From: Desulfurococcales archaeon
Lineage (GTDB): Archaea; Thermoproteota; Thermoprotei_A; Sulfolobales; Ignisphaeraceae
Reading direction: 5' to 3'
NCBI GenBank assembly: GCA_027066265.1
Contig: JAMOOB010000490.1
Location: 3,111-67,110 of the forward strand
Length of the DNA stretch: 64,000 bases
Made by a program: the position numbers and the translations under genes. The notes under the pieces were generated by a model. The model was not told the DNA's origin. It made no database searches and was given only the letters and a program-made list of their open reading frames with translations. Positions within the stretch are counted from its first letter, which is position 1. Every line of letters begins with the position of its first letter. Shown here piece by piece: positions 1 through 64,000 of this stretch.

Positions 1-71
1 TTAGCCATTCTGCCACCCGGAACAGGATGGCTCTAGACAGCTTTTAAACGCGTTGAAAGACATGGGCGAAA

Positions 72-371
72 CTATAGCTCGGCATGCTCCTCACCCTCCT
101 CCTCATTCTCCTCTCTTTCGATGGGTATCTCCCTAACGATGCCGTCGAGATCCACAACACGTATCCTCTCATCCGTAACCTCGAGGATATCACGAACGAG
201 GTAGGTCCTACCCTTCACAACGACGCGCTTGATAGGCTTCCGCCAGTCGAGCCTAGCGCTCTCGTGATGGTTCTTACCCCCAGCTGTGGACACAACCTTT
301 CTGATGTCCTTGGCTGCCGCCGCACCGAGAGCAAGCTTCTTGAGCGCCTCAGCGATCTTCATCTCTCTCAC
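72..371 (-). CDS. small hypothetical protein, paralog of 26574..26834
   Basis: 99-aa ORF. KRVVVKGRTYLVRDILEVTDERIRVVDLDGIVREIP aligns with KRVLIDGQELLVREVLQITPDEIVVVDLDGTVKTIP of 26574..26834. ATG at 362 is an alternative start. Confidence 0.55.
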   Translation of the reverse strand: MREMKIAEALKKLALGAAAAKDIRKVVSTAGGKNHHESARLDWRKPIKRVVVKGRTYLVRDILEVTDERIRVVDLDGIVREIPIEREENEEEGEEHAEL

Positions 372-427
372 TCGCTCTACGTAGAGCGAGGTAGTCGAGG
401 TTATTACTCTAGCAATCTATTCGAGCT

Positions 428-694
428 GTGGTGAGGTACATGGGTAGAGCCATGCTTGTGGTTGCGGCGGTTCTGGCGCTGGCAACGGTTGTTGCGGTGG
501 CTATGCTTGCGTGGTGTCTGAACTCCTTTGCTGCAGCTGCGGCTAGGGCTGCTCAGCAGCATCCGGAGGCTGTGGATATACTGGTACAGGTGTATACAGC
601 GGCTGACGCGTTCGAGAGGTTCGCGATAATGGTTCTATGCCTAGCGGTAGCCACGCTGATAGCCCTGGTAGCCACCATCAGGGGGAGGAGATAG
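428..694 (+). CDS. small two-TM membrane protein
   Basis: 88-aa ORF with two hydrophobic segments (VVAAVLALATVVAVAML, MVLCLAVATLIALVATI). Resembles the small membrane ORFs at 26052 and 26316. ATG at 440 is a likely start. Confidence 0.45.
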   Translation: MVRYMGRAMLVVAAVLALATVVAVAMLAWCLNSFAAAAARAAQQHPEAVDILVQVYTAADAFERFAIMVLCLAVATLIALVATIRGRR

Positions 695-711
695 CGTTGA
701 GAAGACGGGTC

Positions 712-1953
712 TTACCCCGCCTCGGCTTCCTCCTCCTGCTGGGTAGGCATCTCTAGGATCTCGGTGATGCTCTCCTCGGAGCCACCTTTTTCCTTCTCCT
801 CTGCTGCTCTCTGGAGCGCTACCGCTTCCTCCAGGAGCTGCTCTCTTAGCCTGAGCTTCACCTCCATGAGCTTGCTGTAGACGTCGTCCGGGATGTACAG
901 CGGTGGATGCACGGTGGCGAGGATGCTGTGGAGCGTCTTCAGCTCCCTCACGCTCCTGGGCCTGAAGAACCTTCGCGGCGAGGGCTCGTGGCTCTTCTCG
1001 ACCTCTATCCACAGCGTGGCGACTATGTTCAGCCTCTTGATCTTCTCGCCGAAGATGACCAGATCCGTCGACTCGCGGATGGCCTTGGCGAGAGCCTCCT
1101 TGACGTCGCTCGGGAAGAAGAGCGCGCCTATGCCCTCGCGCGAGATCTTGAGCGCCTGGAATATCCTCATGGCGACGAGCTTCTCCTCCTTCGTACCGTA
1201 GATCCAGTACTTGGAGATGGCAGCGGCCGTGTCGTCGAGGATCAGAGCCGGTACGTACCTGCGCTCCCTGGTCACCCTGTGGAGAACCTCTAGAGCCTCC
1301 CTCCTATCGTTGATTATCGCCGCCTTGGCTACCTCCAGCGCCAGCTGCCTGTCTATGTTCATAGCCGTGAGGGCGGTGTAGATCGTGTAGAAGCAGAGCG
1401 TGGTCTTTCCCCCGCCTAGAGGCGACAGAACGGCGATCCTCGTCCCCTCTATCTTCTCGCCCAGGTAGTAGGAGACCGTAGCGTCTATGATGTGCCTAGC
1501 CAGCGGGTTGAACAAGCCCGCGTGCGGCGACAGCAGGTCTAGCACGATGTGCTTCCTGGTCCTCACGAGCCTCGCGAGGTGTAGAACCCCCTTCGACACG
1601 ACCTTGAGCAGGCTGTTGGGGTCCACGTCGGGTACCTCTCCACATAGCAGGGACGTTATGAACTCTGCGAGCAGGCTCAGCGAGCCGTACAGGGTCCTGA
1701 TCTTGTTCGGGTCCAGCCAGAAGATCGAGAACACCAGCATCGCGTAGCGGTGCTTCTGAAGCCTTCTGATGGAGGACGCCGGCGAGGATAGCGTTCTCTC
1801 GGCTACCGCCTCCAGGAAGGGGAGCACCCTCATGTCGCATACGTTCTCCAGCACCTCTATCTTCTGCTCGACCGCGCTGGCGATGATGTCTATCCTCTGC
1901 CTGAGCACCCTATCGAGCTTCTCGAACGCTCTCAGCCTCTCCTCCACGCCCAT
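712..1953 (-). CDS. P-loop NTPase, unknown family
   Basis: 413-aa ORF with Walker A LSPLGGGKTTL and Walker B-like PALILDD. Confidence 0.7.
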   Translation of the reverse strand: MGVEERLRAFEKLDRVLRQRIDIIASAVEQKIEVLENVCDMRVLPFLEAVAERTLSSPASSIRRLQKHRYAMLVFSIFWLDPNKIRTLYGSLSLLAEFITSLLCGEVPDVDPNSLLKVVSKGVLHLARLVRTRKHIVLDLLSPHAGLFNPLARHIIDATVSYYLGEKIEGTRIAVLSPLGGGKTTLCFYTIYTALTAMNIDRQLALEVAKAAIINDRREALEVLHRVTRERRYVPALILDDTAAAISKYWIYGTKEEKLVAMRIFQALKISREGIGALFFPSDVKEALAKAIRESTDLVIFGEKIKRLNIVATLWIEVEKSHEPSPRRFFRPRSVRELKTLHSILATVHPPLYIPDDVYSKLMEVKLRLREQLLEEAVALQRAAEEKEKGGSEESITEILEMPTQQEEEAEAG

Positions 1954-2539
1954 GCTGAGCGCTCCCCCTCTTCCCCGCTCTCCTCCGGCTCATGAACTTG
2001 GCTCTCTGTACGAACGTCTCGTAGTCCATCGTGTCCACCTCTATCTTCGGCAGGTCGTCTACCCTGTAGATCGCTACCCTCATCCCCCTCGGGAAGACCG
2101 CCTCCCCCTCCTCCACTGGCTGGGCCACGGTCCTCAGTATGTTCATCCCCTCGTACTCGGCGATCCTGTCGACACCCATGTTCTCGGCTATCCACCTGGC
2201 CGCTCCAGCCATCGCGTCGTTCAGCCTCGGATCGGATGGCCCTACGCACATGTGGTAGGTGTTCACGAGCACCGGCATGATCGCCGACTCGTCTCTGTAG
2301 ATACAGTTCGCCACGCCTAGGTACACCGTGCACACCGCGAACCGCGGGAGAACCAGGTACCTCCTAACCTTGATCCCCCTGAACCACTTCACGTACCACC
2401 CGGTGTAGATCCCGCTAAGCCGGGAGAGGACCCTTAGCCCGATACTGATGTACCCGCCCCCACCACGGTTATCGATCCGCAGCTCAGCGCTAAGCCAGGC
2501 GCTGTCCGGAACCGGAACGATCGTTACGCGGATGGACAT
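1910..2539 (-). CDS. hypothetical protein
   Basis: 209-aa ORF overlapping the start of the downstream P-loop gene. No recognisable motif. Confidence 0.5.
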   Translation of the reverse strand: MSIRVTIVPVPDSAWLSAELRIDNRGGGGYISIGLRVLSRLSGIYTGWYVKWFRGIKVRRYLVLPRFAVCTVYLGVANCIYRDESAIMPVLVNTYHMCVGPSDPRLNDAMAGAARWIAENMGVDRIAEYEGMNILRTVAQPVEEGEAVFPRGMRVAIYRVDDLPKIEVDTMDYETFVQRAKFMSRRRAGKRGSAQHGRGGEAESVREAR

Positions 2540-2706
2540 GGTATCACCCTTGCGTAATATCTATACTATGTCATGGGATACAGTATACCATGCATCTACG
2601 TAGCGTTAACGCTGCAGAAAGGCTCGCTACCACCGCTATCCCCGGGCTATAGAGGTATAGACGAGGCTATATCCTTGCCGCGCGCTCACAGCTGCGGGTG
2701 TAGCAC

Positions 2707-3831
2707 ATGCGTCTCCTGATCCTGGGGTGGGAGACGCCCTTCGTCTTCACGTACGGTGGTCTAGGCACGTTCCTGGAGCATCTGGGTAGAGCGCTGGATA
2801 GTATAGGTGTAGAGACGTGGTTCCTGGGCTGCATACCCGAGGGATGGGAGAGGAGGAGGGCTGAGCTAGGGTATGTCAGGAGCGTTGCGTGCTGCAGGGT
2901 TGTGGACCTGGGTAGGAGGAACGTTGCCGAGATAGCTAGGCAGATACTCGTGCATACGTACCACGCCGCGAAGCTCCTGAGGCCGGACGCCATCATCGCC
3001 AACGACTACCATACGGCGGTAGCGGTCGTAGCCGCGAACGAGCTCGAGATCCCGTTCATCTACTACCTCCACACCGCGTCGGTAAGCGGAGCCGAGCTGA
3101 TGGCTGTAAGGCTCGCGGAGGCTGTCGCCGCGAACAGTAAGATCAGTATGGATGCGGTGGAGACGATGCTGAGCATAACGCGGTTCGTCCACCCACCGCC
3201 GCAGCCACCCATCCTAAGAGTGATCCATCCTGCTGCACCACAGCTGTTCGCAGGTGATGAGGAGAGGGAGCTTGCGGAGAAGCTGAGGAGGTCTCTAGGT
3301 ACTAAGTACGTTGTTGGATGTGTAACGAGGAATCAGCCGAACAAGGGCTGGGATCTTCTGCTGAAGGCTGTGAGAGAGCTTAGGCGCGAGGGGCTGGATC
3401 TAGGTCTGGTGATGGGCGGGAGAGGTATCCCCCGCGCAGAGGAGCCGGGTATCAGGCTTCTTGGAGACCTCGACGAGAAGACGAAGATAGCTATCTACCT
3501 AGCCTCAGACCTCGTCGTATATCCATCGACCTACGAGCCATTCGGGCTAGTACCGCTAGAAGCTGCATACCTAGGCAAACCAGTTGCAGTGTCGAAGAGA
3601 TGCGGAGTTCTAGAGCTGCTGAGGTCCGCACCGAGCTTCGAGCCAACCGTTGAGGGAATAGCCAGCACTATCAAGAGGCTTCTGCTAGAGGAGGACCTCG
3701 AGAAGATAGCCAGCGCCGTCGCGGCGGAGGCTAGGTCTAGAACATGGTACGACGTAGCAAAGGAGCTTCTACAGCTCGTGAAGGATGCGCAGGCATACAT
3801 GCCTAGACACAGAGACGAGAACATCGTGTGA
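2707..3831 (+). CDS. glycosyltransferase, GT-B fold, family 4-like
   Basis: N-terminal MRLLILGWETPFVFTYGGLGTF and C-terminal YPSTYEPFGLVPLEAAYLGKPVAV (E-x7-E motif). TATA-like GCTATATCC at 2666-2674, palindrome variant at 2686. Confidence 0.85.
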   Translation: MRLLILGWETPFVFTYGGLGTFLEHLGRALDSIGVETWFLGCIPEGWERRRAELGYVRSVACCRVVDLGRRNVAEIARQILVHTYHAAKLLRPDAIIANDYHTAVAVVAANELEIPFIYYLHTASVSGAELMAVRLAEAVAANSKISMDAVETMLSITRFVHPPPQPPILRVIHPAAPQLFAGDEERELAEKLRRSLGTKYVVGCVTRNQPNKGWDLLLKAVRELRREGLDLGLVMGGRGIPRAEEPGIRLLGDLDEKTKIAIYLASDLVVYPSTYEPFGLVPLEAAYLGKPVAVSKRCGVLELLRSAPSFEPTVEGIASTIKRLLLEEDLEKIASAVAAEARSRTWYDVAKELLQLVKDAQAYMPRHRDENIV

Positions 3832-3856
3832 AGAAGCGCGTACACGAAGAGGCTTG

Positions 3857-3960
3857 GAGTGCACCACACGACCATAACCCTCCATTCCTGCGGGGGTTCT
3901 GCAACGTTCAGAGTGCACCTAACCACAACCAAACAATAGAGAAACACCGCGTTTCTTCGC
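3857..3960 (+). repeat. GTGCACC-box element, copy D
   Basis: AGTGCACC (3858) -N- CTCCATTCCTGCG -N- AGTGCACC (3912), then CAAACAATAGA. Lies 3' of the GT gene. Confidence 0.6.
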
Positions 3961-4155
3961 ATGTATACCCCCGCCGCAACTGAAAGTATTCTGCACATAG
4001 CTCTGAAGGACCCGATGTGTGCAACACCCACTGGTTTCGGGCACCCACAGCTGCAGACAAAGGTAGCTGAAGGAGGTGTCTATCCAGCCGAGCGAAAGAT
4101 AGCCGTGCCGGGCGCCCCATTAGAGATCGGTCGTGACCCCAGCTGTGGGGTGCGG

Positions 4156-4539
4156 CTACTCGCTGAACTTCTTCTCAAGGTGTCTAAACGGACATTCTTT
4201 CCAGTACTTTTCGCAGAGCTCGACATCCCATCGGGTTAGGTATGTTCCTCGCACCATGCAGTACACGACGAAGAAGCCGTCCTCGGTCTTCTCAACAGCT
4301 GCGTATTCGCATCCTATCTTGGGCTCCTTTGTCATGCCGGAGATGACGATGCACGGCTTTGTCCTTACGTACTCGGGCTTCTTCTTTCGCTGCTCCTGGA
4401 GCTTAGCTGGATCGACATAGTATGCACAGCTCCTGTACTGGTCATCGGATAGGCATCTCTGTGGAGAAACGACTAGGTCTGTAGCTGTTTCCAGAGCGGG
4501 TGAGGTGCACATACCGTCCCTGTACCAGGGGCACGGCAA
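4156..4539 (-). CDS. cysteine-rich hypothetical protein, possibly metal-binding
   Basis: 127-aa ORF with about 10 Cys (MPCPWYRDGMC..., LCEKYWKECPF). Confidence 0.6.
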   Translation of the reverse strand: MPCPWYRDGMCTSPALETATDLVVSPQRCLSDDQYRSCAYYVDPAKLQEQRKKKPEYVRTKPCIVISGMTKEPKIGCEYAAVEKTEDGFFVVYCMVRGTYLTRWDVELCEKYWKECPFRHLEKKFSE

Positions 4540-4553
4540 GGGTGGTCACCGCG

Positions 4554-5111
4554 CTAGATCTCGGAGCAGAGCTGTAGCAGCTGGCTATAGAACTGCGATC
4601 CCTTGAGCATCTTCAGCGTCTCGCTGGTGCATACGATCAGAGCTATTCTCCTGAGCCTATCGACCTTGGCGGTTTCGAGCTGCTTCTGCAGGAAGTCTAT
4701 GTGGCGCTTATACTCCTCTAGCTGCTTCCTAAGAAGCTCGATCTCGGTCTCCCTGCTTCTCTTCGCATGCTCTACCTCGCTGTTCAGCTTCTTTATCGTG
4801 TCCCTCAGAAGCGCGTTCTCCTCCCTAAGCCTATCGATCTCCTTCCTAAGACGCTCGTTCTCCTCCCTACACTGCTGGTGAGCAAGCATAGCAGCCTCCA
4901 GGTACTCCTTCAGCGTAGCAACATCGATAGGGATAGCCTTACCAATCCTCTTGTACTCCATGATCATAGATCTGAACATCTCGGCAAGCATATGCTTCTC
5001 AGACCTGGAGTACGTATGCCACGTATTGTACACGATCTCGTCCGCCTTGATACAGATCTGGAACTTCTTCTCAACCTTAGCATCAGAACGAACCTGGGGA
5101 CCGAGAGACAT
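4554..5111 (-). CDS. coiled-coil protein
   Basis: 185-aa ORF with long heptad-like E/K/L/R-rich stretch (ENERLRKEIDRLREENALLRDTIKKLNSEVEH). TATA TTTATATATG and G-run GGGGTTAGAT lie upstream of the ATG. Confidence 0.65.
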   Translation of the reverse strand: MSLGPQVRSDAKVEKKFQICIKADEIVYNTWHTYSRSEKHMLAEMFRSMIMEYKRIGKAIPIDVATLKEYLEAAMLAHQQCREENERLRKEIDRLREENALLRDTIKKLNSEVEHAKRSRETEIELLRKQLEEYKRHIDFLQKQLETAKVDRLRRIALIVCTSETLKMLKGSQFYSQLLQLCSEI

Positions 5112-5479
5112 ATCTAACCCCTATCCAACCCTCTGACCATCAAACATATATAAACCATACACATACGAAACAATAGAGCATCGAAGAACCTATGGCTTCC
5201 ACTGGAGCCACTAGATACACTACTACTCTCTACTCTGAGAGCCCCCTACATCGCCATAGAGCCCCGTCACCCTATTAAGCCACGGATGACACCAGGGTTG
5301 GACAGCAATATGTACAAAGAATGGACTCTCCAACCAGCCGGTTAGACACATATCGTATGAGCCCCCAGCTCCACTGCTTTTCTATAGAACCGCTTTGGTT
5401 GATAAGAACCTGAACCAGTGACCAGGTAATAAGGTTCGCTAACAAGCGAACCGCTTTCTATCCCTCTCCAAGAGACATC

Positions 5480-5680
5480 AAGAAGCGTTCTGAACGGATC
5501 GAGAATCACATTCCTTTCCTTCTCGATTCTTAACGTTCATTTAATAAGAATGTTTGTATAAAGAAAATATTCGATTCTTTATACATTTAATCGCTTATAC
5601 ATGTATAAACCGATTCTTATCGATTCGATAAGAAGTTAAACCGCTTCAAAGAATTGAAGCCTCGATTCTTTGAAGATAGA
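5480..5680. other. AT-rich, dyad-rich region; candidate replication origin or complex control region
   Basis: Four CGATTCTT boxes (5524, 5572, 5611, 5663), palindrome CTTATCGA-T-TCGATAAG (5615-5631), and inverted repeats TGTATAAAG/CTTTATACA and TTTATACAT/ATGTATAAA. Confidence 0.4.
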
Positions 5681-5855
5681 GACCCCGATGGCTAAGGCTC
5701 TCCAACCGGGTGGTTGGAAACCAAATGGGGTTATCCAACCCTGTCCCTATCTCAGAGTGGACAACCTGAAGGAGGGGGATTGTGAAGAGAGCCCCCGGGT
5801 CTCTCTAGGGGGTAGTGGTATCCAGAGGAAGCCGGGGTCTCTATCTATGGTGTGG

Positions 5856-6617
5856 TCATATAAACATTGTGGCTAGGGATATGACGGGTAGTAGCCTCAC
5901 GAATATGATCCCGATGTTGAGCCCTAGGACTCTGTATGGTGGTAGCTGGTAGACGTGGAACAGGTTCGCTAGGATAATCGGTGTGAAGATCAGTGCCAGG
6001 GTTCTGAATGTCTTGTCTATCCTGATCGATCCTAGCTTGGCTAGCAGCGGGGCTAGCGCGATCCAGCTAAGCATCTTTGTGTCCAGCAGGAACGTGAATG
6101 GAAAGTGTATGTCGAGGTCGTAGTAGCAGAGAACCACCAGCTCCCTTACATCCGATAGAAACGTGTATGCATAGGTCATCCTAACCAGGAGCTCCCCAAC
6201 GCAGCAGCTCCTCCATAGATAGCCCAGCACAATCATCGAGATGGTGTAGCTCAGAGCAGCCTCCACTCTCTTGATGCTGGGGCAGTGCAGAGCCATTCCC
6301 ACAGCTGGGAGCACGGACATGAGCGCCACGAGCAGGATCCGCATCCACCGCGCATCTACTCTGAGGTACCACAAGACGAAGCCTAGGGCTAGCATTACGC
6401 CTATTATCAGATCGATCTTCACGGCCCACGTAACCGGGAAGAAGAGTGGTAGCATGAAGGTTCTGGCGAAGTAGAATATGGCTAGAGCTAGCTCCCAAGA
6501 CCTACCGATCCTGATATAGCTGTACAGCGCTATAGCAAGGGCAACGAGGTTCAGCTCCGCTGCTATGATAGCCCATCCCATCATGGCTTGATGCCTACCA
6601 TAACGAGGTCGTTGCAT
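5856..6617 (-). CDS. polytopic membrane protein
   Basis: 253-aa ORF with at least 7 hydrophobic segments. Lies in a cluster with GT, MTase and membrane genes. Confidence 0.6.
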   Translation of the reverse strand: MQRPRYGRHQAMMGWAIIAAELNLVALAIALYSYIRIGRSWELALAIFYFARTFMLPLFFPVTWAVKIDLIIGVMLALGFVLWYLRVDARWMRILLVALMSVLPAVGMALHCPSIKRVEAALSYTISMIVLGYLWRSCCVGELLVRMTYAYTFLSDVRELVVLCYYDLDIHFPFTFLLDTKMLSWIALAPLLAKLGSIRIDKTFRTLALIFTPIILANLFHVYQLPPYRVLGLNIGIIFVRLLPVISLATMFI

Positions 6618-7072
6618 GTCAGAGCGAGGATCCAGCCGATAGCCTTCCTGATGGGTCTGGGGATCAGGTCCCCTATGTTATCCCCGTAGCTGTGCCTAGT
6701 CACGAACCCTGCTTCCCGCAGCATCTTTCTCAGCTTCAGAAAGCTGAAGACGTGTCTGTGGTCCGGATCTCTGTACGCGTTGCTCGATAGGAAGTTCGGT
6801 GCCGCTATCAGAACCCTGCCTCCCCGCTTGAGCACCCTGTAGCATTCGCGGAGAAACTGCTGTGGGTTGCTGAGGTGCTCGATAACGTGTACCGCTACAA
6901 CCCTTGAGAAGACCCCCGATCTGAAGGGGAGTAGATGGGCGTCCGCAGCAACCCACTCGGCATCGGGCTTCTCCCTGGGTGGATGGATATCGAGGAAAAC
7001 GGTGTTGAGGGAGGGCTTGAGGAACGGTCTGAACCTGTAGCCCCCCGCTCCAGGACCTACCTCTAGCTCCAT
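6581..7072 (-). CDS. class I SAM-dependent methyltransferase (Methyltransf_11-like)
   Basis: Motif I LEVGPGAGG, then VVAVHVIEHL and LKRGGRVLIAAPN. No DNA-MTase DPPY or PC/ENV motifs. Confidence 0.75.
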   Translation of the reverse strand: MELEVGPGAGGYRFRPFLKPSLNTVFLDIHPPREKPDAEWVAADAHLLPFRSGVFSRVVAVHVIEHLSNPQQFLRECYRVLKRGGRVLIAAPNFLSSNAYRDPDHRHVFSFLKLRKMLREAGFVTRHSYGDNIGDLIPRPIRKAIGWILALTCNDLVMVGIKP

Positions 7073-7082
7073 AGCCCTAGCC

Positions 7083-7466
7083 TCACTCCGCCCATCTTCT
7101 GAGAACCCTTATCGCCTCCTCGTTCCTGCCCTGCGCGATGAGGAGCAGAGCCCTCGCAAGATCGCGCGCGTACGGCGATGCCTCTGCAGCTAGAGCCTGA
7201 TCCACCGGGACAGCCAGCTTCTTGTAGTCTAGCCACCCTATCACCACAGCTGCGGGAACGTAGATGGTCAGGAACGTGATCGCGAAGGCGATCAGGTTGG
7301 AGAACACCAGCTTCAGCGCAGGTACGTACTCGATCAGCAGCCTGTACTGTATAACGATGAAGTTCGCGAACGATATCAGGAAGACGAGGTACGTGCTGTG
7401 ACCGCGCCTAAAGTAGGTCCAGAGCCTAAGTATCCTCTCCTTCCACATCCTGCTACACCCTGCCAA
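7083..7466 (-). CDS. membrane protein
   Basis: 127-aa ORF with 2-3 TM segments. Overlaps neighbouring genes in an operon-like way. Confidence 0.55.
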   Translation of the reverse strand: MAGCSRMWKERILRLWTYFRRGHSTYLVFLISFANFIVIQYRLLIEYVPALKLVFSNLIAFAITFLTIYVPAAVVIGWLDYKKLAVPVDQALAAEASPYARDLARALLLIAQGRNEEAIRVLRRWAE

Positions 7467-8646
7467 CGGCTCTGCTCAGCTGCTTAACCTCGGCTACGTA
7501 GCTGATCAGCTCGAGCATCCTCCTCCCGAAGACCTCCGTCGAGAACCGCTTCGCGTGCTCGATGCCTCTAGCCCTGAGCTCCCTGTAGAGCCTCTGGTCG
7601 CTCTCGAGCCTCCTGATTATGCTCGGCACCTCCTCTATCGAGCGGTAGCCCAGCATCGGCGAGAGCGGGGATACGATATCCGTCCAGGCGCCTCCATCCC
7701 TGTAGACCAGCGGTACGGCTCCAGCCGCCATCGCCTCTACGACGGATATCCCGAAGTGCTCGGCGTACGGCGGGTGCAGATATATCATCGCGTGCTCGAG
7801 GTAGCTGAGCAGCCTGTGCCTCGGGCAGTTGGGCTCGAGAACCACGTTGTCGAGCCTTCTCCTCCTAGCCTCCTCGGCGATCGCGCTGTAGTAGCCGGCT
7901 GTGTACCTATCCACGGTTCCGGCTATGACGAACGTGTGGTCCCTCATCCTCTCGGCGACGTCGAGGATAGCCATAAGGTTCTTCTCCGGCGTGAACCTGG
8001 ATACCGTTACAACCAGCTTCTCGCGCACATCGTTGCTCGCCACCCGCGAGAAGGTCTCTACGTCTACTGGAGGATGAACAACGTCTGCTACCACCCCGTA
8101 GAGCCTGTAGATCAGACCCGCTGTCCATCGAGAGTTGGTTACGACCCTACCCGCCTTCGCGTTCCTGAAGCGCGTATCGATGTACCTCCTCACGAGCCAG
8201 TTGTAGACCCTCCAGTGGATGCCCCTCTTAGCGGGATCACCGCTCCTGTAGAGCGCCAGCGCCGGGTAGTGGATGTAGCTGATATCGGCTGGAGCAACGA
8301 TGTTGCTCTGCGTCTCGATAACAACGTCGTACTCGTCTCGATACGGCTCCACGAACTCCTTGAACAGCCTGCGGTATACCATCAGCCTCCTCAGGCGAAC
8401 GAGCCTACCCCTGGAAACACACTTCAGCGCCTCGGCGAGCCCAACCCTCTTCACAACGATCCTGAGCCTCGATATATCGATACCGAAGATCATCCTAACG
8501 ACGTCTCTATCCAGCTCCGTAGAGGTGAGAACCGTTACATCGTGACCCGCGTTCCGGAGGATATCGGCTAGCCTAAGCGAGAGATGCTCGCCACCACCAA
8601 GAGTATCGTACAGCGCGTGAACTATCAGCACACGCAAAGCGTTCAC
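7453..8646 (-). CDS. glycosyltransferase, family 4-like
   Basis: RVLIVHALYDTLGGGEHLSLRLA at the N-terminus and PPYAEHFGISVVEAMAAGAVPLVYRDGG at the C-terminus. Confidence 0.85.
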   Translation of the reverse strand: MNALRVLIVHALYDTLGGGEHLSLRLADILRNAGHDVTVLTSTELDRDVVRMIFGIDISRLRIVVKRVGLAEALKCVSRGRLVRLRRLMVYRRLFKEFVEPYRDEYDVVIETQSNIVAPADISYIHYPALALYRSGDPAKRGIHWRVYNWLVRRYIDTRFRNAKAGRVVTNSRWTAGLIYRLYGVVADVVHPPVDVETFSRVASNDVREKLVVTVSRFTPEKNLMAILDVAERMRDHTFVIAGTVDRYTAGYYSAIAEEARRRRLDNVVLEPNCPRHRLLSYLEHAMIYLHPPYAEHFGISVVEAMAAGAVPLVYRDGGAWTDIVSPLSPMLGYRSIEEVPSIIRRLESDQRLYRELRARGIEHAKRFSTEVFGRRMLELISYVAEVKQLSRAVGRV

Positions 8647-8701
8647 CGAACAGCGCTATCCACAACAAACAAATATGCTCGCTCTAGCGACCTAGCCATA
8701 G

Positions 8702-8713
8702 CCACAGCTGTGG
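8702..8713. promoter_or_regulatory. CCACAGCTGTGG palindrome (perfect)
   Basis: Centred in the divergent intergenic region, about 55 nt from both starts (8646 minus, 8768 plus). Confidence 0.7.
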
Positions 8714-8767
8714 GTATGTAGAGCAAGCATATGAGTTCCCTAGACATAGAACGGCGCTGGTAAGAGC

Positions 8768-8995
8768 ATGAGGATCAACGGGGTTCTGCGTATCGCCACC
8801 ATAGCGATGTTCATGTTGGCGCCGTTCGTAGTTCAAGAGCTAGAGAGGTATCCGCCTAGCAGACACATCGTAGGGTGTGTAACAGGTATGGTTCCGGCTA
8901 TCGCCACTATCATCGCTGTCATAGCTCTGCTCATCTCCGTTAGCTGGCTAGCGATCCGCTTCCTGCCGTATATCGATCGCGAGAGACCTGACTGA
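8768..8995 (+). CDS. small membrane protein
   Basis: 75-aa ORF with two TM segments, divergent from the GT gene. A perfect palindrome (8702) is centred in the divergent intergenic region. Confidence 0.4.
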   Translation: MRINGVLRIATIAMFMLAPFVVQELERYPPSRHIVGCVTGMVPAIATIIAVIALLISVSWLAIRFLPYIDRERPD

Positions 8996-9077
8996 GACCA
9001 CGGTTCTCCAGGAGAAGCGGAGGGGGGTGGTAATACCATAAAAACGGGTTTGGGATTGGGTGGAGCAGGGTTTTTCT

Positions 9078-9548
9078 CTACCTCGCTCTTGCGATGGCGA
9101 GTAGCTCTCTTCTCTTCTCCTCCTCTGTCCTGGTCCTGATCGGCTCGACCACGACGACTCTCGCTGCTATTCCTAGCCTCTTGAGCTCCTCGGCGACCTT
9201 CCTAGCGTTTGGTCCGGCTAGGTATACGACTGCGTATGGTGGTAGCCTCCAGTACTCCAGTACGTATCTAACCAGCTCCTCCACCTCCTTCATCTCCTTC
9301 GCTCCGTAGTGCTTCCTAGCCAGCGCGATGAGGTAGATCAGCCTCCTCCTGGCTAGCTCCCTGGTCATCGGTATCCTCCTTCCGTAGCTATCGTATGTCC
9401 ACCCGCGCTTCAGGTCCCTCAGGATCAGCGCCGCTATCGATGCAGCAGTATACCTATCCACGCCTTTGCCAGGGACAAACACCCCCTCGTAGATGGCGTA
9501 CCAGCTCCTAGGACCCTCATACTTGTTCCTTCTACCCACCTCCCACAC
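9078..9548 (-). CDS. hypothetical protein
   Basis: 156-aa ORF with basic C-terminus. C-rich, T-tract terminator-like sequence downstream (9001-9077). Confidence 0.6.
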   Translation of the reverse strand: MWEVGRRNKYEGPRSWYAIYEGVFVPGKGVDRYTAASIAALILRDLKRGWTYDSYGRRIPMTRELARRRLIYLIALARKHYGAKEMKEVEELVRYVLEYWRLPPYAVVYLAGPNARKVAEELKRLGIAARVVVVEPIRTRTEEEKRRELLAIARAR

Positions 9549-9556
9549 CTACGACC

Positions 9557-10198
9557 ATGAGCTGCCTCTACGGTTATATAGGTAGCGAAAACCAGGTCTG
9601 GACACAGGTGAAGAGAATGCAGATCCTCGTGGTGAAGAGGAGGCTCCCAGCTATGCAGCTGAGAGGGATAGTGCTCCCGACAGTACCGTCATCTCCACAG
9701 CTGTGGGAAAGACCTCGGCTGCAGCCCGAGCCAGCGCCTCAGCAGACACCGCAGCTACCCTCTGAAGAACCTAGCCAGGAGACTGCGCCGCCTCTCCAGC
9801 CCGAGAACACTGTTGTTTCTAGGCTTCCCGTCGGTGGAAGGACTGTTAGGGGTGTTGCTATCCGTAGGCTAGAGGTTGTTCCGGTGGATAGCTCTACCAT
9901 CAGGATCGTGATCGATATCGAGACCGGGGACACGTATGCGGATATCAGGGTGGGGTGCACCAGGGGAATCATAGACGTTAGCTCGGATAGAGCTGGTGGC
10001 GGAACGCTTCTTCCCGGGGAGGCTACTGGTACACTGGTTGTCCCGTATACTAGGGCGAGTATCGTGTACACCGTGAAGCTGGTGAAGGCTGTTAACGGCG
10101 CTGCAGAGGGGTTCGTCGAGGTGCGCGAGGTCGATTCGAGGGGAAGGGTGAGAAGGGTTCTTGCAAGGAGAAGCTTTGTGCTTAGAGCTGGAGCCTAA
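9557..10198 (+). CDS. hypothetical protein (P/Q-rich linker, then beta-rich domain)
   Basis: 213-aa ORF. TTATATA at 9586-9592 suggests a near-leaderless start at ATG 9617. A perfect palindrome (9695) lies in the 5' part. Confidence 0.5.
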   Translation: MSCLYGYIGSENQVWTQVKRMQILVVKRRLPAMQLRGIVLPTVPSSPQLWERPRLQPEPAPQQTPQLPSEEPSQETAPPLQPENTVVSRLPVGGRTVRGVAIRRLEVVPVDSSTIRIVIDIETGDTYADIRVGCTRGIIDVSSDRAGGGTLLPGEATGTLVVPYTRASIVYTVKLVKAVNGAAEGFVEVREVDSRGRVRRVLARRSFVLRAGA

Positions 10199-10640
10199 AC
10201 CGCTCCTCCTCTTCTTCCTCTAGCTCCTCGCCGATGTCAGATGGCGAGGTGTACGCGAACACGGTTAGTATGCGCGATAGGAGCCTCGATACGCGGTCAA
10301 GGTAGTCGAGAAGTGGCTCGTCTTCTTTCCGCTTTATCTCTTCTCTGATCCACTTCGCTATCTCTGTCTTGTTTATCTTCATCAGGTCCTTCATCGGCTT
10401 GGGCGGGTCCGAAACCTCGTACCCTTCTCGACGCATGTACTCGGCTATGGCTCTCAGCTCCCTTGCGAGTCTCCTCGCTGCTCCGGGTATGCACAGTATG
10501 TGGTCGACGTGTATCTTGAGGATCTCTATGGCTGTCATCCTCTCCGGGATGGGTCTGGTCCTATCGATCGCCGTCCTGATCAGCTCGCCCAGGCTCCTGG
10601 CAGCCGTTCTCCACACGCGCGTGGACTCTATGACGCTCAT
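10182..10640 (-). CDS. hypothetical protein
   Basis: Start trimmed to ATG 10640 (GGGGT-ATG context). Its ATG forms an ATGA overlap with the stop of the AAA+ gene. Confidence 0.55.
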   Translation of the reverse strand: MSVIESTRVWRTAARSLGELIRTAIDRTRPIPERMTAIEILKIHVDHILCIPGAARRLARELRAIAEYMRREGYEVSDPPKPMKDLMKINKTEIAKWIREEIKRKEDEPLLDYLDRVSRLLSRILTVFAYTSPSDIGEELEEEEEERFRLQL

Positions 10641-12115
10641 ACCCCGAGCACCCTTCGTATCTGTGACACCGGTGCTCTGAACACGCCTATAGCCTCGATC
10701 AGCGCTCTCCACGCGCTCGAGCTCGCCGATCTAGCCCATACAGCATCGTCGTTCCTAACCTTCACGCCGTAGAACCTCGCTACCAGCTCCAGGATCGCGA
10801 CCCTGTCGTCCGGATTGCTATCGATGTCTATCCTCAGCGGCATGGCGGGTACCCTGGGGGACTCGGAGCCGCAGAATATCACGGGGCACGTGGCGTTCAT
10901 CGCTATGAGCTTGAACACCTCCTGCGGAAGCGTATCCGTAACCACTATCAGCGTAGCGTCGCTCGTGGCAGCCGTAGCCATAGCCTCGTCAACGGCCCTG
11001 GGGTCGGTTACTATCACCACCGGTCTGCGGCATACCACGCCCACCAGCGTGGATACTATCGGGACGCCGACCGTGTACGGCAGCGGTATGTAGATCCTCG
11101 TACCCTCCCTCAGCGCGCTGCAGATCAGGCTGTACCTGCCTAGCCAGTCTATGCAGCGCCTAGAGAGCTGCGTTGGTGGTACAAGCCTTGTGTAGCCCCT
11201 CGCCCTGATCGGCTCTATCGATATCCTCTCGCCGGATAGATACGCCTTGGTGACAGCGACCGCGTCGCTCATCGGGAGACCCGCGTTGACGATCTCTATC
11301 GCGAGCCTCTCGGCATCCGGATCGGGAACGCCGTACTCCAGCAGCAGGGTGTGCACAGCCTCGAAGTCGGGCAGGGGCACGAAGATCGGTCTACCAAGCC
11401 TACCGCTTCTCCTAAGCGCGGGGTCGATCGTCTCGATGCTTACGTTGGTGGTTACCAGAGCAATCGTTAGCTTCCCCATACGCTTCCACTCCTGCAGCTT
11501 GCGCAGCAGGATGTTCATCATGCCCAGGTACACGGGGCTATCCTCGCCGCGGACAAGATCTCTGCTCCTAACCAGCCACTCCGCGTCATCCATGATCACA
11601 ACGCTAGGCTCGTTGCTCTCCGCCTCCGATAACAAGGAATGTAGCTTCTGCTCGCTTTCTCCAACCCATTTGGATAGAATAGCCTGTGGCTCTATGGTGA
11701 CGACGTACAGACCGAGGATCTCAGCGATAATCTCGGTCATAGATGTCTTTCCTGTTCCGGGTGGTCCATAGAGCAGAGCTCCCTGCTCGGCTGGAGGTTC
11801 TCCTCTGCTCATCGGCTCTAGGAACCTTCTGCATACCTCTCTCCACACCTTCTTTGGGTAGATATAGACCTCTCTGGCGCCTCCCTCGAACCTTAGCTCC
11901 ACCAAAACGTTGTTCTCCAGCTCCTTCGTTCTGTAGTCCACGTAGCTCTCCATCGTAACCTCTGTCGCTGGCGTGATCACGCATCTCGCCGGCGTGCAGT
12001 ACCCTACCTTCACCCCCAGCCCCAGCCTCGCTCCCGCCGATACCTCGACGTACATCGGTATCGCTAGCGGTGGCTCCTTGCATAGGAGCCTAACGGACTT
12101 GCATGGCAGCGCCAT
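10637..12115 (-). CDS. AAA+ ATPase, classical (CDC48/FtsH-like) clade
   Basis: Walker A LLYGPPGTGKTS, Walker B VVIMDDAE, second region of homology TTNVSIETIDPALRRSGRLGRPIFVPLPD. Confidence 0.85.
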   Translation of the reverse strand: MALPCKSVRLLCKEPPLAIPMYVEVSAGARLGLGVKVGYCTPARCVITPATEVTMESYVDYRTKELENNVLVELRFEGGAREVYIYPKKVWREVCRRFLEPMSRGEPPAEQGALLYGPPGTGKTSMTEIIAEILGLYVVTIEPQAILSKWVGESEQKLHSLLSEAESNEPSVVIMDDAEWLVRSRDLVRGEDSPVYLGMMNILLRKLQEWKRMGKLTIALVTTNVSIETIDPALRRSGRLGRPIFVPLPDFEAVHTLLLEYGVPDPDAERLAIEIVNAGLPMSDAVAVTKAYLSGERISIEPIRARGYTRLVPPTQLSRRCIDWLGRYSLICSALREGTRIYIPLPYTVGVPIVSTLVGVVCRRPVVIVTDPRAVDEAMATAATSDATLIVVTDTLPQEVFKLIAMNATCPVIFCGSESPRVPAMPLRIDIDSNPDDRVAILELVARFYGVKVRNDDAVWARSASSSAWRALIEAIGVFRAPVSQIRRVLGV

Positions 12116-12119
12116 GGTG

Positions 12120-12560
12120 TCACCTCAGTATGCCGAACTGCTTGAACACGCGTCTGCACACCGTATCCATGAACGAGAACGCCGTGTACTCGATCCTAGC
12201 CCTAACCTCGTCGCTCGACATGTACGCGGCGTCCTTCGGCAGTATCCTGTCTCGGTACTCGTCGAGCTGAGCAACTATCTTCGTCAGGATGGTGGTCGCA
12301 GAGTCGTCCCTCTCGATGCTGGGGCGGGGTATGTCCTTGAACCACTTGTACCACAGCCTCTGCACGGTGTCTACGAGCAGATCCTGCATCTCCGGGAAGA
12401 TGATGGTCATGGCGTCGAGCTCGCTTAGAAGCATAGGTATGTACCTGGGCAGAACCGCTTCGAGGGGCTGACCCTGCTCGAGTGCTCTCAGCATGGAGTC
12501 GTATATCCACTCAACAAACGTCTCTCCACATCTCCTCCTAGGTGTCTGAGCCTCGCTCAC
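12120..12560 (-). CDS. hypothetical protein
   Basis: 146-aa ORF with a 4-nt overlap with the upstream gene (operon). Confidence 0.6.
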   Translation of the reverse strand: MSEAQTPRRRCGETFVEWIYDSMLRALEQGQPLEAVLPRYIPMLLSELDAMTIIFPEMQDLLVDTVQRLWYKWFKDIPRPSIERDDSATTILTKIVAQLDEYRDRILPKDAAYMSSDEVRARIEYTAFSFMDTVCRRVFKQFGILR

Positions 12561-13318
12561 CTCTCACCACCCTCTCCAGAGACCTCCTCACCCTCCCTCC
12601 TCTCCACAGCTGGGGAGACGAGCTTGGAGAGCTCCTCGATCATAGCCTTCGCGCTAACGGTCCTCACGGTCATGAGGTTCGCAACGTATACAACCGTAGT
12701 CAGATCCCTATCCACGACAGCAGCCGCGTACTCGCAGATGGGGTGGACGCTGTCCGTCTCCAGCTCAAGCTCTCTGCCATCCGCAGCCCTCGCAACGTAT
12801 CCCCATCTAGAGGCTGATAGCAGCAGCGTAGGCAGCCTCCTCCCAGGTATACACTCCCCTCCTCCCTCCCAAGGAGTTCTCAGGTCGATCCTCATGGCGG
12901 AGTAAGCGGCTTGCGGCTGCACCTGCGCTACAACGACCATCGCTAGCGCATACCTAGATGCGTAGCTCCACACCCTCCTCAGCTCGTCTATAACAGCCTC
13001 GGCAGAGGGCTCGGTTGGCGGCAGAACTATCTGCACACCCCTAGCCGTCTCCATGAGTATCCTGGGCTGCCCTATCGCTACCATGCCCACAGCTGTGGGT
13101 ACGCGAACCGGCGCGCCCCTCGTCGTGATCTGGACTATCCTCACGGTGCTTCCGGCTCTATCCAGCCACGCAGCAGGTACTCCCAGACCATCGCCTAGGG
13201 CTAGCCTCAGCGCAGCCACAACGCATAGCTGCGGCGGTGCTGGCTCCAGCGATGCGTCTAGAACGATCCTCTCGACGGATAGCCCTCTACGGGGCTTCCT
13301 ACCGAGCAGCCTAACCAT
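12557..13318 (-). CDS. hypothetical protein
   Basis: 253-aa ORF. Contains an internal perfect palindrome (13087) followed by an in-frame ATG. Confidence 0.6.
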   Translation of the reverse strand: MVRLLGRKPRRGLSVERIVLDASLEPAPPQLCVVAALRLALGDGLGVPAAWLDRAGSTVRIVQITTRGAPVRVPTAVGMVAIGQPRILMETARGVQIVLPPTEPSAEAVIDELRRVWSYASRYALAMVVVAQVQPQAAYSAMRIDLRTPWEGGGECIPGRRLPTLLLSASRWGYVARAADGRELELETDSVHPICEYAAAVVDRDLTTVVYVANLMTVRTVSAKAMIEELSKLVSPAVERREGEEVSGEGGER

Positions 13319-13322
13319 GGTT

Positions 13323-14267
13323 TCACCCGTGCGGTAGCAGCCTTCCTAGCGCGCCCTGGAGCAGGAAGAGTATCAGCAGTACGCCGCCCGCTATCGCGAG
13401 CGCTATCACTACCTTGCTTATAGCCTCGCTCTTCGCCTTCAGCTCCAGCGCCCTGTGTATACCCAGGCTCCTCGCGATGTCGCTGATGGCGCTACCGAGA
13501 TCGCTTAGGTGTATCACCAGCGTGTTCACGGTGTCGAGCTGGGTCGCGATGAGGTTGGCGAGCACCTTCGGGATAGCCATCTGCAGAGCGATCGTGGTGG
13601 TGGGCGTCACCCTTACCCTAGCCGTCACCATTCCTACGGACGTGGCTAGCTTCGTTATGAGCTTGTCCAGAGCCTTCCACGGATCGCCCGTCTCCCTCCA
13701 CAGCGGGTCGTCTATAGCTATCTGCGCGAAGCCCAGCTGCGTGATCAGAGGGACGTTGAGCGTCTGTCCGCATCTGCCGAGGGCTAGGGCTATCATCAGC
13801 GGCTTGCCCTCTAGGCTGTACGGCTGCGCATAGGGGTTGGGGATGACGAGGACAGGGTTGCTCGGGTCTACAGATACGTACAGGTTCTCGACGCGCCTCA
13901 GGGGAACGATGCTGGCGGTAGCCGTATCCTGGTGAAGGATGACGCCCACGGCGTCCACAGACGGATCCCTAATCGCGTCAGCCAGCCTCCGAGCAGACGC
14001 TCCAGCACCTCCCCCTACTCTTCCCCTACCCCTGAAGAAGAGGAGCCACACCACGATGAGCGGGATAGCGATCCCCAGGATAGCCATCACCAGGTCTCCG
14101 AGCGTAAGGCTCGGCGCGCCCCCAGCTGTGGTCACGACATGGTGTACAGCCTTGGTAGTATTGGCGGCGACCGTCCTGGTCATCTTGCTCATGATGACCC
14201 TGGTAACGTTTATCGGCGTAGGCGTTGCCGTTACGACTGTGGTTGTCGTAGGTGTTGGGATGGGCAT
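13323..14267 (-). CDS. membrane protein with Thr/Pro-rich N-terminus
   Basis: 314-aa ORF with PIPTPTTTTVVTATPTPINVT and TM segments near residues 60-80 and at the C-terminus. Confidence 0.6.
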   Translation of the reverse strand: MPIPTPTTTTVVTATPTPINVTRVIMSKMTRTVAANTTKAVHHVVTTAGGAPSLTLGDLVMAILGIAIPLIVVWLLFFRGRGRVGGGAGASARRLADAIRDPSVDAVGVILHQDTATASIVPLRRVENLYVSVDPSNPVLVIPNPYAQPYSLEGKPLMIALALGRCGQTLNVPLITQLGFAQIAIDDPLWRETGDPWKALDKLITKLATSVGMVTARVRVTPTTTIALQMAIPKVLANLIATQLDTVNTLVIHLSDLGSAISDIARSLGIHRALELKAKSEAISKVVIALAIAGGVLLILFLLQGALGRLLPHG

Positions 14268-14281
14268 TCTCCTACCCCTCG

Positions 14282-14938
14282 CTAGTCGGTTACGATTCCT
14301 AGCCTACCCTTGATCGCGTTGCTCATCATCGATACGGGTAGGTTGCTCTGCGCGAGCCCTAGGTACCAGTCGATGACGAGGAGGTACGCCAGCGGTGCGT
14401 AGCGGGCTCTGAGCATAGCCGTTCTGCACTCCTCTATCGCCTTCCTCACGTGCTCCTGGCTCGCCGCCGCCTGTCTCGTGAGCTCCGTTGCTCCTCCCTC
14501 GCTCGCTAGGACCTCTACGAGCTCCGTACACACCGAGATCTCGCGCTGCACCAGGTGCTTGATCGTCTCCGCGAGACCGACGATCTTGCGCTTCATGTCC
14601 TTCTCGAAGCTGTCGGGAGAGGCGATGGACGCGACGACGCCTGCGTCGGTTGCCCACAGGCTTATCGCAGCAACGGCTAGGTCTGCGATCACCTGGAGAT
14701 CCCTTGCGGATATGCCCAGCCTCTGGGCAACGTTGCGCTCTATCTCTAGCCACGTCCTCGAGGACTTGATGAACTCTACGAAGTGCTGAGCCGGGATCGG
14801 GATAACCGCCCTGATGCCCTCCTCCCTCCACTCCTCCTCTCGTAGCTCGCTCCTCCTCTGCGCGGACACGTTGATGCCCCCAGGGTGTTCCCCTGACAAA
14901 GCTATAACCTCGACTCCGAGTCCATGAGCTCTATACAC
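14282..14938 (-). CDS. hypothetical protein
   Basis: 218-aa ORF, the first long gene of the 14938-to-10182 minus-strand operon. Confidence 0.6.
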   Translation of the reverse strand: MYRAHGLGVEVIALSGEHPGGINVSAQRRSELREEEWREEGIRAVIPIPAQHFVEFIKSSRTWLEIERNVAQRLGISARDLQVIADLAVAAISLWATDAGVVASIASPDSFEKDMKRKIVGLAETIKHLVQREISVCTELVEVLASEGGATELTRQAAASQEHVRKAIEECRTAMLRARYAPLAYLLVIDWYLGLAQSNLPVSMMSNAIKGRLGIVTD

Positions 14939-15321
14939 GTCTGCTCGAGCTCGTCGAGGGAGAGCCTCCTGTGCGCGGCTAGCCTCAGAAGCCTTGCAAC
15001 TGGATGGTCGTGGTCCTCCCTGAGGATCCTCATGATCTGGGTCCTAACCACGAACGGTCCGCTATCTCTACACGTCGCGAAGTCCATTCCCGCGGCTATG
15101 CATAGGTGTAGGTATACCTCTCGTAGGGCTGGGTCCGCCCATATGTACCTGAAGATCCTTGCGGTTGCTATCTGGTGCCTACCGTTCCTCCTGCCGGGCT
15201 TCGTTAGCCCGATGTACCTGCTGCAGAGCATCATCTCGAGCGCGAAGATAACCAAGTCCTTAAGCTCTTCGAACCACGTACTCTCGGTGATCCCGTGTGT
15301 CCGAGTTCGCATCCGAGTCAC
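14902..15321 (-). CDS. hypothetical protein
   Basis: 139-aa ORF. The start is uncertain because the 5' end overlaps the divergent plus-strand ORF. Confidence 0.45.
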   Translation of the reverse strand: MTRMRTRTHGITESTWFEELKDLVIFALEMMLCSRYIGLTKPGRRNGRHQIATARIFRYIWADPALREVYLHLCIAAGMDFATCRDSGPFVVRTQIMRILREDHDHPVARLLRLAAHRRLSLDELEQTCIELMDSESRL

Positions 15322-15971
15322 CCGTGTACCACGAGCTCGCCATGATTGCGTACTACTGCGGGTACCAGCAGACGCCGAGCCTCGACGCGATCTACAACAT
15401 TATGCAGAAGTGCATCAGTATCGGCAGGATCGGCTGGGGTCTCGCGCTCTTCGCCCTCAATCTCGCTCTCAGCGGAGGTAGCATACCGTTCTACGCCGTT
15501 ATGCCGATACCCTTTGCCCACCTCGCTAGGCTTAAGGAGCTGTACGTGGTTCACGAGCTTGTTCTGGTCAGGGAGCAGATCGCTCAGCACGAGGGCTTCT
15601 TCACGGTTACCAGCACGCGTATCGCCGGCGGTAGGAAGCTCGACTACCCGACCGTCTTCGGCGTCGTGCTGGTCTACGAGGATGAGAGCGGTAACGAGAA
15701 CGTTAGGTGCTTCCTCGTCAAGCGCACCAACCTCAACAACTACCCGTTCATGGCTACGATACCCAGCGACGAGACGTGCAGAAAGATGCTGAGGCTCTGC
15801 CGCGAGAACAGGCACGTCATGTCCGAGGAGGAGATCGAGAGGTACATCCGTGAACACGGCGTTCAGATCGAGGAGAGGGAGCAGAGACCCGAGAAGCCTC
15901 GGGGCGGGGAGAACATCGTTGAGGAGGAGATAGTTGTCGACATCGAGGGGTCTCCCGAGGGAGGTCTTTAG
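15297..15971 (+). CDS. hypothetical protein
   Basis: 224-aa ORF with normal composition and an acidic C-terminus. The stop codon abuts a GGTGCACC box (15971). Confidence 0.55.
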   Translation: MSEFASESPVYHELAMIAYYCGYQQTPSLDAIYNIMQKCISIGRIGWGLALFALNLALSGGSIPFYAVMPIPFAHLARLKELYVVHELVLVREQIAQHEGFFTVTSTRIAGGRKLDYPTVFGVVLVYEDESGNENVRCFLVKRTNLNNYPFMATIPSDETCRKMLRLCRENRHVMSEEEIERYIREHGVQIEEREQRPEKPRGGENIVEEEIVVDIEGSPEGGL

Positions 15972-16140
15972 GTGCACCCCACGATCATAACCCTCAATTC
16001 TTGCGGAGGTCTGCACTCGTTTAGGTGCACCCAAACCGCTTTTACCTGATTGACTATCCGAAGATCCTTCGTATGGTGCACCCCATCTGTATTCAATCGA
16101 TGTGTCTGCGGGGGGTCTGTATCGTTCTGTGTGCACCGAA
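15969..16140 (+). repeat. GGTGCACC-box element, copy C (4 boxes)
   Basis: GGTGCACC at 15971, 16024 and 16075, and TGTGCACC at 16129. Central CTCAATTCTTGCGGAGG. Confidence 0.6.
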
Positions 16141-16159
16141 CCGCAGTCGAGGAGTAGAG

Positions 16160-16495
16160 CTAGCCTTCTCCCAGCTCGCTCCTCAGCATCGCTAGCGACG
16201 CTATGCAGAGTAGCACCCCCGCGAAGGCTACGCCGTTCTCCAGCGGTGTTCCTCGGCAGAACACCATCTCCGCCACGAAGCTTATCGTGGACGCTACGAG
16301 GAGCATCCTCAGCACGTCCATCTCTATAGACGCGAGGTAGTGCGCCACCGACAGCAGTCCGCAGCTCAGCGATAGCAGGGCTAGCGCCGTGGATACCGAT
16401 CCGAGTACCAGCGATGCTGCGGAGAGCAGTATCATCACCACAGCTGCGGTGAGCAGGAAGCGGAACAGTGCTCGGATACCCTTTACCACCCTCAT
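16160..16495 (-). CDS. small membrane protein
   Basis: 111-aa ORF with 3-4 TM segments. Confidence 0.5.
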   Translation of the reverse strand: MRVVKGIRALFRFLLTAAVVMILLSAASLVLGSVSTALALLSLSCGLLSVAHYLASIEMDVLRMLLVASTISFVAEMVFCRGTPLENGVAFAGVLLCIASLAMLRSELGEG

Positions 16496-16501
16496 CTACA
16501 A

Positions 16502-16966
16502 TCATCTCCTCCAACCCTTTCTGATCTCTCCAAGCACGTACGCGGCGATGAAGTAGAGCGCTAGGGCTAGCAGAGCCATCGCGACGGCTATCGGGACGGC
16601 TACGTAGTACCTAGCGGCGGGGTTCACCCTGTAGATCGGCGACACTATCGTTACCGGGATCGTCGTCACCGTGGTTACCGTTGTTGCGGCGGTAGTCGTC
16701 GTGAGGTTCATCACCGTCGTGTAGGTGTATACATACGTGGTGTTGGCTCCGTACCGCACCTCTGCTACCTTCACCAGCATCTCCTGGGGTGGAACCATGT
16801 ACGCGAGCGAGATGAGTACCAGCGCCGCCGAGATCAGCACGTAGGCGCGCTTGAAGTCCTGGCTCCTAGCCTTCGATACGATGGTTATCCACACAAGCGC
16901 GAAGAATACGAGTATCGCGATCAGAGCAACCGCCTGTCCATACATGCTCTCAACCCTTTGCAGCAT
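16502..16966 (-). CDS. membrane protein with Thr-rich segment
   Basis: 154-aa ORF with TM segments at both ends and LTTTTAATTVTTVTTIPVTIV. Confidence 0.55.
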   Translation of the reverse strand: MLQRVESMYGQAVALIAILVFFALVWITIVSKARSQDFKRAYVLISAALVLISLAYMVPPQEMLVKVAEVRYGANTTYVYTYTTVMNLTTTTAATTVTTVTTIPVTIVSPIYRVNPAARYYVAVPIAVAMALLALALYFIAAYVLGEIRKGWRR

Positions 16967-18218
16967 CGGCTAGAACGCTTCTAAAGCTCGCCGCCTCCTC
17001 CAGGGCTCTAGCCATCCGCCTAGCCATCTCCCTGTAGGTGAACGCCTTGGCGCGCTCGTGCGCTCTCCTAGCGACCTCCTCAGCCCACCTCCGATCCTCC
17101 ATAGCTCTCGCGATCGCTCTGCTGAGAGCTCTGTAGTCCGGTCTGCACAGCTCCAAGCCCTCCGGAACGACGTACGGCTCGCACGGAACGATAGCGTCCT
17201 CGGGAAGAGCCTCGCCCCACACCTCGGCTAGCGCAGGATGAGCCGAGACGACGATTGGTTTGCCCACAGCTGCAGCCTCGAGCGGCGGCAAGCCGAACGC
17301 CTCTCCGTCGCTTGGAAACGCGAAGAGGTCTACGGAGCAGTATATCTGCAGAACCTCCCTCTCCGTCAAGCCCATCGATGTGAAGGGCTCGCTCGTGAAG
17401 AACGTTCTCTCCCTAACCATCCTCCACCCGGTCTTCATCTCCACCAGGCTTAGGGTAGCCTCGATGTTCCACTTCGGATCGCCGGCGCCGTACTGTATCA
17501 GCATCGCTGCGACGCCGATCCTCTCGCGGAGGTGCTCCGGAAGCGTTGCTACAGCCATCAGCAGGGCGAAGAGGTTCTTTCTAATCATGTTCTTGCCCAG
17601 TGTGCCAACGATGAATAGCTCGGGCGGGAACAGCCTCCCGAGCTCGCTGCATACCTCCGGCCTGTAGAGGTCGTGGTCTATACCGTGGTAAACAACGAAC
17701 GTCCTCTCCTCGAACACATCCCTTCTGAACCCCGCATGAACGCACCCGTCTATGATCGTCCTCCTCACGAACTCGGTGGGTGCGGCGAAGCCGTGTACGT
17801 TCAGCACGTGCAGCGCGTACTCCGGCGGCAGCGTCAGGGACTCGTTGAGGAAGTAGCCCAGGCACGGAACGCCGATCTCTCTGCACTGAGGAAGTATCTC
17901 GCTCAGCGGCGGCGCGTAGGGCGTCCCGTAGAGCAGGACGATGTCCGCTCCACCGATGTCGTAGAGGTGCTGAGCGAGGTTACCGCACCACGGATACACC
18001 TCTACCTCCACGTACTTCTCGAGAACGTTCCTAGCCCAGTCGCAGCAGCTATGAGCAGCCCTGAACCTCAGCCCCCTCCCAAACATCGTTGCCACCCCGG
18101 CGAAGCACACGACCTTGACATCGAAGCCGAGCTCCTTCAAGCCCTGCACAAGCCAAAGCGTAACCTTGCCCATAGAGGTCGGTGCCCAGGGGCACTCCGA
18201 AACCATGAGAACACGCAT
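16950..18218 (-). CDS. glycosyltransferase, family 4-like
   Basis: FPSDGEAFGLPPLEAAAVGKPIVVSAHPAL (E-x7-E). Promoter-like GGTTTTAACC lies 35-44 nt upstream. Confidence 0.8.
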   Translation of the reverse strand: MRVLMVSECPWAPTSMGKVTLWLVQGLKELGFDVKVVCFAGVATMFGRGLRFRAAHSCCDWARNVLEKYVEVEVYPWCGNLAQHLYDIGGADIVLLYGTPYAPPLSEILPQCREIGVPCLGYFLNESLTLPPEYALHVLNVHGFAAPTEFVRRTIIDGCVHAGFRRDVFEERTFVVYHGIDHDLYRPEVCSELGRLFPPELFIVGTLGKNMIRKNLFALLMAVATLPEHLRERIGVAAMLIQYGAGDPKWNIEATLSLVEMKTGWRMVRERTFFTSEPFTSMGLTEREVLQIYCSVDLFAFPSDGEAFGLPPLEAAAVGKPIVVSAHPALAEVWGEALPEDAIVPCEPYVVPEGLELCRPDYRALSRAIARAMEDRRWAEEVARRAHERAKAFTYREMARRMARALEEAASFRSVLADAAKG

Positions 18219-18251
18219 AGATAGCTCCCAAGGGCTAGAGAACGAGAAATA

Positions 18252-18261
18252 GGTTAAAACC
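18252..18261 (-). promoter_or_regulatory. TATA-like box GGTTTTAACC
   Basis: Lies 35-44 nt upstream of ATG 18218. The same 10-mer sits at the same distance from ATG 45411. Confidence 0.45.
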
Positions 18262-18284
18262 TCGCTCTAGCCGAACAAATATGT

Positions 18285-18296
18285 CCACAGCTGTGG
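18285..18296. promoter_or_regulatory. CCACAGCTGTGG palindrome (perfect)
   Basis: Intergenic, 8 nt after the stop of 18304..18804 and upstream of the GT gene promoter. Confidence 0.7.
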
Positions 18297-18303
18297 TAAC
18301 GAG

Positions 18304-18804
18304 CTAGTCGATCTTTATCCACGTACCCTTCTCGGGTTTGTCTATGTACTCGGGATGCCATACAAAGTGTATCCTGGGATCGGATTTGCTGAGTCTCTCT
18401 ACTGCTTCGATAAACTCTCTGAAGCTTCCCCTATACCCAAGCTCTCGAGCGTGTTCGTATACGTAGATCAGCGGTATCCACGGTAGCGACATCTCGGCTC
18501 TAGCCCGTCTATACGCTTCGTACAGCATCCTCCTGATATCCAGGCTGGTCTCCGCTTGCCTCAGATAGCTCGCGATACGCCTGTAGTCAACCTCAACGCG
18601 ATCACCATGGATACGAACCGCACCGCTGGTGATCTGCTCCAGCATTTTTAGGATCTGAACAACCTCGTCGCGAGAAGGACGCTTACCGAGAACCTTCTCG
18701 ACGATACGAGCGGCGAAGTCTATAGACATAGAGGCGTAGTTCGATAAAGCGCGCAGGAGATGCATAACCTTGCTGCGGTCAGAGGAAAGCATCTTCATAA
18801 CCAT
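18304..18804 (-). CDS. putative winged-helix DNA-binding protein
   Basis: 166-aa ORF. The N-terminal ~70 aa (KVMHLLRALSNYASMSIDFAARIVEKVLGKRPSRDEVVQILKMLEQ) looks HTH-like. Weak call. Confidence 0.45.
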   Translation of the reverse strand: MVMKMLSSDRSKVMHLLRALSNYASMSIDFAARIVEKVLGKRPSRDEVVQILKMLEQITSGAVRIHGDRVEVDYRRIASYLRQAETSLDIRRMLYEAYRRARAEMSLPWIPLIYVYEHARELGYRGSFREFIEAVERLSKSDPRIHFVWHPEYIDKPEKGTWIKID

Positions 18805-18827
18805 GCTCGCACCCCGCTATGGCTAAT

Positions 18828-19397
18828 CTACGTCATCTTGGGTGCTCCGGGCTTACCAGGTCCAACATGCTGTCCCTTAGGTGGTGTCACGATGATTGTT
18901 ACGTACTTGCTCCAGCTCGTCACGAACTTTGTGACCACAGCTGTGGACACATTTGTGATGCTTCTCGTGACCGTGGCTGTGGCTACATGCACTTTCGTGT
19001 ATGGGAAGATGTGGCTATAGATCCTGGTGTTCAGGAAGCATACTGTCCACAGGATGTACTCGGTTGCGACCGGTATCGTCTGGTACCTCGTTGCTACAAC
19101 TGTGTAGATATGCTTCGTAACGATTACCGAGACTATCCTCGTGACAACGACCTCTCTCTGCGGCTGCTTAGGCTGCGTAGAGGATGGGGGCGGTGTTCTT
19201 GGTTTGCTCTGCTCTCTCGGCTGTGTGGCTGGTGGTGTGGGAGGGACGATCCTTGGCTGCTCTGGCGCCTGTCTAGATACAGATGGTTGCTGGACAGCTA
19301 CTGTCTGGGGCTGCTTCTGGAGCTGCTGCGGCGTAATGTTGTACATCTGCATCAGCTTGCGTAGCGCTGGAGGTATCTGAAGGCTCGCCGACGTCAT
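18828..19397 (-). CDS. tetrad-repeat ([+]-x-[V/I]-[T/S]) family protein with P/Q-rich N-terminus
   Basis: 189-aa ORF with VVVTRIVSVIVTKHIYTVVATRY and STAVVTKFVTSWSKYVTIIVT. Confidence 0.55.
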   Translation of the reverse strand: MTSASLQIPPALRKLMQMYNITPQQLQKQPQTVAVQQPSVSRQAPEQPRIVPPTPPATQPREQSKPRTPPPSSTQPKQPQREVVVTRIVSVIVTKHIYTVVATRYQTIPVATEYILWTVCFLNTRIYSHIFPYTKVHVATATVTRSITNVSTAVVTKFVTSWSKYVTIIVTPPKGQHVGPGKPGAPKMT

Positions 19398-19407
19398 GCT
19401 TCCACCT

Positions 19408-19716
19408 CTATGCGTAGACTGTTACTGGAACGGTTATCTCTCTGGTCACCACCCTGGTCGTGTACGGCGTGATCCACCTCGTTACGAAGCTCGTCGCCAC
19501 GATGGTCTGGTAAACGGGTTTCCTGGTTAGGAACACCGTCGTTACGATGGCGCTCGCCGCGCTGAGGATCTTGCTCACGATCTTGCTGATCCTCCTGGTG
19601 ACGTACCTCGTGACATACCTCGTTCTGTGCCTGGTGACAACGCTGGTCACGGCGATGTTCGTCCAGCTGGCGATAGCGGTGCTGATCTGTATCCTCTGCA
19701 CAACGGTCTGTACCAC
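19408..19716 (-). CDS. tetrad-repeat family protein
   Basis: SVVTRHRTRYVTRYVTRRISKIVSKILS gives about 10 consecutive period-4 units. GTG start after GGGG. Confidence 0.5.
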   Translation of the reverse strand: MVQTVVQRIQISTAIASWTNIAVTSVVTRHRTRYVTRYVTRRISKIVSKILSAASAIVTTVFLTRKPVYQTIVATSFVTRWITPYTTRVVTREITVPVTVYA

Positions 19717-19764
19717 CCCTGTCCACCGCGGAGAAGGTGGTTGGGGTAGCTAATCTATGTAGCG

Positions 19765-19806
19765 AACAAGAGGAAGAAGAAAGAAAAAGAGGTTGGTAAA
19801 AGGGGT
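19765..19806 (-). terminator. pyrimidine/oligo-T terminator-like tract after the giant gene
   Basis: After TAA the minus strand reads ACCCCTTTTACCAACCTCTTTTTCTTTCTTCTTCC. Confidence 0.45.
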
Positions 19807-22800
19807 TTACCTGTTCGCGATCCGTATACCTATGCCGACGACTATGGCTAGCACCGACAGCGCGAGCCCGTAGGTGTTGCCCATCACGGCGCAGAGTATC
19901 GTGGCTACGAATCCCGCTAGAGCTATACCAAGACCGATGTCTCCGCTGAGCCTGGCGGCGGCTATCGCGAGCGCTATCATCGCGCCTCCGAGCACGATCA
20001 TGTCTATAGATAGCTGCGTTATCGGCGTAGGCGGAGGCGCTATGCTTGTGCTCGGCAACGTGATGTTCTCTCCCCTGCCGACCGTTGCTCGTAGCACGGG
20101 TGGGCTCGGCGCTGCGGCGACTATCGATATCTGCCTGGAGCTCGGGTTGACGACGACCATAGCCGTGAACCCGAGCGGCACGTCAAGCACGTACTCGTCC
20201 GACGACACCACCACTCCGCTAACGGACGTTCCGGCGATGGCGAAGTTGAGCGTCCATCCCCTGAAGCCCCTGAGCGTAATGCCCTTCGCCCCTCCGGGGT
20301 AGATCCTCAGCTCGCCGCTCGAGATATCGATGATCACCGGCCGCGATAGGGCTACGTACTTCACCAGCCCTCCGACCGGTACCGGACCGAGTATCGACAG
20401 CGATAGCGCTCCCTTCGCGAGCGCCTCGAACGCCCATCCAAGCGTTACACCGAACCTCTCGACCGCTACAGACGTGCTCGCATTGATGAACGGATAGGCG
20501 TAGCCGACCTCTATCGGCGACGAGGCTTCCACGATAGCCGTTCTGTACCTCGTGTACCTACCCTCGCTCCATACATACATCGCGAAGCAGCTCACCGAGC
20601 CGGTGGCGTTGTTGTAGTCGTAGCCGATAACAACGACGGCTGGCAGCGCAGCTGGCGCTATCGGTACGCTCTTCACCGTCCCGTTGATGTCGAGGAACAG
20701 CTCGGCGCTAGTAGAGACGTTGATTCCGCAGACCATGTACCCCGCCGCCTCGCTGTGTATCCAGCCAACAACGACACCCCTCGCGCCAGCGATGCTCGAT
20801 ACCGGGACTATGCTTGGCGCCGTAGACACCGTCTTGAGCCTGTCCAGGTAGAGCGGCGTGAAGAAGCCTCCGGTAACCGTACCGCCGCCAGCTATCTCCA
20901 CCATTACCTGCATAAAGCTCGTGCTGCCCGCGCTGAAGCTCATCAGCGGCTCTCCATCCGCGTAGAGCACGGCTGTTCCGTTCGGCAGGATGCTCATCAC
21001 AACGTATAGCCCTGGCTCGGTGTAGGTCCTGACCGCAGCTGTGGTGTTGCCCACGACAGCCACTACGCTATCGGTCGAGACGGTGTAGCTCCCGAGCACA
21101 ACACCGCCGCTGCTCTGGACGGCGACGGGCGTGAAGTTTCCGAACCATACCTCGATGGGCTCGTCGCCTACCCTAGGAACGATGATCCTGAGCCTCTCAA
21201 CACCGCTTAGGTAGATACCTAGAGACGTGGCGTTGCCGCTGAGCAGGTAGCTCACCCTATAGATCCTCTCCACCGCGGCTGTGCCGACGATCTTCGCTCT
21301 GCCGATCGGGTACTGCACGATCCTAGCCCAGTCGTAGAGAACGCTCTCGTGCAGCCCATACATATCGCTCGGCGTGACGTAGACACCTAGAGCGTATGTT
21401 CCCGCGAACGGTCCGTACACCGTGGCGCTGTAGACGAACTCCCGCGGCGTATCCTGGTAGATACCGCCCGGAACGTAGCTGCCGTTGCCGAGCAGAATCC
21501 TTATCCTGTTCGGCTTCTCGAACACCACCGTCAGCAGATACCACCCAGCGCTGTCCAGCGCGATGCTCGTGTTCACACACCTGCTGTCCGGTAGGTAGCA
21601 GAGCCACAGCCAGCTACCGTTGTTGTACACCACAGCCGTGATATTGGCGATCCCCTCTCCGTAGCTCAGCGAGATGTTGAGGATAGCGACAGCGAGCCTC
21701 TCGCCAGGCTCGTACCTGAACCTCACCTGAACAGCCGTATCGTTACTCGGCGACTCGTACGTAGCGTTAGCGTTGCTGTACCCGAAGTAGCTTCCCCAGA
21801 ACAGGTTCGGAACATGGGGGTTTTTGATTAGACCGAACACTGCCGGCATGTCTAGGAGCAGCGTCATAGGCATGCTCGTAGCTGCTGTTAGGTTCGTCTG
21901 CAGATCGTAGCTATCCCTAGCCTCAAGATCACCGATATCACCAACACTCGCCTCAACCGTGTCTATGGGTGGGTACGGTACGAGGACCTCGATATCGTAG
22001 GTCCCAGGAGGAATCCACACCTTGTAGTCCTCGCACAGACCAGCAGCGTTAGGCGTACACGTAACGAAGAACGAAGTCACAACCCTACCATGGCGATACA
22101 GCCTCACAATGCTTCCGTACGGGAAGAACCTTAGGTGTAGATAACCATCGTTATAGAGGTTCGGCACAACCCACAGCCACCTCTCCTCAGCTGGAACACG
22201 TTTGACATCGCCTCGCGGTATCGCTGCGTATCTGCTAGGTGATAGATCGATGTAGTGTGTTCCGTTGAAGAACGTTGGGTCTAGGAAGAGAACTAGGCTT
22301 GTTGGATCGAGCTTATGATTGTTGTAGAGGTCTGCTATGCTTGTTGGGTCGAGAGCTCTAGCATATATGATAGTGTACGCAATGTATCCCCTATATGGTG
22401 GATGTGGTGTGCGATAGGGTGTCCATCCTATCCATAATGGGTTTCCATTGCTGAATCTCCTCCCTGTTCCGATGTCTACTGTTGTTTCAAGTGATGTGTC
22501 TACATATATGTTGAGGGTTGTGCCCGAGACAGTGAATGCTACAAACCTCCATGTGAGATCCTGGTATGTGGTCTGCGTAGGGTGATAGCCCGGGTTCTCT
22601 GCGCCACCAAGATAGATAGCCGCTAGCTTACCCTTATAGTTTACTCGAACCCATAACGGATCACCACCAAACTGACCCATTATCACGGATGCGATTGGTG
22701 TTTCAACAGGGCTGAACATTAGCGCTATAGCGAAATCTGAGGATGGATCAACACTATTGAATGCACCAACATCGATATAATCATCTTCACCATCGAAGTA

Positions 22801-25800
22801 CCAGTCGTATAGGTGTGGAGCAATGGCATAGTTGTTCGCTAGGTATACGCTTCTTGCTCTGATGATCTGGTAGCTGTGTGGCGCTATGATCGCTACGATC
22901 CTGTATGTTCCGGCGGGCAGCTTCACGGTGTAGTCCTCGACAAGTCCAGCCGCATTCGTTGCATTAGCAACAACAGCCTCCTTCACGAGCTCTCCAGATG
23001 AAGCATCGTAGAACCTCACCACGGTTCCGAGCGGGAAGAACCTTAGGTGAACAAGGTTATCGCTGGAAGCGTTGTAGATGATCCACAGCCACCTCTCTTC
23101 TGCAGGAATCCTCTTAACATTACCATATGGTACACCATCGTTGTGGTGTTGTGATAGATCGATGTAGTGCGTTCCGTTGAAGAACGTTGGGTCTAGGAAC
23201 AGCGCTAGGTCTGATGCGTTTGCAGTATACACGCTGTTAATCTCGGTCTCGGTAAGAGCTCTGTTGAAGATTCTGACGAAGGCTATGAATCCATGACTAT
23301 ACCATCCACTTCTCCGCGAACCGATGAAGAGCGGGTTTCCAACGGGTAGCTTCGTCTCAATGTCAAGCGTTCTCGTACCGACATACGTAGAATCTACATA
23401 GACATCGAAGCGATCGACGAAGTAATTCACGGCTATGTATGTCCACCTACCGCTATGCTCATTCATAGAAACGGACATTTCCCCGTATGTATCACCGTTT
23501 CCAGTACCAATAACAATCGCATTCACATAAGCATGGGTCAAAAGCCAGAACCCCTTATTAGCATCGCGATCCCAGCTTACGATACCGCACCAGGGTTGTT
23601 GAAACGTATCGTATTTCACAAGCACTTCAACAGCGAAAGGAAGCGTAGTGATGGTGCTGAACGAAGGTACACTGACACGACTATTAACACCATCGAAGTA
23701 CCAGTCGTATAGGTGTGGTGCTATCGTGGTGTTTGGTTCTATGGCTGCTGTTGTCTCTATGGTTATGTTTGTTGGTAGGGGCATCACGGTGTAGTACGGC
23801 GTTGTTCTCTCGACGAGCTTTAGGAATGGCTGTATGTTGCCTATGTCCACAGCTGTGGCTAGATCGTATGGAACAGCAGCTGTGTATCTACCCGGTACGT
23901 ACCAGCCTATCGACAGATCAGCAGAGACGTACTCCCACCAGACGATCCCTCCGCTGCTCGTTCTCCACGTAGTGTCCTTCTCGCCCAGCTGACCGCTGTA
24001 TACAATGATCTGCGGCATAGATGGGTACTGACCGAATGGCGGGCCATTCACGTTGGAGCCGACGCTGGTGACGGGCGCTTCAACGACCACTGTATAGACA
24101 TCCTCTGGGAGCTGTATAGGCACATCGAGCTCCTCTACGAGACCGGCGGGGTTGGTGAAGCCGACAACCCTTATCCACGCAACTAGTGTTCCGCTCGAAG
24201 CGTTGTATATCTTAACAACGCTTCCGTATGGGAAGAACCTTAGGTGCAGATAGCTATCGCTGTAGAGACCGTATATCGTCCATAGCCACCTATCTTCGTC
24301 TAGAACCCTTACGACCGTACCGCGTATATTACCGACGAAATGTCTGGTGAGGTCTAGGTAGTGCGTACCGTTATAGAACGTCGGGTCGAAGAACAGGATA
24401 ACACTTCTGCTCACCGCATCTGGTATAGTATGGCTCTCGATGATCTCCCTAACGGTGTTGGCATCCAAAACAGTGTTGTTGACAAAGAGCAGGTATCTCC
24501 ATATGCTTGGATCCTGGTATCTAGTGGGTATCCAAGCATTATCCCAGTCAACATCAAAACCAATCTCTATGTAGTAGAAGAATACAAACCTTGTATATCC
24601 AGCATCCAACAAAGACACGTTGTCGATCTCGTTATTATCGATGTAGTACGTAATAGCGTTATCATAGTCATAGGCGAGAGCAAACTCGTTAGCTGGTGTA
24701 GAAGCCCATGGAAAGGCATAGATTTTGTCAGTGTATGGATCTCTTCCTGCAGCAGATCTGTATCCATACGGGTACACATCAATAACAAAGTAGCCATACC
24801 TTGCAGCAGTACGCATAAGGAATACACACCGGCTATCTGATGACATTGGGTATACGGATACTATCATTGTGAACGATTTTGCATAGACAGCTGGAGTAAA
24901 CTCAACTCTATTTGCATCAATATGCGGTGTATGTGCGTACGGAGGTACGTAGAGCTTGTATATGTGTGGCACTATCGTTGTTCCTGGTTTGAGTGTTGCG
25001 TTCTGTGTGATTGTTACCCACTGTGTTGTTGGTTTCCATGAGGTGTCTGGCTGTATCCTGTAGACCTCTATGGATGTGGGTGACTCGAAGCTCGCTGTCT
25101 TTTCCACAGCTGTGGGCTCTACCCTGTAGCTCGTATACGGGTTGTCCTGCCCGTAGAGCATGTAGATTGTCTTGGTCTGTCCCGCTCCTATCGATATGTA
25201 GACGGCTGCGTCGAGCACCCTCTCTGTCTTGGATAGGTAGAGGACGCTGTAGTTCAGCGGCTGTAGTGTTGCTGCGTCCAGGAAGTAGATGTCTGTACCG
25301 TCCTTGATGCTGCTCCAGTCGGCGAAGTTGGTGTTGTCTAGGTGGATATGTACCCAGCCGGTGTAGTCTACGGGGCTGTACAGCGTGATCGCTAGACCTG
25401 TTCTCGCTCCTCTCAGCAGCCAGATCGCTACGACTCTAGGCTCGTAGCTAGTGTTGAAGATCGCGAGGCTCCCCGCATCTAGCTGGAGCTGGCTCTGCGC
25501 AACCGTGTACCTGCCGTATATCGTCCAGTACCCGGTCTCGTAGTCGAAGTCGTCGTAGGCTGCGAACAGCGGTGAGGTCGATGGTGTCGCTACGTACTCC
25601 GGGTACGGGTTGGTGCCCCCGTAGAACACGTTGTATATCTTCTGACCGGCTGCACCCTCCACCCACAGCACGAAGGGTGGGTAGCTGGAGAACAGGTAGC
25701 TGTAGTACGGCTGACCCTGCTGATCAACCACGTAGGTGTTGAGGTAGCTGAGCAGGTTGGGGTCGGAGACGTTGAGCGGAGCTCCGTAGATCGCTAGCTG

Positions 25801-25989
25801 ACCGAAGAACTGGCTGGATACCCACGTCGCTACGCTGTTGTACTCTATACCGCCCGCAGCGCAGACGATAACCGCTGCCACAGCTGGGATCAGCAGGAGC
25901 AGTACGGCGGCTAGCCTCGCGAGGGATCCGAGGATCCTCCTCTCGGCTGGAGACAGAACGAGCTCTAGCCTGATACCCACGCTCGCCAC
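19807..25989 (-). CDS. giant membrane-anchored surface protein with LamG (concanavalin A-like lectin) repeats
   Basis: 2060 aa with N-terminal signal/anchor and C-terminal TM segments. Three super-repeats (APHLYDWYFDG...F.G.IA.VRI.NRAL...EI plus FLDPTFFNGTHYIDLS...ERWLW...LHLRFFP). Many N-x-S/T sequons. Confidence 0.85.
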   Translation of the reverse strand: MASVGIRLELVLSPAERRILGSLARLAAVLLLLIPAVAAVIVCAAGGIEYNSVATWVSSQFFGQLAIYGAPLNVSDPNLLSYLNTYVVDQQGQPYYSYLFSSYPPFVLWVEGAAGQKIYNVFYGGTNPYPEYVATPSTSPLFAAYDDFDYETGYWTIYGRYTVAQSQLQLDAGSLAIFNTSYEPRVVAIWLLRGARTGLAITLYSPVDYTGWVHIHLDNTNFADWSSIKDGTDIYFLDAATLQPLNYSVLYLSKTERVLDAAVYISIGAGQTKTIYMLYGQDNPYTSYRVEPTAVEKTASFESPTSIEVYRIQPDTSWKPTTQWVTITQNATLKPGTTIVPHIYKLYVPPYAHTPHIDANRVEFTPAVYAKSFTMIVSVYPMSSDSRCVFLMRTAARYGYFVIDVYPYGYRSAAGRDPYTDKIYAFPWASTPANEFALAYDYDNAITYYIDNNEIDNVSLLDAGYTRFVFFYYIEIGFDVDWDNAWIPTRYQDPSIWRYLLFVNNTVLDANTVREIIESHTIPDAVSRSVILFFDPTFYNGTHYLDLTRHFVGNIRGTVVRVLDEDRWLWTIYGLYSDSYLHLRFFPYGSVVKIYNASSGTLVAWIRVVGFTNPAGLVEELDVPIQLPEDVYTVVVEAPVTSVGSNVNGPPFGQYPSMPQIIVYSGQLGEKDTTWRTSSGGIVWWEYVSADLSIGWYVPGRYTAAVPYDLATAVDIGNIQPFLKLVERTTPYYTVMPLPTNITIETTAAIEPNTTIAPHLYDWYFDGVNSRVSVPSFSTITTLPFAVEVLVKYDTFQQPWCGIVSWDRDANKGFWLLTHAYVNAIVIGTGNGDTYGEMSVSMNEHSGRWTYIAVNYFVDRFDVYVDSTYVGTRTLDIETKLPVGNPLFIGSRRSGWYSHGFIAFVRIFNRALTETEINSVYTANASDLALFLDPTFFNGTHYIDLSQHHNDGVPYGNVKRIPAEERWLWIIYNASSDNLVHLRFFPLGTVVRFYDASSGELVKEAVVANATNAAGLVEDYTVKLPAGTYRIVAIIAPHSYQIIRARSVYLANNYAIAPHLYDWYFDGEDDYIDVGAFNSVDPSSDFAIALMFSPVETPIASVIMGQFGGDPLWVRVNYKGKLAAIYLGGAENPGYHPTQTTYQDLTWRFVAFTVSGTTLNIYVDTSLETTVDIGTGRRFSNGNPLWIGWTPYRTPHPPYRGYIAYTIIYARALDPTSIADLYNNHKLDPTSLVLFLDPTFFNGTHYIDLSPSRYAAIPRGDVKRVPAEERWLWVVPNLYNDGYLHLRFFPYGSIVRLYRHGRVVTSFFVTCTPNAAGLCEDYKVWIPPGTYDIEVLVPYPPIDTVEASVGDIGDLEARDSYDLQTNLTAATSMPMTLLLDMPAVFGLIKNPHVPNLFWGSYFGYSNANATYESPSNDTAVQVRFRYEPGERLAVAILNISLSYGEGIANITAVVYNNGSWLWLCYLPDSRCVNTSIALDSAGWYLLTVVFEKPNRIRILLGNGSYVPGGIYQDTPREFVYSATVYGPFAGTYALGVYVTPSDMYGLHESVLYDWARIVQYPIGRAKIVGTAAVERIYRVSYLLSGNATSLGIYLSGVERLRIIVPRVGDEPIEVWFGNFTPVAVQSSGGVVLGSYTVSTDSVVAVVGNTTAAVRTYTEPGLYVVMSILPNGTAVLYADGEPLMSFSAGSTSFMQVMVEIAGGGTVTGGFFTPLYLDRLKTVSTAPSIVPVSSIAGARGVVVGWIHSEAAGYMVCGINVSTSAELFLDINGTVKSVPIAPAALPAVVVIGYDYNNATGSVSCFAMYVWSEGRYTRYRTAIVEASSPIEVGYAYPFINASTSVAVERFGVTLGWAFEALAKGALSLSILGPVPVGGLVKYVALSRPVIIDISSGELRIYPGGAKGITLRGFRGWTLNFAIAGTSVSGVVVSSDEYVLDVPLGFTAMVVVNPSSRQISIVAAAPSPPVLRATVGRGENITLPSTSIAPPPTPITQLSIDMIVLGGAMIALAIAAARLSGDIGLGIALAGFVATILCAVMGNTYGLALSVLAIVVGIGIRIANR

Positions 25990-26051
25990 CGCGAAGCATG
26001 GATATGTATTTAGCTTATAGCTGTTGCTAGAATCAGCATCTCCGGGGGCGC

Positions 26052-26294
26052 ATGCGTATACTCGTCCTCCTGCTCGTGCTGGTGCTGCTGCTTGTTGTTG
26101 GCTACGCTCTGGATCTCCTCGATACCAGCTTCACCGGCGTTGAGGAGAGGCTGAGGGAGGTGGGCATAACGCCTCTTCCCAGCGGCGGTGAGGAGGAGCT
26201 GTGTGTGGATATGGTAGCCACCGCTATTGTTATAGGCGTGGTCGCGATGATGTTCATCATCGTTGCGACGAGTATAAGGTATAGAAGACCCTAG
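26052..26294 (+). CDS. small two-TM membrane protein
   Basis: 80-aa ORF with hydrophobic N- and C-terminal segments, first of three co-directional small genes. Confidence 0.45.
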   Translation: MRILVLLLVLVLLLVVGYALDLLDTSFTGVEERLREVGITPLPSGGEEELCVDMVATAIVIGVVAMMFIIVATSIRYRRP

Positions 26295-26315
26295 CACTAG
26301 CATCGGTGGACAGAT

Positions 26316-26564
26316 ATGCTCAGGATGCTGCTCGTCGGTCTCGTGATATTCCTCTTCCTGGTGATTGTGCTCGTAGCCGCGGACGTCATCCTGGCTGCTC
26401 TCAGGCTAGGTAATGCCGAGGCTGCTGCGGCGCTGAACGTAACGCCGTCCACGAGGTTCAGCAGCATCATCGAGGCTAGGGTATCTACCGTGAGCTGGGT
26501 GGCGAGCTTCATCATAGCGGCGGCGATGCTTGTATACGGTCTCTACTCCAGGAGAAGGACATAG
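26316..26564 (+). CDS. small two-TM membrane protein
   Basis: 82-aa ORF with the same architecture as 26052..26294 and 428..694. Confidence 0.45.
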   Translation: MLRMLLVGLVIFLFLVIVLVAADVILAALRLGNAEAAAALNVTPSTRFSSIIEARVSTVSWVASFIIAAAMLVYGLYSRRRT

Positions 26565-26573
26565 GGTGAGAGG

Positions 26574-26834
26574 ATGAGCGAGCTCATAGCCGCTCTCGCG
26601 GAGGTCCTAGCTCGTAGGAAGGGCATGAGGTGGAGGAGAAGAGGAGCGAGATGGGTAAACCCGCTGCAGGTGAAGAGGGTTCTGATCGATGGGCAGGAGC
26701 TCCTCGTGAGGGAGGTGCTCCAGATAACGCCCGACGAGATAGTCGTTGTCGATCTGGATGGAACGGTAAAAACGATCCCTAGGAGGAGAGCAGAGAAGAG
26801 CCTTCCGCTCACCTCCTTGCCGCAGCAGCCATAA
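26574..26834 (+). CDS. small hypothetical protein, paralog of 72..371
   Basis: 86-aa ORF with a conserved VVDLDG core shared with 72..371. Confidence 0.55.
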   Translation: MSELIAALAEVLARRKGMRWRRRGARWVNPLQVKRVLIDGQELLVREVLQITPDEIVVVDLDGTVKTIPRRRAEKSLPLTSLPQQP

Positions 26835-27657
26835 CCGCCCTAAGCCTCTGCTCAACGAACCTCTGCGCCTCTGACCTCGGCTTCTCCCTGCCTACACCCT
26901 TCGTAACCTCTATGCTCTTCCTAGCCACCTCCGAGACCACAGCTGCGGGCATAGGCGCCTTCGCCCCTCTTCCCATAGCCCTCAGGATCTCTATGGTTCT
27001 CCTCACCGCTACCGAGGGTCTACCTATGTTCTCCGCGATGGTCTGGAGAACCTGTCTAGCGGTTCTAGCCTCGGCGCTACCTCCGAGGCTCTGCGAGACC
27101 TCGCGAACGAGCTCTCTGGCTGCTCTGGGCTCGATAGCCGCTATCCTGCCTAGGATCTGCCTAACCTCCTCGACAGCCCGCTTCACGTTCTCTATCTTTG
27201 CGCTGCTGCCCCTCCTAACCAGCTCGATGAGCCTCCTCCTAACCTCCTCGACGGCTCTCCTGATATCTATCCTAACCTCCCTGTACCCGAGCTCCCTCTT
27301 CACCTCCTCCGGAAGGAACTGCGCGACCGCGTCTAGCAGCTTCCTCAGCTCGCTTGGCATAGGCATCGTAGGCTTGGGCATCTCGACACCTATCAGCTTG
27401 CCCAGCAGGTAGAGGCACCACCTCGTATGTATAGGCGTAAGCCTGCACACAGCGATAGCGTCGCCCAGAGCAGCTCTCAGCGACGGTGGTAGGAGCTGCA
27501 GCAGCTGAGACAGCTCATCCCTAGCAACCTCCCCAACCCTCTTCTCGAGCTTGGGTACAGCAGCAACAAGCCTAAGCGAAGGATTGCTAGAGCTACCCCT
27601 AGCAGCGCTAGCAACAAGCTCCTTCAACCTATTCGCAAGCTGAGCCAAGCTAGACAT
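26809..27657 (-). CDS. hypothetical helical protein
   Basis: 282-aa ORF, A/R/L/E-rich. GGGGTAGAA-ATG context. Confidence 0.6.
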   Translation of the reverse strand: MSSLAQLANRLKELVASAARGSSSNPSLRLVAAVPKLEKRVGEVARDELSQLLQLLPPSLRAALGDAIAVCRLTPIHTRWCLYLLGKLIGVEMPKPTMPMPSELRKLLDAVAQFLPEEVKRELGYREVRIDIRRAVEEVRRRLIELVRRGSSAKIENVKRAVEEVRQILGRIAAIEPRAARELVREVSQSLGGSAEARTARQVLQTIAENIGRPSVAVRRTIEILRAMGRGAKAPMPAAVVSEVARKSIEVTKGVGREKPRSEAQRFVEQRLRAVMAAAARR

Positions 27658-27742
27658 GTTCTACCCCAAGACAAGAGAAGGAAAAACAAGTTTTTAGAGG
27701 TAGCGCATACCAAGCCCACAGCCGTGGAAAAGGGGGATGGGG

Positions 27743-28186
27743 CTAGACGTAGATGAAGATTCTTCTTCCGTCTCCTGTGACAAAGACCATGAGGCGGTTT
27801 GTATAGGTATCTATTTTGCTCTCCACGATGTTGCCATACGAAGCACCTCCCTGTGTTATGCTTGCTAGCTGTATCGTTCCTCTATCTGCTGATGCACCGA
27901 TGTGGACAAGGTCAAATGTGCCGAGGCTTGCAACGGGGTGTTCTCTGTTCTTACTGTAGAGGAAGACTCCTAGGATACCAGACGAGACGACTACGTATGT
28001 TGGGTTAGGGAAGCTACATCTGACTCTAACACCGTAGTGTACGTCTTCAACACTAGGTTTTCCACCTAGATCTCTACAGAACCTAGCAACCTCTCTAGCG
28101 ATCCTACTAGCCTTGCTCTCGCTTCCAAAACTCTTTACATCCAAGCTTCGAGCCATACCAAGCACCAGCATCCTAACCGCATACAT
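27743..28186 (-). CDS. hypothetical protein
   Basis: Trimmed from the 196-aa ORF. GTATAAAT box lies just upstream, so ATG 28186 or 28171 is likely (near-leaderless). Confidence 0.5.
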   Translation of the reverse strand: MYAVRMLVLGMARSLDVKSFGSESKASRIAREVARFCRDLGGKPSVEDVHYGVRVRCSFPNPTYVVVSSGILGVFLYSKNREHPVASLGTFDLVHIGASADRGTIQLASITQGGASYGNIVESKIDTYTNRLMVFVTGDGRRIFIYV

Positions 28187-28248
28187 AGCATTTATACATA
28201 TCGCTCCTATACTACCCGAAGAAACGTAGCTACAGCTGTGGAAATGGC

Positions 28249-28899
28249 TTACTCTACATGGGCAAGCTTGATGTACTCCTCCATCTTTGGTACGCTGATC
28301 GCGTAGGCTCTTATTATCCCCGGCAGCATCCACCCTGGACCGATGGCCTCGCTGAACGTGCCTCCAAGCGCGTAGTGTAGGTACAGCACTAGGCGCTTGA
28401 ACGTCTCTTCATCTATCCTGTCCCTCACCTTCTCCCACAGGTAGTCGAGCGTATTGTTGTTGCCCTCGACGATGATCTTCAGCAGGTCGTACGGTGAGAG
28501 CCCAACCCTCCTCCTGTACAGCAGGTGCATGAAGTGGTGCACGTTGTCCGCTTTCCTAAGGAGGTCGAGCACGTCGGGGATTATCAGCAGGAAGACGGGT
28601 CTTGGCTCGTCCATGCCCATGTTGTAGAACCTGTCGAAGCTCACGGCGTTTGTGAGGTCTCGCAGCTGCGGTACGTCTATGTCTAGGTACCTCCCGTTGA
28701 TGAGCTCGTTGAGTATAGCCCTCTTAGCGGGCTCGAGCTGCTGCCACAGCTCCTCGGTGTACCTCCTGAGGGCTATATACGTGGGGAACGGCACGAGCCT
28801 CTCGATGGTTGCTCTATCGAGTGCACCGAGCCTGCTTCTGAGCAGCTCGAGAACCTTCCGAACATGGGTAGGAACCTCGTTAGACACCTTAGTGGGCAT
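28249..28899 (-). CDS. hypothetical protein
   Basis: 216-aa ORF of normal composition. Confidence 0.6.
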   Translation of the reverse strand: MPTKVSNEVPTHVRKVLELLRSRLGALDRATIERLVPFPTYIALRRYTEELWQQLEPAKRAILNELINGRYLDIDVPQLRDLTNAVSFDRFYNMGMDEPRPVFLLIIPDVLDLLRKADNVHHFMHLLYRRRVGLSPYDLLKIIVEGNNNTLDYLWEKVRDRIDEETFKRLVLYLHYALGGTFSEAIGPGWMLPGIIRAYAISVPKMEEYIKLAHVE

Positions 28900-28969
28900 A
28901 CCACCTCCCCTCGCGTGCTAGTCATGGAGAGAATATGTGTGTATCGGGATAGAGAAGCGGAAAAACGGT

Positions 28970-29362
28970 TTAGGCTAGCCCAAGGTTCCTGGCTACGTTC
29001 ATAACTATCTCGCTGATCTCGCGCATATGCTGAGCGAAGTGGTTCTTCTTGAGCTGTTCGGCTGGTAGTCCGCAGAACGGGCATCTGCCTGGCTCGAACC
29101 TCTTTACCTCGTTGTACGTGGCGAGGATCACCCTATCGACGAGCGGTCCGCGAAACACCAGCTTCTCCCTCATCCTGTGCAGAACGTTCATAGCCACCTT
29201 CCTAGCGCTGTGATCCGGAACGTTTCTGCCCATCGCGAGCGCTATAGCGTTGTCCAGAACCTTCGGTCTAACCACTCGGAGGTACGTCATGTACTTCACC
29301 AGCTCGGCAAGCGAGCGCGAGAGCACCTGCCTAACGAGCTGGCTCCTCGAGGTCAAGCTCAC
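28970..29362 (-). CDS. C2H2-type zinc-finger protein
   Basis: C-terminal GRCPFCGLPAEQLKKNHFAQHM (C-x2-C-x10-H-x3-H). Confidence 0.55.
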   Translation of the reverse strand: MSLTSRSQLVRQVLSRSLAELVKYMTYLRVVRPKVLDNAIALAMGRNVPDHSARKVAMNVLHRMREKLVFRGPLVDRVILATYNEVKRFEPGRCPFCGLPAEQLKKNHFAQHMREISEIVMNVARNLGLA

Positions 29363-29489
29363 CCTGTATCAAGGCTACACGCTGCAAGCAAGGAATATAA
29401 CCTCTTCACAGCGTGGAGCAGAGAAGAAGCGGAGAGGAAGAGAAAAAGGGGGTTTGGTTTAGGGACCTACGCTATCGCTATGGAACGGG

Positions 29490-29681
29490 CTAGAGACCGG
29501 CTGCGAGTGCTCTGAGCTCTTCTGGTACTCCACCGGTCTCGTGGGCTAGTCTGAGGTACTTGCTCATGCACTCCCTGTAGTTCATTCTGCCTGCTCTCGC
29601 TAGCTTGCTGCATAGGTGAGCTACTTCTGCGAATATTCTTCTCCACTCGGTTCCGCTTATTCTGACTGCCATACTTCTCAC
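29490..29681 (-). CDS. small hypothetical protein
   Basis: 63-aa ORF followed by a pyrimidine/T-tract terminator-like sequence. Confidence 0.4.
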   Translation of the reverse strand: MRSMAVRISGTEWRRIFAEVAHLCSKLARAGRMNYRECMSKYLRLAHETGGVPEELRALAAGL

Positions 29682-29760
29682 CTTCGTGTTGAGGGTGTGG
29701 GGTCCGGTCTTTTAAATGTAGCGCTCTATCCTCTGAAAAGCAGTTGAGCGGTTAGCTAAC

Positions 29761-30048
29761 CTACGTCTCCCTCTCCTCGACCTTCGTCACGATTGGACCG
29801 ACCTTGGTGATGACGAGGGTTGTTACCCCTAGCAGGAGCTTCGTCGGCTTCTCGATCGTTGTGTAGAGCTTGCCCTCCAGGTAGTAGTTGGTGATCAGCC
29901 TCGTTGCGTAGGTATAGATCCTGCTGGTGATCCTGGTCAGGTAGGTGATTATCTTGGTCGTTATGTGCTTGGTGACGTGCTTGGTGATTACTCTGGTGGC
30001 TATAGCCCTGTCGAGGTCTACGATGTAGCTCGTGGTGTACCTAACCAT
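29761..30048 (-). CDS. tetrad-repeat family protein
   Basis: IATRVITKHVTKHITTKIITYLTRITSRIYTYATRLITNYY. Confidence 0.5.
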   Translation of the reverse strand: MVRYTTSYIVDLDRAIATRVITKHVTKHITTKIITYLTRITSRIYTYATRLITNYYLEGKLYTTIEKPTKLLLGVTTLVITKVGPIVTKVEERET

Positions 30049-30106
30049 CCTTCCAGCACCTCTCGTGTATGCATGGACGCGAGGAGATATCTAGGTAGCG
30101 GGTATG

Positions 30107-30355
30107 CTATGCTCTGATCCTCCGCATGATGCTCTCGAGCCTCCTCAAAACATCTCTCTGCACAGCTGCCGCCCTATCCGCGAAGAGGCTGGTTATAGCC
30201 GTGACGACGACGGTTACGGTACGCGTCCTGCCGTGCCTATCCCTAACCGTGTACACCGTGAACAGCTTCGTTACCACGCCCACGCGCTTCGTTACGTGCC
30301 TCGTGATGACGTTGGTTACGAACTTCGTTATGTACAGCGTCGGTACGCGGCTCAT
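30107..30355 (-). CDS. tetrad-repeat family protein
   Basis: LYITKFVTNVITRHVTKRVGVVTK. Confidence 0.5.
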   Translation of the reverse strand: MSRVPTLYITKFVTNVITRHVTKRVGVVTKLFTVYTVRDRHGRTRTVTVVVTAITSLFADRAAAVQRDVLRRLESIMRRIRA

Positions 30356-30744
30356 CCTCTCACTCTCATGGTGAGCGCGGCTATGATCAGGGTTATGACT
30401 ATAGCTATGGCGAACAGCGTCGTGTTCGACACGATCCTCAGTATGCCTAGACCTATCGGCAGCGCCTCGCTCTCCATCCTCTGGAGAACGCTGTTGTTGG
30501 GTACGGGGATCTCGGCGGTGTAGTTACCTACCTGTATCGTCTGCGCGTTCTCCGGGTAGCCGAGGCTCGTCATCGCGACCCCGTGGAACCAGGCGGTGGT
30601 GTTGAGGATGAGCGAGACCCCGTAGGTGATCAGGTTCACGATGTAGCTGATAGCGAGAGCAAGAACTATCCCCGCAATCACGAGGGTTGCTATTGTCCAG
30701 CCCCTACCCTCGTCTCCGCCGAACAGCAGCGACACTCTTACCAC
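30352..30744 (-). CDS. membrane protein
   Basis: 130-aa ORF with TM segments near both ends and a 4-nt overlap with the downstream gene. Confidence 0.55.
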   Translation of the reverse strand: MVRVSLLFGGDEGRGWTIATLVIAGIVLALAISYIVNLITYGVSLILNTTAWFHGVAMTSLGYPENAQTIQVGNYTAEIPVPNNSVLQRMESEALPIGLGILRIVSNTTLFAIAIVITLIIAALTMRVRG

Positions 30745-30760
30745 CAGTCTATGCCGGGGT

Positions 30761-31540
30761 CTACGACGCTATTATCGGTATATCGGCCTCCAGCACGAGC
30801 CTCGATCTACCGAGGAACCCTCTCGACGCCGCTACCCTCACGGTCTTCGTACCGAGCTTGACTAGCTCGCCTATCGGAGCCGCTGCGTAGGCTGTAGCTA
30901 ACGGTATGTCAACGACTACTACTGGTCCCTTCCCGGTGTGTACAACCCTAATCGGCTTGAACTCGGATAGCCTCGGAATGGCGCCCCTCTTAACGAGCTC
31001 TCTAACAACGTTTACGAGCTCCTGTGCGGCGTGGTACGTCGGTGTCCCCTTGATCGCGCTCTCTATCTCTCCTAGCCTATCGTTCAGCTCCTCCATCAGA
31101 ACCCTCGCCGCGTTCCTCCAGTCCATCGGTGCTCGACCGAGCTTCCTCACCACAGCTGCGGCTGTGTAGCACGCGAACTCGGCTACGGCGCGCAGCAGCC
31201 TGTCGATAAGCCTCTTCCTCTCGCTCGGAAGAGCAGCTCCTTCGGCGGCAGCTAGGAGAGCTCCGTAGATGGCTAGGTACGCCGGGGAGACTAGAACGCG
31301 CTTCCCAGCGACGTCGGGACAGATCCACTTCCTGCACCTCCCCTCCGTATCCAGATCGAGAGCGAGGTCGACGCCGAAGAGCTCCTCGATACGCTTCCTC
31401 AGTATGTTCGCAAACGTGTCCAGCACACGGTGGTACGCCTCGAACGGATTCACAAAGCCGGTAGCAGCGCTACTGCTGCTACCACCAACAATCTCCTCGG
31501 TGACCACAACCTGGGGCTGCACCTGCTGAGCCTGCGACAT
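30761..31540 (-). CDS. hypothetical protein
   Basis: Start trimmed to ATG 31540 (GGGGTTTGGGGTGGATAC-ATG). The longest ORF extends to 31597. Confidence 0.55.
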   Translation of the reverse strand: MSQAQQVQPQVVVTEEIVGGSSSSAATGFVNPFEAYHRVLDTFANILRKRIEELFGVDLALDLDTEGRCRKWICPDVAGKRVLVSPAYLAIYGALLAAAEGAALPSERKRLIDRLLRAVAEFACYTAAAVVRKLGRAPMDWRNAARVLMEELNDRLGEIESAIKGTPTYHAAQELVNVVRELVKRGAIPRLSEFKPIRVVHTGKGPVVVVDIPLATAYAAAPIGELVKLGTKTVRVAASRGFLGRSRLVLEADIPIIAS

Positions 31541-31621
31541 GTATCCACCCCAAACCCCGCTCCCAGCAAAACAATATAAGCGTAGCCTAGAACGCACAAA
31601 CGATGCGTGCCGCGTCTATGC

Positions 31622-31633
31622 CCACAGCTGTGG
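31622..31633. promoter_or_regulatory. CCACAGCTGTGG palindrome (perfect)
   Basis: Intergenic, upstream of gene 30761..31540. Confidence 0.7.
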
Positions 31634-31671
31634 TCAGGAAAAAGGTGTAGGTGTGTACCCGAGGTGAACGG

Positions 31672-32037
31672 TTATCCAGGCTTAACCACTATGTCAACGC
31701 CGTGACGCTTCAGGCATTCCAACCACTCCTCGTCTTTGTTCCTCAGCTCGAAGCCCGATGGAGTCTCTATCCAGTCCGCACCAACCTCCTCAGCACACTT
31801 GATGAAGAACTCCCTGAGCCTGTTGTACTCGCTCTCCGGAAGCACACCGAGGTAGAACGCGCTACCGCTCTTCTCGGTGCTCTGGCTCGAAGCACTGACT
31901 ACCTCGGGCTGGATCACCCTATACTTCTCAACATTTACCTTCCTGTAGCATCTAGGGCACGTTGCGTATCTAGCCCTACCCCTGTACTCCCATTCATGAC
32001 CACATCTAGGGCATCTCACACGAACCATGCTAGCCAC
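31672..32037 (-). CDS. zinc-ribbon protein
   Basis: N-terminal VRCPRCGHEWEYRGRARYATCPRCYRKV (two CxxC pairs). Confidence 0.65.
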   Translation of the reverse strand: MASMVRVRCPRCGHEWEYRGRARYATCPRCYRKVNVEKYRVIQPEVVSASSQSTEKSGSAFYLGVLPESEYNRLREFFIKCAEEVGADWIETPSGFELRNKDEEWLECLKRHGVDIVVKPG

Positions 32038-32228
32038 CTACCACCCACTACCTACTACCCACCACCTACTAGCCACCCACTACTCACTACCCACTACCTA
32101 CCAGTTTAAATACTCACTACCTACTCACTAGCTACTAGCTACCCACTACTCACTACCTACTAGCTACCCACCTACCCACCACTACCTACCTATCTACCTA
32201 CCTCCCTACCTACTCCAAGAAGCCTTAC
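32038..32228. repeat. G-depleted (CTAC/CCAC)n low-complexity tract
   Basis: About 190 bp built from CTAC, CCAC and CTACC units with very few G on the plus strand. TTTAAATA at 32105-32112 in the middle. Bounded by ATG 32037 (minus gene) and the palindrome at 32229. Confidence 0.7.
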
Positions 32229-32240
32229 CCACAGCTGTGG
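32229..32240. promoter_or_regulatory. CCACAGCTGTGG palindrome (perfect)
   Basis: In the divergent region between 31672..32037 (minus) and 32365..33348 (plus). Confidence 0.7.
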
Positions 32241-32364
32241 TATAGAGGGAGGAGTCGGAGGAGTCGTTTTAGCTCTGCTCTATGTAGTATCGGTATGGAG
32301 GAGCTCAAGCGTAGAATTGAACGGCTGGAGAGCATTGTTAGCAACCTTATCAGAGGTGGTGTAG

Positions 32365-33348
32365 GTGCCTCCGAAGGGGAGTAGATCCATCGTTGTATCT
32401 CGAGAGATCTACGATACGTTGTCTGAGATGGCTAGGAAGCTCGGCTTTAGAACCGTTGCCGAACTGCTTACGCATTTAGCAACGCTCTACAGAGCTATGG
32501 GCGAGACGTTCTTGCATACGCTAATCGGTACCGCCTTGGGTACCCAAGGTGGTACCCAAATCGGTACCCAAGTGGGTACGCAAGGCGGTATCCAAATCGG
32601 TACCGATGGACGTACGCTCATCGGTACCCAAGGCGGTACGCACGTGGGTACCCAAGTGGGTACCGATGGTGGTACCCAAGTGGGTACCACCTTGGGTACG
32701 CATGGTGGTACCCAAATCGGTACCGATGCTGGGGCTCTGAAGAGGTTGATGGATGAGGTTCTGAAGGTGTGTCTAAGGAGATGCCAGGATATGGTGAATC
32801 CGTTTACGGCTAAGATCGACGAGAGTGCTAGGAGGCTAGCTGAGCTCTACGAGGCGGTTCAGAGCCTTGCTACGAAGATAGATATGCTTAGCCAGAGCGG
32901 CACTGCTACACAGTTCGCTTCACATCAGTCTACGCAGGTAGGGGGATCTACGCAGCCTTCTGCTACATCGAGATCCTCTGGTAAGCGCCAGAGGAAGTCG
33001 GCTTGGGATATACTAGTCGAGCAGAAGGTTCTGTTCGAATCGGAGCTGGCGAAGAGGAGGGATAAGGATACGAGGGATAGGATATTCTCTAGCCTGAGAA
33101 AGCAGGGTGCAGTAGTCCTGGAGCTCAAGAACGAGCGTGTTGCTATAGAACCGCTGTTCTGGGACGAGTTCGTCAATAAGCTTAGCGAGATACGAACAGC
33201 AGACGAGGAAGAGGTGCGGAAGATCCTCGATCCGCTACAGTTCACACTCTTTCAAAAGCTCAGAGAATCAGGGCTACTCTACTTTGATGGAATCAACAAG
33301 AGATGGAGTCTAACGGAAGAAATCGGAAGATACTCTGAAGAAACATAG
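32365..33348 (+). CDS. ribbon-helix-helix-like DNA-binding protein with 17 x-x-G-T tetrad repeats
   Basis: GTG start. SIVVSREIYDTLSEMARKLGFRTVAELLTHL is RHH-like. Then LIGTALGTQGGTQIGTQVGTQ... and a coiled-coil/basic C-terminal half. Confidence 0.6.
   Translation: MPPKGSRSIVVSREIYDTLSEMARKLGFRTVAELLTHLATLYRAMGETFLHTLIGTALGTQGGTQIGTQVGTQGGIQIGTDGRTLIGTQGGTHVGTQVGTDGGTQVGTTLGTHGGTQIGTDAGALKRLMDEVLKVCLRRCQDMVNPFTAKIDESARRLAELYEAVQSLATKIDMLSQSGTATQFASHQSTQVGGSTQPSATSRSSGKRQRKSAWDILVEQKVLFESELAKRRDKDTRDRIFSSLRKQGAVVLELKNERVAIEPLFWDEFVNKLSEIRTADEEEVRKILDPLQFTLFQKLRESGLLYFDGINKRWSLTEEIGRYSEET
32521..32733 (+). repeat. 17 tandem 12-nt repeats (GGTACCCAAGTG-like) inside a CDS
   Basis: GGTACC recurs every 12 nt and encodes x-x-G-T tetrads. 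Confidence 0.8.
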
Positions 33349-33360
33349 CCACAGCTGTGG
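33349..33360. promoter_or_regulatory. CCACAGCTGTGG palindrome (perfect)
   Basis: Starts immediately after the TAG stop (33346-33348) of the RHH gene, in a convergent junction. Confidence 0.7.
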
Positions 33361-33386
33361 TGACAAAGTGTGAGGAGCGGTGAGTG

Positions 33387-33836
33387 CTAGGGCACGTTCT
33401 TGAGGAGCGCAACTATCTTTGGTATGAGTATGCTTGCCTTGTCTACGTTTGTAATAATATCGATCTTCATGCGCAGCACGCTATGCGGCTCGTTACCTAT
33501 GACAAGATGTATCACCTGGGCTCCCTGCGATCTCCTGGTATGCGACATGTAGACGGTAAGCGATACGGGGTGCCCGAACGGGCTCTTCTTTGCTTCTAGC
33601 CATAGATAGACCCTCTCGTTTCCTAGGATAGCCTCTACCTTTGGGGAGCTCCACGAGAACCCGCTCGGCTTAGAGAATAGCCTTCTGATAGCCGCGAAGA
33701 GACTCTGCGTAAGCTCCTCAAGAAGCTTAGCACCGTACTCGAACCCAGCATCAGCACCACGAAGCATCGCGCTCGTCTTGGTGGAGCTCCTCCTATCCAC
33801 AGCACTAGGCATGGAAACCCCTAGCGCTGCACGCAT
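33387..33836 (-). CDS. hypothetical protein
   Basis: 149-aa ORF. Alternative start ATG 33812 (GGGGTTTCC-ATG). Upstream CGCTACGCATATAT box shared with 33907..34377. Confidence 0.5.
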   Translation of the reverse strand: MRAALGVSMPSAVDRRSSTKTSAMLRGADAGFEYGAKLLEELTQSLFAAIRRLFSKPSGFSWSSPKVEAILGNERVYLWLEAKKSPFGHPVSLTVYMSHTRRSQGAQVIHLVIGNEPHSVLRMKIDIITNVDKASILIPKIVALLKNVP

Positions 33837-33906
33837 CTAAGAGGATATATGCGTAGCGAAGGAGAGTATGCTTTGTCCACAGCTGCGGGATAAGAAAAAG
33901 GTTTGG

Positions 33907-34377
33907 CTACGGGTAGAGGTCTACCCTTCGTATCTCTATACCGTGCTCTGGAAGCACCTTCTGCGCCGCTAGGAAGAGACTGCCGTACTGCTTTACCTGG
34001 GGTAGGAGCTCGCTTAGCAGCTTCTCGTACTCCTGCTTCGTCAGCTCGTCGAGCGGTGCCTTGACGAAGAGCACCGCTACATCTCCTTCGACGCTATCGT
34101 GTATCACTAGAGCTCCGTGAAGCCCTGTATCTACAACAGATTCTGTATCTCCATCACCGGAAACGACGCGGAGATAGAACCTGCCCTCATCATCGACTCT
34201 ACAGCTCCGCTTCGTATCCTCTAAGCACCACCTCTTCAATGCGTCTCTCAGAACATCGAATATCGTGTATCTAGCCCTGACGTAGTCTACCCTGGTCCTT
34301 GACAACGAAGCGCCAGTGCTTCTCCTAGCCGCTTTACGAGGCATCCAACCACCGTTCAGCGCTACGCGAAGAAACAT
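33907..34377 (-). CDS. hypothetical protein
   Basis: 156-aa ORF. Alternative start ATG 34344. Shares the upstream promoter box and has a perfect palindrome at 34406. Confidence 0.5.
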   Translation of the reverse strand: MFLRVALNGGWMPRKAARRSTGASLSRTRVDYVRARYTIFDVLRDALKRWCLEDTKRSCRVDDEGRFYLRVVSGDGDTESVVDTGLHGALVIHDSVEGDVAVLFVKAPLDELTKQEYEKLLSELLPQVKQYGSLFLAAQKVLPEHGIEIRRVDLYP

Positions 34378-34405
34378 ATATGCGTAGCGAAAAAGAGCTC
34401 TGTAT

Positions 34406-34417
34406 CCACAGCTGTGG
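34406..34417. promoter_or_regulatory. CCACAGCTGTGG palindrome (perfect)
   Basis: Intergenic, upstream of the CGCTACGCATATAT box of 33907..34377. Confidence 0.7.
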
Positions 34418-34424
34418 CTACGGT

Positions 34425-34856
34425 TTACTCTGGCGGCATTATCCCTAGCTTTACGGCTAGGTAGTAGGCTATCGATGCTCCTAGAAGCGTGGATACGACC
34501 GACTGCAGAGCCATGGACGCTGTTGGCGGTATCGGTAGGCTGGACAGAACGGCTAGGACAACGGTTGTTATCCCCGAGACCGCGGGTAGGAAAAGCGATA
34601 GGTATACCGTTACACCCGCTAGCTTCCCCAGCCTGGGCATGAACACCGAGACCACTCCGCTCACCTTCCCGAGGGCGCCCAGGATGATGCTCGTTAGACC
34701 CACTATCGGCAGCAGAGCGGACATCCTAGCCATCGCGGGGTGGATGGGGAAGCCCAGGGACGTTAGCACGATGCTCATCAACGTAGCCAGTATGAAGGTC
34801 GCTATACCGAACTGAAACGCGAACCTTCCGATCGAGACGAATATCGCCGACGCCAC
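34425..34856 (-). CDS. membrane protein (about 4 TM)
   Basis: 143-aa hydrophobic ORF abutting the stop of the 1403-aa gene. Confidence 0.55.
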   Translation of the reverse strand: MASAIFVSIGRFAFQFGIATFILATLMSIVLTSLGFPIHPAMARMSALLPIVGLTSIILGALGKVSGVVSVFMPRLGKLAGVTVYLSLFLPAVSGITTVVLAVLSSLPIPPTASMALQSVVSTLLGASIAYYLAVKLGIMPPE

Positions 34857-37800
34857 TAGAGCACCACCCGCTCGCCCACCCTACCCTTCCTCCATACCCT
34901 TCTTATCCTCGGCACAGCCGCGACCATAGGTAGGCTAGGCGGTCTCGAAACCCTCCTCACCCTGGGCAGCCTTCTCCACGACAGCCACACCTCGTCTAGA
35001 ACCGGAACAACCTCCGTAACCTCCTCGAGAACCGGCTGAGTAACGACAACTACGACTCCCTGCGTAGACTCCTCGGTGCCTACGCTCGTGCACCTGCTGA
35101 GCTCGGTGAGAGACGTTGACCTCGTCGTTGTGCTCACCTTCTGCGTATCTGTAACCTCCCTGTTGACCACCTCGAGCTCTATATCCGTTGTCTCCTCCCT
35201 CGGTATAGACGTGCTCCTGCTCTGATCGATCGGCGATACCGTTGACCGCCTCCTGCGGAACACAACGACGTCCGGTCTGACAATCGTTGCAACGATATCT
35301 ATATCCCTCTCCACCAGCTTGCTTCCATACCTCCTCAGCTCATCTGCAAGCTCAACGACTAGGCGCCTAGCGAGCCTATCGTACCTAGCATCGTCTACCA
35401 TCTTGACCAGCCTCTCGGCAACAACCTTGATATCTCTTTTGCTAGCCACATCCTTCTCCACAGCTGTGGACTCAGACCTTGACTCCACCTCGCTTAGACC
35501 GAGAGTGCTCCTAAGGATCTCATCCACCGTCTTCTCATGCTTCTCGGCGACGACGCTGATGCTCCTCCTCGTCTCCACATCCTCATCGATGCTACGCTCC
35601 TTAGCGAGCTTCGTAAGCCTATCGATGCCCAGCGTCTGCTTGACTACCCTATCGATAGACTTCAGATGCTTTTCGGCAACAACATTGATGCTGCGATCCG
35701 TCTCCGCAGCTGTAGGTAGCTCGCTCTCCTTAGTGAGCCTCTCGCGCTCTAGCATCGGCAGGGTCTTCCTCAAGACCTCGTCTACCTGCTTCAGACGCTT
35801 CTCGGCAACAACATCGATGTTCCTCTTGGTCTCCACAGAAGCGTCCAGCTCTCGCTCCTTAGCAAGATGCTTCCTCTCGGTCAGCCTCTGCGTCTCTCTA
35901 AGAACCTCGTCAACGGTTTTGAGGTGCTTCTCAGCAACAACGCTGATAGTCCTCTTGGTCTCGACCTCTTCACCAACGTTGTTCTCTCTAGACAGCTTGG
36001 TGATGCGGTCTATGTCCTGTCTATGCCTGAGAACCTCGTCAACGGTCTTCAGATGCCTCTCGGCAACTACGTGGATATCTCTCCTGGTGGTGACGTCTGC
36101 GCTGAGAGACGTCTCTTTGCTGAGCTTCGTACGCTGCGTCTCTCTGAGTATATGCCTAACTACTCTGTCTAGAACCTGGGTCATGACCGTTCCTACAACG
36201 TTTATCGCCGTATCTATCCTAGCGATAGCGTTGAGAACCCTGTACCTCGCCTCCTGCATCGGCAGGGTCTCGCTCATGGATGTAGAGGTAATGGTCTCGG
36301 CGGTAACGACCCTGTTCACGACCCTGTTGATCGATAGGAGCAGACTCTTCAGCTGAGCGAGATCGATAATCGTCTTCTGCAGGTAGTCGGCTAGCTGCTG
36401 AAGACCCTCGTCCTGAAGCTCCTCCGCGGCGGTCTCGATGCTCTGCTTGGCTTGCTGGAGCTCCGCTATAACCCTATCGATATCGATCCTCTTACCGACC
36501 TCCAGGCTGATGCCGTACTGCTTCAGAGCCTCCGCAACGCTCTTCAGCTCCTGCATAGCTACGGCGCTCCTACCGACAGCCTCACCAACCTTCTCGCCCC
36601 TCTCCGCGCGCTGTATCGCGCTCTCTATCTGGCTCGGCGTGGCGGCTACAACGCCGAGGATTGTAACCGTGGTTCCCTCCGGATCGCTCACCGGCATAGG
36701 TACGACAACAGATCCCCTACGCGTTGTGGTAACCATGGACTCCAGGAGCTTTCCTAGCTCCACCGCGGTCTCGGGCTCGGTCTTAGCCGCGGTCTCGACG
36801 ATCTGCTTCACGTACTGGGCAGCCTCGTCGAGCCTACGCTTCGTGACGGCGTCCACGAACTTCCTGAAGTACGGCTCTATCTCTCTCCACAGATCCCTCG
36901 ATATCATCACCTTCTGCCTGATCGTGTAGTAGATGTCGCCGACCTCTCCGCTCGGCTTCGTTTCGGCAACGACTCTCTGAACCATCGTCGAGACGATCCT
37001 GTCGTCGACGCTCCTCCCTGTTACGTACTTCAGCAGCTCGGCTATCCTCCCCCTGCCCACAGCTACGGTAACGACCCTCCCCTCAGCCGGCTTGATCAGA
37101 AGCGTCGACTCCTCGAGGAACACAGGGTACGGCGCCGAGAGAGCCTCCTCAACAGCCTTAGCGTTCGTTATCCTGAGATCGTCTAGGTGCTGCTCGAGCC
37201 ACCTAACGACATCCCTCATCTGCTTGAGCACGCCCCTCTCCTTGAGGACCCTGTAGAGCGCTACGGACAGCGGTATGTTCTCCTTCTTGGCGAGCTCGTC
37301 GGCAGCCTCGATAAGCTTGGGGTCTAGCCACACCCTGGGCGCAGCTGTGGGATCGGCCGGTATCTGGAACCTCAGTATCCTTCCGTCTACAGCCACCTCG
37401 AGATCGATGAACTTATCGCTCTTCGCAGGTATAGCGACGGTCTTGACCTTGGTTCCGCTGATGTAGATCGGTCTACCGCTCCTAATCGCGTCCTCTAGAG
37501 CCTGGAGGAACTCCATCTGGCTCCTCGTTTCGAGAGGTATCTGGTAGACGATCTCGAGGAGGTTCTGGATCTCCTCCGGCTTGAGGTTCCTCTTCGCTAT
37601 GTACGCAAGGATCTGGTGAGCAGCGTAGTTCTCGTCACCGACCTTAACGACGCGCGACAGCTTCATCGCCGCGTTCTTCAGCATCTCTACGGGTATCTTG
37701 GCGTAGGGCTTGATCTTACCCGCCTCCTCGTAGAATATCACAACGTATGTCCTCCCCGTGCTCGGGTCGTAAACCGTGTCGAAGAACTTCGTCTCGACTC

Positions 37801-39067
37801 TATCGGGAACGAAGTCACCTACGATCTTAGCCGCCTCCTGCGGGGTGAAGCCCCTGATCATCTCCGCGAGCTTCGCGAGCTTGATGCTGCCGGTCCTCTT
37901 AGCGATCCTCGCTACCGCTTTGGCTAGGAGGGTTCTTGCCAGACCGGCCGCTCTAGCACCTATCGCACCGGCTGCTGCACCGGCTACGAGGCTACCTATG
38001 AACTCGGCGAGAGCATTCGGGTCCTCTCTAAGCTCCTTCAGAAGCAGGTCTCGAACAAGCGGGTTCCCCAGCTGGTTCAGCTGGTTCGCGAGGTCGGCTA
38101 GCAGAGGAGCTGCGAAGAGACCTCCGGTCAGGTCTATGAGGAGCGCGTATAGAGCTCCCTGAGCGCCGCTCAGAGCGGTCTTGAGCGCAGCTGCGGCGAT
38201 CTGCATCAGCTGCCCTTTGATATCGCCCCTCTTGGCAAGCTCCTCTCCCTGCCTCTCCCACTGGCTCAGGATCTGCCTAGCTCGATCGAATAGCTCCTGC
38301 AGCGTAACGAGCTTTATTGCTCGAGCAACCTGCCACCACCACTCGGTCCACTGAGGCGGCTTGACCTGGTCGAGCTTACCCTCCTCTACCAGCTTCGCCA
38401 GCTCCTCGACCTTCTTGGGGAGGCACATCCTCACCGCTTCGGCAGCCTGCTCCGGACCGAGGTTCGCGACCTCGTTCGCCACAAGCTCTACGTACTCGTT
38501 GAACTTCCTGTGGATTAGACCGGCTAGCGCTAGCGCTAGCAGCAGGTCGTGCGGTACGGATACGTCGAGCTCGATACGATCCTTCACGATGTAGGGCGTG
38601 ACGACGATCCTCGTCTTACCCTCGTAGAGACCGCGATACGCGTTCTCTAGAACCTGCCTAAGCTTCTTGTAGAGGTCCTCGGGAAGGGATTCGGACATGA
38701 CAACCAGCTCGGCTATCGCCCTCGCTAGCACGCTCCTGGCTTCGTTCGTCATCTTCTCGCTGACCTTCTTGCTGTACTCGGTGAGCGTCAGGTTCCCGCT
38801 CCTAATCGTCTCCTCCTGCTTCTCCCACCACTCCTTCCACGCCTTCTGGTACGCATCCCACTGCCTCTGCCACGTCTCGTAGTACCTGTAGAGAGGGACG
38901 GTGACGTACCTGTAGACAGGCGAAACAACGATGCTCGTGATGACCCTTGTAGGAGCGTAAGCTGTTGTAACGGCTGTTACGTGCCTCGTTACGTACTGCG
39001 TCACCACCTTGGTGACGTAGAGCTTTGGCCCGGGGTACTCCACAACGATGTCTATACCGCTGCTCAC
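34856..39067 (-). CDS. 1403-aa coiled-coil structural-type protein with tetrad-repeat N-terminus and 43-aa tandem repeats
   Basis: N-terminus LYVTKVVTQYVTRHVTAVTT, long alpha-helical middle, and 5 full 43-aa repeats (VVAEKHLKTVDEVLR...VETKR) plus 2 partial. Confidence 0.85.
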   Translation of the reverse strand: MSSGIDIVVEYPGPKLYVTKVVTQYVTRHVTAVTTAYAPTRVITSIVVSPVYRYVTVPLYRYYETWQRQWDAYQKAWKEWWEKQEETIRSGNLTLTEYSKKVSEKMTNEARSVLARAIAELVVMSESLPEDLYKKLRQVLENAYRGLYEGKTRIVVTPYIVKDRIELDVSVPHDLLLALALAGLIHRKFNEYVELVANEVANLGPEQAAEAVRMCLPKKVEELAKLVEEGKLDQVKPPQWTEWWWQVARAIKLVTLQELFDRARQILSQWERQGEELAKRGDIKGQLMQIAAAALKTALSGAQGALYALLIDLTGGLFAAPLLADLANQLNQLGNPLVRDLLLKELREDPNALAEFIGSLVAGAAAGAIGARAAGLARTLLAKAVARIAKRTGSIKLAKLAEMIRGFTPQEAAKIVGDFVPDRVETKFFDTVYDPSTGRTYVVIFYEEAGKIKPYAKIPVEMLKNAAMKLSRVVKVGDENYAAHQILAYIAKRNLKPEEIQNLLEIVYQIPLETRSQMEFLQALEDAIRSGRPIYISGTKVKTVAIPAKSDKFIDLEVAVDGRILRFQIPADPTAAPRVWLDPKLIEAADELAKKENIPLSVALYRVLKERGVLKQMRDVVRWLEQHLDDLRITNAKAVEEALSAPYPVFLEESTLLIKPAEGRVVTVAVGRGRIAELLKYVTGRSVDDRIVSTMVQRVVAETKPSGEVGDIYYTIRQKVMISRDLWREIEPYFRKFVDAVTKRRLDEAAQYVKQIVETAAKTEPETAVELGKLLESMVTTTRRGSVVVPMPVSDPEGTTVTILGVVAATPSQIESAIQRAERGEKVGEAVGRSAVAMQELKSVAEALKQYGISLEVGKRIDIDRVIAELQQAKQSIETAAEELQDEGLQQLADYLQKTIIDLAQLKSLLLSINRVVNRVVTAETITSTSMSETLPMQEARYRVLNAIARIDTAINVVGTVMTQVLDRVVRHILRETQRTKLSKETSLSADVTTRRDIHVVAERHLKTVDEVLRHRQDIDRITKLSRENNVGEEVETKRTISVVAEKHLKTVDEVLRETQRLTERKHLAKERELDASVETKRNIDVVAEKRLKQVDEVLRKTLPMLERERLTKESELPTAAETDRSINVVAEKHLKSIDRVVKQTLGIDRLTKLAKERSIDEDVETRRSISVVAEKHEKTVDEILRSTLGLSEVESRSESTAVEKDVASKRDIKVVAERLVKMVDDARYDRLARRLVVELADELRRYGSKLVERDIDIVATIVRPDVVVFRRRRSTVSPIDQSRSTSIPREETTDIELEVVNREVTDTQKVSTTTRSTSLTELSRCTSVGTEESTQGVVVVVTQPVLEEVTEVVPVLDEVWLSWRRLPRVRRVSRPPSLPMVAAVPRIRRVWRKGRVGERVVL
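35380..36120 (-). repeat. 129-nt (43-aa) tandem repeats inside the 1403-aa CDS
   Basis: 5 full repeats of VVAEKHLKTVDEVLR...VETKR plus 2 partial. Confidence 0.75.
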
Positions 39068-39119
39068 CTCTGCTACACCCCGAAGAAACGGGCTTGCTGT
39101 GAGCTATCTGGGTATCGCT

Positions 39120-39794
39120 CTACCTACCGACCGCGGCGAGGATGATGCCCACCAGGAACGCTATAGCGGTTATCAGCTCGCTTATGTTTGGAGGGATGCC
39201 GAACGCCTCCAGTATCGGTAGATACATCATCGATACGGCTGCTAGAGCGGCTCCAGCTATCCTCGTTGATGGTCTTAGGGCTACGCATATCAGAGGAGAT
39301 GCGGCGGCTATCATAAGCAGTAGAGCGGATACCGGGCTGATGCTCGATACGTCGAACGCGCTCTTCTGCACCTTCGCAACCGCGTACGGACCGTACTCGA
39401 AGCCGTTGACGGTCAGCCTGATCACCAGGTAGCTGTAGCCAGACACAGGGACAACGACGGTCGCTACCTCTCCGCCAGCGAGATCGAGGCTCTTCGCAAC
39501 AACCCGCTCACCGCTCGGAGCATCCACCTCCAGACTAACGTTGCACCCGCTGCTCTCGAAGCACGTTATATCTACGTACAGACCGCTATCGTTCAGAACC
39601 GCAAACATGGTTGCAAACGGGCTTCTAGCCTCCTTCACCACCGGCAAACAGATGAACTCACCCGAAGCGTTGTAGACGAAGCTACCGGGCGGACACTCCA
39701 TATCCACAGCTGTGGTCACGGTATCGGCGAGAACCGTAGCCGCAGCTGCGGGTATGAAGAGTACAGCAACGAGCACGAATAGAGCTAGACGCAC
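39120..39794 (-). CDS. secreted/membrane-anchored protein
   Basis: Signal-like MRLALFVLVAVLFIPAAAA and C-terminal TM segments. A perfect palindrome (39704) lies in the 5' coding part. Confidence 0.6.
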   Translation of the reverse strand: MRLALFVLVAVLFIPAAAATVLADTVTTAVDMECPPGSFVYNASGEFICLPVVKEARSPFATMFAVLNDSGLYVDITCFESSGCNVSLEVDAPSGERVVAKSLDLAGGEVATVVVPVSGYSYLVIRLTVNGFEYGPYAVAKVQKSAFDVSSISPVSALLLMIAAASPLICVALRPSTRIAGAALAAVSMMYLPILEAFGIPPNISELITAIAFLVGIILAAVGR

Positions 39795-39890
39795 AGATGC
39801 TCACCCGAGAAGAGGAGGGGAAGAAGGGGGAAGAGGTGTTGAGAAAAAGGGTTTTGGTTCTAGGGACGGAAACGTTTATGGTGCTACGCG

Positions 39891-40199
39891 TTAGGCGGAG
39901 GGTGCTCCACCGACGCTTGTGGCGGCGTTCATCAGCATCCTGATGACGATGGCGATTATCGCTATGATGACGCCGATCGCTAGGAATATGAAGCCCGTTC
40001 TCGTGATGTTTATAACTGTGTCATCGAATAGGTTGATCGTTATTCCTCCACCGAGGCTATTGTTTAGCAGCTTGGTTGTGTACTCACCGATGCCACCGGC
40101 GATGTTGGCGGCTGTTATCCCTACAAAGATCGCTATCAGTACTGCTACTGCTGGTAGTATAGTGCTTCTGAGGTCTTCCATACCTCGCACCTCGTGCAC
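39891..40199 (-). CDS. small membrane protein
   Basis: 102-aa ORF with two TM segments. Confidence 0.5.
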   Translation of the reverse strand: MHEVRGMEDLRSTILPAVAVLIAIFVGITAANIAGGIGEYTTKLLNNSLGGGITINLFDDTVINITRTGFIFLAIGVIIAIIAIVIRMLMNAATSVGGAPSA

Positions 40200-40231
40200 A
40201 TGGTCCCCGTTCCGGAATTTAAATGTAGCGA

Positions 40232-42388
40232 TTATTCTGATAGCACGAGCTGTGCAGCCTCATCGATTCTGCCCTCCCTGATTAGCCTGGCTATCCTCCT
40301 AGCGAAGCCGCGGATATCCGGCGTATCCACGCCTGGTAGATCCCTTCTCGACCAGTCCCTTAGCCACGTCCTCACGTACCTTGCACGATGCTTGCTCTCC
40401 CTGCCGACGTCCCTCATAAACCCGTAGCTGTCGGCTAGGTTCGCGAGGAAGATCAGAGCCCTCTTCTCCTTCACTGTTAGCTTCCTAGGCGTCTTGTTAA
40501 GCGCCTGAACGACGAGCTCGTAGATAAAAGGGTACCTCTCCTTGACCAGCTGGAGAGCTCTCTCCAGAGCCGCAACGCGCTCCTCGTGCCTCATCACCCT
40601 CCTGATAACCTTCGCGCCCTCTCCCTCGCCGAGCCTCCTGGACTCCGCCTCTAGCCTCCTCCTCTCCTCCACGAGCCTCCTCATCTCGTCCTGCGGCACG
40701 ATCTCGTTGAGAACGTCGTACCAAGCCTTGGCTCTGTGCGCCTCCCAGGGATCGATGTAGACGAGGTAGACGATGCCAGCGAGCTTACCGGGCGCCGGTC
40801 TAGCGATTCTACCTACCCTCTGGATCATCTGCCTCTTCGTCTTGTACGCCGAAGCCATTATCTCTACATCCGCGTCCGGGATATCGATACCCTCCTCAGC
40901 CGCCTGGTTGAGTATCAGGATCCTTGCCTCTCCCCTCCTGAACCTCTCGATCTCTTCATCTCTCCTCGACGACGATACGCCGAACTGCCTCACGCTGCCT
41001 CTACCAACGTAGACAGCGACCTTCTCCCTTCCGAGCCTCTTCACGAGCTCGTCGTAGATCCTCTTGAGCTGATCTATGAGGTTGCCGAAGATTATCACCT
41101 TCCTGCCCTGCTCAACTGCTTTGATGGCTAGCTCAACGATCTTGCTGATCTTGTTCGGATCGAGAGCGAGGATCCTATCTATCTCTGCTCTTATCTTCTC
41201 CGCGGGTGCGTTTCCGCGGCGCATCATCTTCGATAGCTCTAGAAGCCTCCTCTCATCCTCTGGTGTAGGCTCAACCGGTACCATCTCCACGAGGATGGGT
41301 GCTAGCCACCCCTCCTTGGCTAGCTCTGTATACGGTATCCTGTAGACTATGGGTCCGAGGCTCTCGAAGATCAGGTGCTCGTTCTTATCGTCTCGCTCGG
41401 GAGTGGCTGTTAGACCGAGAACGTATGGCGTTGCTATCATCCTAACGGCTTCGAAGAATCTCTCGGCTGGCACCCTATGACACTCGTCACAGATCAGAAG
41501 ACCGAACCTGTTCCACAGCTTGTCTATGTGTCTATACGCCGACTGGTAGGTGGCTACAGTGATATCGCCTACCTCATGCTTACCGCCACCGAAGATAGCT
41601 GGTTTGATGCCTAGAACCTCCTCGATCTTTCTAGCCCACTGCTCAAGCAGAGCCTCGTTTGGAACCAGAATCAGTGTTGGAACCCTCAGCTTGGCGATCG
41701 CTGCGAGTCCTATCCATGTCTTTCCACCTCCTGTGGGGATGACGATTGTACCCCTGTACCCGTTCCTTATCCACGCATCGATAGCCTCCCTCTGGTACGG
41801 TCTAAGCCTCTCGTAGACCTCCTCGAAGCTCGTCTTGAGATCCACCGTCTTGAGATGGGGCTTCTCGACCTCTACATCTATACCCATGCTCTTCAGCACG
41901 TTGATAACTCTATGGAGGAACCTGGGTGCGACAACGATTCTGATGCCCTCCGGCGTAGTCTCTATCCTTCCTATCCTCACAGTCGTTGGAATGAGCTCGT
42001 AGGTTTTGGTTGCGGGATCGTACTTCTCCCTGTTATACGTAATCCTAAGAACATCCTCGATCCTGCTACGCATATCGTAGGTTAGTCTGCTCGGAATATC
42101 GATTACAGCCATATGCAGCTGGGGATCCAGCCTAACGCTAGCCTTCAGCCTGTACGCCCCCAGCCTCTCGATGAGTTCGGGAGCACCTACCTTCTCGGCG
42201 AACTCCCTAGCAGCCTCAAGATCCTTAACGCCCTTGATCCTCCACCGCTTCAGCGCAGAGTCGTAGCTGACGAAGAACCCCTTCTTCAGCAGCTCCTTCA
42301 GCTCCTCCAGCCTATCCCACGTAAGCTCCTTCCTCACAACCGTGTTCCAGTCCCTGTCAACAACCCAAAACGTTACCGTTCTAGCCAC
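40232..42388 (-). CDS. superfamily 2 helicase (ResIII/XPB-Rad25-like core)
   Basis: LRPYQREAIDAW, motif I PTGGGKT, motif II LLICDECH, motif III GLTATPER, motif VI QRVGRIARP. N- and C-terminal extensions. Confidence 0.85.
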   Translation of the reverse strand: MARTVTFWVVDRDWNTVVRKELTWDRLEELKELLKKGFFVSYDSALKRWRIKGVKDLEAAREFAEKVGAPELIERLGAYRLKASVRLDPQLHMAVIDIPSRLTYDMRSRIEDVLRITYNREKYDPATKTYELIPTTVRIGRIETTPEGIRIVVAPRFLHRVINVLKSMGIDVEVEKPHLKTVDLKTSFEEVYERLRPYQREAIDAWIRNGYRGTIVIPTGGGKTWIGLAAIAKLRVPTLILVPNEALLEQWARKIEEVLGIKPAIFGGGKHEVGDITVATYQSAYRHIDKLWNRFGLLICDECHRVPAERFFEAVRMIATPYVLGLTATPERDDKNEHLIFESLGPIVYRIPYTELAKEGWLAPILVEMVPVEPTPEDERRLLELSKMMRRGNAPAEKIRAEIDRILALDPNKISKIVELAIKAVEQGRKVIIFGNLIDQLKRIYDELVKRLGREKVAVYVGRGSVRQFGVSSSRRDEEIERFRRGEARILILNQAAEEGIDIPDADVEIMASAYKTKRQMIQRVGRIARPAPGKLAGIVYLVYIDPWEAHRAKAWYDVLNEIVPQDEMRRLVEERRRLEAESRRLGEGEGAKVIRRVMRHEERVAALERALQLVKERYPFIYELVVQALNKTPRKLTVKEKRALIFLANLADSYGFMRDVGRESKHRARYVRTWLRDWSRRDLPGVDTPDIRGFARRIARLIREGRIDEAAQLVLSE

Positions 42389-42490
42389 CTACCCCCACCC
42401 AGAGTATGCGCAGCCATTGAACAGCATATATCTCTACCTATACCATAAACAGATAGACATGGAAAACAAACAGGAGGTGCCCACAGCTGC

Positions 42491-42615
42491 GGACAAGAAG
42501 AGGAGGGGGAGGAAGGGAAACAGAAAGCAAAAGCAGAGGAGGGGACAGGAGAGGAAGAGAGAAGGAGGTAGGGAAGAGGGGAGGGAAGAAGGAAGGGAGA
42601 AGAAGGAGAAGGAGT
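42491..42615. repeat. ~125-bp homopurine/homopyrimidine tract
   Basis: GGACAAGAAGAGGAGGGGGAGGAAGGG...GAAGGAGAAGGAG with only about 7 pyrimidines on the plus strand. Lies 3' of the DUF5131 gene. Confidence 0.7.
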
Positions 42616-42624
42616 GTGGGTAGG

Positions 42625-43356
42625 TTACTGTTCGTACCATGCTTTTCTAATGGTTTTCTCGTAGACTGTTATGCCGTGCTGTCTCAGGTTGTCGATCAGC
42701 TCAAGTGTTTTGTCCAGCGTGGGCTCGGGTAGCCTATTGTCATAGTTGTCGTACCCGATGTACACGAACTCCGGCTCTATCTCGGCGATCTTCTCTGCGA
42801 AGCTTCTTGGGCTGGAGAAGTCTATGATGGGCTCTATCGAGACCATCTTCCTTAGGCATCTAAGAGCCTTCATATACGCTATGCGCTCGGAAGGCAGGGG
42901 CGCTCTCGATATTCCGTAGCCTATGTACAGCTCATCGAGATCGGTCTCGATCGTAGCGCCAAAGATAGCGTTTCGATGTAGACACAGCGTGCTCTTCAAG
43001 GCGTAGTACCTCCTCGGATTCTTGGTCAGGAACAAGAACGTTGTCTGCGGAAACCTCTCAACCACTTCGAGCACCCTGTAAATCCATTTCTCCGGAACCC
43101 AGTCACCGAACATATCACCCATATCAGCAACAAACACGAGCTCACCCGGCTTGAAGCATACATCAAGCTCCTTCTCGTGAAGCTTAGGAACGAAGCCCTC
43201 AGCATACTTCCTAGTTACCTTGCGAAGCCTGGTCTCCACCAACATCCTAGCCCAACAGTACTTACAGTAATGCTTACAACCAGTGATGGGGTTCCATGTA
43301 CGTGTAACGATGTGGAACATCCTCGTTCCTTCATATCTAGACCTAGCCATATCCAT
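42625..43356 (-). CDS. DUF5131 / phage Gp37-Gp68 family protein
   Basis: TRTWNPITGCKHYCKYCWA matches the family's WNP..GC....C..C signature. Start trimmed to ATG 43356, downstream of the palindrome variant at 43384. Confidence 0.6.
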   Translation of the reverse strand: MDMARSRYEGTRMFHIVTRTWNPITGCKHYCKYCWARMLVETRLRKVTRKYAEGFVPKLHEKELDVCFKPGELVFVADMGDMFGDWVPEKWIYRVLEVVERFPQTTFLFLTKNPRRYYALKSTLCLHRNAIFGATIETDLDELYIGYGISRAPLPSERIAYMKALRCLRKMVSIEPIIDFSSPRSFAEKIAEIEPEFVYIGYDNYDNRLPEPTLDKTLELIDNLRQHGITVYEKTIRKAWYEQ

Positions 43357-43613
43357 CACCACACCTAGATGACATTGATATCCCCACAGCTGAGGTAAAG
43401 ATGTATCGGAACAGGTACGTAACCCGTCGAGAGGGTCTATGATCATCGTTGCGTCTCGCATCTTTTAGCTTCTCCATGTGATAAGCAGCTGTAGCGGGGA
43501 ACGGCACTATGTTGGATCCCCATATAATCGAGCTCAAAATGCTTGAGGAGATCGAGGATCTCATCGAGGAGATCTACCAGGTGGACGCTGTGATTCCTGC
43601 GGCGGGCTGATCC

Positions 43614-44123
43614 TCATCTCTTCATCTTCTTGATTATCTCACGTATCTCGTTCTCCAGCCTCTGTATTCTCGTGTAGTGCTCTTCGCATAGATGTCTACA
43701 GGTGCCCGTAGCGCTGTAGACACCCGATAGAACACATATCTTCAGACACACATCGAGATCGCGGTACTCAGCGTCGAGCCTCTGCCTAAGCCTGCACGCC
43801 TTCAGCGCTAGGAGCGGGTGCCTAGCTATGTCGCGGATACGTATATCCTTATCGAAGCGGAACAGCATCGCCTGGACAGAGACGCAGAACAGTATAAACG
43901 CTGCGAAGCCTATGTAGGGCGCAACAACGATTACGAAAGCCAGATCGAAACCGATGCGCAGGCTGGTGTGCAGCAGATACGCAGCGTAGGTAAGCCCTAC
44001 AGCAATGATAGCACCAGCAATGAGAGTACCGAGGATAGCACCGAAGATAGCGCCTACAGCAAGCAGAGCCTCTTTAGTGCTCAACCCCTCAATCCCCAGG
44101 TCGATACGGACATCACTATCCAT
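43614..44123 (-). CDS. membrane protein with Cys-rich C-terminal domain
   Basis: 169-aa ORF with 3 TM segments, preceded by the ~145-nt duplicated leader. Confidence 0.55.
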   Translation of the reverse strand: MDSDVRIDLGIEGLSTKEALLAVGAIFGAILGTLIAGAIIAVGLTYAAYLLHTSLRIGFDLAFVIVVAPYIGFAAFILFCVSVQAMLFRFDKDIRIRDIARHPLLALKACRLRQRLDAEYRDLDVCLKICVLSGVYSATGTCRHLCEEHYTRIQRLENEIREIIKKMKR

Positions 44124-44139
44124 TCCTTCTCTCTGGAGA

Positions 44140-44300
44140 GGTGCACCCGGACCCCGCTACACCTCCGCAAGAATGGAGACCTGGTGCACCGTGAAAGCGT
44201 CAAGACCGGGGTTTACGTATGTGATGCAAAAACTCGTGAAAGAATGGTTATGGTGCAGCCCCTGTATATACCGCTCCATCGCCGTAGCCATCCGATTGTT
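44140..44300 (-). repeat. GGTGCACC-box element plus duplicated promoter/leader, copy A
   Basis: GGTGCACC at 44140 and 44183. The 35-mer at 44255-44289 is identical to 55634-55668 and contains GTATATAC. Confidence 0.7.
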
Positions 44301-44313
44301 TACGCAGGTTATG

Positions 44314-44595
44314 CTAACACCTATCAGCATCCAGTATTCTGCGGAGGAGCGGATCTACGATGAGCGCCATACGTATCGTGTAGCGCTTGAAGAGCTCTAC
44401 TGGTCCTAGAGCAATCGACTTCTGATCGATGGTCAGCAGACACAGAGGTCTGTATCTACTGCATATCTTGCTGAGCCTGTTGTATACAACGAGCGCTGTA
44501 ATATCATCGCTTACACTGATCTCTATAACCATAGCCGCCAGCAACCCATAGCGAAAAACCTGCTTTCTAAACGGCACAGCGAAGCTCATATACAT
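44314..44595 (-). CDS. small hypothetical protein
   Basis: Start trimmed to the ATG 2 nt after the palindrome (CCACAGCTGTGGGG-ATG). Confidence 0.45.
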   Translation of the reverse strand: MYMSFAVPFRKQVFRYGLLAAMVIEISVSDDITALVVYNRLSKICSRYRPLCLLTIDQKSIALGPVELFKRYTIRMALIVDPLLRRILDADRC

Positions 44596-44597
44596 CC

Positions 44598-44609
44598 CCA
44601 CAGCTGTGG
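44598..44609. promoter_or_regulatory. CCACAGCTGTGG palindrome (perfect)
   Basis: Lies 2 nt upstream of ATG 44595, in a 30-nt junction with no TATA. Confidence 0.7.
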
Positions 44610-44625
44610 ACAAAAAGGAAGGAGT

Positions 44626-44865
44626 CTACTCCCTATCGAGAGAATCCTCGTTGCTCTCCTCTACCTCTGGCTTCATCCTCAGCGCACTCTGGATCGCTTT
44701 GAGGAGCTCCTCCAGCTCGATGCATATCCCTATCGACTCGCCGTAGATCGTACCGTGTCTGAACCTAGCCTTAGCAGCGTTTGTCTCCGCCTCCATCCTG
44801 GACGAAGCTTCCGTGATACCTATTGTAGCCCCTACGGCTATGCAGAACCACTTCTTTCTAGGCAC
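44626..44865 (-). CDS. small hypothetical protein
   Basis: 79-aa ORF with GTG start 9 nt after CCACAGCTGTGGGGATAACGG. Confidence 0.45.
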   Translation of the reverse strand: MPRKKWFCIAVGATIGITEASSRMEAETNAAKARFRHGTIYGESIGICIELEELLKAIQSALRMKPEVEESNEDSLDRE

Positions 44866-44874
44866 CCGTTATCC

Positions 44875-44886
44875 CCACAGCTGTGG
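44875..44886. promoter_or_regulatory. CCACAGCTGTGG palindrome (perfect)
   Basis: CCTTTTTCTCGTCT-palindrome-GGATAACGG-GTG. Confidence 0.7.
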
Positions 44887-44910
44887 AGACGAGAAAAAGG
44901 ATGAGCTGAT

Positions 44911-45411
44911 TTAGAGAACCCTAACCGGCTTTCCCTCTGTTTCAAGCAACCTGTACAGCAGCGCAATTGCCTGTACGAGTTCGTCGCTCGACCTGTTCCC
45001 CTTGTCTAGCTGCTCTATGCAGAGAAGCTCGCTTCCGCTCTTTCTACACTCGATTCTTTCCATAGGTGATTTATCCGATACGATCCGCCTAATCTCCCCG
45101 ATCGGTATCTCTCTAACTATCCTCTCGAAGCTTTCCCTAGGCACCTCCTTCGGAATAGGCTGCAGCCGAATAAGCTCCCCATCTGTCTCTATCTCGATGA
45201 ACTCGCCGGTACCTATCCTACACCCTCTCTCGCTACAGAAGCTCGAAACGCATATGCTGTACGGCATAGGCTTGAAGCGTGCACACAGCGAGTAGATCAC
45301 CTCCTCGCTCTCTTCTCTACGCCTAGCACTCTCCACGATGACGAGCGCTTCCTCCTCCATCAAAACCTCTCTTCTCGCAGTAGCCCCCTCCAGAACAAGC
45401 CTTAGCTGCAT
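44911..45411 (-). CDS. hypothetical protein
   Basis: Start trimmed to ATG 45411 (TTTTTGGGGATAGAT-ATG). GGTTTTAACC box lies 35-44 nt upstream. Confidence 0.5.
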   Translation of the reverse strand: MQLRLVLEGATARREVLMEEEALVIVESARRREESEEVIYSLCARFKPMPYSICVSSFCSERGCRIGTGEFIEIETDGELIRLQPIPKEVPRESFERIVREIPIGEIRRIVSDKSPMERIECRKSGSELLCIEQLDKGNRSSDELVQAIALLYRLLETEGKPVRVL

Positions 45412-45445
45412 ATCTATCCCCAAAAACACGGGGTGGCTAGAGCTC

Positions 45446-45455
45446 GGTTAAAACC
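45446..45455 (-). promoter_or_regulatory. TATA-like box GGTTTTAACC
   Basis: Lies 35-44 nt upstream of ATG 45411. Confidence 0.45.
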
Positions 45456-45483
45456 TTGATTCTTGCGGAGGTCGCCCCTATTC

Positions 45484-45495
45484 CCACAGCTGTGG
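45484..45495. promoter_or_regulatory. CCACAGCTGTGG palindrome (perfect)
   Basis: Lies 21 nt after the stop of the TFB-like gene. Confidence 0.7.
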
Positions 45496-45516
45496 AAAAG
45501 GTTGGTGTTAGCCGTG

Positions 45517-46374
45517 TCAGTACTCAACGGTTACCTCTATGTGGCTCAGAATATCCTTTACCCTCTGTCTAAGGGTTGGCTCCGCAATGATCGCTATGCT
45601 CCTCAGCTCCTTCTGCGATACCCTGTACCCAAGCGCGTTGGCGGCTACGTAGATCGCGGCGGCCGCTATAGACCTCGGGCTCTTCCCGTCTATACACGAG
45701 TCCGGGAGCAGACCAACGATTCTCTCGGCAAGAGTTCTGACCTCTGCTGGGAGACCTAGCCGTCCTGCGATCCTGCCTATCTCCGCCATAGCGATCTTTC
45801 TCCCGCTGACGCGTATTCCCAGTACCTCCATCAGCTTCCTCACCATTGCCCACAGATCGCTCCTATCGATACCGAGCGCATCGGTAAGGGCATCCACATC
45901 TATAGACACGCCTCTGCTCCTAGCAGCCAGGAGAATCGCGGCTGCAGCCAAAGCGCTTCTCCACCTCTTCGGCGCGTTGAAAGACGCGTAGATGCTTCTC
46001 AGAGCCTTCCTCGCTGCTATAGCGGCATCCTCGACAACGTCGTCGGGAACACCAAGGGATCTACCTACGCGCCATATCTTCGTCAGCACGCCGACCATAG
46101 CTCTGCTCTTCTCCTTCCTAAGCCTCCTCTGAAGCCTATCGATCTTCGGGTCGTCCGCCGTTGTCCACAGACCACCGTCGTGAACAGCCATAGTCACTCT
46201 CGCGCTCGAAGCCTTGCTGAAGTACTCGTCGGGCTCTACAATCCTTGGTGGCAGAGCAACTATCGGGTGATCGACCACGACCTCGCCGGTCTCGGGATCT
46301 ACGAGCTCACCCGTAACCGGATCCCGAACGAGGTTTCTACCCATGTGCTCGGGATCGAGGTTTAGAACATCCAT
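45517..46374 (-). CDS. transcription factor B (TFIIB)-like protein lacking zinc-ribbon cysteines
   Basis: HDGGLWTT (B-linker HDkGLsT-like) and two cyclin-fold repeats, including GKSPRSIAAAAIYVAANALGYRVSQKELRSIAIIAEPTLRQRVKDI. No CxxC in the N-terminal 40 aa. Confidence 0.75.
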   Translation of the reverse strand: MDVLNLDPEHMGRNLVRDPVTGELVDPETGEVVVDHPIVALPPRIVEPDEYFSKASSARVTMAVHDGGLWTTADDPKIDRLQRRLRKEKSRAMVGVLTKIWRVGRSLGVPDDVVEDAAIAARKALRSIYASFNAPKRWRSALAAAAILLAARSRGVSIDVDALTDALGIDRSDLWAMVRKLMEVLGIRVSGRKIAMAEIGRIAGRLGLPAEVRTLAERIVGLLPDSCIDGKSPRSIAAAAIYVAANALGYRVSQKELRSIAIIAEPTLRQRVKDILSHIEVTVEY

Positions 46375-46396
46375 GTGGATCCCCATAAAAAGGCGT

Positions 46397-46816
46397 TCAG
46401 AGAGCCATGACGATCCTGGCTACGTGCGTAGCCACGATATCCCTGTGCCTCCTGTCGATGTGTGCTCTAGCGCTAGCGTAGCTCAGATGCTCGTTGCAGA
46501 TCCTGCACACCGCGTTCACCCACTTGAACCTGGTGTCTGTGTCCAGAGGATCTACGATAGGCTCTATCTTCCTGACCTTGTCGTAGACCATCTCGACAAC
46601 CCTGGCGGCATAGACGTAGGAGCCGGCGAGGCTGATAATGGTATACACCTCGTGCCGAATCCAGTGGACGCTGATGCCTATCCTATCGGCGACGTCGCGG
46701 AGCCTCTCGTTCTTAACCATGTAGAGGTACACAGCGTCAACGAGAAACATCTGGTTCGCTAGAGCTCTCGTAACAAGCCTTCCCACAACCCTAAGACCCC
46801 TCGCATCCACGTTCAT
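46397..46816 (-). CDS. HTH plus C2H2-like zinc-finger protein
   Basis: LRDVADRIGISVHWIRHEV (HTH-like) and CRICNEHLSYASARAHIDRRH. Confidence 0.55.
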   Translation of the reverse strand: MNVDARGLRVVGRLVTRALANQMFLVDAVYLYMVKNERLRDVADRIGISVHWIRHEVYTIISLAGSYVYAARVVEMVYDKVRKIEPIVDPLDTDTRFKWVNAVCRICNEHLSYASARAHIDRRHRDIVATHVARIVMAL

Positions 46817-46968
46817 AGCCTCCGTACCTCCACAAGCCTCCCCCTAACACCTAGCTCAGCACCGCACCTCGGACACCTTCTAACCGAGAACATGTCTGGT
46901 GGCGGCGATCCGGAGCGCCAGACGTTGATGACGTAGCCACACCTAGCGCACACGAACTTCACGGGCAT
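46813..46968 (-). CDS. 51-aa zinc-ribbon protein (below the ORF-track cutoff)
   Basis: My translation: MPVKFVCARCGYVINVWRSGSPPPDMFSVRRCPRCGAELGVRGRLVEVRRL. ATGA overlap with the next gene and a palindrome 10 nt upstream of the ATG. Confidence 0.45.
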   Translation of the reverse strand: MPVKFVCARCGYVINVWRSGSPPPDMFSVRRCPRCGAELGVRGRLVEVRRL

Positions 46969-46977
46969 CGCACATCC

Positions 46978-46989
46978 CCACAGCTGTGG
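46978..46989. promoter_or_regulatory. CCACAGCTGTGG palindrome (perfect)
   Basis: TTTT-palindrome-GGATGTGCG-ATG of the 51-aa zinc-ribbon ORF, at the head of the TFB module. Confidence 0.7.
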
Positions 46990-47056
46990 AAAAGTTGGGT
47001 GATGGGTGTATGATGCTGTGTGAGGTTTGATTGATGCGCCCCAAAAACAGGTGTGT

Positions 47057-47695
47057 TCAGACGTGCATAGGTGTATTAGCCTTCTTGACCGGGCTCATCA
47101 GCATCTCTACCTGTTCCTCCGCCTTGGACTGCAGTGCGGCTATGATTGCGCTTACGAGGTCCTTGCTAGTCGCGTTCATGTCTATACCGAGCCTATCGGT
47201 GACGTACGTGAACACCGTCATGTACGCTGCAGCCGGTCTTAGACCGATTGCTACCAGCGACGATATCGCTAGGCTGCTGAGCATACATATCCTCACGCCG
47301 TAGGGCAGCTCACCTACTGCACGCCTAATCGTTTCTCCGTACCGAGCATCGCTCTCCCTGCACAGCACCTGCTTAACGAACGAGAGAAGAGCATCGGTCT
47401 TCTCCATCCTCGTAGGCTCGTCCTCGAAGAACTGCACTACCCTGGCGCTGAACAGCCCCGTAACAGCCATGACGCACTCGGGATATGCAGCCTCATCCCT
47501 ACACACATCCGCAACGGTATCGGCTAGAGCATCAAGCACATCGCATATCATAGCGGTGGAGGGAAATCCGTGCCTCGCCACGACGGCGGCATATGGTACG
47601 AAACCCAGGGAGTAGGCTGTTCCTGGAGCCATCATCGGGAGGATCAGCCCAAGCTTCTGGATAAGGCTGGTAGCTATCCTGTCCGCGAGAATCAT
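47057..47695 (-). CDS. hypothetical protein
   Basis: 212-aa ORF with GGGGGAGACAC-ATG context. Confidence 0.55.
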   Translation of the reverse strand: MILADRIATSLIQKLGLILPMMAPGTAYSLGFVPYAAVVARHGFPSTAMICDVLDALADTVADVCRDEAAYPECVMAVTGLFSARVVQFFEDEPTRMEKTDALLSFVKQVLCRESDARYGETIRRAVGELPYGVRICMLSSLAISSLVAIGLRPAAAYMTVFTYVTDRLGIDMNATSKDLVSAIIAALQSKAEEQVEMLMSPVKKANTPMHV

Positions 47696-47800
47696 GTGTC
47701 TCCCCCAAAAAGTGTGGGGGAGGCGTACGGAGAAGCTGTCGAAGTACGTTACTATACGCTGTCCATACGGGTACTAGTCGTGCAAAGCTTATTAAGCCTG

Positions 47801-48358
47801 CTACTCCAGCGCATAGACAACGCTGTATCCTGCCGTCTGCAGCGCCTTCTCCACCTCTTGGGCGGGCATAAAGCATACCCACTCCGTGAAGCTCCTATCC
47901 ATCGCTCTGCAGCACTCGTGCGGTAGGTATACAGGTACATCTACTGTGAACACGGTCGTTATGCCGCTCCTCGTCGAGGAGACCACGCATCTCCTCCTCG
48001 ACGTTATTGCGCCTAGAGCGATATGCGCAAGCTCGTCTAGGAAGCTACGGTGCTTCCCGGAGATGTGAACCATGAGAGCCCGTAGGCTATCGAACCTCGA
48101 TCCGCATATCGGGCACGTCCTCCCATCTCTCGTAACGAGTCTGTGCCTCATCACCAGAGCAACAGCGTACATAACAGCGGGGCAGAAGCGTCTAAACCTG
48201 GTCAGCTTCCTCACCGTCCATACAGACGTACACGTCTTCCGAACCACCTTCGCAACCGTTAACCCGCAGCACAGCCATAGAGCAGCGCGCCACAGATCCG
48301 TACCGCACATAGCGCTAACTATAACGCCACGGATCCTCTCAGCCACCTCCTCATCCAT
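47801..48358 (-). CDS. C2H2 zinc-finger protein
   Basis: RTCPICGSRFDSLRALMVHISGKH. Start trimmed to ATG 48358 (TTTTGGGGTTTGGAA-ATG). Confidence 0.55.
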   Translation of the reverse strand: MDEEVAERIRGVIVSAMCGTDLWRAALWLCCGLTVAKVVRKTCTSVWTVRKLTRFRRFCPAVMYAVALVMRHRLVTRDGRTCPICGSRFDSLRALMVHISGKHRSFLDELAHIALGAITSRRRCVVSSTRSGITTVFTVDVPVYLPHECCRAMDRSFTEWVCFMPAQEVEKALQTAGYSVVYALE

Positions 48359-48386
48359 TTCCAAACCCCAAAACAAATGGGTTCGA

Positions 48387-48398
48387 CCACAGCTGTGG
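48387..48398. promoter_or_regulatory. CCACAGCTGTGG palindrome (perfect)
   Basis: Lies 6 nt after the stop of 48405.. and 28 nt upstream of ATG 48358. Confidence 0.7.
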
Positions 48399-48404
48399 AG
48401 AAAC

Positions 48405-49181
48405 CTATTTGGCTACCTCGTTTAGCCAGCTCCACGTGATCTTGTCGAGCTCTAGCTCTGGTGGAGGCTCTTTCACTACGATCTCTATGGGGTTGATCAG
48501 CCTCTCTAGAGGTAGGTGTCTAGGTCTAGGGACCTCGGTTACTATCCCTCGCTTAACGGCGTGGTATGTCCATACCAACCAGATGCAGCCTATCATAACC
48601 CTCAGAACGTCCTTCACGGCTATGATCTTCGCGATCCTCTGCCTCTTGCCCTTCTCAAGCGCTTTCTGATAGGATCTCTCGTACACTCTTCTCAGAGGCT
48701 CTACAGCGAGAACCCTGCTCTTATTGTGCCTCCAGTACCCTAGCCATGCACCAAAGGCGTACCTAGCGATGAACGGTCTGTGCCACCTACCGTTCCTCAG
48801 CTTCACGGGTATGAACGCTCTATCGATGTAGGCATCGACAGGGATAGGCTCGTCATCGCATAGCTCTGGCATCGTTACAGCTGGCGATGCTACAACCAGC
48901 GCTGGAACAATCTTCTTGGGTAGGGGCAGCAGAAGCGCGTAGCGTATATGCACATACTTGGAGTACTCCCTCACCCTCTCCTCAACATACATCCTAGCAT
49001 CCTCGATCATATCGTCCAGAAGCTGCCTAAGAAGCTCCCTAACATCTGCCTGCACACCGAATATCCTCGAAGGCTTCGTAACCATAGCGTAGAGCCTAGC
49101 GTAAACCCTAGACCTCTCGTAGATCACTACACAGTCTATCAACGCATCAACTGCATCAGTTTGAGAGACGAGCACCTCCAT
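48405..49181 (-). CDS. hypothetical protein
   Basis: Start trimmed to ATG 49181 (CTGGGGGCCGCTT-ATG) so that it no longer overlaps the divergent plus-strand gene. Confidence 0.5.
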   Translation of the reverse strand: MEVLVSQTDAVDALIDCVVIYERSRVYARLYAMVTKPSRIFGVQADVRELLRQLLDDMIEDARMYVEERVREYSKYVHIRYALLLPLPKKIVPALVVASPAVTMPELCDDEPIPVDAYIDRAFIPVKLRNGRWHRPFIARYAFGAWLGYWRHNKSRVLAVEPLRRVYERSYQKALEKGKRQRIAKIIAVKDVLRVMIGCIWLVWTYHAVKRGIVTEVPRPRHLPLERLINPIEIVVKEPPPELELDKITWSWLNEVAK

Positions 49182-49247
49182 AAGCGGCCCCCAGGACGGT
49201 CGATACCTATATCTCGTCTGCAGTGCTCTCTGGCATTGGGTGTCTAC

Positions 49248-49838
49248 ATGCCGTTCATATTCGAGGTGCCTCCGGAGCTGAGGAAGAAGCATCCTCTGGA
49301 GCTGACCGAGAGCGAGCGAAGGCTGTTGAAGGCGTGGTACCTCTTTGAGCGCGGTGATAGAGCGCTTAACGTAGATCTTAGGCAGACCGCGAAGATCCCC
49401 GAGAGCGTCGAGGTGTGGATGAAGCATCCCAACAGGTACGATATTCCAGGCGTAGACACGCCGACGAGGGAGACCGGTATGCGTGTGGGTAGGCTGAGGA
49501 TAGGGAACGTCATTATATACCCAGCGACGCTGAGGAAGATGATCCTTCTATGCGAGCGCTTCCCCAGCGAGAGGATGCTCATCGTCTACGACGGGAAGGT
49601 GTGGATGCCGACGAGCAGAAGAGGCAGCAGGTTCACGCCCATCGATGTCGTTCCCAGCAAGAGCCTCGTAGCCGTCCTGTTCCCGAGGGAGAAAAAGGTG
49701 TGTCTAGCGAGGGTCTACAACGTAAGGTACAACAGGGCTACCGATACCGCAGAGATAGACTTCTCGATCTTCAGCGACCTCTGCAAAGAGCTTCCGCAGC
49801 CCGTGTGGCCAAAGCCTAGAGTATCCTCGAGACGCTAG
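49248..49838 (+). CDS. hypothetical protein
   Basis: 196-aa version of ORF 48948..49838 starting MPFIFEVPPEL. TTGGGTGTCTAC-ATG context. Confidence 0.5.
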   Translation: MPFIFEVPPELRKKHPLELTESERRLLKAWYLFERGDRALNVDLRQTAKIPESVEVWMKHPNRYDIPGVDTPTRETGMRVGRLRIGNVIIYPATLRKMILLCERFPSERMLIVYDGKVWMPTSRRGSRFTPIDVVPSKSLVAVLFPREKKVCLARVYNVRYNRATDTAEIDFSIFSDLCKELPQPVWPKPRVSSRR

Positions 49839-50004
49839 AGGAGCCGCTAACACGCGTCTCAACAACTATCCGTCTATACCCCTCGAACAGGTAGTCCCTA
49901 ACCACAACAGACCCTTTTTCCCACCTAACCTCGGTCTCCAGATACCCGCTCTTCGTATAGACGAAGTCCTCAGGAACAACCCTGACAAGGAGCTTCTCAG
50001 CCAT
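49816..50004 (-). CDS. small hypothetical protein
   Basis: 62-aa version starting MAEKLLVRVV after CTGGGGTTCTAC. Palindrome variant at 50063. Confidence 0.35.
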   Translation of the reverse strand: MAEKLLVRVVPEDFVYTKSGYLETEVRWEKGSVVVRDYLFEGYRRIVVETRVSGSSSVSRIL

Positions 50005-50084
50005 GTAGAACCCCAGCCCACTCCCTAGCGCGGAAGCGGAAAAAGAGGGGTTGTGACGCAGACCGCAGCTGTGGATAGGAGCAG

Positions 50085-50402
50085 TCACTTCTCCGGCTGT
50101 ACAAGCATGAACGTATCGTCGAGGATAGCCACGTACCTATCCTCACCGTCGCTGGGAACAGCATCGCATCTGGGTATAGTGGACGACCCCTGGTAAACGC
50201 GTAGGCGATGAAGCATACCGACAACCCTATCCGGATCAACACCGTCCGCACACAGCCTAGCCTTCTCCACCGTGATGTAGTAGTCCAGCAGAATCCTCAT
50301 CTCCAGAGGCGTTCTAACAGACAGCACGATCCTGCTACACCTCGTGCCGAGAATAGACCTAACGGCGTTCTCAAGAGTTGTGAACACCACGCGCATGGGC
50401 AT
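50085..50402 (-). CDS. small hypothetical protein
   Basis: TTTTGTTGGGG-ATG context. Confidence 0.45.
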   Translation of the reverse strand: MPMRVVFTTLENAVRSILGTRCSRIVLSVRTPLEMRILLDYYITVEKARLCADGVDPDRVVGMLHRLRVYQGSSTIPRCDAVPSDGEDRYVAILDDTFMLVQPEK

Positions 50403-50417
50403 CCCCAACAAAAGGTG

Positions 50418-50675
50418 TTACTCCTCGTATAGCACAGCTCCGAACCTCAGGATCGAGCTGATTACATCTAGCAGCTCGTCTACGTCTATAGAGAGCTCGA
50501 TGCCGTCTACACGTATGCTACACCCACAGCTGTGGAGATCTATACGAATACACCTAGCGGCGAACCCGCTTGAAGCAAGCACAACGCTGCTGAGGATACC
50601 GCTGTGAAACTCTACCTCTATATCGAACAGCTTCCCATCGAGAACGGCTACCCATCGATGCCTCTCGAACACCAA
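50418..50675 (-). CDS. small hypothetical protein
   Basis: 85-aa ORF with TTG/GTG start after CCCCACAGCTGGGGTTTTGA. Contains an internal perfect palindrome (50524). Confidence 0.4.
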   Translation of the reverse strand: MVFERHRWVAVLDGKLFDIEVEFHSGILSSVVLASSGFAARCIRIDLHSCGCSIRVDGIELSIDVDELLDVISSILRFGAVLYEE

Positions 50676-50787
50676 TCAAAACCCCAGCTGTGGGGTGTTA
50701 AGTGATGTTTGAGATATGAGATATGACATGTGAACCACGAAAATGGTGTGTCTCCCCAGAGCTATGGGTGTAAAGGGGGTAAAAGTT

Positions 50788-51525
50788 CTAGTCGTTGTCT
50801 AGATCGAGAAGCATTTCAAGCGACTGTCTCTGCCTCTTGATGCTCTGCACAACGATATCGTCTTCGTCGGCTGTCTCCTTGTACCTCTTCTCAAGCTCGT
50901 CGAGCTCGCTCGCAAGCCTCTGAAGAGCGCTGCGGTACTGCTTAGCTACGCCGCTGGCAACTGCTTCGACGGCTCTTCGAACTATGTCTAGCTTGGGTAT
51001 CCTGACAACGCCTCTCTCGCTCCTCCACCTAACCTCGATATCCTCGCCGTACTTGGTGTCATCCCATATCCACTTCACCTGAACACCATCGAACCACGTG
51101 ATCACAGCGCTCGCCTCAACCTCCTTCAGCACGAGCCCAGCCGCTTTTACGCACAGCTGCTTCAGAGCATCGATATCGATGGCGGGCTCTATCCTCGCCC
51201 AAGAATCGTAGCCGGTGGTGGTCGAGAACTCGATGCCTGTGTACAGCATGAACCCCGGCACGATCTCTATCTTCCTATCGGCGAACGCAAAGGGCTTCTC
51301 AACTATGGACGACGGTATATACGGTCCGCAGCACCTAACGAACTCCTCGAGCGTAGCAACGATGTTCCTCCTAGCCTTCTCCTCATCGCCACCGGCAATA
51401 TAGTCCTCGACAACGACCCTCATCCTATGAGTACCATAGTCAATAACCGCATCAACAGCTACAATGCTACCACTCTTCTCTCTCCTAAGCGTATCCCACA
51501 CAACCTCGTACCGCGGAAAAGACAT
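50788..51525 (-). CDS. hypothetical protein
   Basis: 245-aa ORF with CTGGGGATCGGA-ATG context. Confidence 0.6.
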   Translation of the reverse strand: MSFPRYEVVWDTLRREKSGSIVAVDAVIDYGTHRMRVVVEDYIAGGDEEKARRNIVATLEEFVRCCGPYIPSSIVEKPFAFADRKIEIVPGFMLYTGIEFSTTTGYDSWARIEPAIDIDALKQLCVKAAGLVLKEVEASAVITWFDGVQVKWIWDDTKYGEDIEVRWRSERGVVRIPKLDIVRRAVEAVASGVAKQYRSALQRLASELDELEKRYKETADEDDIVVQSIKRQRQSLEMLLDLDND

Positions 51526-51605
51526 TCCGATCCCCAGAGACTGTAATTGTTAGTACCACACAGCACGAGACAGTTCAGTTCTCGTCCCCACAGCTGTGAA
51601 AAAGG

Positions 51606-52556
51606 CTAGAGTACGCATCCCATGGAGGCTAGGTACGCGAGGTTGACTGTATCTGATGAGAATTCCAGACCCTCGTCGGGGAGTATATACACGCAACTTC
51701 TCGGTCCGAGTGGCTTCCTCGGTAGGTCCGCTCTTATCTCGACCTCCTGTACATCGTAGCGCCACACATCGACGTACTCCCTGTGGTCGCGACCCTCGTA
51801 CCTCATGTCATCTAGCGTTCTGTACGGCGTTAGGTACCTAACCTCGCTGAAGCCCCTCGCAATTGCCTTTCTGTCGCCTATCAGCAGCTCGGTTCTGAGC
51901 TCATCGTCTAGCGTGCGAACGATAAACATCGTCTGCGTCGCGTACTCGGATACGTCCTTGTACATCAGCCAGTGCGCAAGCGATAGCATCACATAGATGG
52001 CGTACGCGTTAGCGATGGTCGTAAAGCTCCTATCGGCGCTAAGAACCGCTCTCGCGAGACACCGTATCGGGATGGCGAGCGTCAGGACCCTGCCCATAAT
52101 GGTCTTCACCTCCACGGACCTCATCTCGAGACCGAGTACATTGATTAGCGCCTCAGGACGTGGTTCAGCCAGCGCATCACCGACGATAGGGAGGACCATC
52201 TCGATCTCGTGGTCCTCCATGGTTCTACTCACCATCACAACGAAGCGCCCTATCGCATCAATAACGATGTCCCTCACATCAACCGTACAGACGTAGAGAC
52301 GTAGCCTCGTGCCTAGGAGCCTAGACAGCTCCCTCTCGACCAGATCTAGATCAAGCACCCTAGTGGGCTCAACACCGAGCGATAGCAACCCCCTGTGACA
52401 CACCACAACAAGCGGCTCGATCCACACCTCGCGCTCCCTGATAACAAGATCGAACACAGCCGCAGCATCAACGCTACGACAATCGCTATACATGGTAGCG
52501 ATACGCCCTCTACACCCATCAACAGCGATAACATTAGCCCCGCGACTAAGCCCCAT
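51606..52556 (-). CDS. hypothetical protein
   Basis: Start trimmed to ATG 52556. Upstream on the coding strand: CTTATAC-N12-CCACAGCTGTGG-GGATCGCT-ATG. Confidence 0.6.
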   Translation of the reverse strand: MGLSRGANVIAVDGCRGRIATMYSDCRSVDAAAVFDLVIREREVWIEPLVVVCHRGLLSLGVEPTRVLDLDLVERELSRLLGTRLRLYVCTVDVRDIVIDAIGRFVVMVSRTMEDHEIEMVLPIVGDALAEPRPEALINVLGLEMRSVEVKTIMGRVLTLAIPIRCLARAVLSADRSFTTIANAYAIYVMLSLAHWLMYKDVSEYATQTMFIVRTLDDELRTELLIGDRKAIARGFSEVRYLTPYRTLDDMRYEGRDHREYVDVWRYDVQEVEIRADLPRKPLGPRSCVYILPDEGLEFSSDTVNLAYLASMGCVL

Positions 52557-52564
52557 AGCGATCC

Positions 52565-52576
52565 CCACAGCTGTGG
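52565..52576. promoter_or_regulatory. CCACAGCTGTGG palindrome (perfect)
   Basis: Lies 12 nt downstream of CTTATAC and 8 nt upstream of ATG 52556. Confidence 0.7.
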
Positions 52577-52812
52577 AAACAAGATACAGTATAAGGACGG
52601 GGGTTGTGGACTGAAGAATGTCTGGTGTTTTGTGATTAATGTTAATTGTTAACTCTTGTTGATTGATAGTCGATGTCCACTGATATTTTGAAGCCCCAGA
52701 TGTAAAAGTGGTTTAGGTACATACGATTAGTGTCGCTGCAGATCTTCGTCAGCGCGATTCCTGGGTTCGGCGTTTCCACCTCTCCACCTCCGCAGCTGTG
52801 GAGACGAAAATG

Positions 52813-52988
52813 GTTAGCTCTTCACGAAGCTGGTAAGCGGTTTAACCGGCTTGGGTCTCCTATCGATTAGATTAAGCCTGTCGCAGAGGATCGTAATCTC
52901 GTAGCTATCCGTATCTATCTCGATACGGTACGCTTCTCCACCTTGATGTAGCAGCTGCGGCTAGCATCGATAACGAGATGCTTCTTCA
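52813..52988 (-). pseudogene. possible frameshifted small gene
   Basis: ATG 52988 after CTGGGGGTAGAAC gives 24 aa (MKKHLVIDASRSCYIKVEKRTVSR). A -1 frame continues YRIEIDTDSYEITILCDRLNLIDRRPKPVKPLTSFVKS to a stop at 52813. Confidence 0.25.
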
Positions 52989-53106
52989 TGTTCTACCCCC
53001 AGAGAGATGATGTTGGTTGTGTTATGTATGATGTTATGTGAACATTGAATACTGAATTGCGTCGCGTGCTTGGCACTCCCCAAAAATAGTGTGTGGTGCT
53101 GCGGGT

Positions 53107-53703
53107 TCATTCTTGTGGGAGGAGGTTCTTGATTCTTGTGGTGATGAACTCGTGGGCTTTGGCTGGATCTGTAGATATGTATGTCTCGATCTCGAATCTT
53201 CCGTGACCCATCTTGGTTCCGCTCATGAGACCAACGTACCTGCCTCCGTAGGCTAGGGCAGCCACGAACTTGTCCACTACTGAGGCGTCTACCCTGGCTA
53301 CGAACGCTATGATGTGCACCGACGAGAGGTATTCATATGTTTCGCTCAGGTTCTTACCCTCCTTGCCGAATATCGGGCGCGTGTAGATGAACGGCTTCGG
53401 TCCGTAGACGTAGGCGTAGTTAGTGGCGATACCCTTCTCATCAACGATCTCGAAGTCGAGGATCTTCCTAACGACATCCTCCGGGTAGCCAAGAGCTCTA
53501 CACGCTCTTCTAAGCACGGCTCTGATCCACCTCCTCAAGATAATCGGTCTGCCATTGACATCCCTCGGAAACGCTCTGTCCAGATGCCTAGCCTGCTTAG
53601 AGTCGGCGATCCACCCCTTCTTGATGTACAGTGCAATCTCGTCCGCTGGAAGCACAGGTGCTCTGATGGGCGTCACAGGCTTGATTATGACACCTACATA
53701 CAT
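53107..53703 (-). CDS. hypothetical protein with RAMP-like (Cas7/Cas6-type) motifs
   Basis: MYVGVIIKPVTPI..., FPRDVNGRPIILRRWIRAVLRRA (resembles P.IPGSS.KG.LR) and the C-terminal glycine-rich loop VGLMSGTKMGHGRFEIE. The functional call is weak. Confidence 0.4.
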   Translation of the reverse strand: MYVGVIIKPVTPIRAPVLPADEIALYIKKGWIADSKQARHLDRAFPRDVNGRPIILRRWIRAVLRRACRALGYPEDVVRKILDFEIVDEKGIATNYAYVYGPKPFIYTRPIFGKEGKNLSETYEYLSSVHIIAFVARVDASVVDKFVAALAYGGRYVGLMSGTKMGHGRFEIETYISTDPAKAHEFITTRIKNLLPQE

Positions 53704-53739
53704 CGGGGAATTGGGGCTTGAGCGAGGCACAGCCCATCC

Positions 53740-53751
53740 CCACAGCTGTGG
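53740..53751. promoter_or_regulatory. CCACAGCTGTGG palindrome (perfect)
   Basis: TTTTT-palindrome-GGAT, upstream of the RAMP-like gene. Confidence 0.7.
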
Positions 53752-53798
53752 AAAAATGGTTGGAGCTGTATCTAGCATAAAGCGGATTTCTCCAATTG

Positions 53799-54059
53799 TT
53801 ATTCACAGATGTGTTTCTTGATCTCCTCCTTCAGCTCGTTAACGGTTTTCTCAAGGGCTGTGATAACGATCATAAGGAGTTCCTCGGCTAGCCTAGGATC
53901 GTTGATGGGTACGCCGCAGATATACACCGTGCCTTCCTCTATGCTGATTCCAACGGTTTGTCTGGTTCTAGCCGCTTCGATAGCATCGAGCAGGTTGATA
54001 TATGTGTCTAGAAGGATTCGAAGATGCGTTTTGTTGGAGAGCTGGGGCTCATACTCCAT
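53799..54059 (-). CDS. small hypothetical protein
   Basis: 86-aa ORF with CCACAGCTGGGGGCAAGAA-ATG context. Confidence 0.5.
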   Translation of the reverse strand: MEYEPQLSNKTHLRILLDTYINLLDAIEAARTRQTVGISIEEGTVYICGVPINDPRLAEELLMIVITALEKTVNELKEEIKKHICE

Positions 54060-54092
54060 TTCTTGCCCCCAGCTGTGGAAAAAGCTGTAGGG

Positions 54093-55442
54093 CTACGATG
54101 TGACCATCCTGATGGCTCCTCGTATAAGCTCCTCGACTGTGTTCACCTTTACGTGCCTGAAGTGCTTTAGCCATCCTGGTCTCCACGACGGTGGCAGGAT
54201 TATGAATCCGACCCTGTACCTGCTCGCAACCTCCTTGGCGAGGTCCTCCGGAACCTCGTCGATCCCGTCGGAGATCACGATGTATACCCTGTCGCGTCTG
54301 CCGATCCGCTTGATCGTCTTCAGCACCTCCTCGATGCTCGTACCTCCATCGGCGCAGATGGTGAGGAGCGTTCTCACAACGTCTCTGGGGCTAACCTTCT
54401 CGACCTCCGTGTCGAAGAGGTAGACCTCGCCGCCGAGCTTCCTGTACAGCGCTAGAGCTAGCCCCGCTGCGCCGGCGATCTTCTCGACGAGCTGCCCGGT
54501 CTCCGAAGGCATCGTCTCCGCCATGCTGCCGCTCTTATCCACGAATATCACCGGTCTGAAAGCGGCTGCGCGCTGGTAGACAACGGCTGTTCTGCTGAGG
54601 AGCCTAAGCGCGAAGAGCTCGAACGGCAGCACGTGCTCCGTCGTCGTCAGGTCCACGATCTGCCTAGGATCGCGCATTATTCCGACACCCGTTATGCCAC
54701 CGAACACGGCTGTCACATTCATGTGTTCGAGGGATGTCGGTACGGATGATAGCGCTAGCCTGAACATCCTCAGAGCGTTCTTCAGGATCCTGACGCGGTT
54801 GCGGAACTCATGGGGACGCTCGAGAAATGTCCACACCGATAGCGCATCATGGCTGTAGCCAGAGCAGCCACCCAGCATAGCCGCCGCCTCCTCTGCCTCC
54901 GCCTTCCCCTGCTGGTACTCCTGAACAGCCTGTAGCGCCGCCTGTGCAGCCGCTAGGGCTGCCCTCGTAGCCCTGTCGATGAGCTCCTGAAGCGCTTGGT
55001 TCAAGGCTTGACCTGTCAGCGTCTGTTGCTGTAGCTGCTTGATCTTCTGCTGAGCAACCTGCGTATCCAGCTCGGACAGCAGGTTCTTGAGGAACTGGTA
55101 CGCAGCGATAACAGCGAGATCCACAGAGCCAGCAGTAACCCTGTTCAGCCTGTAGAACTCGTCGGAAGAAAGGTAGTTCTGCATAATCTTGTGCCACACG
55201 ATACTCGCAGACTTCTTGACGTTTCTCATCACCGTCTCATAGGATTTGTAGTGAGACATAAACGCATCGAAAACCATGTAGAACCTCGGTCTGACCCTAG
55301 ACCTCCACAGCAGCCTAAACACATCGTTAGTGAACTGCGCATAGTACTCAACAGGCAGCCCCTCCAGGATACCCATCTTGAACACCGATTTCGCCAAGCC
55401 AGAACGGTAAAACGCTTCTTCTTGAGCCTTGTCAAGACTCAT
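54093..55442 (-). CDS. von Willebrand factor A (VWA/MIDAS) domain protein
   Basis: VIFVDKSGSM (DxSxS MIDAS) in the C-terminal half. Start trimmed to ATG 55442 after CCACAGCTGTGGGGTTGGAA. Confidence 0.8.
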   Translation of the reverse strand: MSLDKAQEEAFYRSGLAKSVFKMGILEGLPVEYYAQFTNDVFRLLWRSRVRPRFYMVFDAFMSHYKSYETVMRNVKKSASIVWHKIMQNYLSSDEFYRLNRVTAGSVDLAVIAAYQFLKNLLSELDTQVAQQKIKQLQQQTLTGQALNQALQELIDRATRAALAAAQAALQAVQEYQQGKAEAEEAAAMLGGCSGYSHDALSVWTFLERPHEFRNRVRILKNALRMFRLALSSVPTSLEHMNVTAVFGGITGVGIMRDPRQIVDLTTTEHVLPFELFALRLLSRTAVVYQRAAAFRPVIFVDKSGSMAETMPSETGQLVEKIAGAAGLALALYRKLGGEVYLFDTEVEKVSPRDVVRTLLTICADGGTSIEEVLKTIKRIGRRDRVYIVISDGIDEVPEDLAKEVASRYRVGFIILPPSWRPGWLKHFRHVKVNTVEELIRGAIRMVTS

Positions 55443-55450
55443 TTCCAACC

Positions 55451-55462
55451 CCACAGCTGTGG
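55451..55462. promoter_or_regulatory. CCACAGCTGTGG palindrome (perfect)
   Basis: Lies 8 nt upstream of the VWA gene ATG 55442. Confidence 0.7.
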
Positions 55463-55520
55463 ATATGGACAACAAGCGTAGTCATCCCCCAAACAAATGT
55501 CTATTGTTTGATGTGGTTTG

Positions 55521-55680
55521 GGTGCACCTAAACCTTTGCAGAGGGACGCAAGAATTGAGAGAGGTGCACCGAGATAGCGTCAAGACCTGGGTTTACATAG
55601 CCGATACAAAACATTGTGGAAGCGTTCAATGTTGCAGCCCCTGTATATACCGCTCCATCGCCGTAGCCGTCTGATGGTTT
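55521..55680 (-). repeat. GGTGCACC-box element plus duplicated promoter/leader, copy B
   Basis: GGTGCACC at 55521 and 55563, with the identical 35-mer at 55634-55668. Lies between the moxR-like and VWA genes. Confidence 0.7.
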
Positions 55681-55699
55681 GCTCAGCTATGTAAAAAGG

Positions 55700-56863
55700 C
55701 TAGGTGTTTCCGGCTAGCTTCTTCAGCATCTCCTTCGTCTCAGCAACCTTGTTGAGGTACTCCCTAGCCTGCGCAATGATAGCCTCTGCTCTTGGTTTGA
55801 GCCACGGCTTGTTGGCGATCTTGTTGAGGTCGAAGTCGACAATTTCCTGAAGGATCTTCTCGGCTTCGTCAAGTCTACAGCTTCTTATCAGCTCCTTGGC
55901 TCTGCTGAGCTTCTCGGCAAGCTCGCCGACCTCTCCGAGACCCTCCATAATGATCTTCTTGATCTGCTCATGCTCACTCCTATCGCGTGCTAGATACGGC
56001 AGTATCTTTATCGCTCCCTCCATAACGTTCTCTAAGCGCACACCGAACAGCGCCAGATAGGCGGCGAGGAGCTTCGGGAGCTTCTCGATGATGGTTCTAT
56101 CGCTAACGATAATGCCTTTGGCTCTGAGCTCCTTGACGAAGTTGATCACGTTGACATGGTACAGCTTGATGAAGTCCATATCCCTTATCCTGCTCCTTAT
56201 CAATGTGATGGTATAGCCATGAAGCGTCCTAACGTCGTCCATAGACGCAACGGGCTTGATCTCGTGCCCGTTGAGCCATCTAGCCTCCAGCGCTTTCAGT
56301 ATCAGCACATCATCGTTTAGGTAGTCAAAGAATATTCTGATACTGAATCGGTCGTAGAGAGCCTGCAGCTCCTCGTCCTGTGGCACCTCGTTACTAGCAC
56401 CAAATAAGCTCCACAGCTTGGCAGGAACCTCAGCACCGGACATCGGGTCGTAGAGTATCCTCTCCTGCATTAGAGCCAGCAAAGCGTTTAGAATAGCGCT
56501 GTTAGCCTTGAACACCTCGTCGAGGAACACTATCTCAGCATCCTTGATCTTCGTCCATTTCCTCACAAGATCTCCTCGTTCTCTAAGCGCTGGAATGTCG
56601 AACGGACCAAGAATCTCGATATCGCTGGTAAACTTGGTTAGTAGATAGCTGTAGAAGCTGGCGTTCAGCAGCTTGGCAAGGGTCTTGATAGTCATCGTCT
56701 TGGCTGTGCCCGGCGGGCTGATCATGACGGCGTGTTCCTTGGCAATCAATGCTAGGACAAGCATCGTATTAACCTCGTCGTGACCGATGACAACCGAGTT
56801 CAGAACGTTTAGAACCTGCTTAACGTTATGACGAGCGTTTTTCACTTCTTGAGGAACGGACAT
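55700..56863 (-). CDS. MoxR/RavA-type AAA+ ATPase
   Basis: VIGHDEVNTMLVLALIAKEHAVMISPPGTAKT (Walker A) and VFLDEVFKANSAILNALLALMQER (Walker B, RavA-like). Start trimmed to ATG 56863. Confidence 0.85.
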   Translation of the reverse strand: MSVPQEVKNARHNVKQVLNVLNSVVIGHDEVNTMLVLALIAKEHAVMISPPGTAKTMTIKTLAKLLNASFYSYLLTKFTSDIEILGPFDIPALRERGDLVRKWTKIKDAEIVFLDEVFKANSAILNALLALMQERILYDPMSGAEVPAKLWSLFGASNEVPQDEELQALYDRFSIRIFFDYLNDDVLILKALEARWLNGHEIKPVASMDDVRTLHGYTITLIRSRIRDMDFIKLYHVNVINFVKELRAKGIIVSDRTIIEKLPKLLAAYLALFGVRLENVMEGAIKILPYLARDRSEHEQIKKIIMEGLGEVGELAEKLSRAKELIRSCRLDEAEKILQEIVDFDLNKIANKPWLKPRAEAIIAQAREYLNKVAETKEMLKKLAGNT

Positions 56864-56889
56864 TTCAACCCCCAAAACAAACAAGGTGT

Positions 56890-57342
56890 TTACCAGGGCT
56901 CGGTAACGATCTGTACAGCTTTGATCACTTCGAAGCCTTTGAACTCGTGTATCTTGATTGTTCCGTCTGCATAGGTTGTTGCTGTTCGTCTATCTGGAGC
57001 CTCCTCGATGATTCTCTTGGCTTCCTCCCACGTTCCTACCGTTGCTATAGCCTCCATCTTCGCGTAGAGCACTGTAAATCCATACCTCTTCGATAGCTCA
57101 ACAAGCCGCGCTATAAACGATAGCGGTAGCACAGGCACAATTATCTTCGCATTGTGCTTCTGAGCAATTTCAACAACAGTTTCAGCATTAGGAACAGTTC
57201 CATCTACCTGAATAATCCTGATGTTCCCTAGCTTCTCCTTGAGCCTCTGGATCTGTACCGGCAACGGCTTGTGACGGCTAACCCATAGAACTACAGTTAC
57301 CGGCTCGGGATCGTTATAGATTTCAACGACTCTGAACGACAT
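56890..57342 (-). CDS. hypothetical protein
   Basis: 150-aa version starting MSFRVVEIY after CCACAGCTGTGGGGATCTCC. Confidence 0.55.
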   Translation of the reverse strand: MSFRVVEIYNDPEPVTVVLWVSRHKPLPVQIQRLKEKLGNIRIIQVDGTVPNAETVVEIAQKHNAKIIVPVLPLSFIARLVELSKRYGFTVLYAKMEAIATVGTWEEAKRIIEEAPDRRTATTYADGTIKIHEFKGFEVIKAVQIVTEPW

Positions 57343-57350
57343 GGAGATCC

Positions 57351-57362
57351 CCACAGCTGTGG
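57351..57362. promoter_or_regulatory. CCACAGCTGTGG palindrome (perfect)
   Basis: TTTT-palindrome-GGATCTCC-ATG 57342. Confidence 0.7.
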
Positions 57363-57384
57363 AAAACCCCAAAGAAAACAGTGT

Positions 57385-58689
57385 TTATCGTTGGGAAACC
57401 GTCTTCTCTAGCTCTTCCACCATCTTCTTGACTGCTTCATAGAGCTTTCTGCGATACTCAAGGTCTTCGTTGAGTCTCTTGAGGTATGACATCTTCTTCT
57501 CCGCTTTAGCCTTCTCAATCCTTTCCCTCAGCTCCTTCAACTCACTCTCAAGCAGATACTTAGCCTCGTTCAAGATATCGAGTGCCACTTCCGGTTCCAC
57601 GTATATCGGTATAACCTTCACAACGTACTTGCTGAGAAGCTTCGGGTAGTCGGGGCGAACCTTCGCCAGCGCCGGCATCTCGGAGAGCTTCCGTCGTATC
57701 ATATCAGCAACCTCCTCAGCAATCTTCACCGCTTCGTCAGTTACCGCAATCCATAGACCAGCCTGTCTCTCAGAGCCAAGATGTATGAAGTATCTACGTG
57801 CCTTCTTCGTTGCTTCCGTCCTGATAGTTTCGAGAGCACTGGCCAGCGCCCTTCTTAGCTGGTCATCGAAGTCCCTGATCTCGATAAAGCCCTTATCGGT
57901 CTTCTCAATACGTACACTCTGCACCAAGTAGCGGGAGGGTCTCACCCATCGCAGGATATAGAGCTTGACCAGCTGTGTCTTCTGGGGAACCTCCTTCTCT
58001 GTGGTAGCAGTTGTGGTAACAGCCTTAGCCTCCTGAACCTCCTCTTCCTCACCTTCCTCTTCGCCAAGAATCCGCTGTGCTATCTTCATCTTCATCTCTT
58101 CGCTTAGCTCCTCCTTCTCCTCCTCTGTTTCCTCCTGTTCTTCCTCTTCCTCTCCACGGATCTTCTTTAGCCATTCCTCGATGTCTTTAGCAATCTCTTC
58201 GAGCTTCTGCTTGTTCAGAACGAATACAACCGTCCCTGTATACTTCAGCTTACTCCCTGGCTTCCACGCCGGTATCGCTATCAACTCTGGATGCTCCTTC
58301 TCGATCTTTCTCTGTAGGCTGAACGCTATCGCCCATGCCTTCTTCTTGTCCTTGTCGTTGAAGACACCCTCGTATGCCGTCATCATCTTTGCAAAGATCT
58401 CGACATTCTTCTCCTCATACACTGCTCTATCCTGATACATCAGCTTTATTTCGAAACGCATACACTGTCCATTGACAGCGATATCGCTGCACATATTAGC
58501 ATCAGCAAAGTAGTAGGTGATCTCGGTCTTCAGAATATTTCCTAGCTCACGTCTATAGCCAACAATAGCTCTATCACTATCGTCAATAGAGTAATGCTTC
58601 GTATTCTTGATGTATACATCTTTGATGATCGATACGAGAAGATCCTTGACAGAGGTATACCTAACAGAACCATTTCCATTAGATGACAT
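57385..58689 (-). CDS. hypothetical protein with central poly-acidic linker
   Basis: 434-aa version starting MSSNGNGSV after TTTGGGGGTTGCA. Contains an EEEEEQEETEEEKEE linker. Confidence 0.6.
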   Translation of the reverse strand: MSSNGNGSVRYTSVKDLLVSIIKDVYIKNTKHYSIDDSDRAIVGYRRELGNILKTEITYYFADANMCSDIAVNGQCMRFEIKLMYQDRAVYEEKNVEIFAKMMTAYEGVFNDKDKKKAWAIAFSLQRKIEKEHPELIAIPAWKPGSKLKYTGTVVFVLNKQKLEEIAKDIEEWLKKIRGEEEEEQEETEEEKEELSEEMKMKIAQRILGEEEGEEEEVQEAKAVTTTATTEKEVPQKTQLVKLYILRWVRPSRYLVQSVRIEKTDKGFIEIRDFDDQLRRALASALETIRTEATKKARRYFIHLGSERQAGLWIAVTDEAVKIAEEVADMIRRKLSEMPALAKVRPDYPKLLSKYVVKVIPIYVEPEVALDILNEAKYLLESELKELRERIEKAKAEKKMSYLKRLNEDLEYRRKLYEAVKKMVEELEKTVSQR

Positions 58690-58715
58690 TGCAACCCCCA
58701 AACAAACAGGGTAGA

Positions 58716-58835
58716 TCATTCATCGTCGAAGCAGATGTAGACAGTACCATCATCGGGGTCATAATCCCATGCACCACCGTATGGAGCCGAGAAGTTGGGT
58801 TCGGTATAGAGAGCCATACAGTTCTTCCTCTCCAT
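58716..58835 (-). CDS. 39-aa small ORF (below the ORF-track cutoff)
   Basis: My translation: MERKNCMALYTEPNFSAPYGGAWDYDPDDGTVYICFDDE. Preceded by the conserved TTTTTGGGGGATCGAA-ATG module. Confidence 0.35.
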   Translation of the reverse strand: MERKNCMALYTEPNFSAPYGGAWDYDPDDGTVYICFDDE

Positions 58836-58865
58836 TTCGATCCCCCAAAAACAAGGAGGGTTGTA

Positions 58866-59102
58866 TCAGCGTGGAGGTGTATAGGGTGTGACCACGAGTC
58901 GTAGGCTCGACCTAACAGCCTTCTCTATCTCTCTACGCACTTTTCTGGATCTATGTCTTGCTGTAATGGGTATATTATCGGGCATCAGCTTGCTAACAAT
59001 GGTTTTGATAACATATGTTCTGAGACGCCTCGGATCATATCCATCATCGACGAGTAGCGTACCAAACAACTCATTACCTAGATAAACCCTCACGAGTTTC
59101 AT
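58866..59102 (-). CDS. small hypothetical protein
   Basis: 78-aa ORF with TTTTTGGGGGATCGAA-ATG context. Confidence 0.5.
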   Translation of the reverse strand: MKLVRVYLGNELFGTLLVDDGYDPRRLRTYVIKTIVSKLMPDNIPITARHRSRKVRREIEKAVRSSLRLVVTPYTPPR

Positions 59103-59204
59103 TTCGATCCCCCAAAAAGAAAGAAAAAGAAGATGAGAATAGGGTGAGAATAGCCAGACAGGCAGACGACAGCACGAAGCAGACTGCTGAGTTCGCTAGA
59201 TTTT

Positions 59205-59465
59205 TCAGAGAAAGACAGGCAGACACCTAACACAGATATACATAGTATCATCGACATTTACACACGCGTTATCGCGCTCCTCAAGAAGCTTGAGGAGCTT
59301 CTCTAGCTCCCTCTCCTCAACGGAATTAATAGTTGCACGAATAGCATTCCCTAGCTGCTGTAGCGAAGCAACAGCAACAACCTCACAATCGCATGGACTT
59401 GATATACCTGTTAATCTATCGTAACAAACACTGCACCTCTCAATGATATACAGCTCCAACTTCAT
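59205..59465 (-). CDS. small Cys-rich protein
   Basis: 86-aa ORF with CSVC...CDC...CVRC. Confidence 0.5.
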   Translation of the reverse strand: MKLELYIIERCSVCYDRLTGISSPCDCEVVAVASLQQLGNAIRATINSVEERELEKLLKLLEERDNACVNVDDTMYICVRCLPVFL

Positions 59466-59517
59466 ATTTCAATACCCCAGCTGTGGTTATGGTAGAACCC
59501 CCAAAGAAAAACGGTGT

Positions 59518-60045
59518 TTAAGATCGATTAGGAGATAGGTTTGGATATAGATAGCCGCGGTAAACACACTCAGCCTCCTCATCCTCGTAGAATACACAAT
59601 GATTAACATTGATACTGAGAACACCAGCTTCTACAAGCATCCATAGATCGACAAACTTCTTCAGCATCAATATATCGTCATGTCTGAGTATCCTAGGTCT
59701 CTTCTGCAGCACGTCTCTAAGAATCTCTAGCACTTTTGCAAGTTCTCCCATGTTGTTTCTCCACAGCCAATTTATTAACCAACCTAGTCTTTCCTCCTTG
59801 GTTCTCTTAACACTTCCACTTCTCCTAACCTCTACTATGTAGCATTCATATTCATAGGTCTTCCTCACAGTTATTTCAATCCCTAGTAGCTTCAGCACCT
59901 TTCTTGCCTTTACGAATCTTTTCCCCTTTGGTATCTTTGGTATCCATAGCACCGTAGAATCATTTGGAGAGACAATATGCTGTATAATTCTTGCAGCAAA
60001 TGATACGGCATCGTAAAACGTATCATATATTTTCTTATCAATCAT
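59518..60045 (-). CDS. hypothetical protein
   Basis: 175-aa version starting MIDKKIYD after TTTGGGGATTGAA. Confidence 0.55.
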   Translation of the reverse strand: MIDKKIYDTFYDAVSFAARIIQHIVSPNDSTVLWIPKIPKGKRFVKARKVLKLLGIEITVRKTYEYECYIVEVRRSGSVKRTKEERLGWLINWLWRNNMGELAKVLEILRDVLQKRPRILRHDDILMLKKFVDLWMLVEAGVLSINVNHCVFYEDEEAECVYRGYLYPNLSPNRS

Positions 60046-60088
60046 TTCAATCCCCAAAGAAAACGAAGGTGTTGCAATGGATTTGGGG

Positions 60089-60421
60089 TTATCGACTAAG
60101 AAGTTTGTTGACAAATACCTCGAACTCATTGGGAGTCATCTCGGCAGTTATCTCCACTTCGCCACCAGAAGTGATGGATACAACGTAGATGTAGAGGTAG
60201 TGCGTAGCTCCACAGGTACCACATTTTACGTACTTGATAACCTCGTTGATATCTGCCCTAAACACCTCTACTCTTCTGCTGAGTCTATCTACAACTATGA
60301 CCTCATCAGTTTCACTAGCGTTAACTATGGCTACATAGTCGTCGTCCTTAATAGCGTTGACTACCCTAAAAACGATGTTTAGTGTATCGAGATCTAGCTC
60401 TGCAACACGAATCATTTCCAT
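60089..60421 (-). CDS. small hypothetical protein
   Basis: About 108-aa ORF containing KCGTCGATH. Palindrome variant CTACAGCTGTGG directly upstream. Confidence 0.5.
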   Translation of the reverse strand: MEMIRVAELDLDTLNIVFRVVNAIKDDDYVAIVNASETDEVIVVDRLSRRVEVFRADINEVIKYVKCGTCGATHYLYIYVVSITSGGEVEITAEMTPNEFEVFVNKLLSR

Positions 60422-60449
60422 TCCCCACAGCTGTAGAGAAGGGAGAACC

Positions 60450-60478
60450 CCGTAGCCCCGCCAGTGGCGGAGCTACGG
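60450..60478 (-). other. GC-rich interrupted 12-bp hairpin
   Basis: CCGTAGC-C-CCGCC-AGT-GGCGG-A-GCTACGG, between genes 60579..60797 and 60089..60421. Confidence 0.5.
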
Positions 60479-60578
60479 AGCGGGGTCTGCGACCCCCAAA
60501 GAAACGGTGTTTGTATGGGTTTAAAACAGTATTGTAATCGGGAAGAAGCAGATGTTTTTCGTAGCAATCACAAGGCGT

Positions 60579-60797
60579 TTATTTAAGCGAGACACCGAGG
60601 AGGGTATAGATAGCAGCTAGCACAGATGCTGGAATCTCATAGGCTATAACATTAGGATCATCCTCATGCCAGAAGCTGAACTGCAAATTCATGTCTACTA
60701 TAATAGCAAAGTCGTCGTAGATGATGGTTCTATTGTCCTCAATAATTTCCAGCCGAGCAGGCTGAGCGTATTCATAACATAACCTAAACCTGATCAT
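60579..60797 (-). CDS. small hypothetical protein
   Basis: 72-aa ORF. CCCCCAGTCTGGGGGATCGAA-ATG abuts the GC-rich island. Confidence 0.5.
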   Translation of the reverse strand: MIRFRLCYEYAQPARLEIIEDNRTIIYDDFAIIVDMNLQFSFWHEDDPNVIAYEIPASVLAAIYTLLGVSLK

Positions 60798-60814
60798 TTC
60801 GATCCCCCAGACTG

Positions 60815-61858
60815 GGGGTTGTGGGGAGCCGGGGGCCTACCCCTTCATCCCTCCCCGTGCTTCCCCCACCCCGCATCCCACCCTTCTTGGGGTGGGGTTA
60901 GCCGGGGTAACCGGGCCCCGCCACATCCCCCCTTCCCCGCCCCCGGGCTGTTCACCCGGGGTACGGGTACGGGGTCGGGGGGGCCCTGGAGGCCCCACCG
61001 CGGAGAACCGCGGCTTCGCCCCCTGGGGTGCGGGGCTACCCACGCCCGAGTTACCTCGGGCGTGGGCGGGCCTTGGTCGGGGGCAGACCCCCGACCCCCC
61101 TACTCCTCTTCGCGAAGCCCCCGTGGCCCACCCCGTGGGCCCGGGGGGACTGCTCCCGTTCCCCGCGGTCCTTCCCCCGAGAGGCTGGTGGGCCATTACC
61201 CCACCAACACCCCTCGGGGTGGACCACGGTTCACAACGGCGGCGGGGACCCCTTCGGGGCGGGCTCCCCTCGGGGATGAACCGGGGGTTCATCCCATCCC
61301 CGGGGGTCATCCCCAACAGGTCGCACCCCGGGGATTGGTCCCCCCGTCGCAGCCCCCCACGCCCCCACCCCCTACCGGGGCTAACCCGGTAGGAAGGTGG
61401 GGGCAGACCCACGGGCAGGCCACGGGGGCACGGCGCGGGGCGGGGAGGAGCCTATGCCCAACCCCCTGCCCACCCCTCATCCCAACCCTCCTCACCCCAC
61501 ATTGCTGCGTTTACCTCGCCTCACCCGCCCACCCAAGCCCCCACCTTAAAGCCCCCCGGGGGCTCCGCCCGATCGGGCGGAGGGGTGGGCGGGTTCATCG
61601 GCTCATCGGGTTCCTGCTAATGACAGCGGTGTTTGGGGGATCATCGTCCTCGGGCGGATCGGGATGAGCAGGGGGTTCTGGGCGGCTCCTCCCCGCCCCC
61701 ACTGCCTCGCTTGCATCGCTCCTTCGGGCGGGGTGCCGCATCCCCCGCCCGGCGTTGCCCCGGGTTGGGTTGCGCCCGGGGTCGCCGGGCGGGTCTCGGT
61801 TGGTCATCCGCGCCCCGCCTTGCGGCGGGGCGCTCCCGTCCCCCGCCCGGGGCTCTCC
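60815..61858 (-). ncRNA. candidate large GC-rich structured RNA (strand and RNA status inferred)
   Basis: About 80% G+C. Perfect hairpins at 61039-61066, 61076-61095, 61118-61147, 61273-61295, 61371-61393, 61563-61582 and 61810-61833. ORFs in all frames are P/G/R-rich. BRE/TATA upstream on the minus strand. Confidence 0.35.
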
Positions 61859-61883
61859 GTGTATACTATAGGGGGAGCAGGGG

Positions 61884-61897
61884 TTAATATACTTTTC
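61884..61897 (-). promoter_or_regulatory. BRE/TATA-like promoter GAAAAGTATATTAA
   Basis: The minus strand reads GAAAAG-TATATTAA about 25 nt upstream of the GC-rich island. A perfect palindrome (61933) lies about 40 nt further upstream. Confidence 0.4.
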
Positions 61898-61932
61898 TAT
61901 CTGTGGAGGGATTGAGAATCGGTGGCTTGTTC

Positions 61933-61944
61933 CCACAGCTGTGG
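61933..61944. promoter_or_regulatory. CCACAGCTGTGG palindrome (perfect)
   Basis: Lies between the GC-rich island with its promoter and the GGCTCGCA array. Confidence 0.7.
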
Positions 61945-61995
61945 ATACGAGAAGGATGTGGAGAGAGCACAGAGGTCTTCTTTCCACGTCTTGTT

Positions 61996-62408
61996 GGTTC
62001 GCACTATTCTCGTGGGCACGGTCTTTCGGCTCGCATGGACTCGCTCCGCATGCTAAACGGGGCTCGCATATCCTCCCTCTACACGCGAGTTCGGTTCGCA
62101 CACGGTTTCGCCACACGGTTCTACGGATCCGCACGCGAGATCTCTACACCTCGTCTCCGGCTCACATGAGTAGGCTCGACACGAGCAAATGGTTCACACG
62201 AAATCTATCAACATATCTCGGCGGTTCGCATCCGCATAAAGTTTCTCCATATCGAGCAAAGCCTCGCGGCTCGCACAGTAAACCTACCCAGGGTCTTCTC
62301 GGCTCGCACACCTCTTCTGCGCACAGGAGACCTCGGCTCGCATCGGAACTCTTCCCAGGCCGGAGCCGGCTCGCAACGCAGTCCTGCACATTCATCGAGG
62401 TGCTCGCA
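61996..62408. repeat. 13-unit array of GG(C/T)TCGCA boxes with ~32-33 bp period
   Basis: Boxes at 61996, 62028, 62061, 62093, 62125, 62159, 62191, 62223, 62268, 62301, 62335, 62368 and 62401. The intervening ~23-nt segments are unrelated. Confidence 0.75.
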
Positions 62409-62416
62409 CAGGGGGT

Positions 62417-63337
62417 CTAGAGAGCTTGGGTGGCTTCGGCCCTCCTCTCGATCGCTAGGGGCACCTCCCTGCCCCGCGCGACGACGATTATCGGCGGGTA
62501 GTACATGTTCCTGATCCCGGCGAAGACCACGTACGGCGGTCTGTACGGCAGGCCCAGGATCGCGCAGTAGGCCTCGTAGTACTGCGAAAGCCATACCTTG
62601 GCCACGAGGCGGTACGCTCTGAGCGTAGCGTGCGACACTATAGACGACATCAGCTCCCTAGCCCTAGACCTGGTCACCGAGACGCCGAGGCTCTTAAGAG
62701 CCTCGGCAAACCCATCAACGTCCCTGCTCCTAGCAGCCGCAGCAACAGCCCCAACCCTATCACCGTCGATGGCATCGACGGCTGTACCCAGGTACCTACC
62801 GAGCTTCTGCGGAACGAGCTTCCTGATCTCCCGCTCCAGCCACTCCTCGAAGAGCGACCTGTAGAACCTGACGTTCCTAACCAGCTGCCTAGCGATCTGC
62901 CCCGTCACAGCCTTGCAGATCCTGTGGTAGCACTCGGCGCTACCGCACTTCTCGACGTAGTACTCCCTCGGCGCCCATCCGCACCACGCCCACAGCTTGC
63001 TAACGGTCTGAAACCTCCACGGATGGATGTTCCCTAGAACCAGACCGCTCAGCACAGTACCCAGCCCAGGAAGGTACCTGAGGTACTGCTGGTACACCGG
63101 GTGCCGCCTAACGAGAGGCTCCATCAGCTCCTCGAGCTTCTCCTTACCCATCTCAGCAGCCCTAACGATCTCCGGCGTCAGCTCGCACGGAAAGCCCTGC
63201 TCCCTACACACCTTCGCATAGAAGTTCTTGTAGCTCTGAACACGCTTCCTCTGGATCCAGTACAGACGCGAAACCTCGTAGAGCCTCATCTCGATAGACC
63301 TAACCGACTCGGGACAGCGAGACCAGTCGATGGGCAT
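62417..63337 (-). CDS. protein with IS110-family Transposase_20-like (HhH) segment; no obvious DEDD domain
   Basis: YLRYLPGLGTVLSGLVLGNIHPWRFQTVSKLWAWCGWAPREY resembles the IS110 L.iPGiG...a..l.aei.d..rF.s...l.ay.Gl.P signature. GGTGGAGGG lies before the ATG. Confidence 0.5.
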   Translation of the reverse strand: MPIDWSRCPESVRSIEMRLYEVSRLYWIQRKRVQSYKNFYAKVCREQGFPCELTPEIVRAAEMGKEKLEELMEPLVRRHPVYQQYLRYLPGLGTVLSGLVLGNIHPWRFQTVSKLWAWCGWAPREYYVEKCGSAECYHRICKAVTGQIARQLVRNVRFYRSLFEEWLEREIRKLVPQKLGRYLGTAVDAIDGDRVGAVAAAARSRDVDGFAEALKSLGVSVTRSRARELMSSIVSHATLRAYRLVAKVWLSQYYEAYCAILGLPYRPPYVVFAGIRNMYYPPIIVVARGREVPLAIERRAEATQAL

Positions 63338-63396
63338 AGCCCTCCACCGCTTCTCCAGCTATAAAGCACAGAGAATATAAGGTCTTTAGCATTGGT

Positions 63397-63408
63397 CCAC
63401 AGCTGTGG
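63397..63408. promoter_or_regulatory. CCACAGCTGTGG palindrome (perfect)
   Basis: Lies about 60 nt upstream of the IS110-like gene ATG 63337, with TATA-like CTTATATTC in between. Confidence 0.7.
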
Positions 63409-63661
63409 AGAGGGATAGAACGATGTGTAGCGCCAGAGACACACGTGTTCCACTATATACAGCGGTGTTACAGCTGTAACTATCGAGGAGATGAATAGCG
63501 GTAGACGAGGTTAAACCTCGTAGCACGGGTATCTGCACGGGAGTGGAGCCGTGTCCGCGAGAAGCATAGTCAAGCCGGTATGCATCGTGCTGGCGATATG
63601 CATAGCTACGGGTATCGCGGATATCGTGATAGACATCCTTTCGCGGTCTAGCGGTGCAGAC

Positions 63662-64000
63662 ATGTTCGCTGCTAGGATGGATAGCTATGACGATGTGCCG
63701 AACATCATTTCCACAGCTGTGGACAGCTGCTATATGTGTCCGCGCAGCGGTGATCCGCTTGATCTGGCTATGAAGGTGCTTCTCCGGTACAGGTACTGTC
63801 TGCACTACCCCTTCGACGAGGTGTGGCTGCCGATGACGGTGGCGATGACGAGGTGCGGAACATGTATGGACCTAGCGCTGATGCTGGTAGCGTCGGAGAT
63901 ATCCTCTGGTCACGAAGCGCTTCTGCTGCTGATCGACACCGGAGAGGAAGAGATCGGGCATGCAGCTGCGGCTATCAGGACGAGCAGCGGGTGGATCGTT
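63662..64000 (+). CDS. partial CDS, possible transglutaminase-like/papain-fold Cys peptidase
   Basis: Open frame from ATG 63662 (or ATG ~63733 just after the palindrome) to the window end. RCGTCMDLALMLVASE...IGHAAAAI looks like a Cys...His core. Confidence 0.35.
   Translation, partial: MFAARMDSYDDVPNIISTAVDSCYMCPRSGDPLDLAMKVLLRYRYCLHYPFDEVWLPMTVAMTRCGTCMDLALMLVASEISSGHEALLLLIDTGEEEIGHAAAAIRTSSGWIV

What the first reader, a model, noticed from the sequence alone, without database searches (positions are those of the whole stretch)
53107..53703. Stand-alone RAMP-like (Cas7/Cas6-type) protein with no CRISPR array or other cas genes
Seen directly: the ~198-aa product has three features.
- It starts with a beta-strand-like MYVGVIIKPVTPI.
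- It contains FPRDVNGRPIILRRWIRAVLRRA, which resembles the D....G.P.IPGSS.KG.LR motif of Cas7/Csm3-type RAMPs.
- It ends with a glycine-rich loop VGLMSGTKMGHGRFEIE, resembling the G.G...G.G.F loop of RAMP/Cas6 proteins.

I see no CRISPR array, cas1/2/3/10 or other cas gene in the window.

Inference (weak, motif-level only): this may be an RRM-fold RNA-binding or RNA-cutting protein. If so, the obvious candidate substrate is the recurrent CCACAGCUGUGG-GGAU element at gene junctions. Formally that element resembles a Cas6-type site: a short GC hairpin followed by a conserved 3' handle.
Basis: inference. Interest (0 to 1): 0.65.

Follow-up and report, generated by a model that had tools for sequence, protein, structure and literature searches.

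The report
Viral solo Cas7-like protein with heptamer arrays
The gene encodes a stand-alone, CRISPR-type RNA-binding protein in a probable archaeal virus; it is a distant relative of the newly described viral "Vipr" guide-RNA proteins, and it sits next to non-coding repeats with a 7-base rhythm that may be a new kind of guide RNA.

Summary
The ORF and its three motifs are real, and the RAMP reading holds. A family of at least 34 distant homologues exists. Family members match Pfam RAMPs, and the family profile matches Cmr6 and Csm5. With that alignment the AlphaFold model is confident (pLDDT 96.8), and its top 50 PDB fold matches are all Cas7-type subunits, not Cas6. A profile comparison also links the family to the Vipr protein of the VIPR systems described in a 2026 preprint (95% probability).

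There is no CRISPR array or cas operon in the window.

The proposed substrate, the CCACAGCTGTGG palindrome, is not supported. It is absent from 45 of the 46 loci fetched; the one that has it is the same virus. In this window it behaves as a gene-start or promoter element.

What does travel with the protein is an adjacent, same-strand, G-poor non-coding tract of heptamers (CA + 5 variable bases). The CA form occurs in 20 of about 33 non-redundant loci, a relaxed YA form in a few more, and essentially never on the other strand. It is often preceded by a covarying K-turn-like hairpin. The window has four such arrays but no such hairpin.

The best reading is a VIPR-like guide system with a 7-nt code instead of the published 5-nt code. 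No targets were found and no RNA data exist.

The parts
53107..53730 (-). Gene for a stand-alone Cas7-like RAMP, a distant Vipr relative. It is 198 aa from ATG 53703, or 207 aa from GTG 53730.
   Evidence: ORF. Family of 34 representatives. Pfam RAMPs in 9 of 34 members. Cmr6 and Csm5 profile hits. PADLOC Csm3. AlphaFold pLDDT 96.8. Foldseek top 50 all Cas7-type. hhalign to the Vipr family at 95.4%.
53740..53751 (.). Copy of the CCACAGCTGTGG palindrome with an upstream T-run, 9 nt before the GTG start. It is probably a promoter or gene-start element of this gene, not a RAMP substrate.
   Evidence: 47 copies against 0.1 expected. Position relative to start codons. Absent from all other RAMP loci.
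53006..53068 (-). CA-heptamer array 1: 9 units, 8 of them with CA (CACGCGA CGCAATT CAGTATT CAATGTT CACATAA CATCATA CATAACA CAACCAA CATCATC). It starts 39 nt after the RAMP stop codon. Candidate guide-type RNA.
   Evidence: Same position and strand as the arrays in homologous loci.
53078..53088 (-). TATTTTTGGGG, a T-rich element between the RAMP stop codon and array 1. Similar ACAC..TTTTTGGGG elements precede arrays 3 and 4. It could be a TATA-like promoter or a terminator (inference only).
   Evidence: T-rich, TATA-like stretches also precede the hairpin and array in L010, L011, L014 and L024.
52600..52648 (-). CA-heptamer array 2: 7 of 7 units (CAATTAA CATTAAT CACAAAA CACCAGA CATTCTT CAGTCCA CAACCCC). 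It lies in the same 538-nt low-coding gap downstream of the RAMP gene.
50684..50732 (-). CA-heptamer array 3: 7 units, the last two running into the palindrome at 50682-50693.
46995..47036 (-). CA-heptamer array 4: 6 of 6 units, directly upstream of the palindrome at 46978-46989.
53799..54059 (-). 86-aa ORF immediately upstream of the RAMP gene. It has no family match. Whether it is an accessory gene is unknown.
   Evidence: No neighbouring gene is conserved across the loci.
54093..56884 (-). VWA-domain protein (54093-55475) and MoxR-type AAA+ ATPase (55700-56884) upstream of the RAMP gene. One distant homologue locus (L001) has the same order: ATPase, VWA/DUF2201, RAMP.

Best explanation
**What it is.** The gene encodes a small, single-RRM, Cas7-like RAMP carried by a probable archaeal virus. 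It stands outside any CRISPR-Cas locus and is remotely homologous to Vipr, the protein of the recently described VIPR systems.

**Proposed mechanism (inferred by analogy, not shown).**
- The G-poor tract just downstream on the same strand is transcribed.
- RAMP protomers polymerise along it, one per heptamer.
- Each protomer sequesters the conserved CA dinucleotide and displays the five variable bases.
- The filament then acts as a sequence-specific guide against another nucleic acid, most likely a competing virus or the host.
- In many relatives a K-turn-like hairpin at the 5' side of each array would act as the handle or nucleation and processing mark. This virus lacks that hairpin.

**What is shown and what is inferred.**
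- Shown: the fold and family of the protein; the absence of CRISPR and cas; and the tight, strand-specific association of the protein family with period-7 CA+N5 arrays and with the hairpin.
- Inferred: that the arrays are RNAs, that the protein binds them in a 7-nt register, and that they guide target recognition.
For: **Protein.**
- An exhaustive HMMER search finds 34 representatives at 26-40% identity to the query in the alignment.
- 9 of 34 members hit Pfam RAMPs, best E 2.9e-6.
- The family profile hits Cmr6 (4e-4), Csm5 (1e-3), and Cas7, Cas5 and Csm4 more weakly.
- The window protein hits PADLOC Csm3 at 4e-4.
- The AlphaFold model with the alignment has pLDDT 96.8 and pTM 0.91.
- Its top 50 PDB fold matches are all Cas7-type subunits: Csm3, type VII Cas7, type III-D, Cmr4 and Cas7-11. 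Probability is 1.00 and TM-score 0.48-0.64.
- The top viral matches are phage RAMP-like proteins and a Los Azufres archaeal virus 2 protein.
- hhalign against a SUSP1-type Vipr alignment gives probability 95.4%, E 1.7e-8, over 130 columns. The SUSP1 locus was verified.

**Arrays.**
- The 150-550 nt downstream of the gene is ORF-poor in most loci. It is G-poor and shows autocorrelation peaks at lags 7 and 14.
- Strict CA-heptamer chains occur in 20 of about 33 non-redundant loci. All are on the RAMP strand and near the gene; none is on the other strand across about 324 kb.
- With a relaxed YA rule, 37 segments lie on the RAMP strand and 2 on the other at period 7. Periods 5, 6, 8 and 9 give few segments with no comparable excess on the RAMP strand.
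- The logo is C 0.89, A 0.96, then five positions with under 0.12 bits each.
- L037 has 43 consecutive units.
- Close relatives differ by 7- and 14-nt indels and by local hypervariable patches.
- The window has four arrays, all on the minus strand. None appears at periods 5, 6 or 8 on that strand, and shuffles reach at most 6 of 8.

**Hairpin.**
- A K-turn-like hairpin lies 11-60 nt after the stop codon in many loci. It has a C-stem, an NAU bulge, tandem G.A/A.G pairs and an NC-stem.
- Its stems covary, and L022 carries a circularly permuted version.
- The covariation score is 0.266 against 0.110 in shuffles, exceeded in 0 of 500.
- The covariance model recovers only its 13 training sites plus one weak extra site. 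All 14 lie on the RAMP strand next to the gene.
Against: - There are no RNA or binding data, so transcription, strand and register are inferred.
- The published VIPR code is pentanucleotide. No period-5 GGY array exists in the window.
- The Vipr G-loop residues that read GGY (D177, W178, R179; preprint 10.64898/2026.04.26.720927) appear as GDWRPRFGRF in the Vipr alignment consensus. The corresponding block here reads GYGRF, so this is not a canonical VIPR.
- The window's arrays are short (6-9 units), and the window lacks the K-turn hairpin.
- Three of the four arrays abut the virus-wide palindrome, so a DNA-level intergenic role cannot be excluded.
- Five loci, including the most distant homologue L001, show no array.
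- No target was found under skip rules of 0-3 nt in the window or across the loci. Four exact-pattern scans of IMG/VR also found nothing.
- No conserved accessory gene was seen.
Confidence: 0.6

Rival explanations
1. One reading: the protein is a Cas6-like endoribonuclease. It binds and cuts viral transcripts at the CCACAGCUGUGG hairpin plus GGAU handle found at gene junctions.
For: - The palindrome is strongly over-represented: 47 copies with at most 1 mismatch against 0.1 expected.
- It sits at gene junctions.
- Three of the four heptamer arrays in the window end right at a palindrome. An array plus palindromic hairpin could therefore form one RNA unit in a virus that lacks the K-turn hairpin.
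Against: - The fold is single-RRM and Cas7-like, not the two-RRM Cas6 fold. All top 50 matches of the confident model are Cas7-type.
- The palindrome is absent from the 45 loci of other viruses, about 40 of which encode homologues. Those proteins are nevertheless conserved and keep heptamer arrays.
- A T-run, then the palindrome, then a start codon 2-10 nt later fits a promoter of leaderless or short-leader mRNAs. The element encodes a TFB homologue. If so, the palindrome may not be in the mature RNA at all.
Confidence: 0.07
2. Anti-CRISPR decoy: a viral solo Cas7 joins or poisons the host's type I or type III backbone filament, or sequesters host crRNA. The nearby repeats would be unrelated or act as RNA decoys.
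For: - The closest solved structures are backbone subunits of type III and type VII effector complexes.
- The gene is in a virus-like context without other cas genes.
- Virus-encoded Cas mimics and RNA anti-CRISPRs are known in general (my own knowledge, not tested here).
Against: - Identity to any Cas7 in the fold search is only 9-18%. A decoy would need to keep the subunit interfaces of a specific host complex.
- The conserved partner across diverse viruses is a period-7 array, not a CRISPR repeat or a 6-nt register.
- Profile similarity to Vipr is strong.
Confidence: 0.12
3. The same RNP architecture, but the effector is an RNA-targeting nuclease like Csm3 or Cmr4 rather than a DNA-binding silencer like Vipr. 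The near-invariant Asp of the HLDRAF block (D42) would cut target RNA once per protomer.
For: - Family members match Pfam RAMPs, the family profile matches Csm5 and Cmr6, and the window protein matches PADLOC Csm3.
- D42 is invariant among the eight closest members.
- By my reading of the Csm3 sequence it lies about six residues before the RD..G.P.I block, where the Csm3 catalytic Asp lies. This was recalled, not superposed here.
Against: - No structural superposition of the active site was done.
- The PADLOC Csm3 match starts after D42, at residues 44-146.
- The nearest characterised stand-alone relatives, the Viprs, bind DNA and have no reported nuclease activity (preprint 10.64898/2026.04.26.720920).
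Confidence: 0.2
4. The heptamer tracts are DNA-level or compositional features of intergenic regions, such as promoter-upstream elements or iterons. The RAMP would be an unrelated RNA-binding or chaperone protein.
For: - In the window the arrays lie in intergenic spacers just upstream of the gene-start palindrome.
- A related heptamer-like tract on the other strand (32016-32214) lies 21 kb from the gene.
Against: - In about 324 kb of loci from diverse viruses, strict arrays occur only next to the RAMP gene and only on its strand.
- With the relaxed rule the count is 37 on the RAMP strand and 2 on the other.
- Strand-specific G depletion and an adjacent structured hairpin with covariation point to an RNA.
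Confidence: 0.1

Closest known systems
VIPR systems: Vipr protein plus vrRNA (bioRxiv 10.64898/2026.04.26.720920 and 10.64898/2026.04.26.720927)
   Same: - It is a stand-alone RAMP of about 20 kDa with an RRM core, thumb and G-loop.
- It is encoded mostly by viruses, outside CRISPR loci, and flanked by long non-coding stretches.
- It has adjacent same-strand tandem short repeats in which a fixed motif alternates with variable bases.
- In several related loci there are two or three arrays in tandem; the window has four separate arrays.
- No self-targets were found.
- Profile-profile homology is 95.4%.
   Different: - The repeat unit is 7 nt (CA + 5 variable bases) rather than 5 nt (GGY + NN or the listed 5-nt variants).
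- The variable block is five contiguous bases rather than two.
- The G-loop lacks the Vipr D-W-R residues that read GGY.
- The conserved structured element is a K-turn-like hairpin on the 5' side of each array, not a 3' pseudoknotted tail.
- No vap-like accessory gene was recognised.
- The hosts are hyperthermophilic archaeal viruses.
Cas7 backbone subunits of class 1 CRISPR effectors (Csm3, Cmr4, type VII Cas7)
   Same: These are the best structural matches (probability 1.00, TM-score up to 0.64). They have the same sequence blocks, D..G.P.I...L.G..R and G.G...G.GRF. They are expected to coat a single-stranded RNA in a fixed register.
   Different: There are no Cas10, Cas5, Cas11 or Cas6 partners, no CRISPR array and no adaptation genes. 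The apparent register is 7 nt instead of 6 nt. The guide would be genome-encoded repeats, not acquired spacers.
Cas6 repeat-processing endoribonucleases
   Same: They belong to the RAMP superfamily and have a G-rich loop. They gave weak hits with the low-confidence model and by sequence.
   Different: Cas6 has two RRM domains and acts on CRISPR repeat hairpins. The confident model is a single RRM with a thumb and matches Cas7 rather than Cas6.
Kink-turn RNA motifs bound by archaeal L7Ae (box C/D and H/ACA sRNAs, RNase P RNA)
   Same: The hairpins next to the arrays in related loci have the K-turn signature: a canonical stem, a 3-nt bulge, tandem sheared G.A/A.G pairs and a second stem. The bulged strand reads like box C, (C)GAUGA.
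   Different: There is no box D/C' architecture or guide region of a C/D sRNA, and no Rfam family is hit. Binding by L7Ae or by the RAMP is untested. The motif is not present in the window itself.

Membership tests
RAMP superfamily, Cas7-like fold | RRM (ferredoxin-like) core with a thumb-like beta-hairpin | tested here: met
   The AlphaFold model (pLDDT 96.8) has the order beta1, alpha1, beta, long beta-hairpin (105-126), beta, alpha2, beta4. All top 50 Foldseek matches are Cas7-type at probability 1.00.
RAMP superfamily, Cas7-like fold | C-terminal glycine-rich loop and N-terminal D..G.P.I...L.G..R block detectable by profiles | tested here: met
   G154, G158 and G166 are conserved in at least 90% of members and G168 is invariant. 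The blocks align to Cmr6 GaKTslGYGrF and Csm5 F.kDafGrPyIPGSSLKGALR. Pfam RAMPs hits 9 of 34 members. PADLOC Csm3 hits the window protein.
CRISPR-Cas type III or type I effector subunit (Csm3, Cmr4, Cas7) | Encoded with partner cas genes (Cas10 or Cas8, Cas5, Cas11, Cas6) and a CRISPR array | tested here: not met
   There is no repeat-spacer array. No cas families were found among the window proteins scanned, apart from a generic SF2 helicase. Neighbours scanned in related loci are replication and DNA-modification genes.
Cas6 | Two RRM domains; best structural similarity to Cas6 endoribonucleases | tested here: not met
   The model has a single RRM. Cas6 is absent from the top 50 matches of the confident model. 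It appeared only with the pLDDT 54.7 model and at sequence E 1.5.
VIPR (Vipr plus vrRNA) | Small stand-alone RAMP in a viral or proviral, non-CRISPR locus | tested here: met
   The protein is 198-207 aa. The context is virus-like: a MoxR ATPase weakly similar to that of Bicaudaviridae, a TFB homologue, no tRNA or rRNA, and mostly orphan ORFs. Related loci carry DNA polymerase B, primase, TGT and PAPS reductase genes.
VIPR (Vipr plus vrRNA) | Sequence homology to Vipr proteins | tested here: met
   hhalign of the family against a 24-sequence SUSP1-type Vipr alignment gives probability 95.4%, E 1.7e-8, over 130 columns. Against the single SUSP1 sequence only the G-loop region aligns, at 56%. The phylogenetic position relative to VIPR types I-VII was not determined.
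VIPR (Vipr plus vrRNA) | Adjacent vrRNA made of tandem pentanucleotide repeats (YNNGG, or NNNGG, YNNNG, NNNNG) | tested here: not met
   A period-5 GGY scan of the window finds nothing above shuffles. Autocorrelation at lag 5 in the flanks stays at background. A period-5 YA scan finds only 3 segments. The repeats present have period 7 with CA fixed. The positive control, the SUSP1 locus, shows clear GGTNN repeats.
VIPR (Vipr plus vrRNA) | Conserved accessory gene (vap) next to vipr | tested here: inconclusive
   No neighbour family is shared by more than 6 of about 40 loci at BLASTP level. The 86-aa upstream ORF has no family match. A zinc ribbon is fused to the RAMP in P0010. By eye, a small ORF with CxxC pairs lies next to the RAMP gene in L009.
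VIPR (Vipr plus vrRNA) | The RNA is expressed, co-purifies with the protein, and guides DNA binding with a skip rule | not testable with these tools
   No expression data are available. Searches for targets under skip rules of 0-3 nt found nothing.
Kink-turn hairpin (as the array handle) | C-stem, 3-nt bulge, tandem G.A/A.G, NC-stem, with covariation | tested here: met
   Met in related loci. Not met in the window itself: the descriptor scan and the covariance model find no copy near the gene.

The most novel reading that the evidence does not exclude
This protein family and its co-oriented CA+N5 heptamer arrays, in many members with a K-turn handle, form an undescribed branch of VIPR-like, CRISPR-independent RNA-guided systems in viruses of hyperthermophilic archaea. 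It would use a 7-nt register in which two bases are held by the protein and five contiguous bases are displayed. That is a third RAMP register, beside the 6 nt of Cas7 and the 5 nt of Vipr, with a different recognition code.
Probability: 0.45. Interest if true: 0.85.

Novelty: new variant of a known kind. Interest (0 to 1): 0.78.

Why it matters
Stand-alone viral RAMPs with repeat-coded guide RNAs (VIPR) were described only in 2026 and are proposed to be ancestors of CRISPR effectors.

A related family in archaeal viruses that pairs with a 7-nt code (2 fixed + 5 variable) would have three consequences:
- It would show that the RAMP filament can be tuned to different registers and codes.
- It would offer a guide with five-base contiguous reading blocks. 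If real, that would be relevant to programmable tools and would come from thermophile-associated viruses.
- It would add an archaeal, K-turn-linked branch to the question of where CRISPR backbones came from.

For annotation, it gives a name and a testable partner RNA to a family that carries no informative name or Pfam domain in the members looked up, in hot-spring and hydrothermal viromes. It also separates that system from the virus-wide palindromic gene-start motif.

Tried and rejected
**Searches with the single sequence found nothing useful.**
- Pfam, PHROGs and PDB gave no hits.
- The word-indexed protein search found only the protein itself.
- The single-sequence AlphaFold model was poor, pLDDT 54.7, and its fold matches were not significant.
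- blastn and tblastn against the phage and archaeal virus collection found no relative of the region or the protein.
- IMG/VR held no relative.

**Canonical VIPR RNA.**
- There is no period-5 GGY array in the window.
- The G/T-rich repeat at 32030-32228 first looked like a vrRNA, but it has periods 4 and 7 and anti-correlation at lag 5.

**Hammerhead or other known RNAs.** Rfam found nothing in the window or in 17 loci. The hairpin core CCGAUGA...GA does not fit the hammerhead core by inspection.

**K-turn hairpin in the window.** Neither the descriptor scan nor the covariance model found one near the gene.

**Target search.**
- There were no matches above shuffled controls for window arrays under skips of 0-3 nt.
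- Cross-locus matches came only from redundant contigs.
- Four exact 20-base patterns (skip 1 and skip 2) in IMG/VR gave no hits.

**Other leads.**
- A shared CGCAAT heptamer as an anchor is not enriched.
- BLASTP-level conserved synteny is essentially absent. Only the MoxR-VWA-RAMP order is shared, with one distant locus.
- Cluster look-up gave no names or accessions that would link the family to the seeds of the VIPR preprint.
- The preprint's supplementary tables are not held. I could not check whether any of its 664 loci belongs to this family.
Full report
**1. The observation**

The public gene call for the identical protein is 207 aa (P0001). That corresponds to a GTG at 53730, which lies 9 nt after the palindrome at 53740-53751. 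Many other genes here show the same motif-to-start distance, so the true start may be this GTG.

No repeat-spacer array is present. There are no tRNA genes or Rfam families. No cas genes were found among the window proteins I scanned. The one partial exception is an SF2 helicase at 40232-42388. Its best matches are ResIII and PbeA, with only a weak Cas3-like C-terminal hit.

**2. What the protein is**

Taken alone, the sequence hits nothing in Pfam, PHROGs or the PDB. The indexed protein search returns only the protein itself, on a 72,206-bp contig.

The exhaustive HMMER search finds 34 cluster representatives at 26-40% identity to the query in the alignment.

Several independent tests place this family in the RAMP superfamily:
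- Nine of the 34 members hit Pfam RAMPs (PF03787), best E 2.9e-6.
- The family profile hits Cmr6 (4e-4) through the G-loop block and Csm5 (1e-3) through the N-terminal block. Cas7, Cas5, Csm4 and Cmr4 follow more weakly, along with the "SUSP1 Vipr protein".
- The window protein itself hits PADLOC Csm3 at E 4e-4.

Without an alignment the AlphaFold model was poor (pLDDT 54.7). With the 34-sequence alignment it is very confident (pLDDT 96.8, pTM 0.91). All 50 best PDB matches of that model are Cas7-type backbone subunits: Csm3, type VII Cas7, type III-D Cas7, Cmr4 and Cas7-11. Probability is 1.00, E goes down to 2e-7 and TM-score reaches 0.64. Cas6 is not among them.

Against predicted viral structures, the best matches are a phage "Cas system-associated RAMP superfamily protein", two uncharacterised viral proteins and a Los Azufres archaeal virus 2 protein.

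The RAMP reading is therefore right, and it can be sharpened to a single-RRM, Cas7-like protein.

**3. Link to VIPR**

The name of the PDB hit led to two 2026 preprints. These describe VIPR systems:
- a stand-alone viral RAMP of about 20 kDa (Vipr);
- vrRNAs made of 9-16 pentanucleotide repeats (YNNGG), followed by a structured tail;
- one Vipr protomer binds each repeat, sequestering GGY and displaying NN, which reads DNA with a 1-nt skip.

I located the SUSP1 locus as a positive control. The vipr gene is L004 28474-29061, and the flanking DNA shows plain GGTNN repeats.

A 24-sequence alignment of SUSP1-type Viprs matches our family profile at 95.4% probability, E 1.7e-8, over 130 columns. 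The family is therefore a remote Vipr homologue.

The Vipr G-loop residues that read GGY are D177, W178 and R179. They appear as GDWRPRFGRF in the Vipr alignment consensus. In this family the corresponding block reads GYGRF.

**4. What travels with the protein**

A degenerate-peptide scan retrieved 38 metagenomic loci and 4 MAG contigs encoding homologues. They come mostly from hydrothermal and hot-spring samples. The MAG bins are labelled Desulfurococcales, Culexmicrobium, Nanopusillus and Aerophobetes.

The neighbouring genes are extremely diverse. Those I scanned are viral replication and DNA-modification genes: DNA polymerase B, primase, MCM-like and AAA ATPases, TGT, PAPS reductase, and a pectate-lyase-like protein. 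None is a cas gene.

The conserved feature is non-coding. The 150-550 nt after the stop codon is ORF-poor in most loci. It is G-poor (7-17% G) and shows autocorrelation peaks at lags 7 and 14.

Read in register, these tracts are heptamers with CA fixed and five variable bases. L037 has 43 consecutive units and L022 has two 15-unit arrays. The pooled logo over 340 units is C 0.89, A 0.96, then five positions with less than 0.12 bits each.

The association with the gene is strong and strand-specific:
- Strict chains (at least 6 units, at least 75% CA) occur in 20 of about 33 non-redundant loci.
- They are always on the RAMP-coding strand and next to the gene. Most are downstream; in two loci they are upstream.
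- None occurs on the opposite strand in about 324 kb.
- With a relaxed YA rule, period 7 gives 37 segments on the RAMP strand and 2 on the other. Periods 5, 6, 8 and 9 give few segments, with no comparable excess on the RAMP strand.
- Close relatives differ in the tract by 7- and 14-nt indels, cassette-sized indels and local hypervariable patches, while the flanks are 95-99% identical.

**5. A structured element next to the arrays**

In many loci a small hairpin containing (C)GAUGA lies 11-60 nt after the stop codon. It is often preceded by a T-rich, TATA-like stretch. It recurs before each array where there are several, as in L005, L014/L019, L022, L023 and L027.

Its parts fit a kink-turn: a canonical stem, a 3-nt NAU bulge, tandem G.A/A.G pairs, a frequently non-Watson-Crick 3b.3n pair, and a second stem closed by a loop. 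L022 carries a circularly permuted version.

The stems covary: CC/GG, GA/UC and CG/CG for one, and many different sequences for the other. On the alignment, the covariation score is 0.266 against 0.110 in shuffles (exceeded in 0 of 500), and it exceeds all slid controls.

A covariance model built from 14 copies recovers 13 of them plus one weak extra site in 324 kb. All 14 hits are on the RAMP strand next to the gene. Rfam knows none of this.

**6. The window itself**

The minus strand carries four CA-heptamer arrays:
- 53006-53068, 9 units, starting 39 nt after the stop codon;
- 52600-52648, 7 of 7 units, in the same 538-nt gap;
- 50684-50732;
- 46995-47036.

There are none on the plus strand and none on the minus strand at periods 5, 6 or 8. 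Shuffled sequence reaches at most 6 of 8.

The window has no K-turn hairpin near the gene and no period-5 GGY array. A T-rich element, ACAC..T(5)GGGG, precedes arrays 1, 3 and 4. Arrays 2-4 end at or just before a copy of the palindrome.

**7. The palindrome**

CCACAGCTGTGG, with at most one mismatch, occurs 47 times against 0.1 expected. On the minus strand it often follows a T-run. In 17 cases it is followed within 2-10 nt by the start codon of an ORF of at least 50 aa.

The window encodes a TFIIB/TFB homologue at 45517-46386. The T-run sits roughly 20-25 nt before the start codon. That would suit a TATA-like element of leaderless or short-leader transcripts, with the palindrome as a virus-specific promoter-proximal element. 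This is inference.

The motif is absent from 45 of the 46 loci fetched, including about 40 that encode homologues. The only locus with it, L003, is the same virus from another sample. It therefore does not co-vary with the protein family.

A weaker form is not excluded: in this virus, which lacks the K-turn, the palindromic hairpin that follows three arrays may serve as their 3' end.

**8. Mechanism**

The best-supported reading is a VIPR-like ribonucleoprotein:
- The G-poor, and therefore unstructured, tract is transcribed.
- RAMP protomers coat it, one per heptamer.
- The CA is held by the protein and five bases are displayed for pairing.

What is shown is the fold, the homology and the genomic association. 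Transcription, binding register and guiding are inferred.

Whether the target is DNA, as for Vipr, or RNA, as for Csm3, is open. The near-invariant D42 of the HLDRAF block lies about where I recall the Csm3 catalytic Asp to be. I did not superpose the structures.

I found no targets:
- none in the window under skips of 0-3 nt;
- none across the loci beyond redundant contigs;
- none in IMG/VR with four exact patterns.

The search space and the exact-match requirement were small. These negatives are therefore weak evidence.

**9. Novelty**

The protein class, a stand-alone viral RAMP related to Vipr, is now known. The published VIPR types are all described as pentanucleotide: YNNGG, NNNGG, YNNNG and NNNNG. 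Neither preprint mentions heptamers or kink-turns.

A 7-nt (2+5) repeat with a K-turn handle therefore looks like a new variant. Its supplementary tables are not available here, so I could not check whether members of this family are already among the preprint's 664 loci. The family members looked up carry no informative name or accession.

I rate this a new variant of a known kind, with high interest, resting on computational evidence only.

Noticed in passing
window 32016-32214 (+ strand reading; G/T-rich on the - strand): A roughly 200-nt G-poor, TAG-laden repeat on the plus strand with about 25 heptamer-like units (CYACCYA; TRF consensus ACCTACT), split by a central TTTAAA. It is the only YA-heptamer tract in the window on the strand opposite the RAMP gene, and it lies 21 kb away. 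It sits between a zinc-ribbon gene (31672-32037, -) and a palindrome copy (32229-32240). It has low complexity, unlike the variable arrays. It could be a fifth array, a decoy or an origin-like element; this is unexplained.
   Followed up: partly
window-wide; e.g. 57351-57362, 54067-54078, 52565-52576, 46978-46989: The palindrome CCACAGCTGTGG occurs 47 times with at most 1 mismatch, against 0.1 expected. On the minus strand it often follows TTTT and is followed by GGAT. In 17 cases a start codon lies 2-10 nt downstream. It is probably a virus-specific promoter or gene-start element.
   Followed up: partly
window 45517-46386 (-): A 289-aa protein with a TFIIB/TFB cyclin repeat (E 1.5e-18). An element-encoded transcription initiation factor could explain the unusual conserved promoter-proximal motif.
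   Followed up: no
window 53078-53088, about 50735-50750 and about 47039-47055 (-); also upstream of the motifs at 57351 and 59475: A second recurrent element, ACAC(C)..TGTTTTT(CTTT)GGGG, stands just before heptamer arrays 1, 3 and 4 and upstream of some palindrome copies. It could be a terminator or a promoter.
   Followed up: no
window 32481-32740 (+), inside ORF 32365-33348: Fifteen tandem 12-nt units (GGTACCCAAxxx) with a 60-nt super-period, inside a 327-aa plus-strand ORF that has no Pfam match. This would be a 4-residue protein repeat if the ORF is real.
   Followed up: no
window 54093-56884 (-); L001 1773-4220: A MoxR-type AAA+ ATPase followed by a VWA/DUF2201 protein lies upstream of the RAMP gene, both here and in the most distant homologue locus. 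The ATPase is weakly similar to the MoxR ATPases of Acidianus two-tailed virus and Sulfolobus monocaudaviruses.
   Followed up: partly
window 19807-25989 (-), 34856-39067 (-), 40232-42388 (-), 42625-43461 (-), 2707-3831 (+), 7453-8646 (-), 16950-18218 (-): Other contents of the element include a 2060-aa protein with ConA-like lectin domains and a 1403-aa orphan. There is also an SF2 helicase that is best matched by PbeA and has a weak Cas3-like C-terminal domain. A DUF5131/radical-SAM-like protein and three GT4 glycosyltransferases complete the list. This is consistent with a large archaeal virus or plasmid.
   Followed up: no
P0010 (homologue); L009 about 1027-1226: One homologue has an N-terminal zinc ribbon fused to the RAMP domain. 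By eye, another locus has a small ORF with CxxC pairs between the RAMP gene and its K-turn hairpin. This may hint at an accessory DNA- or RNA-binding module.
   Followed up: no
L014 vs L019, about 3944-3983 in L014: Two contigs that are 99-100% identical across the RAMP gene and most of the array region differ by about 11 substitutions within a 40-nt patch of the G-poor tract. That is the pattern expected of a rapidly changing guide segment.
   Followed up: partly

Follow-up and report, generated by a model that had tools for sequence, protein, structure and literature searches.

The hyper-GC island at positions 60815-61858 of the window (the whole 64,000-nucleotide stretch of archaeal DNA that was analysed) is judged fairly likely to specify a hyper-stable, multi-domain RNA of about 1.04 kb, read from the minus strand and probably forming the 5' domain of the downstream operon transcript. 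The original prediction had left a choice between a large structured RNA and a DNA structural element; the former, read on the minus strand, is best supported by the non-coding character, excess structure, composition and position of the island, and the DNA-element options have gained no support. The carrier of the island is a circular virus- or plasmid-like element of about 71.5 kb from a heat-loving archaeon. Judging from its sequence and setting, the island appears to be the local representative of an undescribed class of hyper-GC RNAs heading a MoxR/VWA module, and this class appears to belong to a clade of mobile elements of hyperthermophilic archaea.

Composition, borders and coding signal

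The sharp rise in G+C noted in the original prediction was borne out. Windows of 200 nt across 60800-61899 range from 0.69 to 0.785, at about 74% G+C throughout, against 0.41 at 60600-60799 and about 0.57 at 61800-61999, giving sharp borders, and across the reconstructed circle (71,470 bp, mean G+C 0.551) a level of at least 68% G+C in 150-nt windows is reached only here. A low-GC block of orphan genes (58.4-60.8 kb) adjoins the island. The minus-strand composition (G.407, C.335, A.153, U.105) is that of hyperthermophile structural RNA (G>C>A>U), and, as Klein, Misulovin and Eddy reportedly found in 2002, structural RNA genes stand out as local spikes of G+C in hyperthermophile genomes of lower G+C. 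The sequence is the same in independent assemblies from several datasets, all copies being 100% identical.

The open reading frames of the island had been dismissed as pseudo-ORFs of non-coding DNA, and the measurements agree. G+C is flat over codon positions 1, 2 and 3 (0.72/0.74/0.73), the period-3 signal is 0.2-0.8 compared with 16-96 in long real genes, and neither codon periodicity nor position-specific composition nor a homolog among 5.8 billion proteins was found. In that protein search the 282-aa pseudo-ORF of the island matched only itself, the second member of its cluster differing only in start-codon translation.

Folding and architecture

Folding energies set against shuffled sequence on both strands, a check that the original prediction had proposed, revealed strong excess structure: over 999 nt the minus strand folds at -707 kcal/mol (z = -12.4) and the plus strand at -670 kcal/mol (z = -11.6), with the caveat that alternating G-runs and C-runs can inflate such z-scores. 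A second run gave -16 for the island and -3.7 to +1.1 for sixteen other 1-kb windows, the sole exception among the other windows (z -12.8) arising from a palindromic tandem repeat; 200-nt windows within the island reach just -1.6 to -3.9. The two strands of the island fold almost equally well, the minus fold being 42 kcal/mol better. The minimum free energy (MFE) at 37 C is -741.6 kcal/mol for the minus strand vs -699.2 kcal/mol for the plus strand, and at 85 C it is -273.7 vs -244.9 kcal/mol. G.U pairs in the MFE fold number 27 on the minus strand and 19 on the plus, a modest, non-significant asymmetry that is too weak alone to serve as a strand test for the window island.

All seven hairpins of the original prediction are present, six of them perfect with stems of 8-12 bp (61039-61066, 61075-61096, 61273-61295, 61371-61393, 61563-61582 and 61810-61833), as is the repeat GGGGGCAGACCC, found at about 61079 and 61399. 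Under one counting rule the island holds 14 perfect hairpins; 300 dinucleotide shuffles average 1.13 and never exceed 8. Two long-range perfect helices can be added to these, 61437-61452/61684-61699 (16 bp) and 61523-61534/61583-61594 (12 bp). Both GNRA loops that had been proposed to cap stems do fall on the minus strand; as an argument for that strand they are thin, GNRA loops making up two of the five MFE tetraloops. The parts of the island are as follows, R1 and R2 being covariance models of two sub-domains of a related family described below, with R1 built on its covarying hairpin domain.

60815-61858, minus strand: body of the hyper-GC island, the proposed structured RNA of about 1.04 kb (composition, lack of periodicity, z-scores, MFE)
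61851-61858, minus strand: 5'-terminal 8-mer GGAGAGCC of a possible closing helix, 7/8 complementary to 60823-60830
60823-60830, minus strand: 3'-terminal 8-mer GGCUCCCC, the partner of 61851-61858 (from sequence)
61810-61833, minus strand: 10-bp perfect hairpin with a GCAA (GNRA) loop
61357-61781, minus strand: central imperfect rod domain of about 425 nt around hairpin 61563-61582 (self reverse-complement alignment, 451 columns, E = 2e-11)
61563-61582, minus strand: 8-bp perfect hairpin with a GAUC loop, apex of the rod domain
61371-61393, minus strand: 9-bp perfect hairpin with flanks CCACCUUCC...GGGGGUGG (61360-61406), best window match of model R1
61273-61295, minus strand: 10-bp perfect hairpin GGGAUGAACC/GGUUCAUCCC
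61075-61096, minus strand: 9-bp perfect hairpin with GGGUCUGCCCCC, repeated at about 61399-61413
60986-61075, minus strand: three-hairpin junction module, best match of model R2
60804-60818, minus strand: terminal hairpin CCCCC-AGUCU-GGGGG (from sequence)

The rod domain contains the 16-bp and 12-bp long-range helices, and the same pairings occur in MFE and centroid folds. In the module at 60986-61075 the 12-bp, GUAA-capped hairpin 61039-61066 is joined by an ACCCCA-loop hairpin and a GCCGCGG-UUCU-CCGCGGU hairpin, a layout that may resemble the three-way junction of the related family and is suggestive only. The single mismatch in the pairing of the terminal 8-mers is A.C on the minus strand and G.U on the plus, which favours the plus strand at that point.

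Promoter-like element, flanks and neighbouring genes

The sequence elements reported on either side of the island were recovered, comprising the TATA-like box with its upstream element, the perfect palindrome copy beyond it, and the hairpin and ATG context of the open reading frame at 60579-60797.

61884-61897, minus strand: putative BRE/TATA-like element GAAAAG-TATATTAA (read from the sequence)
61933-61944, no strand assigned: one copy of the palindrome CCACAGCTGTGG, which recurs across the element; it lies upstream of the TATA-like box, at a distance of 36 nt
60579-60797, minus strand: first open reading frame downstream of the island, 72 aa, with no homologs

In the whole 71.5 kb the minus strand has just 16 A/T-only runs of 8 nt or more, the TATA-like box being one of them, and a start site would be expected some 20-25 nt downstream of the box, at about 61860-61866. 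The 71,470-bp circle contains the palindrome CCACAGCTGTGG 31 times in perfect form, and the extended form is T-NN-CCACAGCTGTGG-NN-A. All genes flanking the island lie, with the TATA-like box, on the minus strand, and the open reading frame at 60579-60797 is followed by a train of genes leading to those for a 444-aa protein, a 160-aa protein, MoxR (55700-56884) and VWA (54093-55475). At the 3' border, the 3' arm of the terminal hairpin 60804-60818 forms, with the adjoining AUC, a Shine-Dalgarno-like run that is rich in G and lies 6 nt ahead of the AUG at 60797; a translational role may be supposed for it. On the other side, a 13-copy iteron-like GCGAGCC array with a period of about 33 nt (62002-62381) adjoins the island and lies outside it, directly downstream of a 306-aa Transposase_20-like gene.

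Related islands upstream of MoxR

Relatives of the element were traced through its MoxR ATPase (51-63% identical), and at the place equivalent to the window island they carry hyper-GC, gene-free islands of 0.5-0.8 kb, which constitute a new family with strong compensatory covariation. The related islands are listed by locus.

L020: 9434-10024
L021: 7561-8281
L080: 7195-8000
L051: 967-1560
L050: 1-488
L052: partial
L209/L210

All of them share the strand of MoxR, lie 0-3.5 kb upstream of it and head the cluster of 444-aa, 160-aa, MoxR and VWA homologs, which is conserved in all relatives; the gene directly after the island varies and the linkage to MoxR/VWA is constant. Ahead of each stands an archaeal TATA box, TTTATAA/TTTATATA, at about 25-30 nt from the rise in G+C, and each ends in a GGGGU(G) run that is part of a helix, with 0-50 nt left to the next start codon. 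The 10-bp core of CCACAGCTGTGG recurs in related elements and is found upstream of the islands in L020 and L051. A GC-rich stretch in L069, whose contig has 63% G+C, was left out of the family because its sequence reads as coding and rich in Ala.

Covariation among the relatives amounts to 34 compensatory pairs out of 207, compared with 2-7 in slid controls, and none of 500 shuffles reaches that number. In a second count 10 of 23 pairs were compensatory, and the share of paired cells was 89.9%, compared with 43-59% in slid controls. A GCGA tetraloop persists over five flipped pairs, helix 1 of the family joins the 5' and 3' ends with three compensatory pairs, and whole hairpins are inserted or deleted between relatives, giving a modular architecture. 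On the gene strand the family helices hold 12 G.U cells vs 1 A.C. The motif GAUGA is enriched on the sense strand in all members (27 observed vs 1.97 expected; 3-6 per member vs 0.2-0.45). A compensatory test based on single-sequence MFE folds of the L050/L051 pair gave no clear signal (sense 14 kept and 20 broken, antisense 17 and 15). The family has no match in Rfam.

The window island set against the related family

The window island shares the setting of the family. It is hyper-GC, gene-free, on the gene strand and upstream of the 444-aa/160-aa/MoxR/VWA cluster, at 3.9 kb from MoxR on the same strand compared with 0-3.5 kb in the relatives. It has a TATA-like box 25-30 nt before the rise in G+C, a start codon 0-50 nt after its end and no oligo-T run, a pattern from which L021 and L080 deviate. 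Sense composition is shared (G about.40, C about.33, A about.15, U about.11), and in both the window island and the family the sense fold is stabler than the antisense. GAUGA occurs eight times on the minus strand of the window island (0.43 expected) vs twice on the plus strand, and the enrichment of GAUGA and UGAAC is limited to the sense strand in window island and family alike. A reading of GAUGA as a K-turn of the box C/D, L7Ae-binding type was unsupported by a crude geometry scan of the window, which returned 12 candidates vs 9.9 in shuffles, none using the first GA of GAUGA.

In sequence and in the models, the similarity of the window island to the family is marginal and nowhere significant. 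R1 scored 14 bits at 61360-61406 (E = 0.21, non-significant), and the same place was matched by BLAST (pairwise E = 8e-4) and by nhmmer (E = 0.19, non-significant). R2 gave its best match in 64 kb on both strands at 60986-61075 (16.7 bits, E = 0.051). In about 1 Mb of bacterial control DNA of 65-72% G+C just three matches of this model reach 17 bits or more; it misses the true members L020 and L021. The best R1 and R2 matches both fall in the island on the minus strand, but in different parts of it.

Searches for relatives of the window island were otherwise negative. None of the 4227 models of Rfam 15, which cover rRNA, RNase P, SRP, group I/II introns, GOLLD, ROOL, OLE and HEARO, matched the island, and the lack of any rRNA, RNase P, SRP or group I/II intron signature in the original prediction is upheld by the same scan over the whole window. 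In E-value mode the window gave chance-level miRNA or hairpin matches only, the best being CRISPR-DR9 (30.5 bits against a threshold of 45). That match covers hairpin 61810-61833 (61803-61836); as it is sub-threshold, in one copy and without an array, a CRISPR repeat was judged a chance resemblance. Phage and plasmid collections searched by BLAST contained no match for the island or for the related family, and nhmmer and BLAST found no homolog of the window island in 206 fetched loci. IMG/VR scans with the 306-aa protein, MoxR and two conserved family blocks yielded nothing, or chance 16-mers. With the MoxR alignment as query, GTDB genomes returned cellular MoxR only, at no more than 44% identity and mostly from myxobacteria, and the MoxR of known bicaudaviruses and monocaudaviruses is about 26% identical only. 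Synteny through the 306-aa neighbour was tried and led to two very distant homologs only, whose loci have the repeat array and no GC island.

Leader domain or free RNA

Taken together, a functional minus-strand RNA is held to be likely; given such an RNA, the chances of a cis-acting leader domain would be slightly better than even and those of a free trans-acting RNA slightly worse. That the island is transcribed, that it is co-transcribed with the operon and that it has any function are what we infer from the features above. Transcription would start about 20-25 nt past the TATA-like box, and the RNA would fold as a chain of long GC helices, with a terminal closing helix, the 425-nt rod and three-way-junction modules, whose helices are expected to hold at the growth temperature of the host. 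The window, L020, L051 and L209 all lack an oligo-T terminator after the island, and the next start codon comes 0-50 nt after the 3' end, so that, for want of a terminator, the RNA would most likely be made as the 5' domain of a run-on transcript passing into the open reading frame at 60797-60579 and on to the MoxR AAA+ ATPase and VWA genes. Such a domain may act in cis by protecting the 5' end of the message or by gating translation of the first gene; the ribosome-binding run of that gene, rich in G, would sit in the last hairpin. Alternatively, the RNA may be cut out as a stable species.

The absence of a terminator and the closeness of the start codon count against a free, trans-acting giant RNA, and no processing signal was identified that would release one. 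This explanation, which we regard as possible and rather doubtful, would make the island an archaeal counterpart of the GOLLD and ROOL type, acting as a scaffold, as an RNA subunit with the MoxR AAA+/VWA proteins or as a decoy of host factors; it would be the first such RNA of an archaeal mobile element, evolving so fast that the members of one clade no longer align. It draws on the putative TATA box of the island's own, on the pairing of the ends (the covarying closing helix in the family and the 7/8 terminal complement in the window) and on the gain and loss of whole hairpins among relatives, as in large ornate RNAs. Consistent with it are also the sense-strand enrichment of GAUGA in all members and the conservation of the linkage to MoxR/VWA but not of the next gene. 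In addition, L080 has a TATA-like GGTATATATG between island and MoxR, and in L021 the island is followed by a T-run (AAAATTTTC) and an AT-rich, promoter-like sequence.

Other explanations

A role at the DNA level, in which the island would be part of an origin beside the GCGAGCC array and the gene of the 306-aa DNA-binding protein, or the template of an R-loop primer in the style of ColE1 RNA II, is considered very improbable. The island does abut the 13-copy array, its non-template strand is G-rich (G.41 vs C.34) with 64 runs of at least G3, which favours R-loops, and its dyad symmetry is nearly equal on both DNA strands. Against this, the islands of the relatives go with the MoxR cluster and have no adjacent 306-aa homolog or array (one weak match lies 10 kb off in L021), and distant homologs of the 306-aa gene have the array and no GC island. 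On the gene strand, helices of the family accept G.U pairs but not A.C, which points to an RNA rather than a cruciform. Origins need an easily melted A+T-rich stretch; inside this 1 kb at 74% G+C no A+T-rich unwinding element was found, and cumulative GC skew has no turning point at the island, the iteron-like array being outside. The origin, resolution-site and G4/i-motif options of the original prediction thus gained no support, given the G.U-tolerant family helices and islands that track the MoxR cluster and not the array.

A functionless odd insert is thought very improbable, be it high-GC DNA of foreign origin or a palindromic element that has decayed or expanded; its dyads would then be a by-product of alternating G- and C-runs. 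The island is an orphan sequence, the z-scores of run-rich sequence are easily inflated, and the neighbouring low-GC block of orphan genes suggests a plastic region. An insert of this kind does not fit borders that coincide exactly with a promoter-like element on one side and a start codon on the other, nor a position where covarying RNAs of like composition and motifs occur in six or more related elements; the sequence is, moreover, the same in the independent assemblies, and shuffles fall short of its six perfect hairpins of 8-12 bp and its long-range helices of 12-16 bp.

A proline/glycine/arginine-rich protein, such as that of the 282-aa plus-strand open reading frame 60819-61667 which gene callers call in three assemblies, is effectively refuted by the flat codon-position composition, a period-3 signal of 0.16 vs 16-96 and the lack of a homolog among 5.8 billion sequences; long open frames exist on both strands in several frames, as expected at 74% G+C, and the gene would be the lone plus-strand one within a long minus-strand run.

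Comparison with known systems

Cryo-EM structures have been reported for GOLLD, ROOL and OLE, which are grouped as 'ornate large' RNAs (PMC12286853). The islands described here resemble these in being very large (0.5-0.8 kb and more), multi-domain, non-coding and structured, with function poorly known, and resemble GOLLD and ROOL, which are typically borne by phages or prophages, in their modular build, with hairpins gained and lost between members. Unlike those bacterial RNAs, they are found in mobile elements of hyperthermophilic archaea, have no sequence or structure match in Rfam, reach 70-78% G+C and lie directly upstream of protein genes, probably on the same transcript. With the G+C-rich non-coding RNA islands of hyperthermophiles the window island shares the order G>C>A>U, as in rRNA and other stable RNAs; those, however, are known cellular RNAs (rRNA, tRNA, SRP RNA, RNase P RNA, C/D and H/ACA sRNAs) or small novel RNAs, whereas the window island is 1 kb long, borne by a mobile element and matches none of them.

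Like long structured 5' leaders such as riboswitches, RNA thermometers and ribosomal-protein leaders, the window island is placed between a putative promoter and the first start codon, and its ribosome-binding-like G-run is sequestered in the last helix, but it has no recognisable aptamer. Archaeal mRNAs are usually leaderless or short-leadered, and the island exceeds every prokaryotic leader element known to us 5-10 fold in length. Two further comparisons are functional analogies only, without homology. The pRNA of phi29 is a structured RNA encoded by its element that works with an ATPase encoded nearby, docking the packaging ATPase, and ColE1 RNA II is a folded, G-rich transcript of about 550 nt with a dedicated promoter, which primes replication. 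The bridge RNAs of the IS110 family are also structured non-coding RNAs beside a gene with a Transposase_20 (IS110 C-terminal) domain, and the 306-aa neighbour matches that domain weakly (21.6 bits, residues 84-154). Bridge RNAs are, however, about 150-250 nt long and lie in the non-coding end of their element, whereas here a 560-nt repeat array and a separate promoter come between gene and island, and the related islands are unlinked to such a gene. An IS110 recombinase with its bridge RNA was rejected for this locus, the 306-aa neighbour having no DEDD/RuvC-like domain and the island measuring 1 kb.

Significance

Gene callers annotate such islands as hypothetical proteins (282 aa here), and the class is therefore invisible in current annotations. 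The family is naturally hyper-stable, at about -270 kcal/mol still at 85 C, and covarying, which makes it suitable for structural work. In the Acidianus two-tailed virus a MoxR/VWA module of this kind is implicated in extracellular tail growth, and the constant linkage of the islands to the MoxR AAA+ ATPase and VWA genes leads to the testable hypothesis of an RNA-protein partnership or of operon control. We know of no large structured RNA described from a virus or plasmid of archaea. If the island does specify a real RNA, the very large 'ornate' RNAs, a small group with puzzling functions, would gain a branch that is archaeal and hyperthermophilic.

Composition, coding status and folding of the island

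The abrupt rise in G+C described in the original prediction is borne out by 200-nt windows, in which the island (60815-61858) forms a sharply edged plateau of 0.69-0.785, with flanks of 0.41 at lower coordinates and ~0.57 at higher ones. Across the whole 71,470-bp molecule (mean 55.1%), only the island reaches at least 68% G+C in 150-nt windows. Several frames are open on both strands, as expected at 74% G+C. They had been taken for non-coding pseudo-ORFs, and rightly so: a protein-coding island is excluded by flat codon-position G+C (0.72/0.74/0.73) and by the absence of a period-3 signal (0.2-0.8 vs 16-96 in the long genes of the element), and a search of 5.8 billion proteins found no relative of the 282-aa ORF that gene callers propose.

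All of the hairpins listed in the original prediction are present, six of them perfect with stems of 8-12 bp, and a uniform count gives 14 in the island, whereas 300 dinucleotide shuffles average 1.13 and never exceed 8. Larger dyads are also found:

61437-61452 with 61684-61699: perfect long-range helix of 16 bp
61523-61534 with 61583-61594: perfect long-range helix of 12 bp
61357-61781: imperfect palindrome of 425 nt, centred on the hairpin at 61563-61582

Comparison with shuffled sequence, one of the checks proposed at the outset, is strongly negative on both strands of the island (999 nt; minus, -707 kcal/mol, z = -12.4; plus, -670 kcal/mol, z = -11.6). With a second shuffler, the island scores -16 and sixteen other 1-kb windows score -3.7 to +1.1. 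One further window, 32501-33500, reaches z = -12.8 through an intra-ORF tandem repeat whose 12-nt unit carries the palindrome GGTACC, so a large z is proof of dyad symmetry and not of function; with that caveat, the island is far more structured than chance. In 200-nt windows its z is -1.6 to -3.9 vs a genome mean of -0.38 (sd 1.23), and much of its folding signal is long-range pairing. The minus-strand fold retains -274 kcal/mol at 85 C.

The repeat at 32481-32740, in the plus-strand ORF 32365-33348, consists of ~20 tandem units (GGTACCCAAGNN) that presumably encode a 4-residue peptide repeat, and serves as a warning that palindromic repeats can create folding z-scores of this size. CTACC/CCACC-rich short repeats lie just upstream (32016-32200).

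Strand, candidate promoter and ends

Several features favour the minus strand. Folds at 37 C give -741.6 kcal/mol for minus vs -699.2 for plus, with 27 vs 19 G.U pairs, and both GNRA tetraloops lie on the minus strand, as claimed originally. The minus-strand composition is G.407, C.335, A.153 and U.105, and the order G>C>A>U is typical of stable RNAs of hyperthermophiles. The neighbouring genes are all on the minus strand. The promoter-like and start-codon boundaries that had been noted for the island also hold:

61884-61897, minus strand: TATA-like element GAAAAG-TATATTAA, resembling the ATTTAAA-type boxes before other genes
60804-60818: terminal hairpin CCCCC-AGUCU-GGGGG, with the G-run 6 nt ahead of the AUG that opens ORF 60797-60579

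The TATA-like box is among only 16 minus-strand A/T runs in the whole element that measure 8 nt or more, and a putative start ~20-25 nt downstream would coincide with the first bases of the plateau. The plateau ends are complementary at 7/8 positions (GGAGAGCC, 61858-61851, with GGCUCCCC, 60830-60823). The first ORF starts 18 nt beyond the plateau, and no oligo-T follows the 3' end of the island.

Database searches and islands in related elements

The original prediction recognised no known RNA signature, and a scan of the whole window with Rfam 15 (4227 models) likewise yielded no match at gathering thresholds; in E-value mode the island gave chance-level hairpin matches only. No tRNAs were found in the window. 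BLAST against 50,697 phage/archaeal-virus records and 72,556 plasmids returned nothing, and the island matched none of 206 fetched loci. By sequence, the island is an orphan.

The MoxR protein of the element has thousands of homologs, the closest non-self ones being 51-63% identical. Contigs of relatives were picked through MoxR homology and then scanned for G+C spikes, which revealed the following fetched loci.

Gene-free islands of 70-78% G+C in relatives
L020: 9434-10024
L021: 7561-8281
L080: 7195-8000
L051: 967-1560
L050: 1-488, at contig end
L052: fragment
L209 (= L210): 2259-2906

These islands are homologous to each other (BLAST 1e-4 to 5e-98, nhmmer 1e-14 to 1e-148) and have no match in Rfam. 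All share the strand of MoxR and precede it by 0-3.5 kb, and all stand at the head of a gene cluster homologous to the 444-aa, 160-aa, MoxR and VWA genes of the window. TATA boxes, identified by eye (TTTATAA or TTTATATA), occur ~25-30 nt ahead of the G+C rise in every one, and each island closes with a GGGGU(G)-containing helix, 0-50 nt ahead of the start codon that comes next. L051 has a second G+C-rich stretch (576-900, mean 0.69), on the upstream side of its island's palindrome and promoter. Three lower-GC relatives with conjugation-type genes (T2SSE ATPase, 1310-aa VirB4/TraG-like protein) have instead a gene-free gap of 1.1-1.2 kb and 37-39% G+C upstream of the MoxR cluster (L016 5320-6450, L017 1490-2698, L018 6543-7751).

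Collecting homologs and testing covariation, as had been advised, demonstrates that the islands of the relatives are RNA. In the hairpin domain common to L020, L021 and L080, 10/23 pairs show compensatory changes, and 89.9% of cells pair vs 43-59% with slid partners, a level reached by 0/500 shuffles. Between L080 and L209 (79% identical), 34/207 pairs are compensatory vs 2-7 when slid, and all cells pair vs 45-54%; the family alignments hold two to four sequences only, and the structures, having been derived from those very alignments, look better than they should, so that the slid controls are the fair comparison. Five consecutive pairs are flipped in one L080/L209 stem beneath a conserved GCGA tetraloop, and a closing helix with three compensatory pairs joins the 5' and 3' ends. 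The three-sequence domain contains 12 G.U cells and one A.C, which identifies the MoxR strand as the sense strand and argues for RNA, not DNA, pairing.

Relationship of the window island to the family

By context and "grammar", the window island is the same kind of object as the family. Its position and strand with respect to the conserved cluster match those of the relatives, as does its promoter layout, with the clade palindrome CACAGCTGTG upstream, as in L020 and L051. Its sense-strand base composition is almost equal to that of the family, and the sense-over-antisense energy gap and G.U ratio are alike. GAUGA is enriched on the sense strand only (8 vs 0.43 expected in the window island; 27 vs 1.97 pooled), as are AUGAA and UGAAC. 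A K-turn reading of GAUGA tested negative.

Direct matches are faint: BLAST gives 8e-4 in a single pairwise comparison, and nhmmer E = 0.19, colinear across 61400-61246. Covariance models of the family's hairpin domain (R1) and three-way junction (R2) give E = 0.21 at 61360-61406 and E = 0.051 at 60986-61075, respectively, values that are rough owing to shortened calibration; the layout and ACCCCA hairpin loop of R2 recur there. In ~1 Mb of bacterial DNA of 65-72% G+C, only three matches exceed the window score of R2. This model misses the genuine members L020 and L021, so the absence of a significant match does not exclude membership. The window island is probably a member or analogue of the family, and is filed as a positional and compositional analogue.

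The element, its hosts and other repeats

The window ends (1-1867, 52417-64000) are bridged by 7,470 bases of the identical contig L001 to give the 71,470-bp molecule, and the source is thus a circle or circularly permuted genome of ~71.5 kb. Public contigs reach 72,206 bp at most, and the element is 100% identical across ENA, Logan, JGI and NCBI assemblies. Almost every gene is on a single strand, and encoded products include:

55700-56884: MoxR-type AAA+ ATPase (PF20030, 3.8e-49)
54093-55475: VWA protein
2060-aa protein with a Laminin_G_3 domain
GT4 glycosyltransferases and an SF2 helicase
L001 7273-8733, outside the window: class II (bacterial-type) CCA-adding enzyme (PolyA_pol + HD)
L001 3399-4073, outside the window: serine resolvase

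Bicaudaviruses and monocaudaviruses have a similar MoxR/VWA pairing, but their MoxR proteins are only ~26% identical to that of the element. Some relatives carry conjugation-type genes instead, hence the label "virus- or plasmid-like element". Hyperthermophilic Thermoprotei are indicated as hosts by the MAG labels of homologs (Desulfurococcaceae, Thermosphaera, Infirmifilum) and by sample names (hot springs, vents).

A 12-bp palindrome, CCACAGCTGTGG, occurs in 31 perfect copies in the element vs ~0.004 expected (window 61933-61944, 57351, 55451, 53740 and 52565, among others, and in L001), with the extended form T-NN-CCACAGCTGTGG-NN-A. Most copies stand 2-10 nt ahead of a start codon on the minus strand, and many come after a short T-run. 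Its 10-bp core recurs in relatives of quite different G+C (L020, 19 copies; L015, 8; L065, 7; L051, 5; L050 and L080, 4 each), and it probably serves a clade-specific regulator as its operator, promoter or intercistronic signal. In L209 the palindrome is a hairpin apex within the RNA island (GCCACAGCUGUGGC).

Immediately downstream of the window island (58400-60800), G+C is low (0.37-0.45 vs 0.55 in the element) and small orphan ORFs (72, 110, 203, 86 and 78 aa) show weak coding signal. Between the 110-aa and 72-aa ORFs, a G+C-rich hairpin cluster (60422-60578, ccccgtagccccgccagtggcggagctacgg..., 200-nt z = -4.1) may be a small RNA or terminator-like element; a degenerate palindrome copy lies at 60425 (CCACAGCTGTAG). 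An A+T-rich stretch at 5401-5800 (37-48% G+C, folding z -5.2 and -4.0), with minus-strand TATA-like runs nearby (5154, 5547, 5571), is a candidate regulatory or origin region.

On the other side of the island, ~13 minus-strand copies of (U)GCGAGCC (variants GCGAACC, GUGAGCC) are spaced at 32-34 nt (62002-62381), directly downstream of a 306-aa gene (62417-63337). Its product has weak Transposase_20 and PHROG 4285 'transposase' matches and lacks the DEDD domain. Among 5.8 billion proteins it has only two homologs, both in low-GC phage-like contigs (L005 1860-2590, L008 10895-11600), where the homolog is followed by 10-15 copies of GCGAGCCA and a second box (GACAACCA or GAAACCCA) with a 36-nt period. 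The protein-plus-repeat-array module is conserved; iterons, a centromere-like site and an RNA array are candidates.

Proposed function of the island and alternatives

The structured RNA put forward in the original prediction is the best-supported reading, and it is reasonably likely that the island is a functional minus-strand RNA: a hyper-stable domain of ~1.04 kb that probably forms the 5' part of an operon transcript running into the MoxR/VWA module, since no terminator follows the plateau and the first ORF begins so close to it. A discrete RNA, released and acting in trans, possibly with MoxR/VWA, is slightly less likely than such a cis leader; it is equally supported by the paired 5'/3' closing helix, the private TATA box, the way in which hairpins come and go as modules, and the promoter- or terminator-like sequence that follows the RNA in L080 and L021. 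The origin also proposed for the island, or an R-loop primer linked to the neighbouring array, is unlikely, as the helices of the family are RNA-type, the island is uniformly G+C-rich without a skew switch, and the family tracks MoxR and not the array or its 306-aa gene. Junk or foreign DNA is likewise unlikely, given boundaries running exactly from promoter to start codon and the equivalent covarying islands in relatives.

As a cis leader domain, the RNA could protect the 5' terminus of the message in extreme heat, and through its terminal hairpin could gate translation of the first cistron. No comparable RNA of archaeal mobile elements is described in the literature searched or in Rfam, and the nearest known kind is represented by GOLLD and ROOL, large ornate RNAs of phages (PMC12286853). 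The family found in the relatives is, on solid grounds, a new RNA class.
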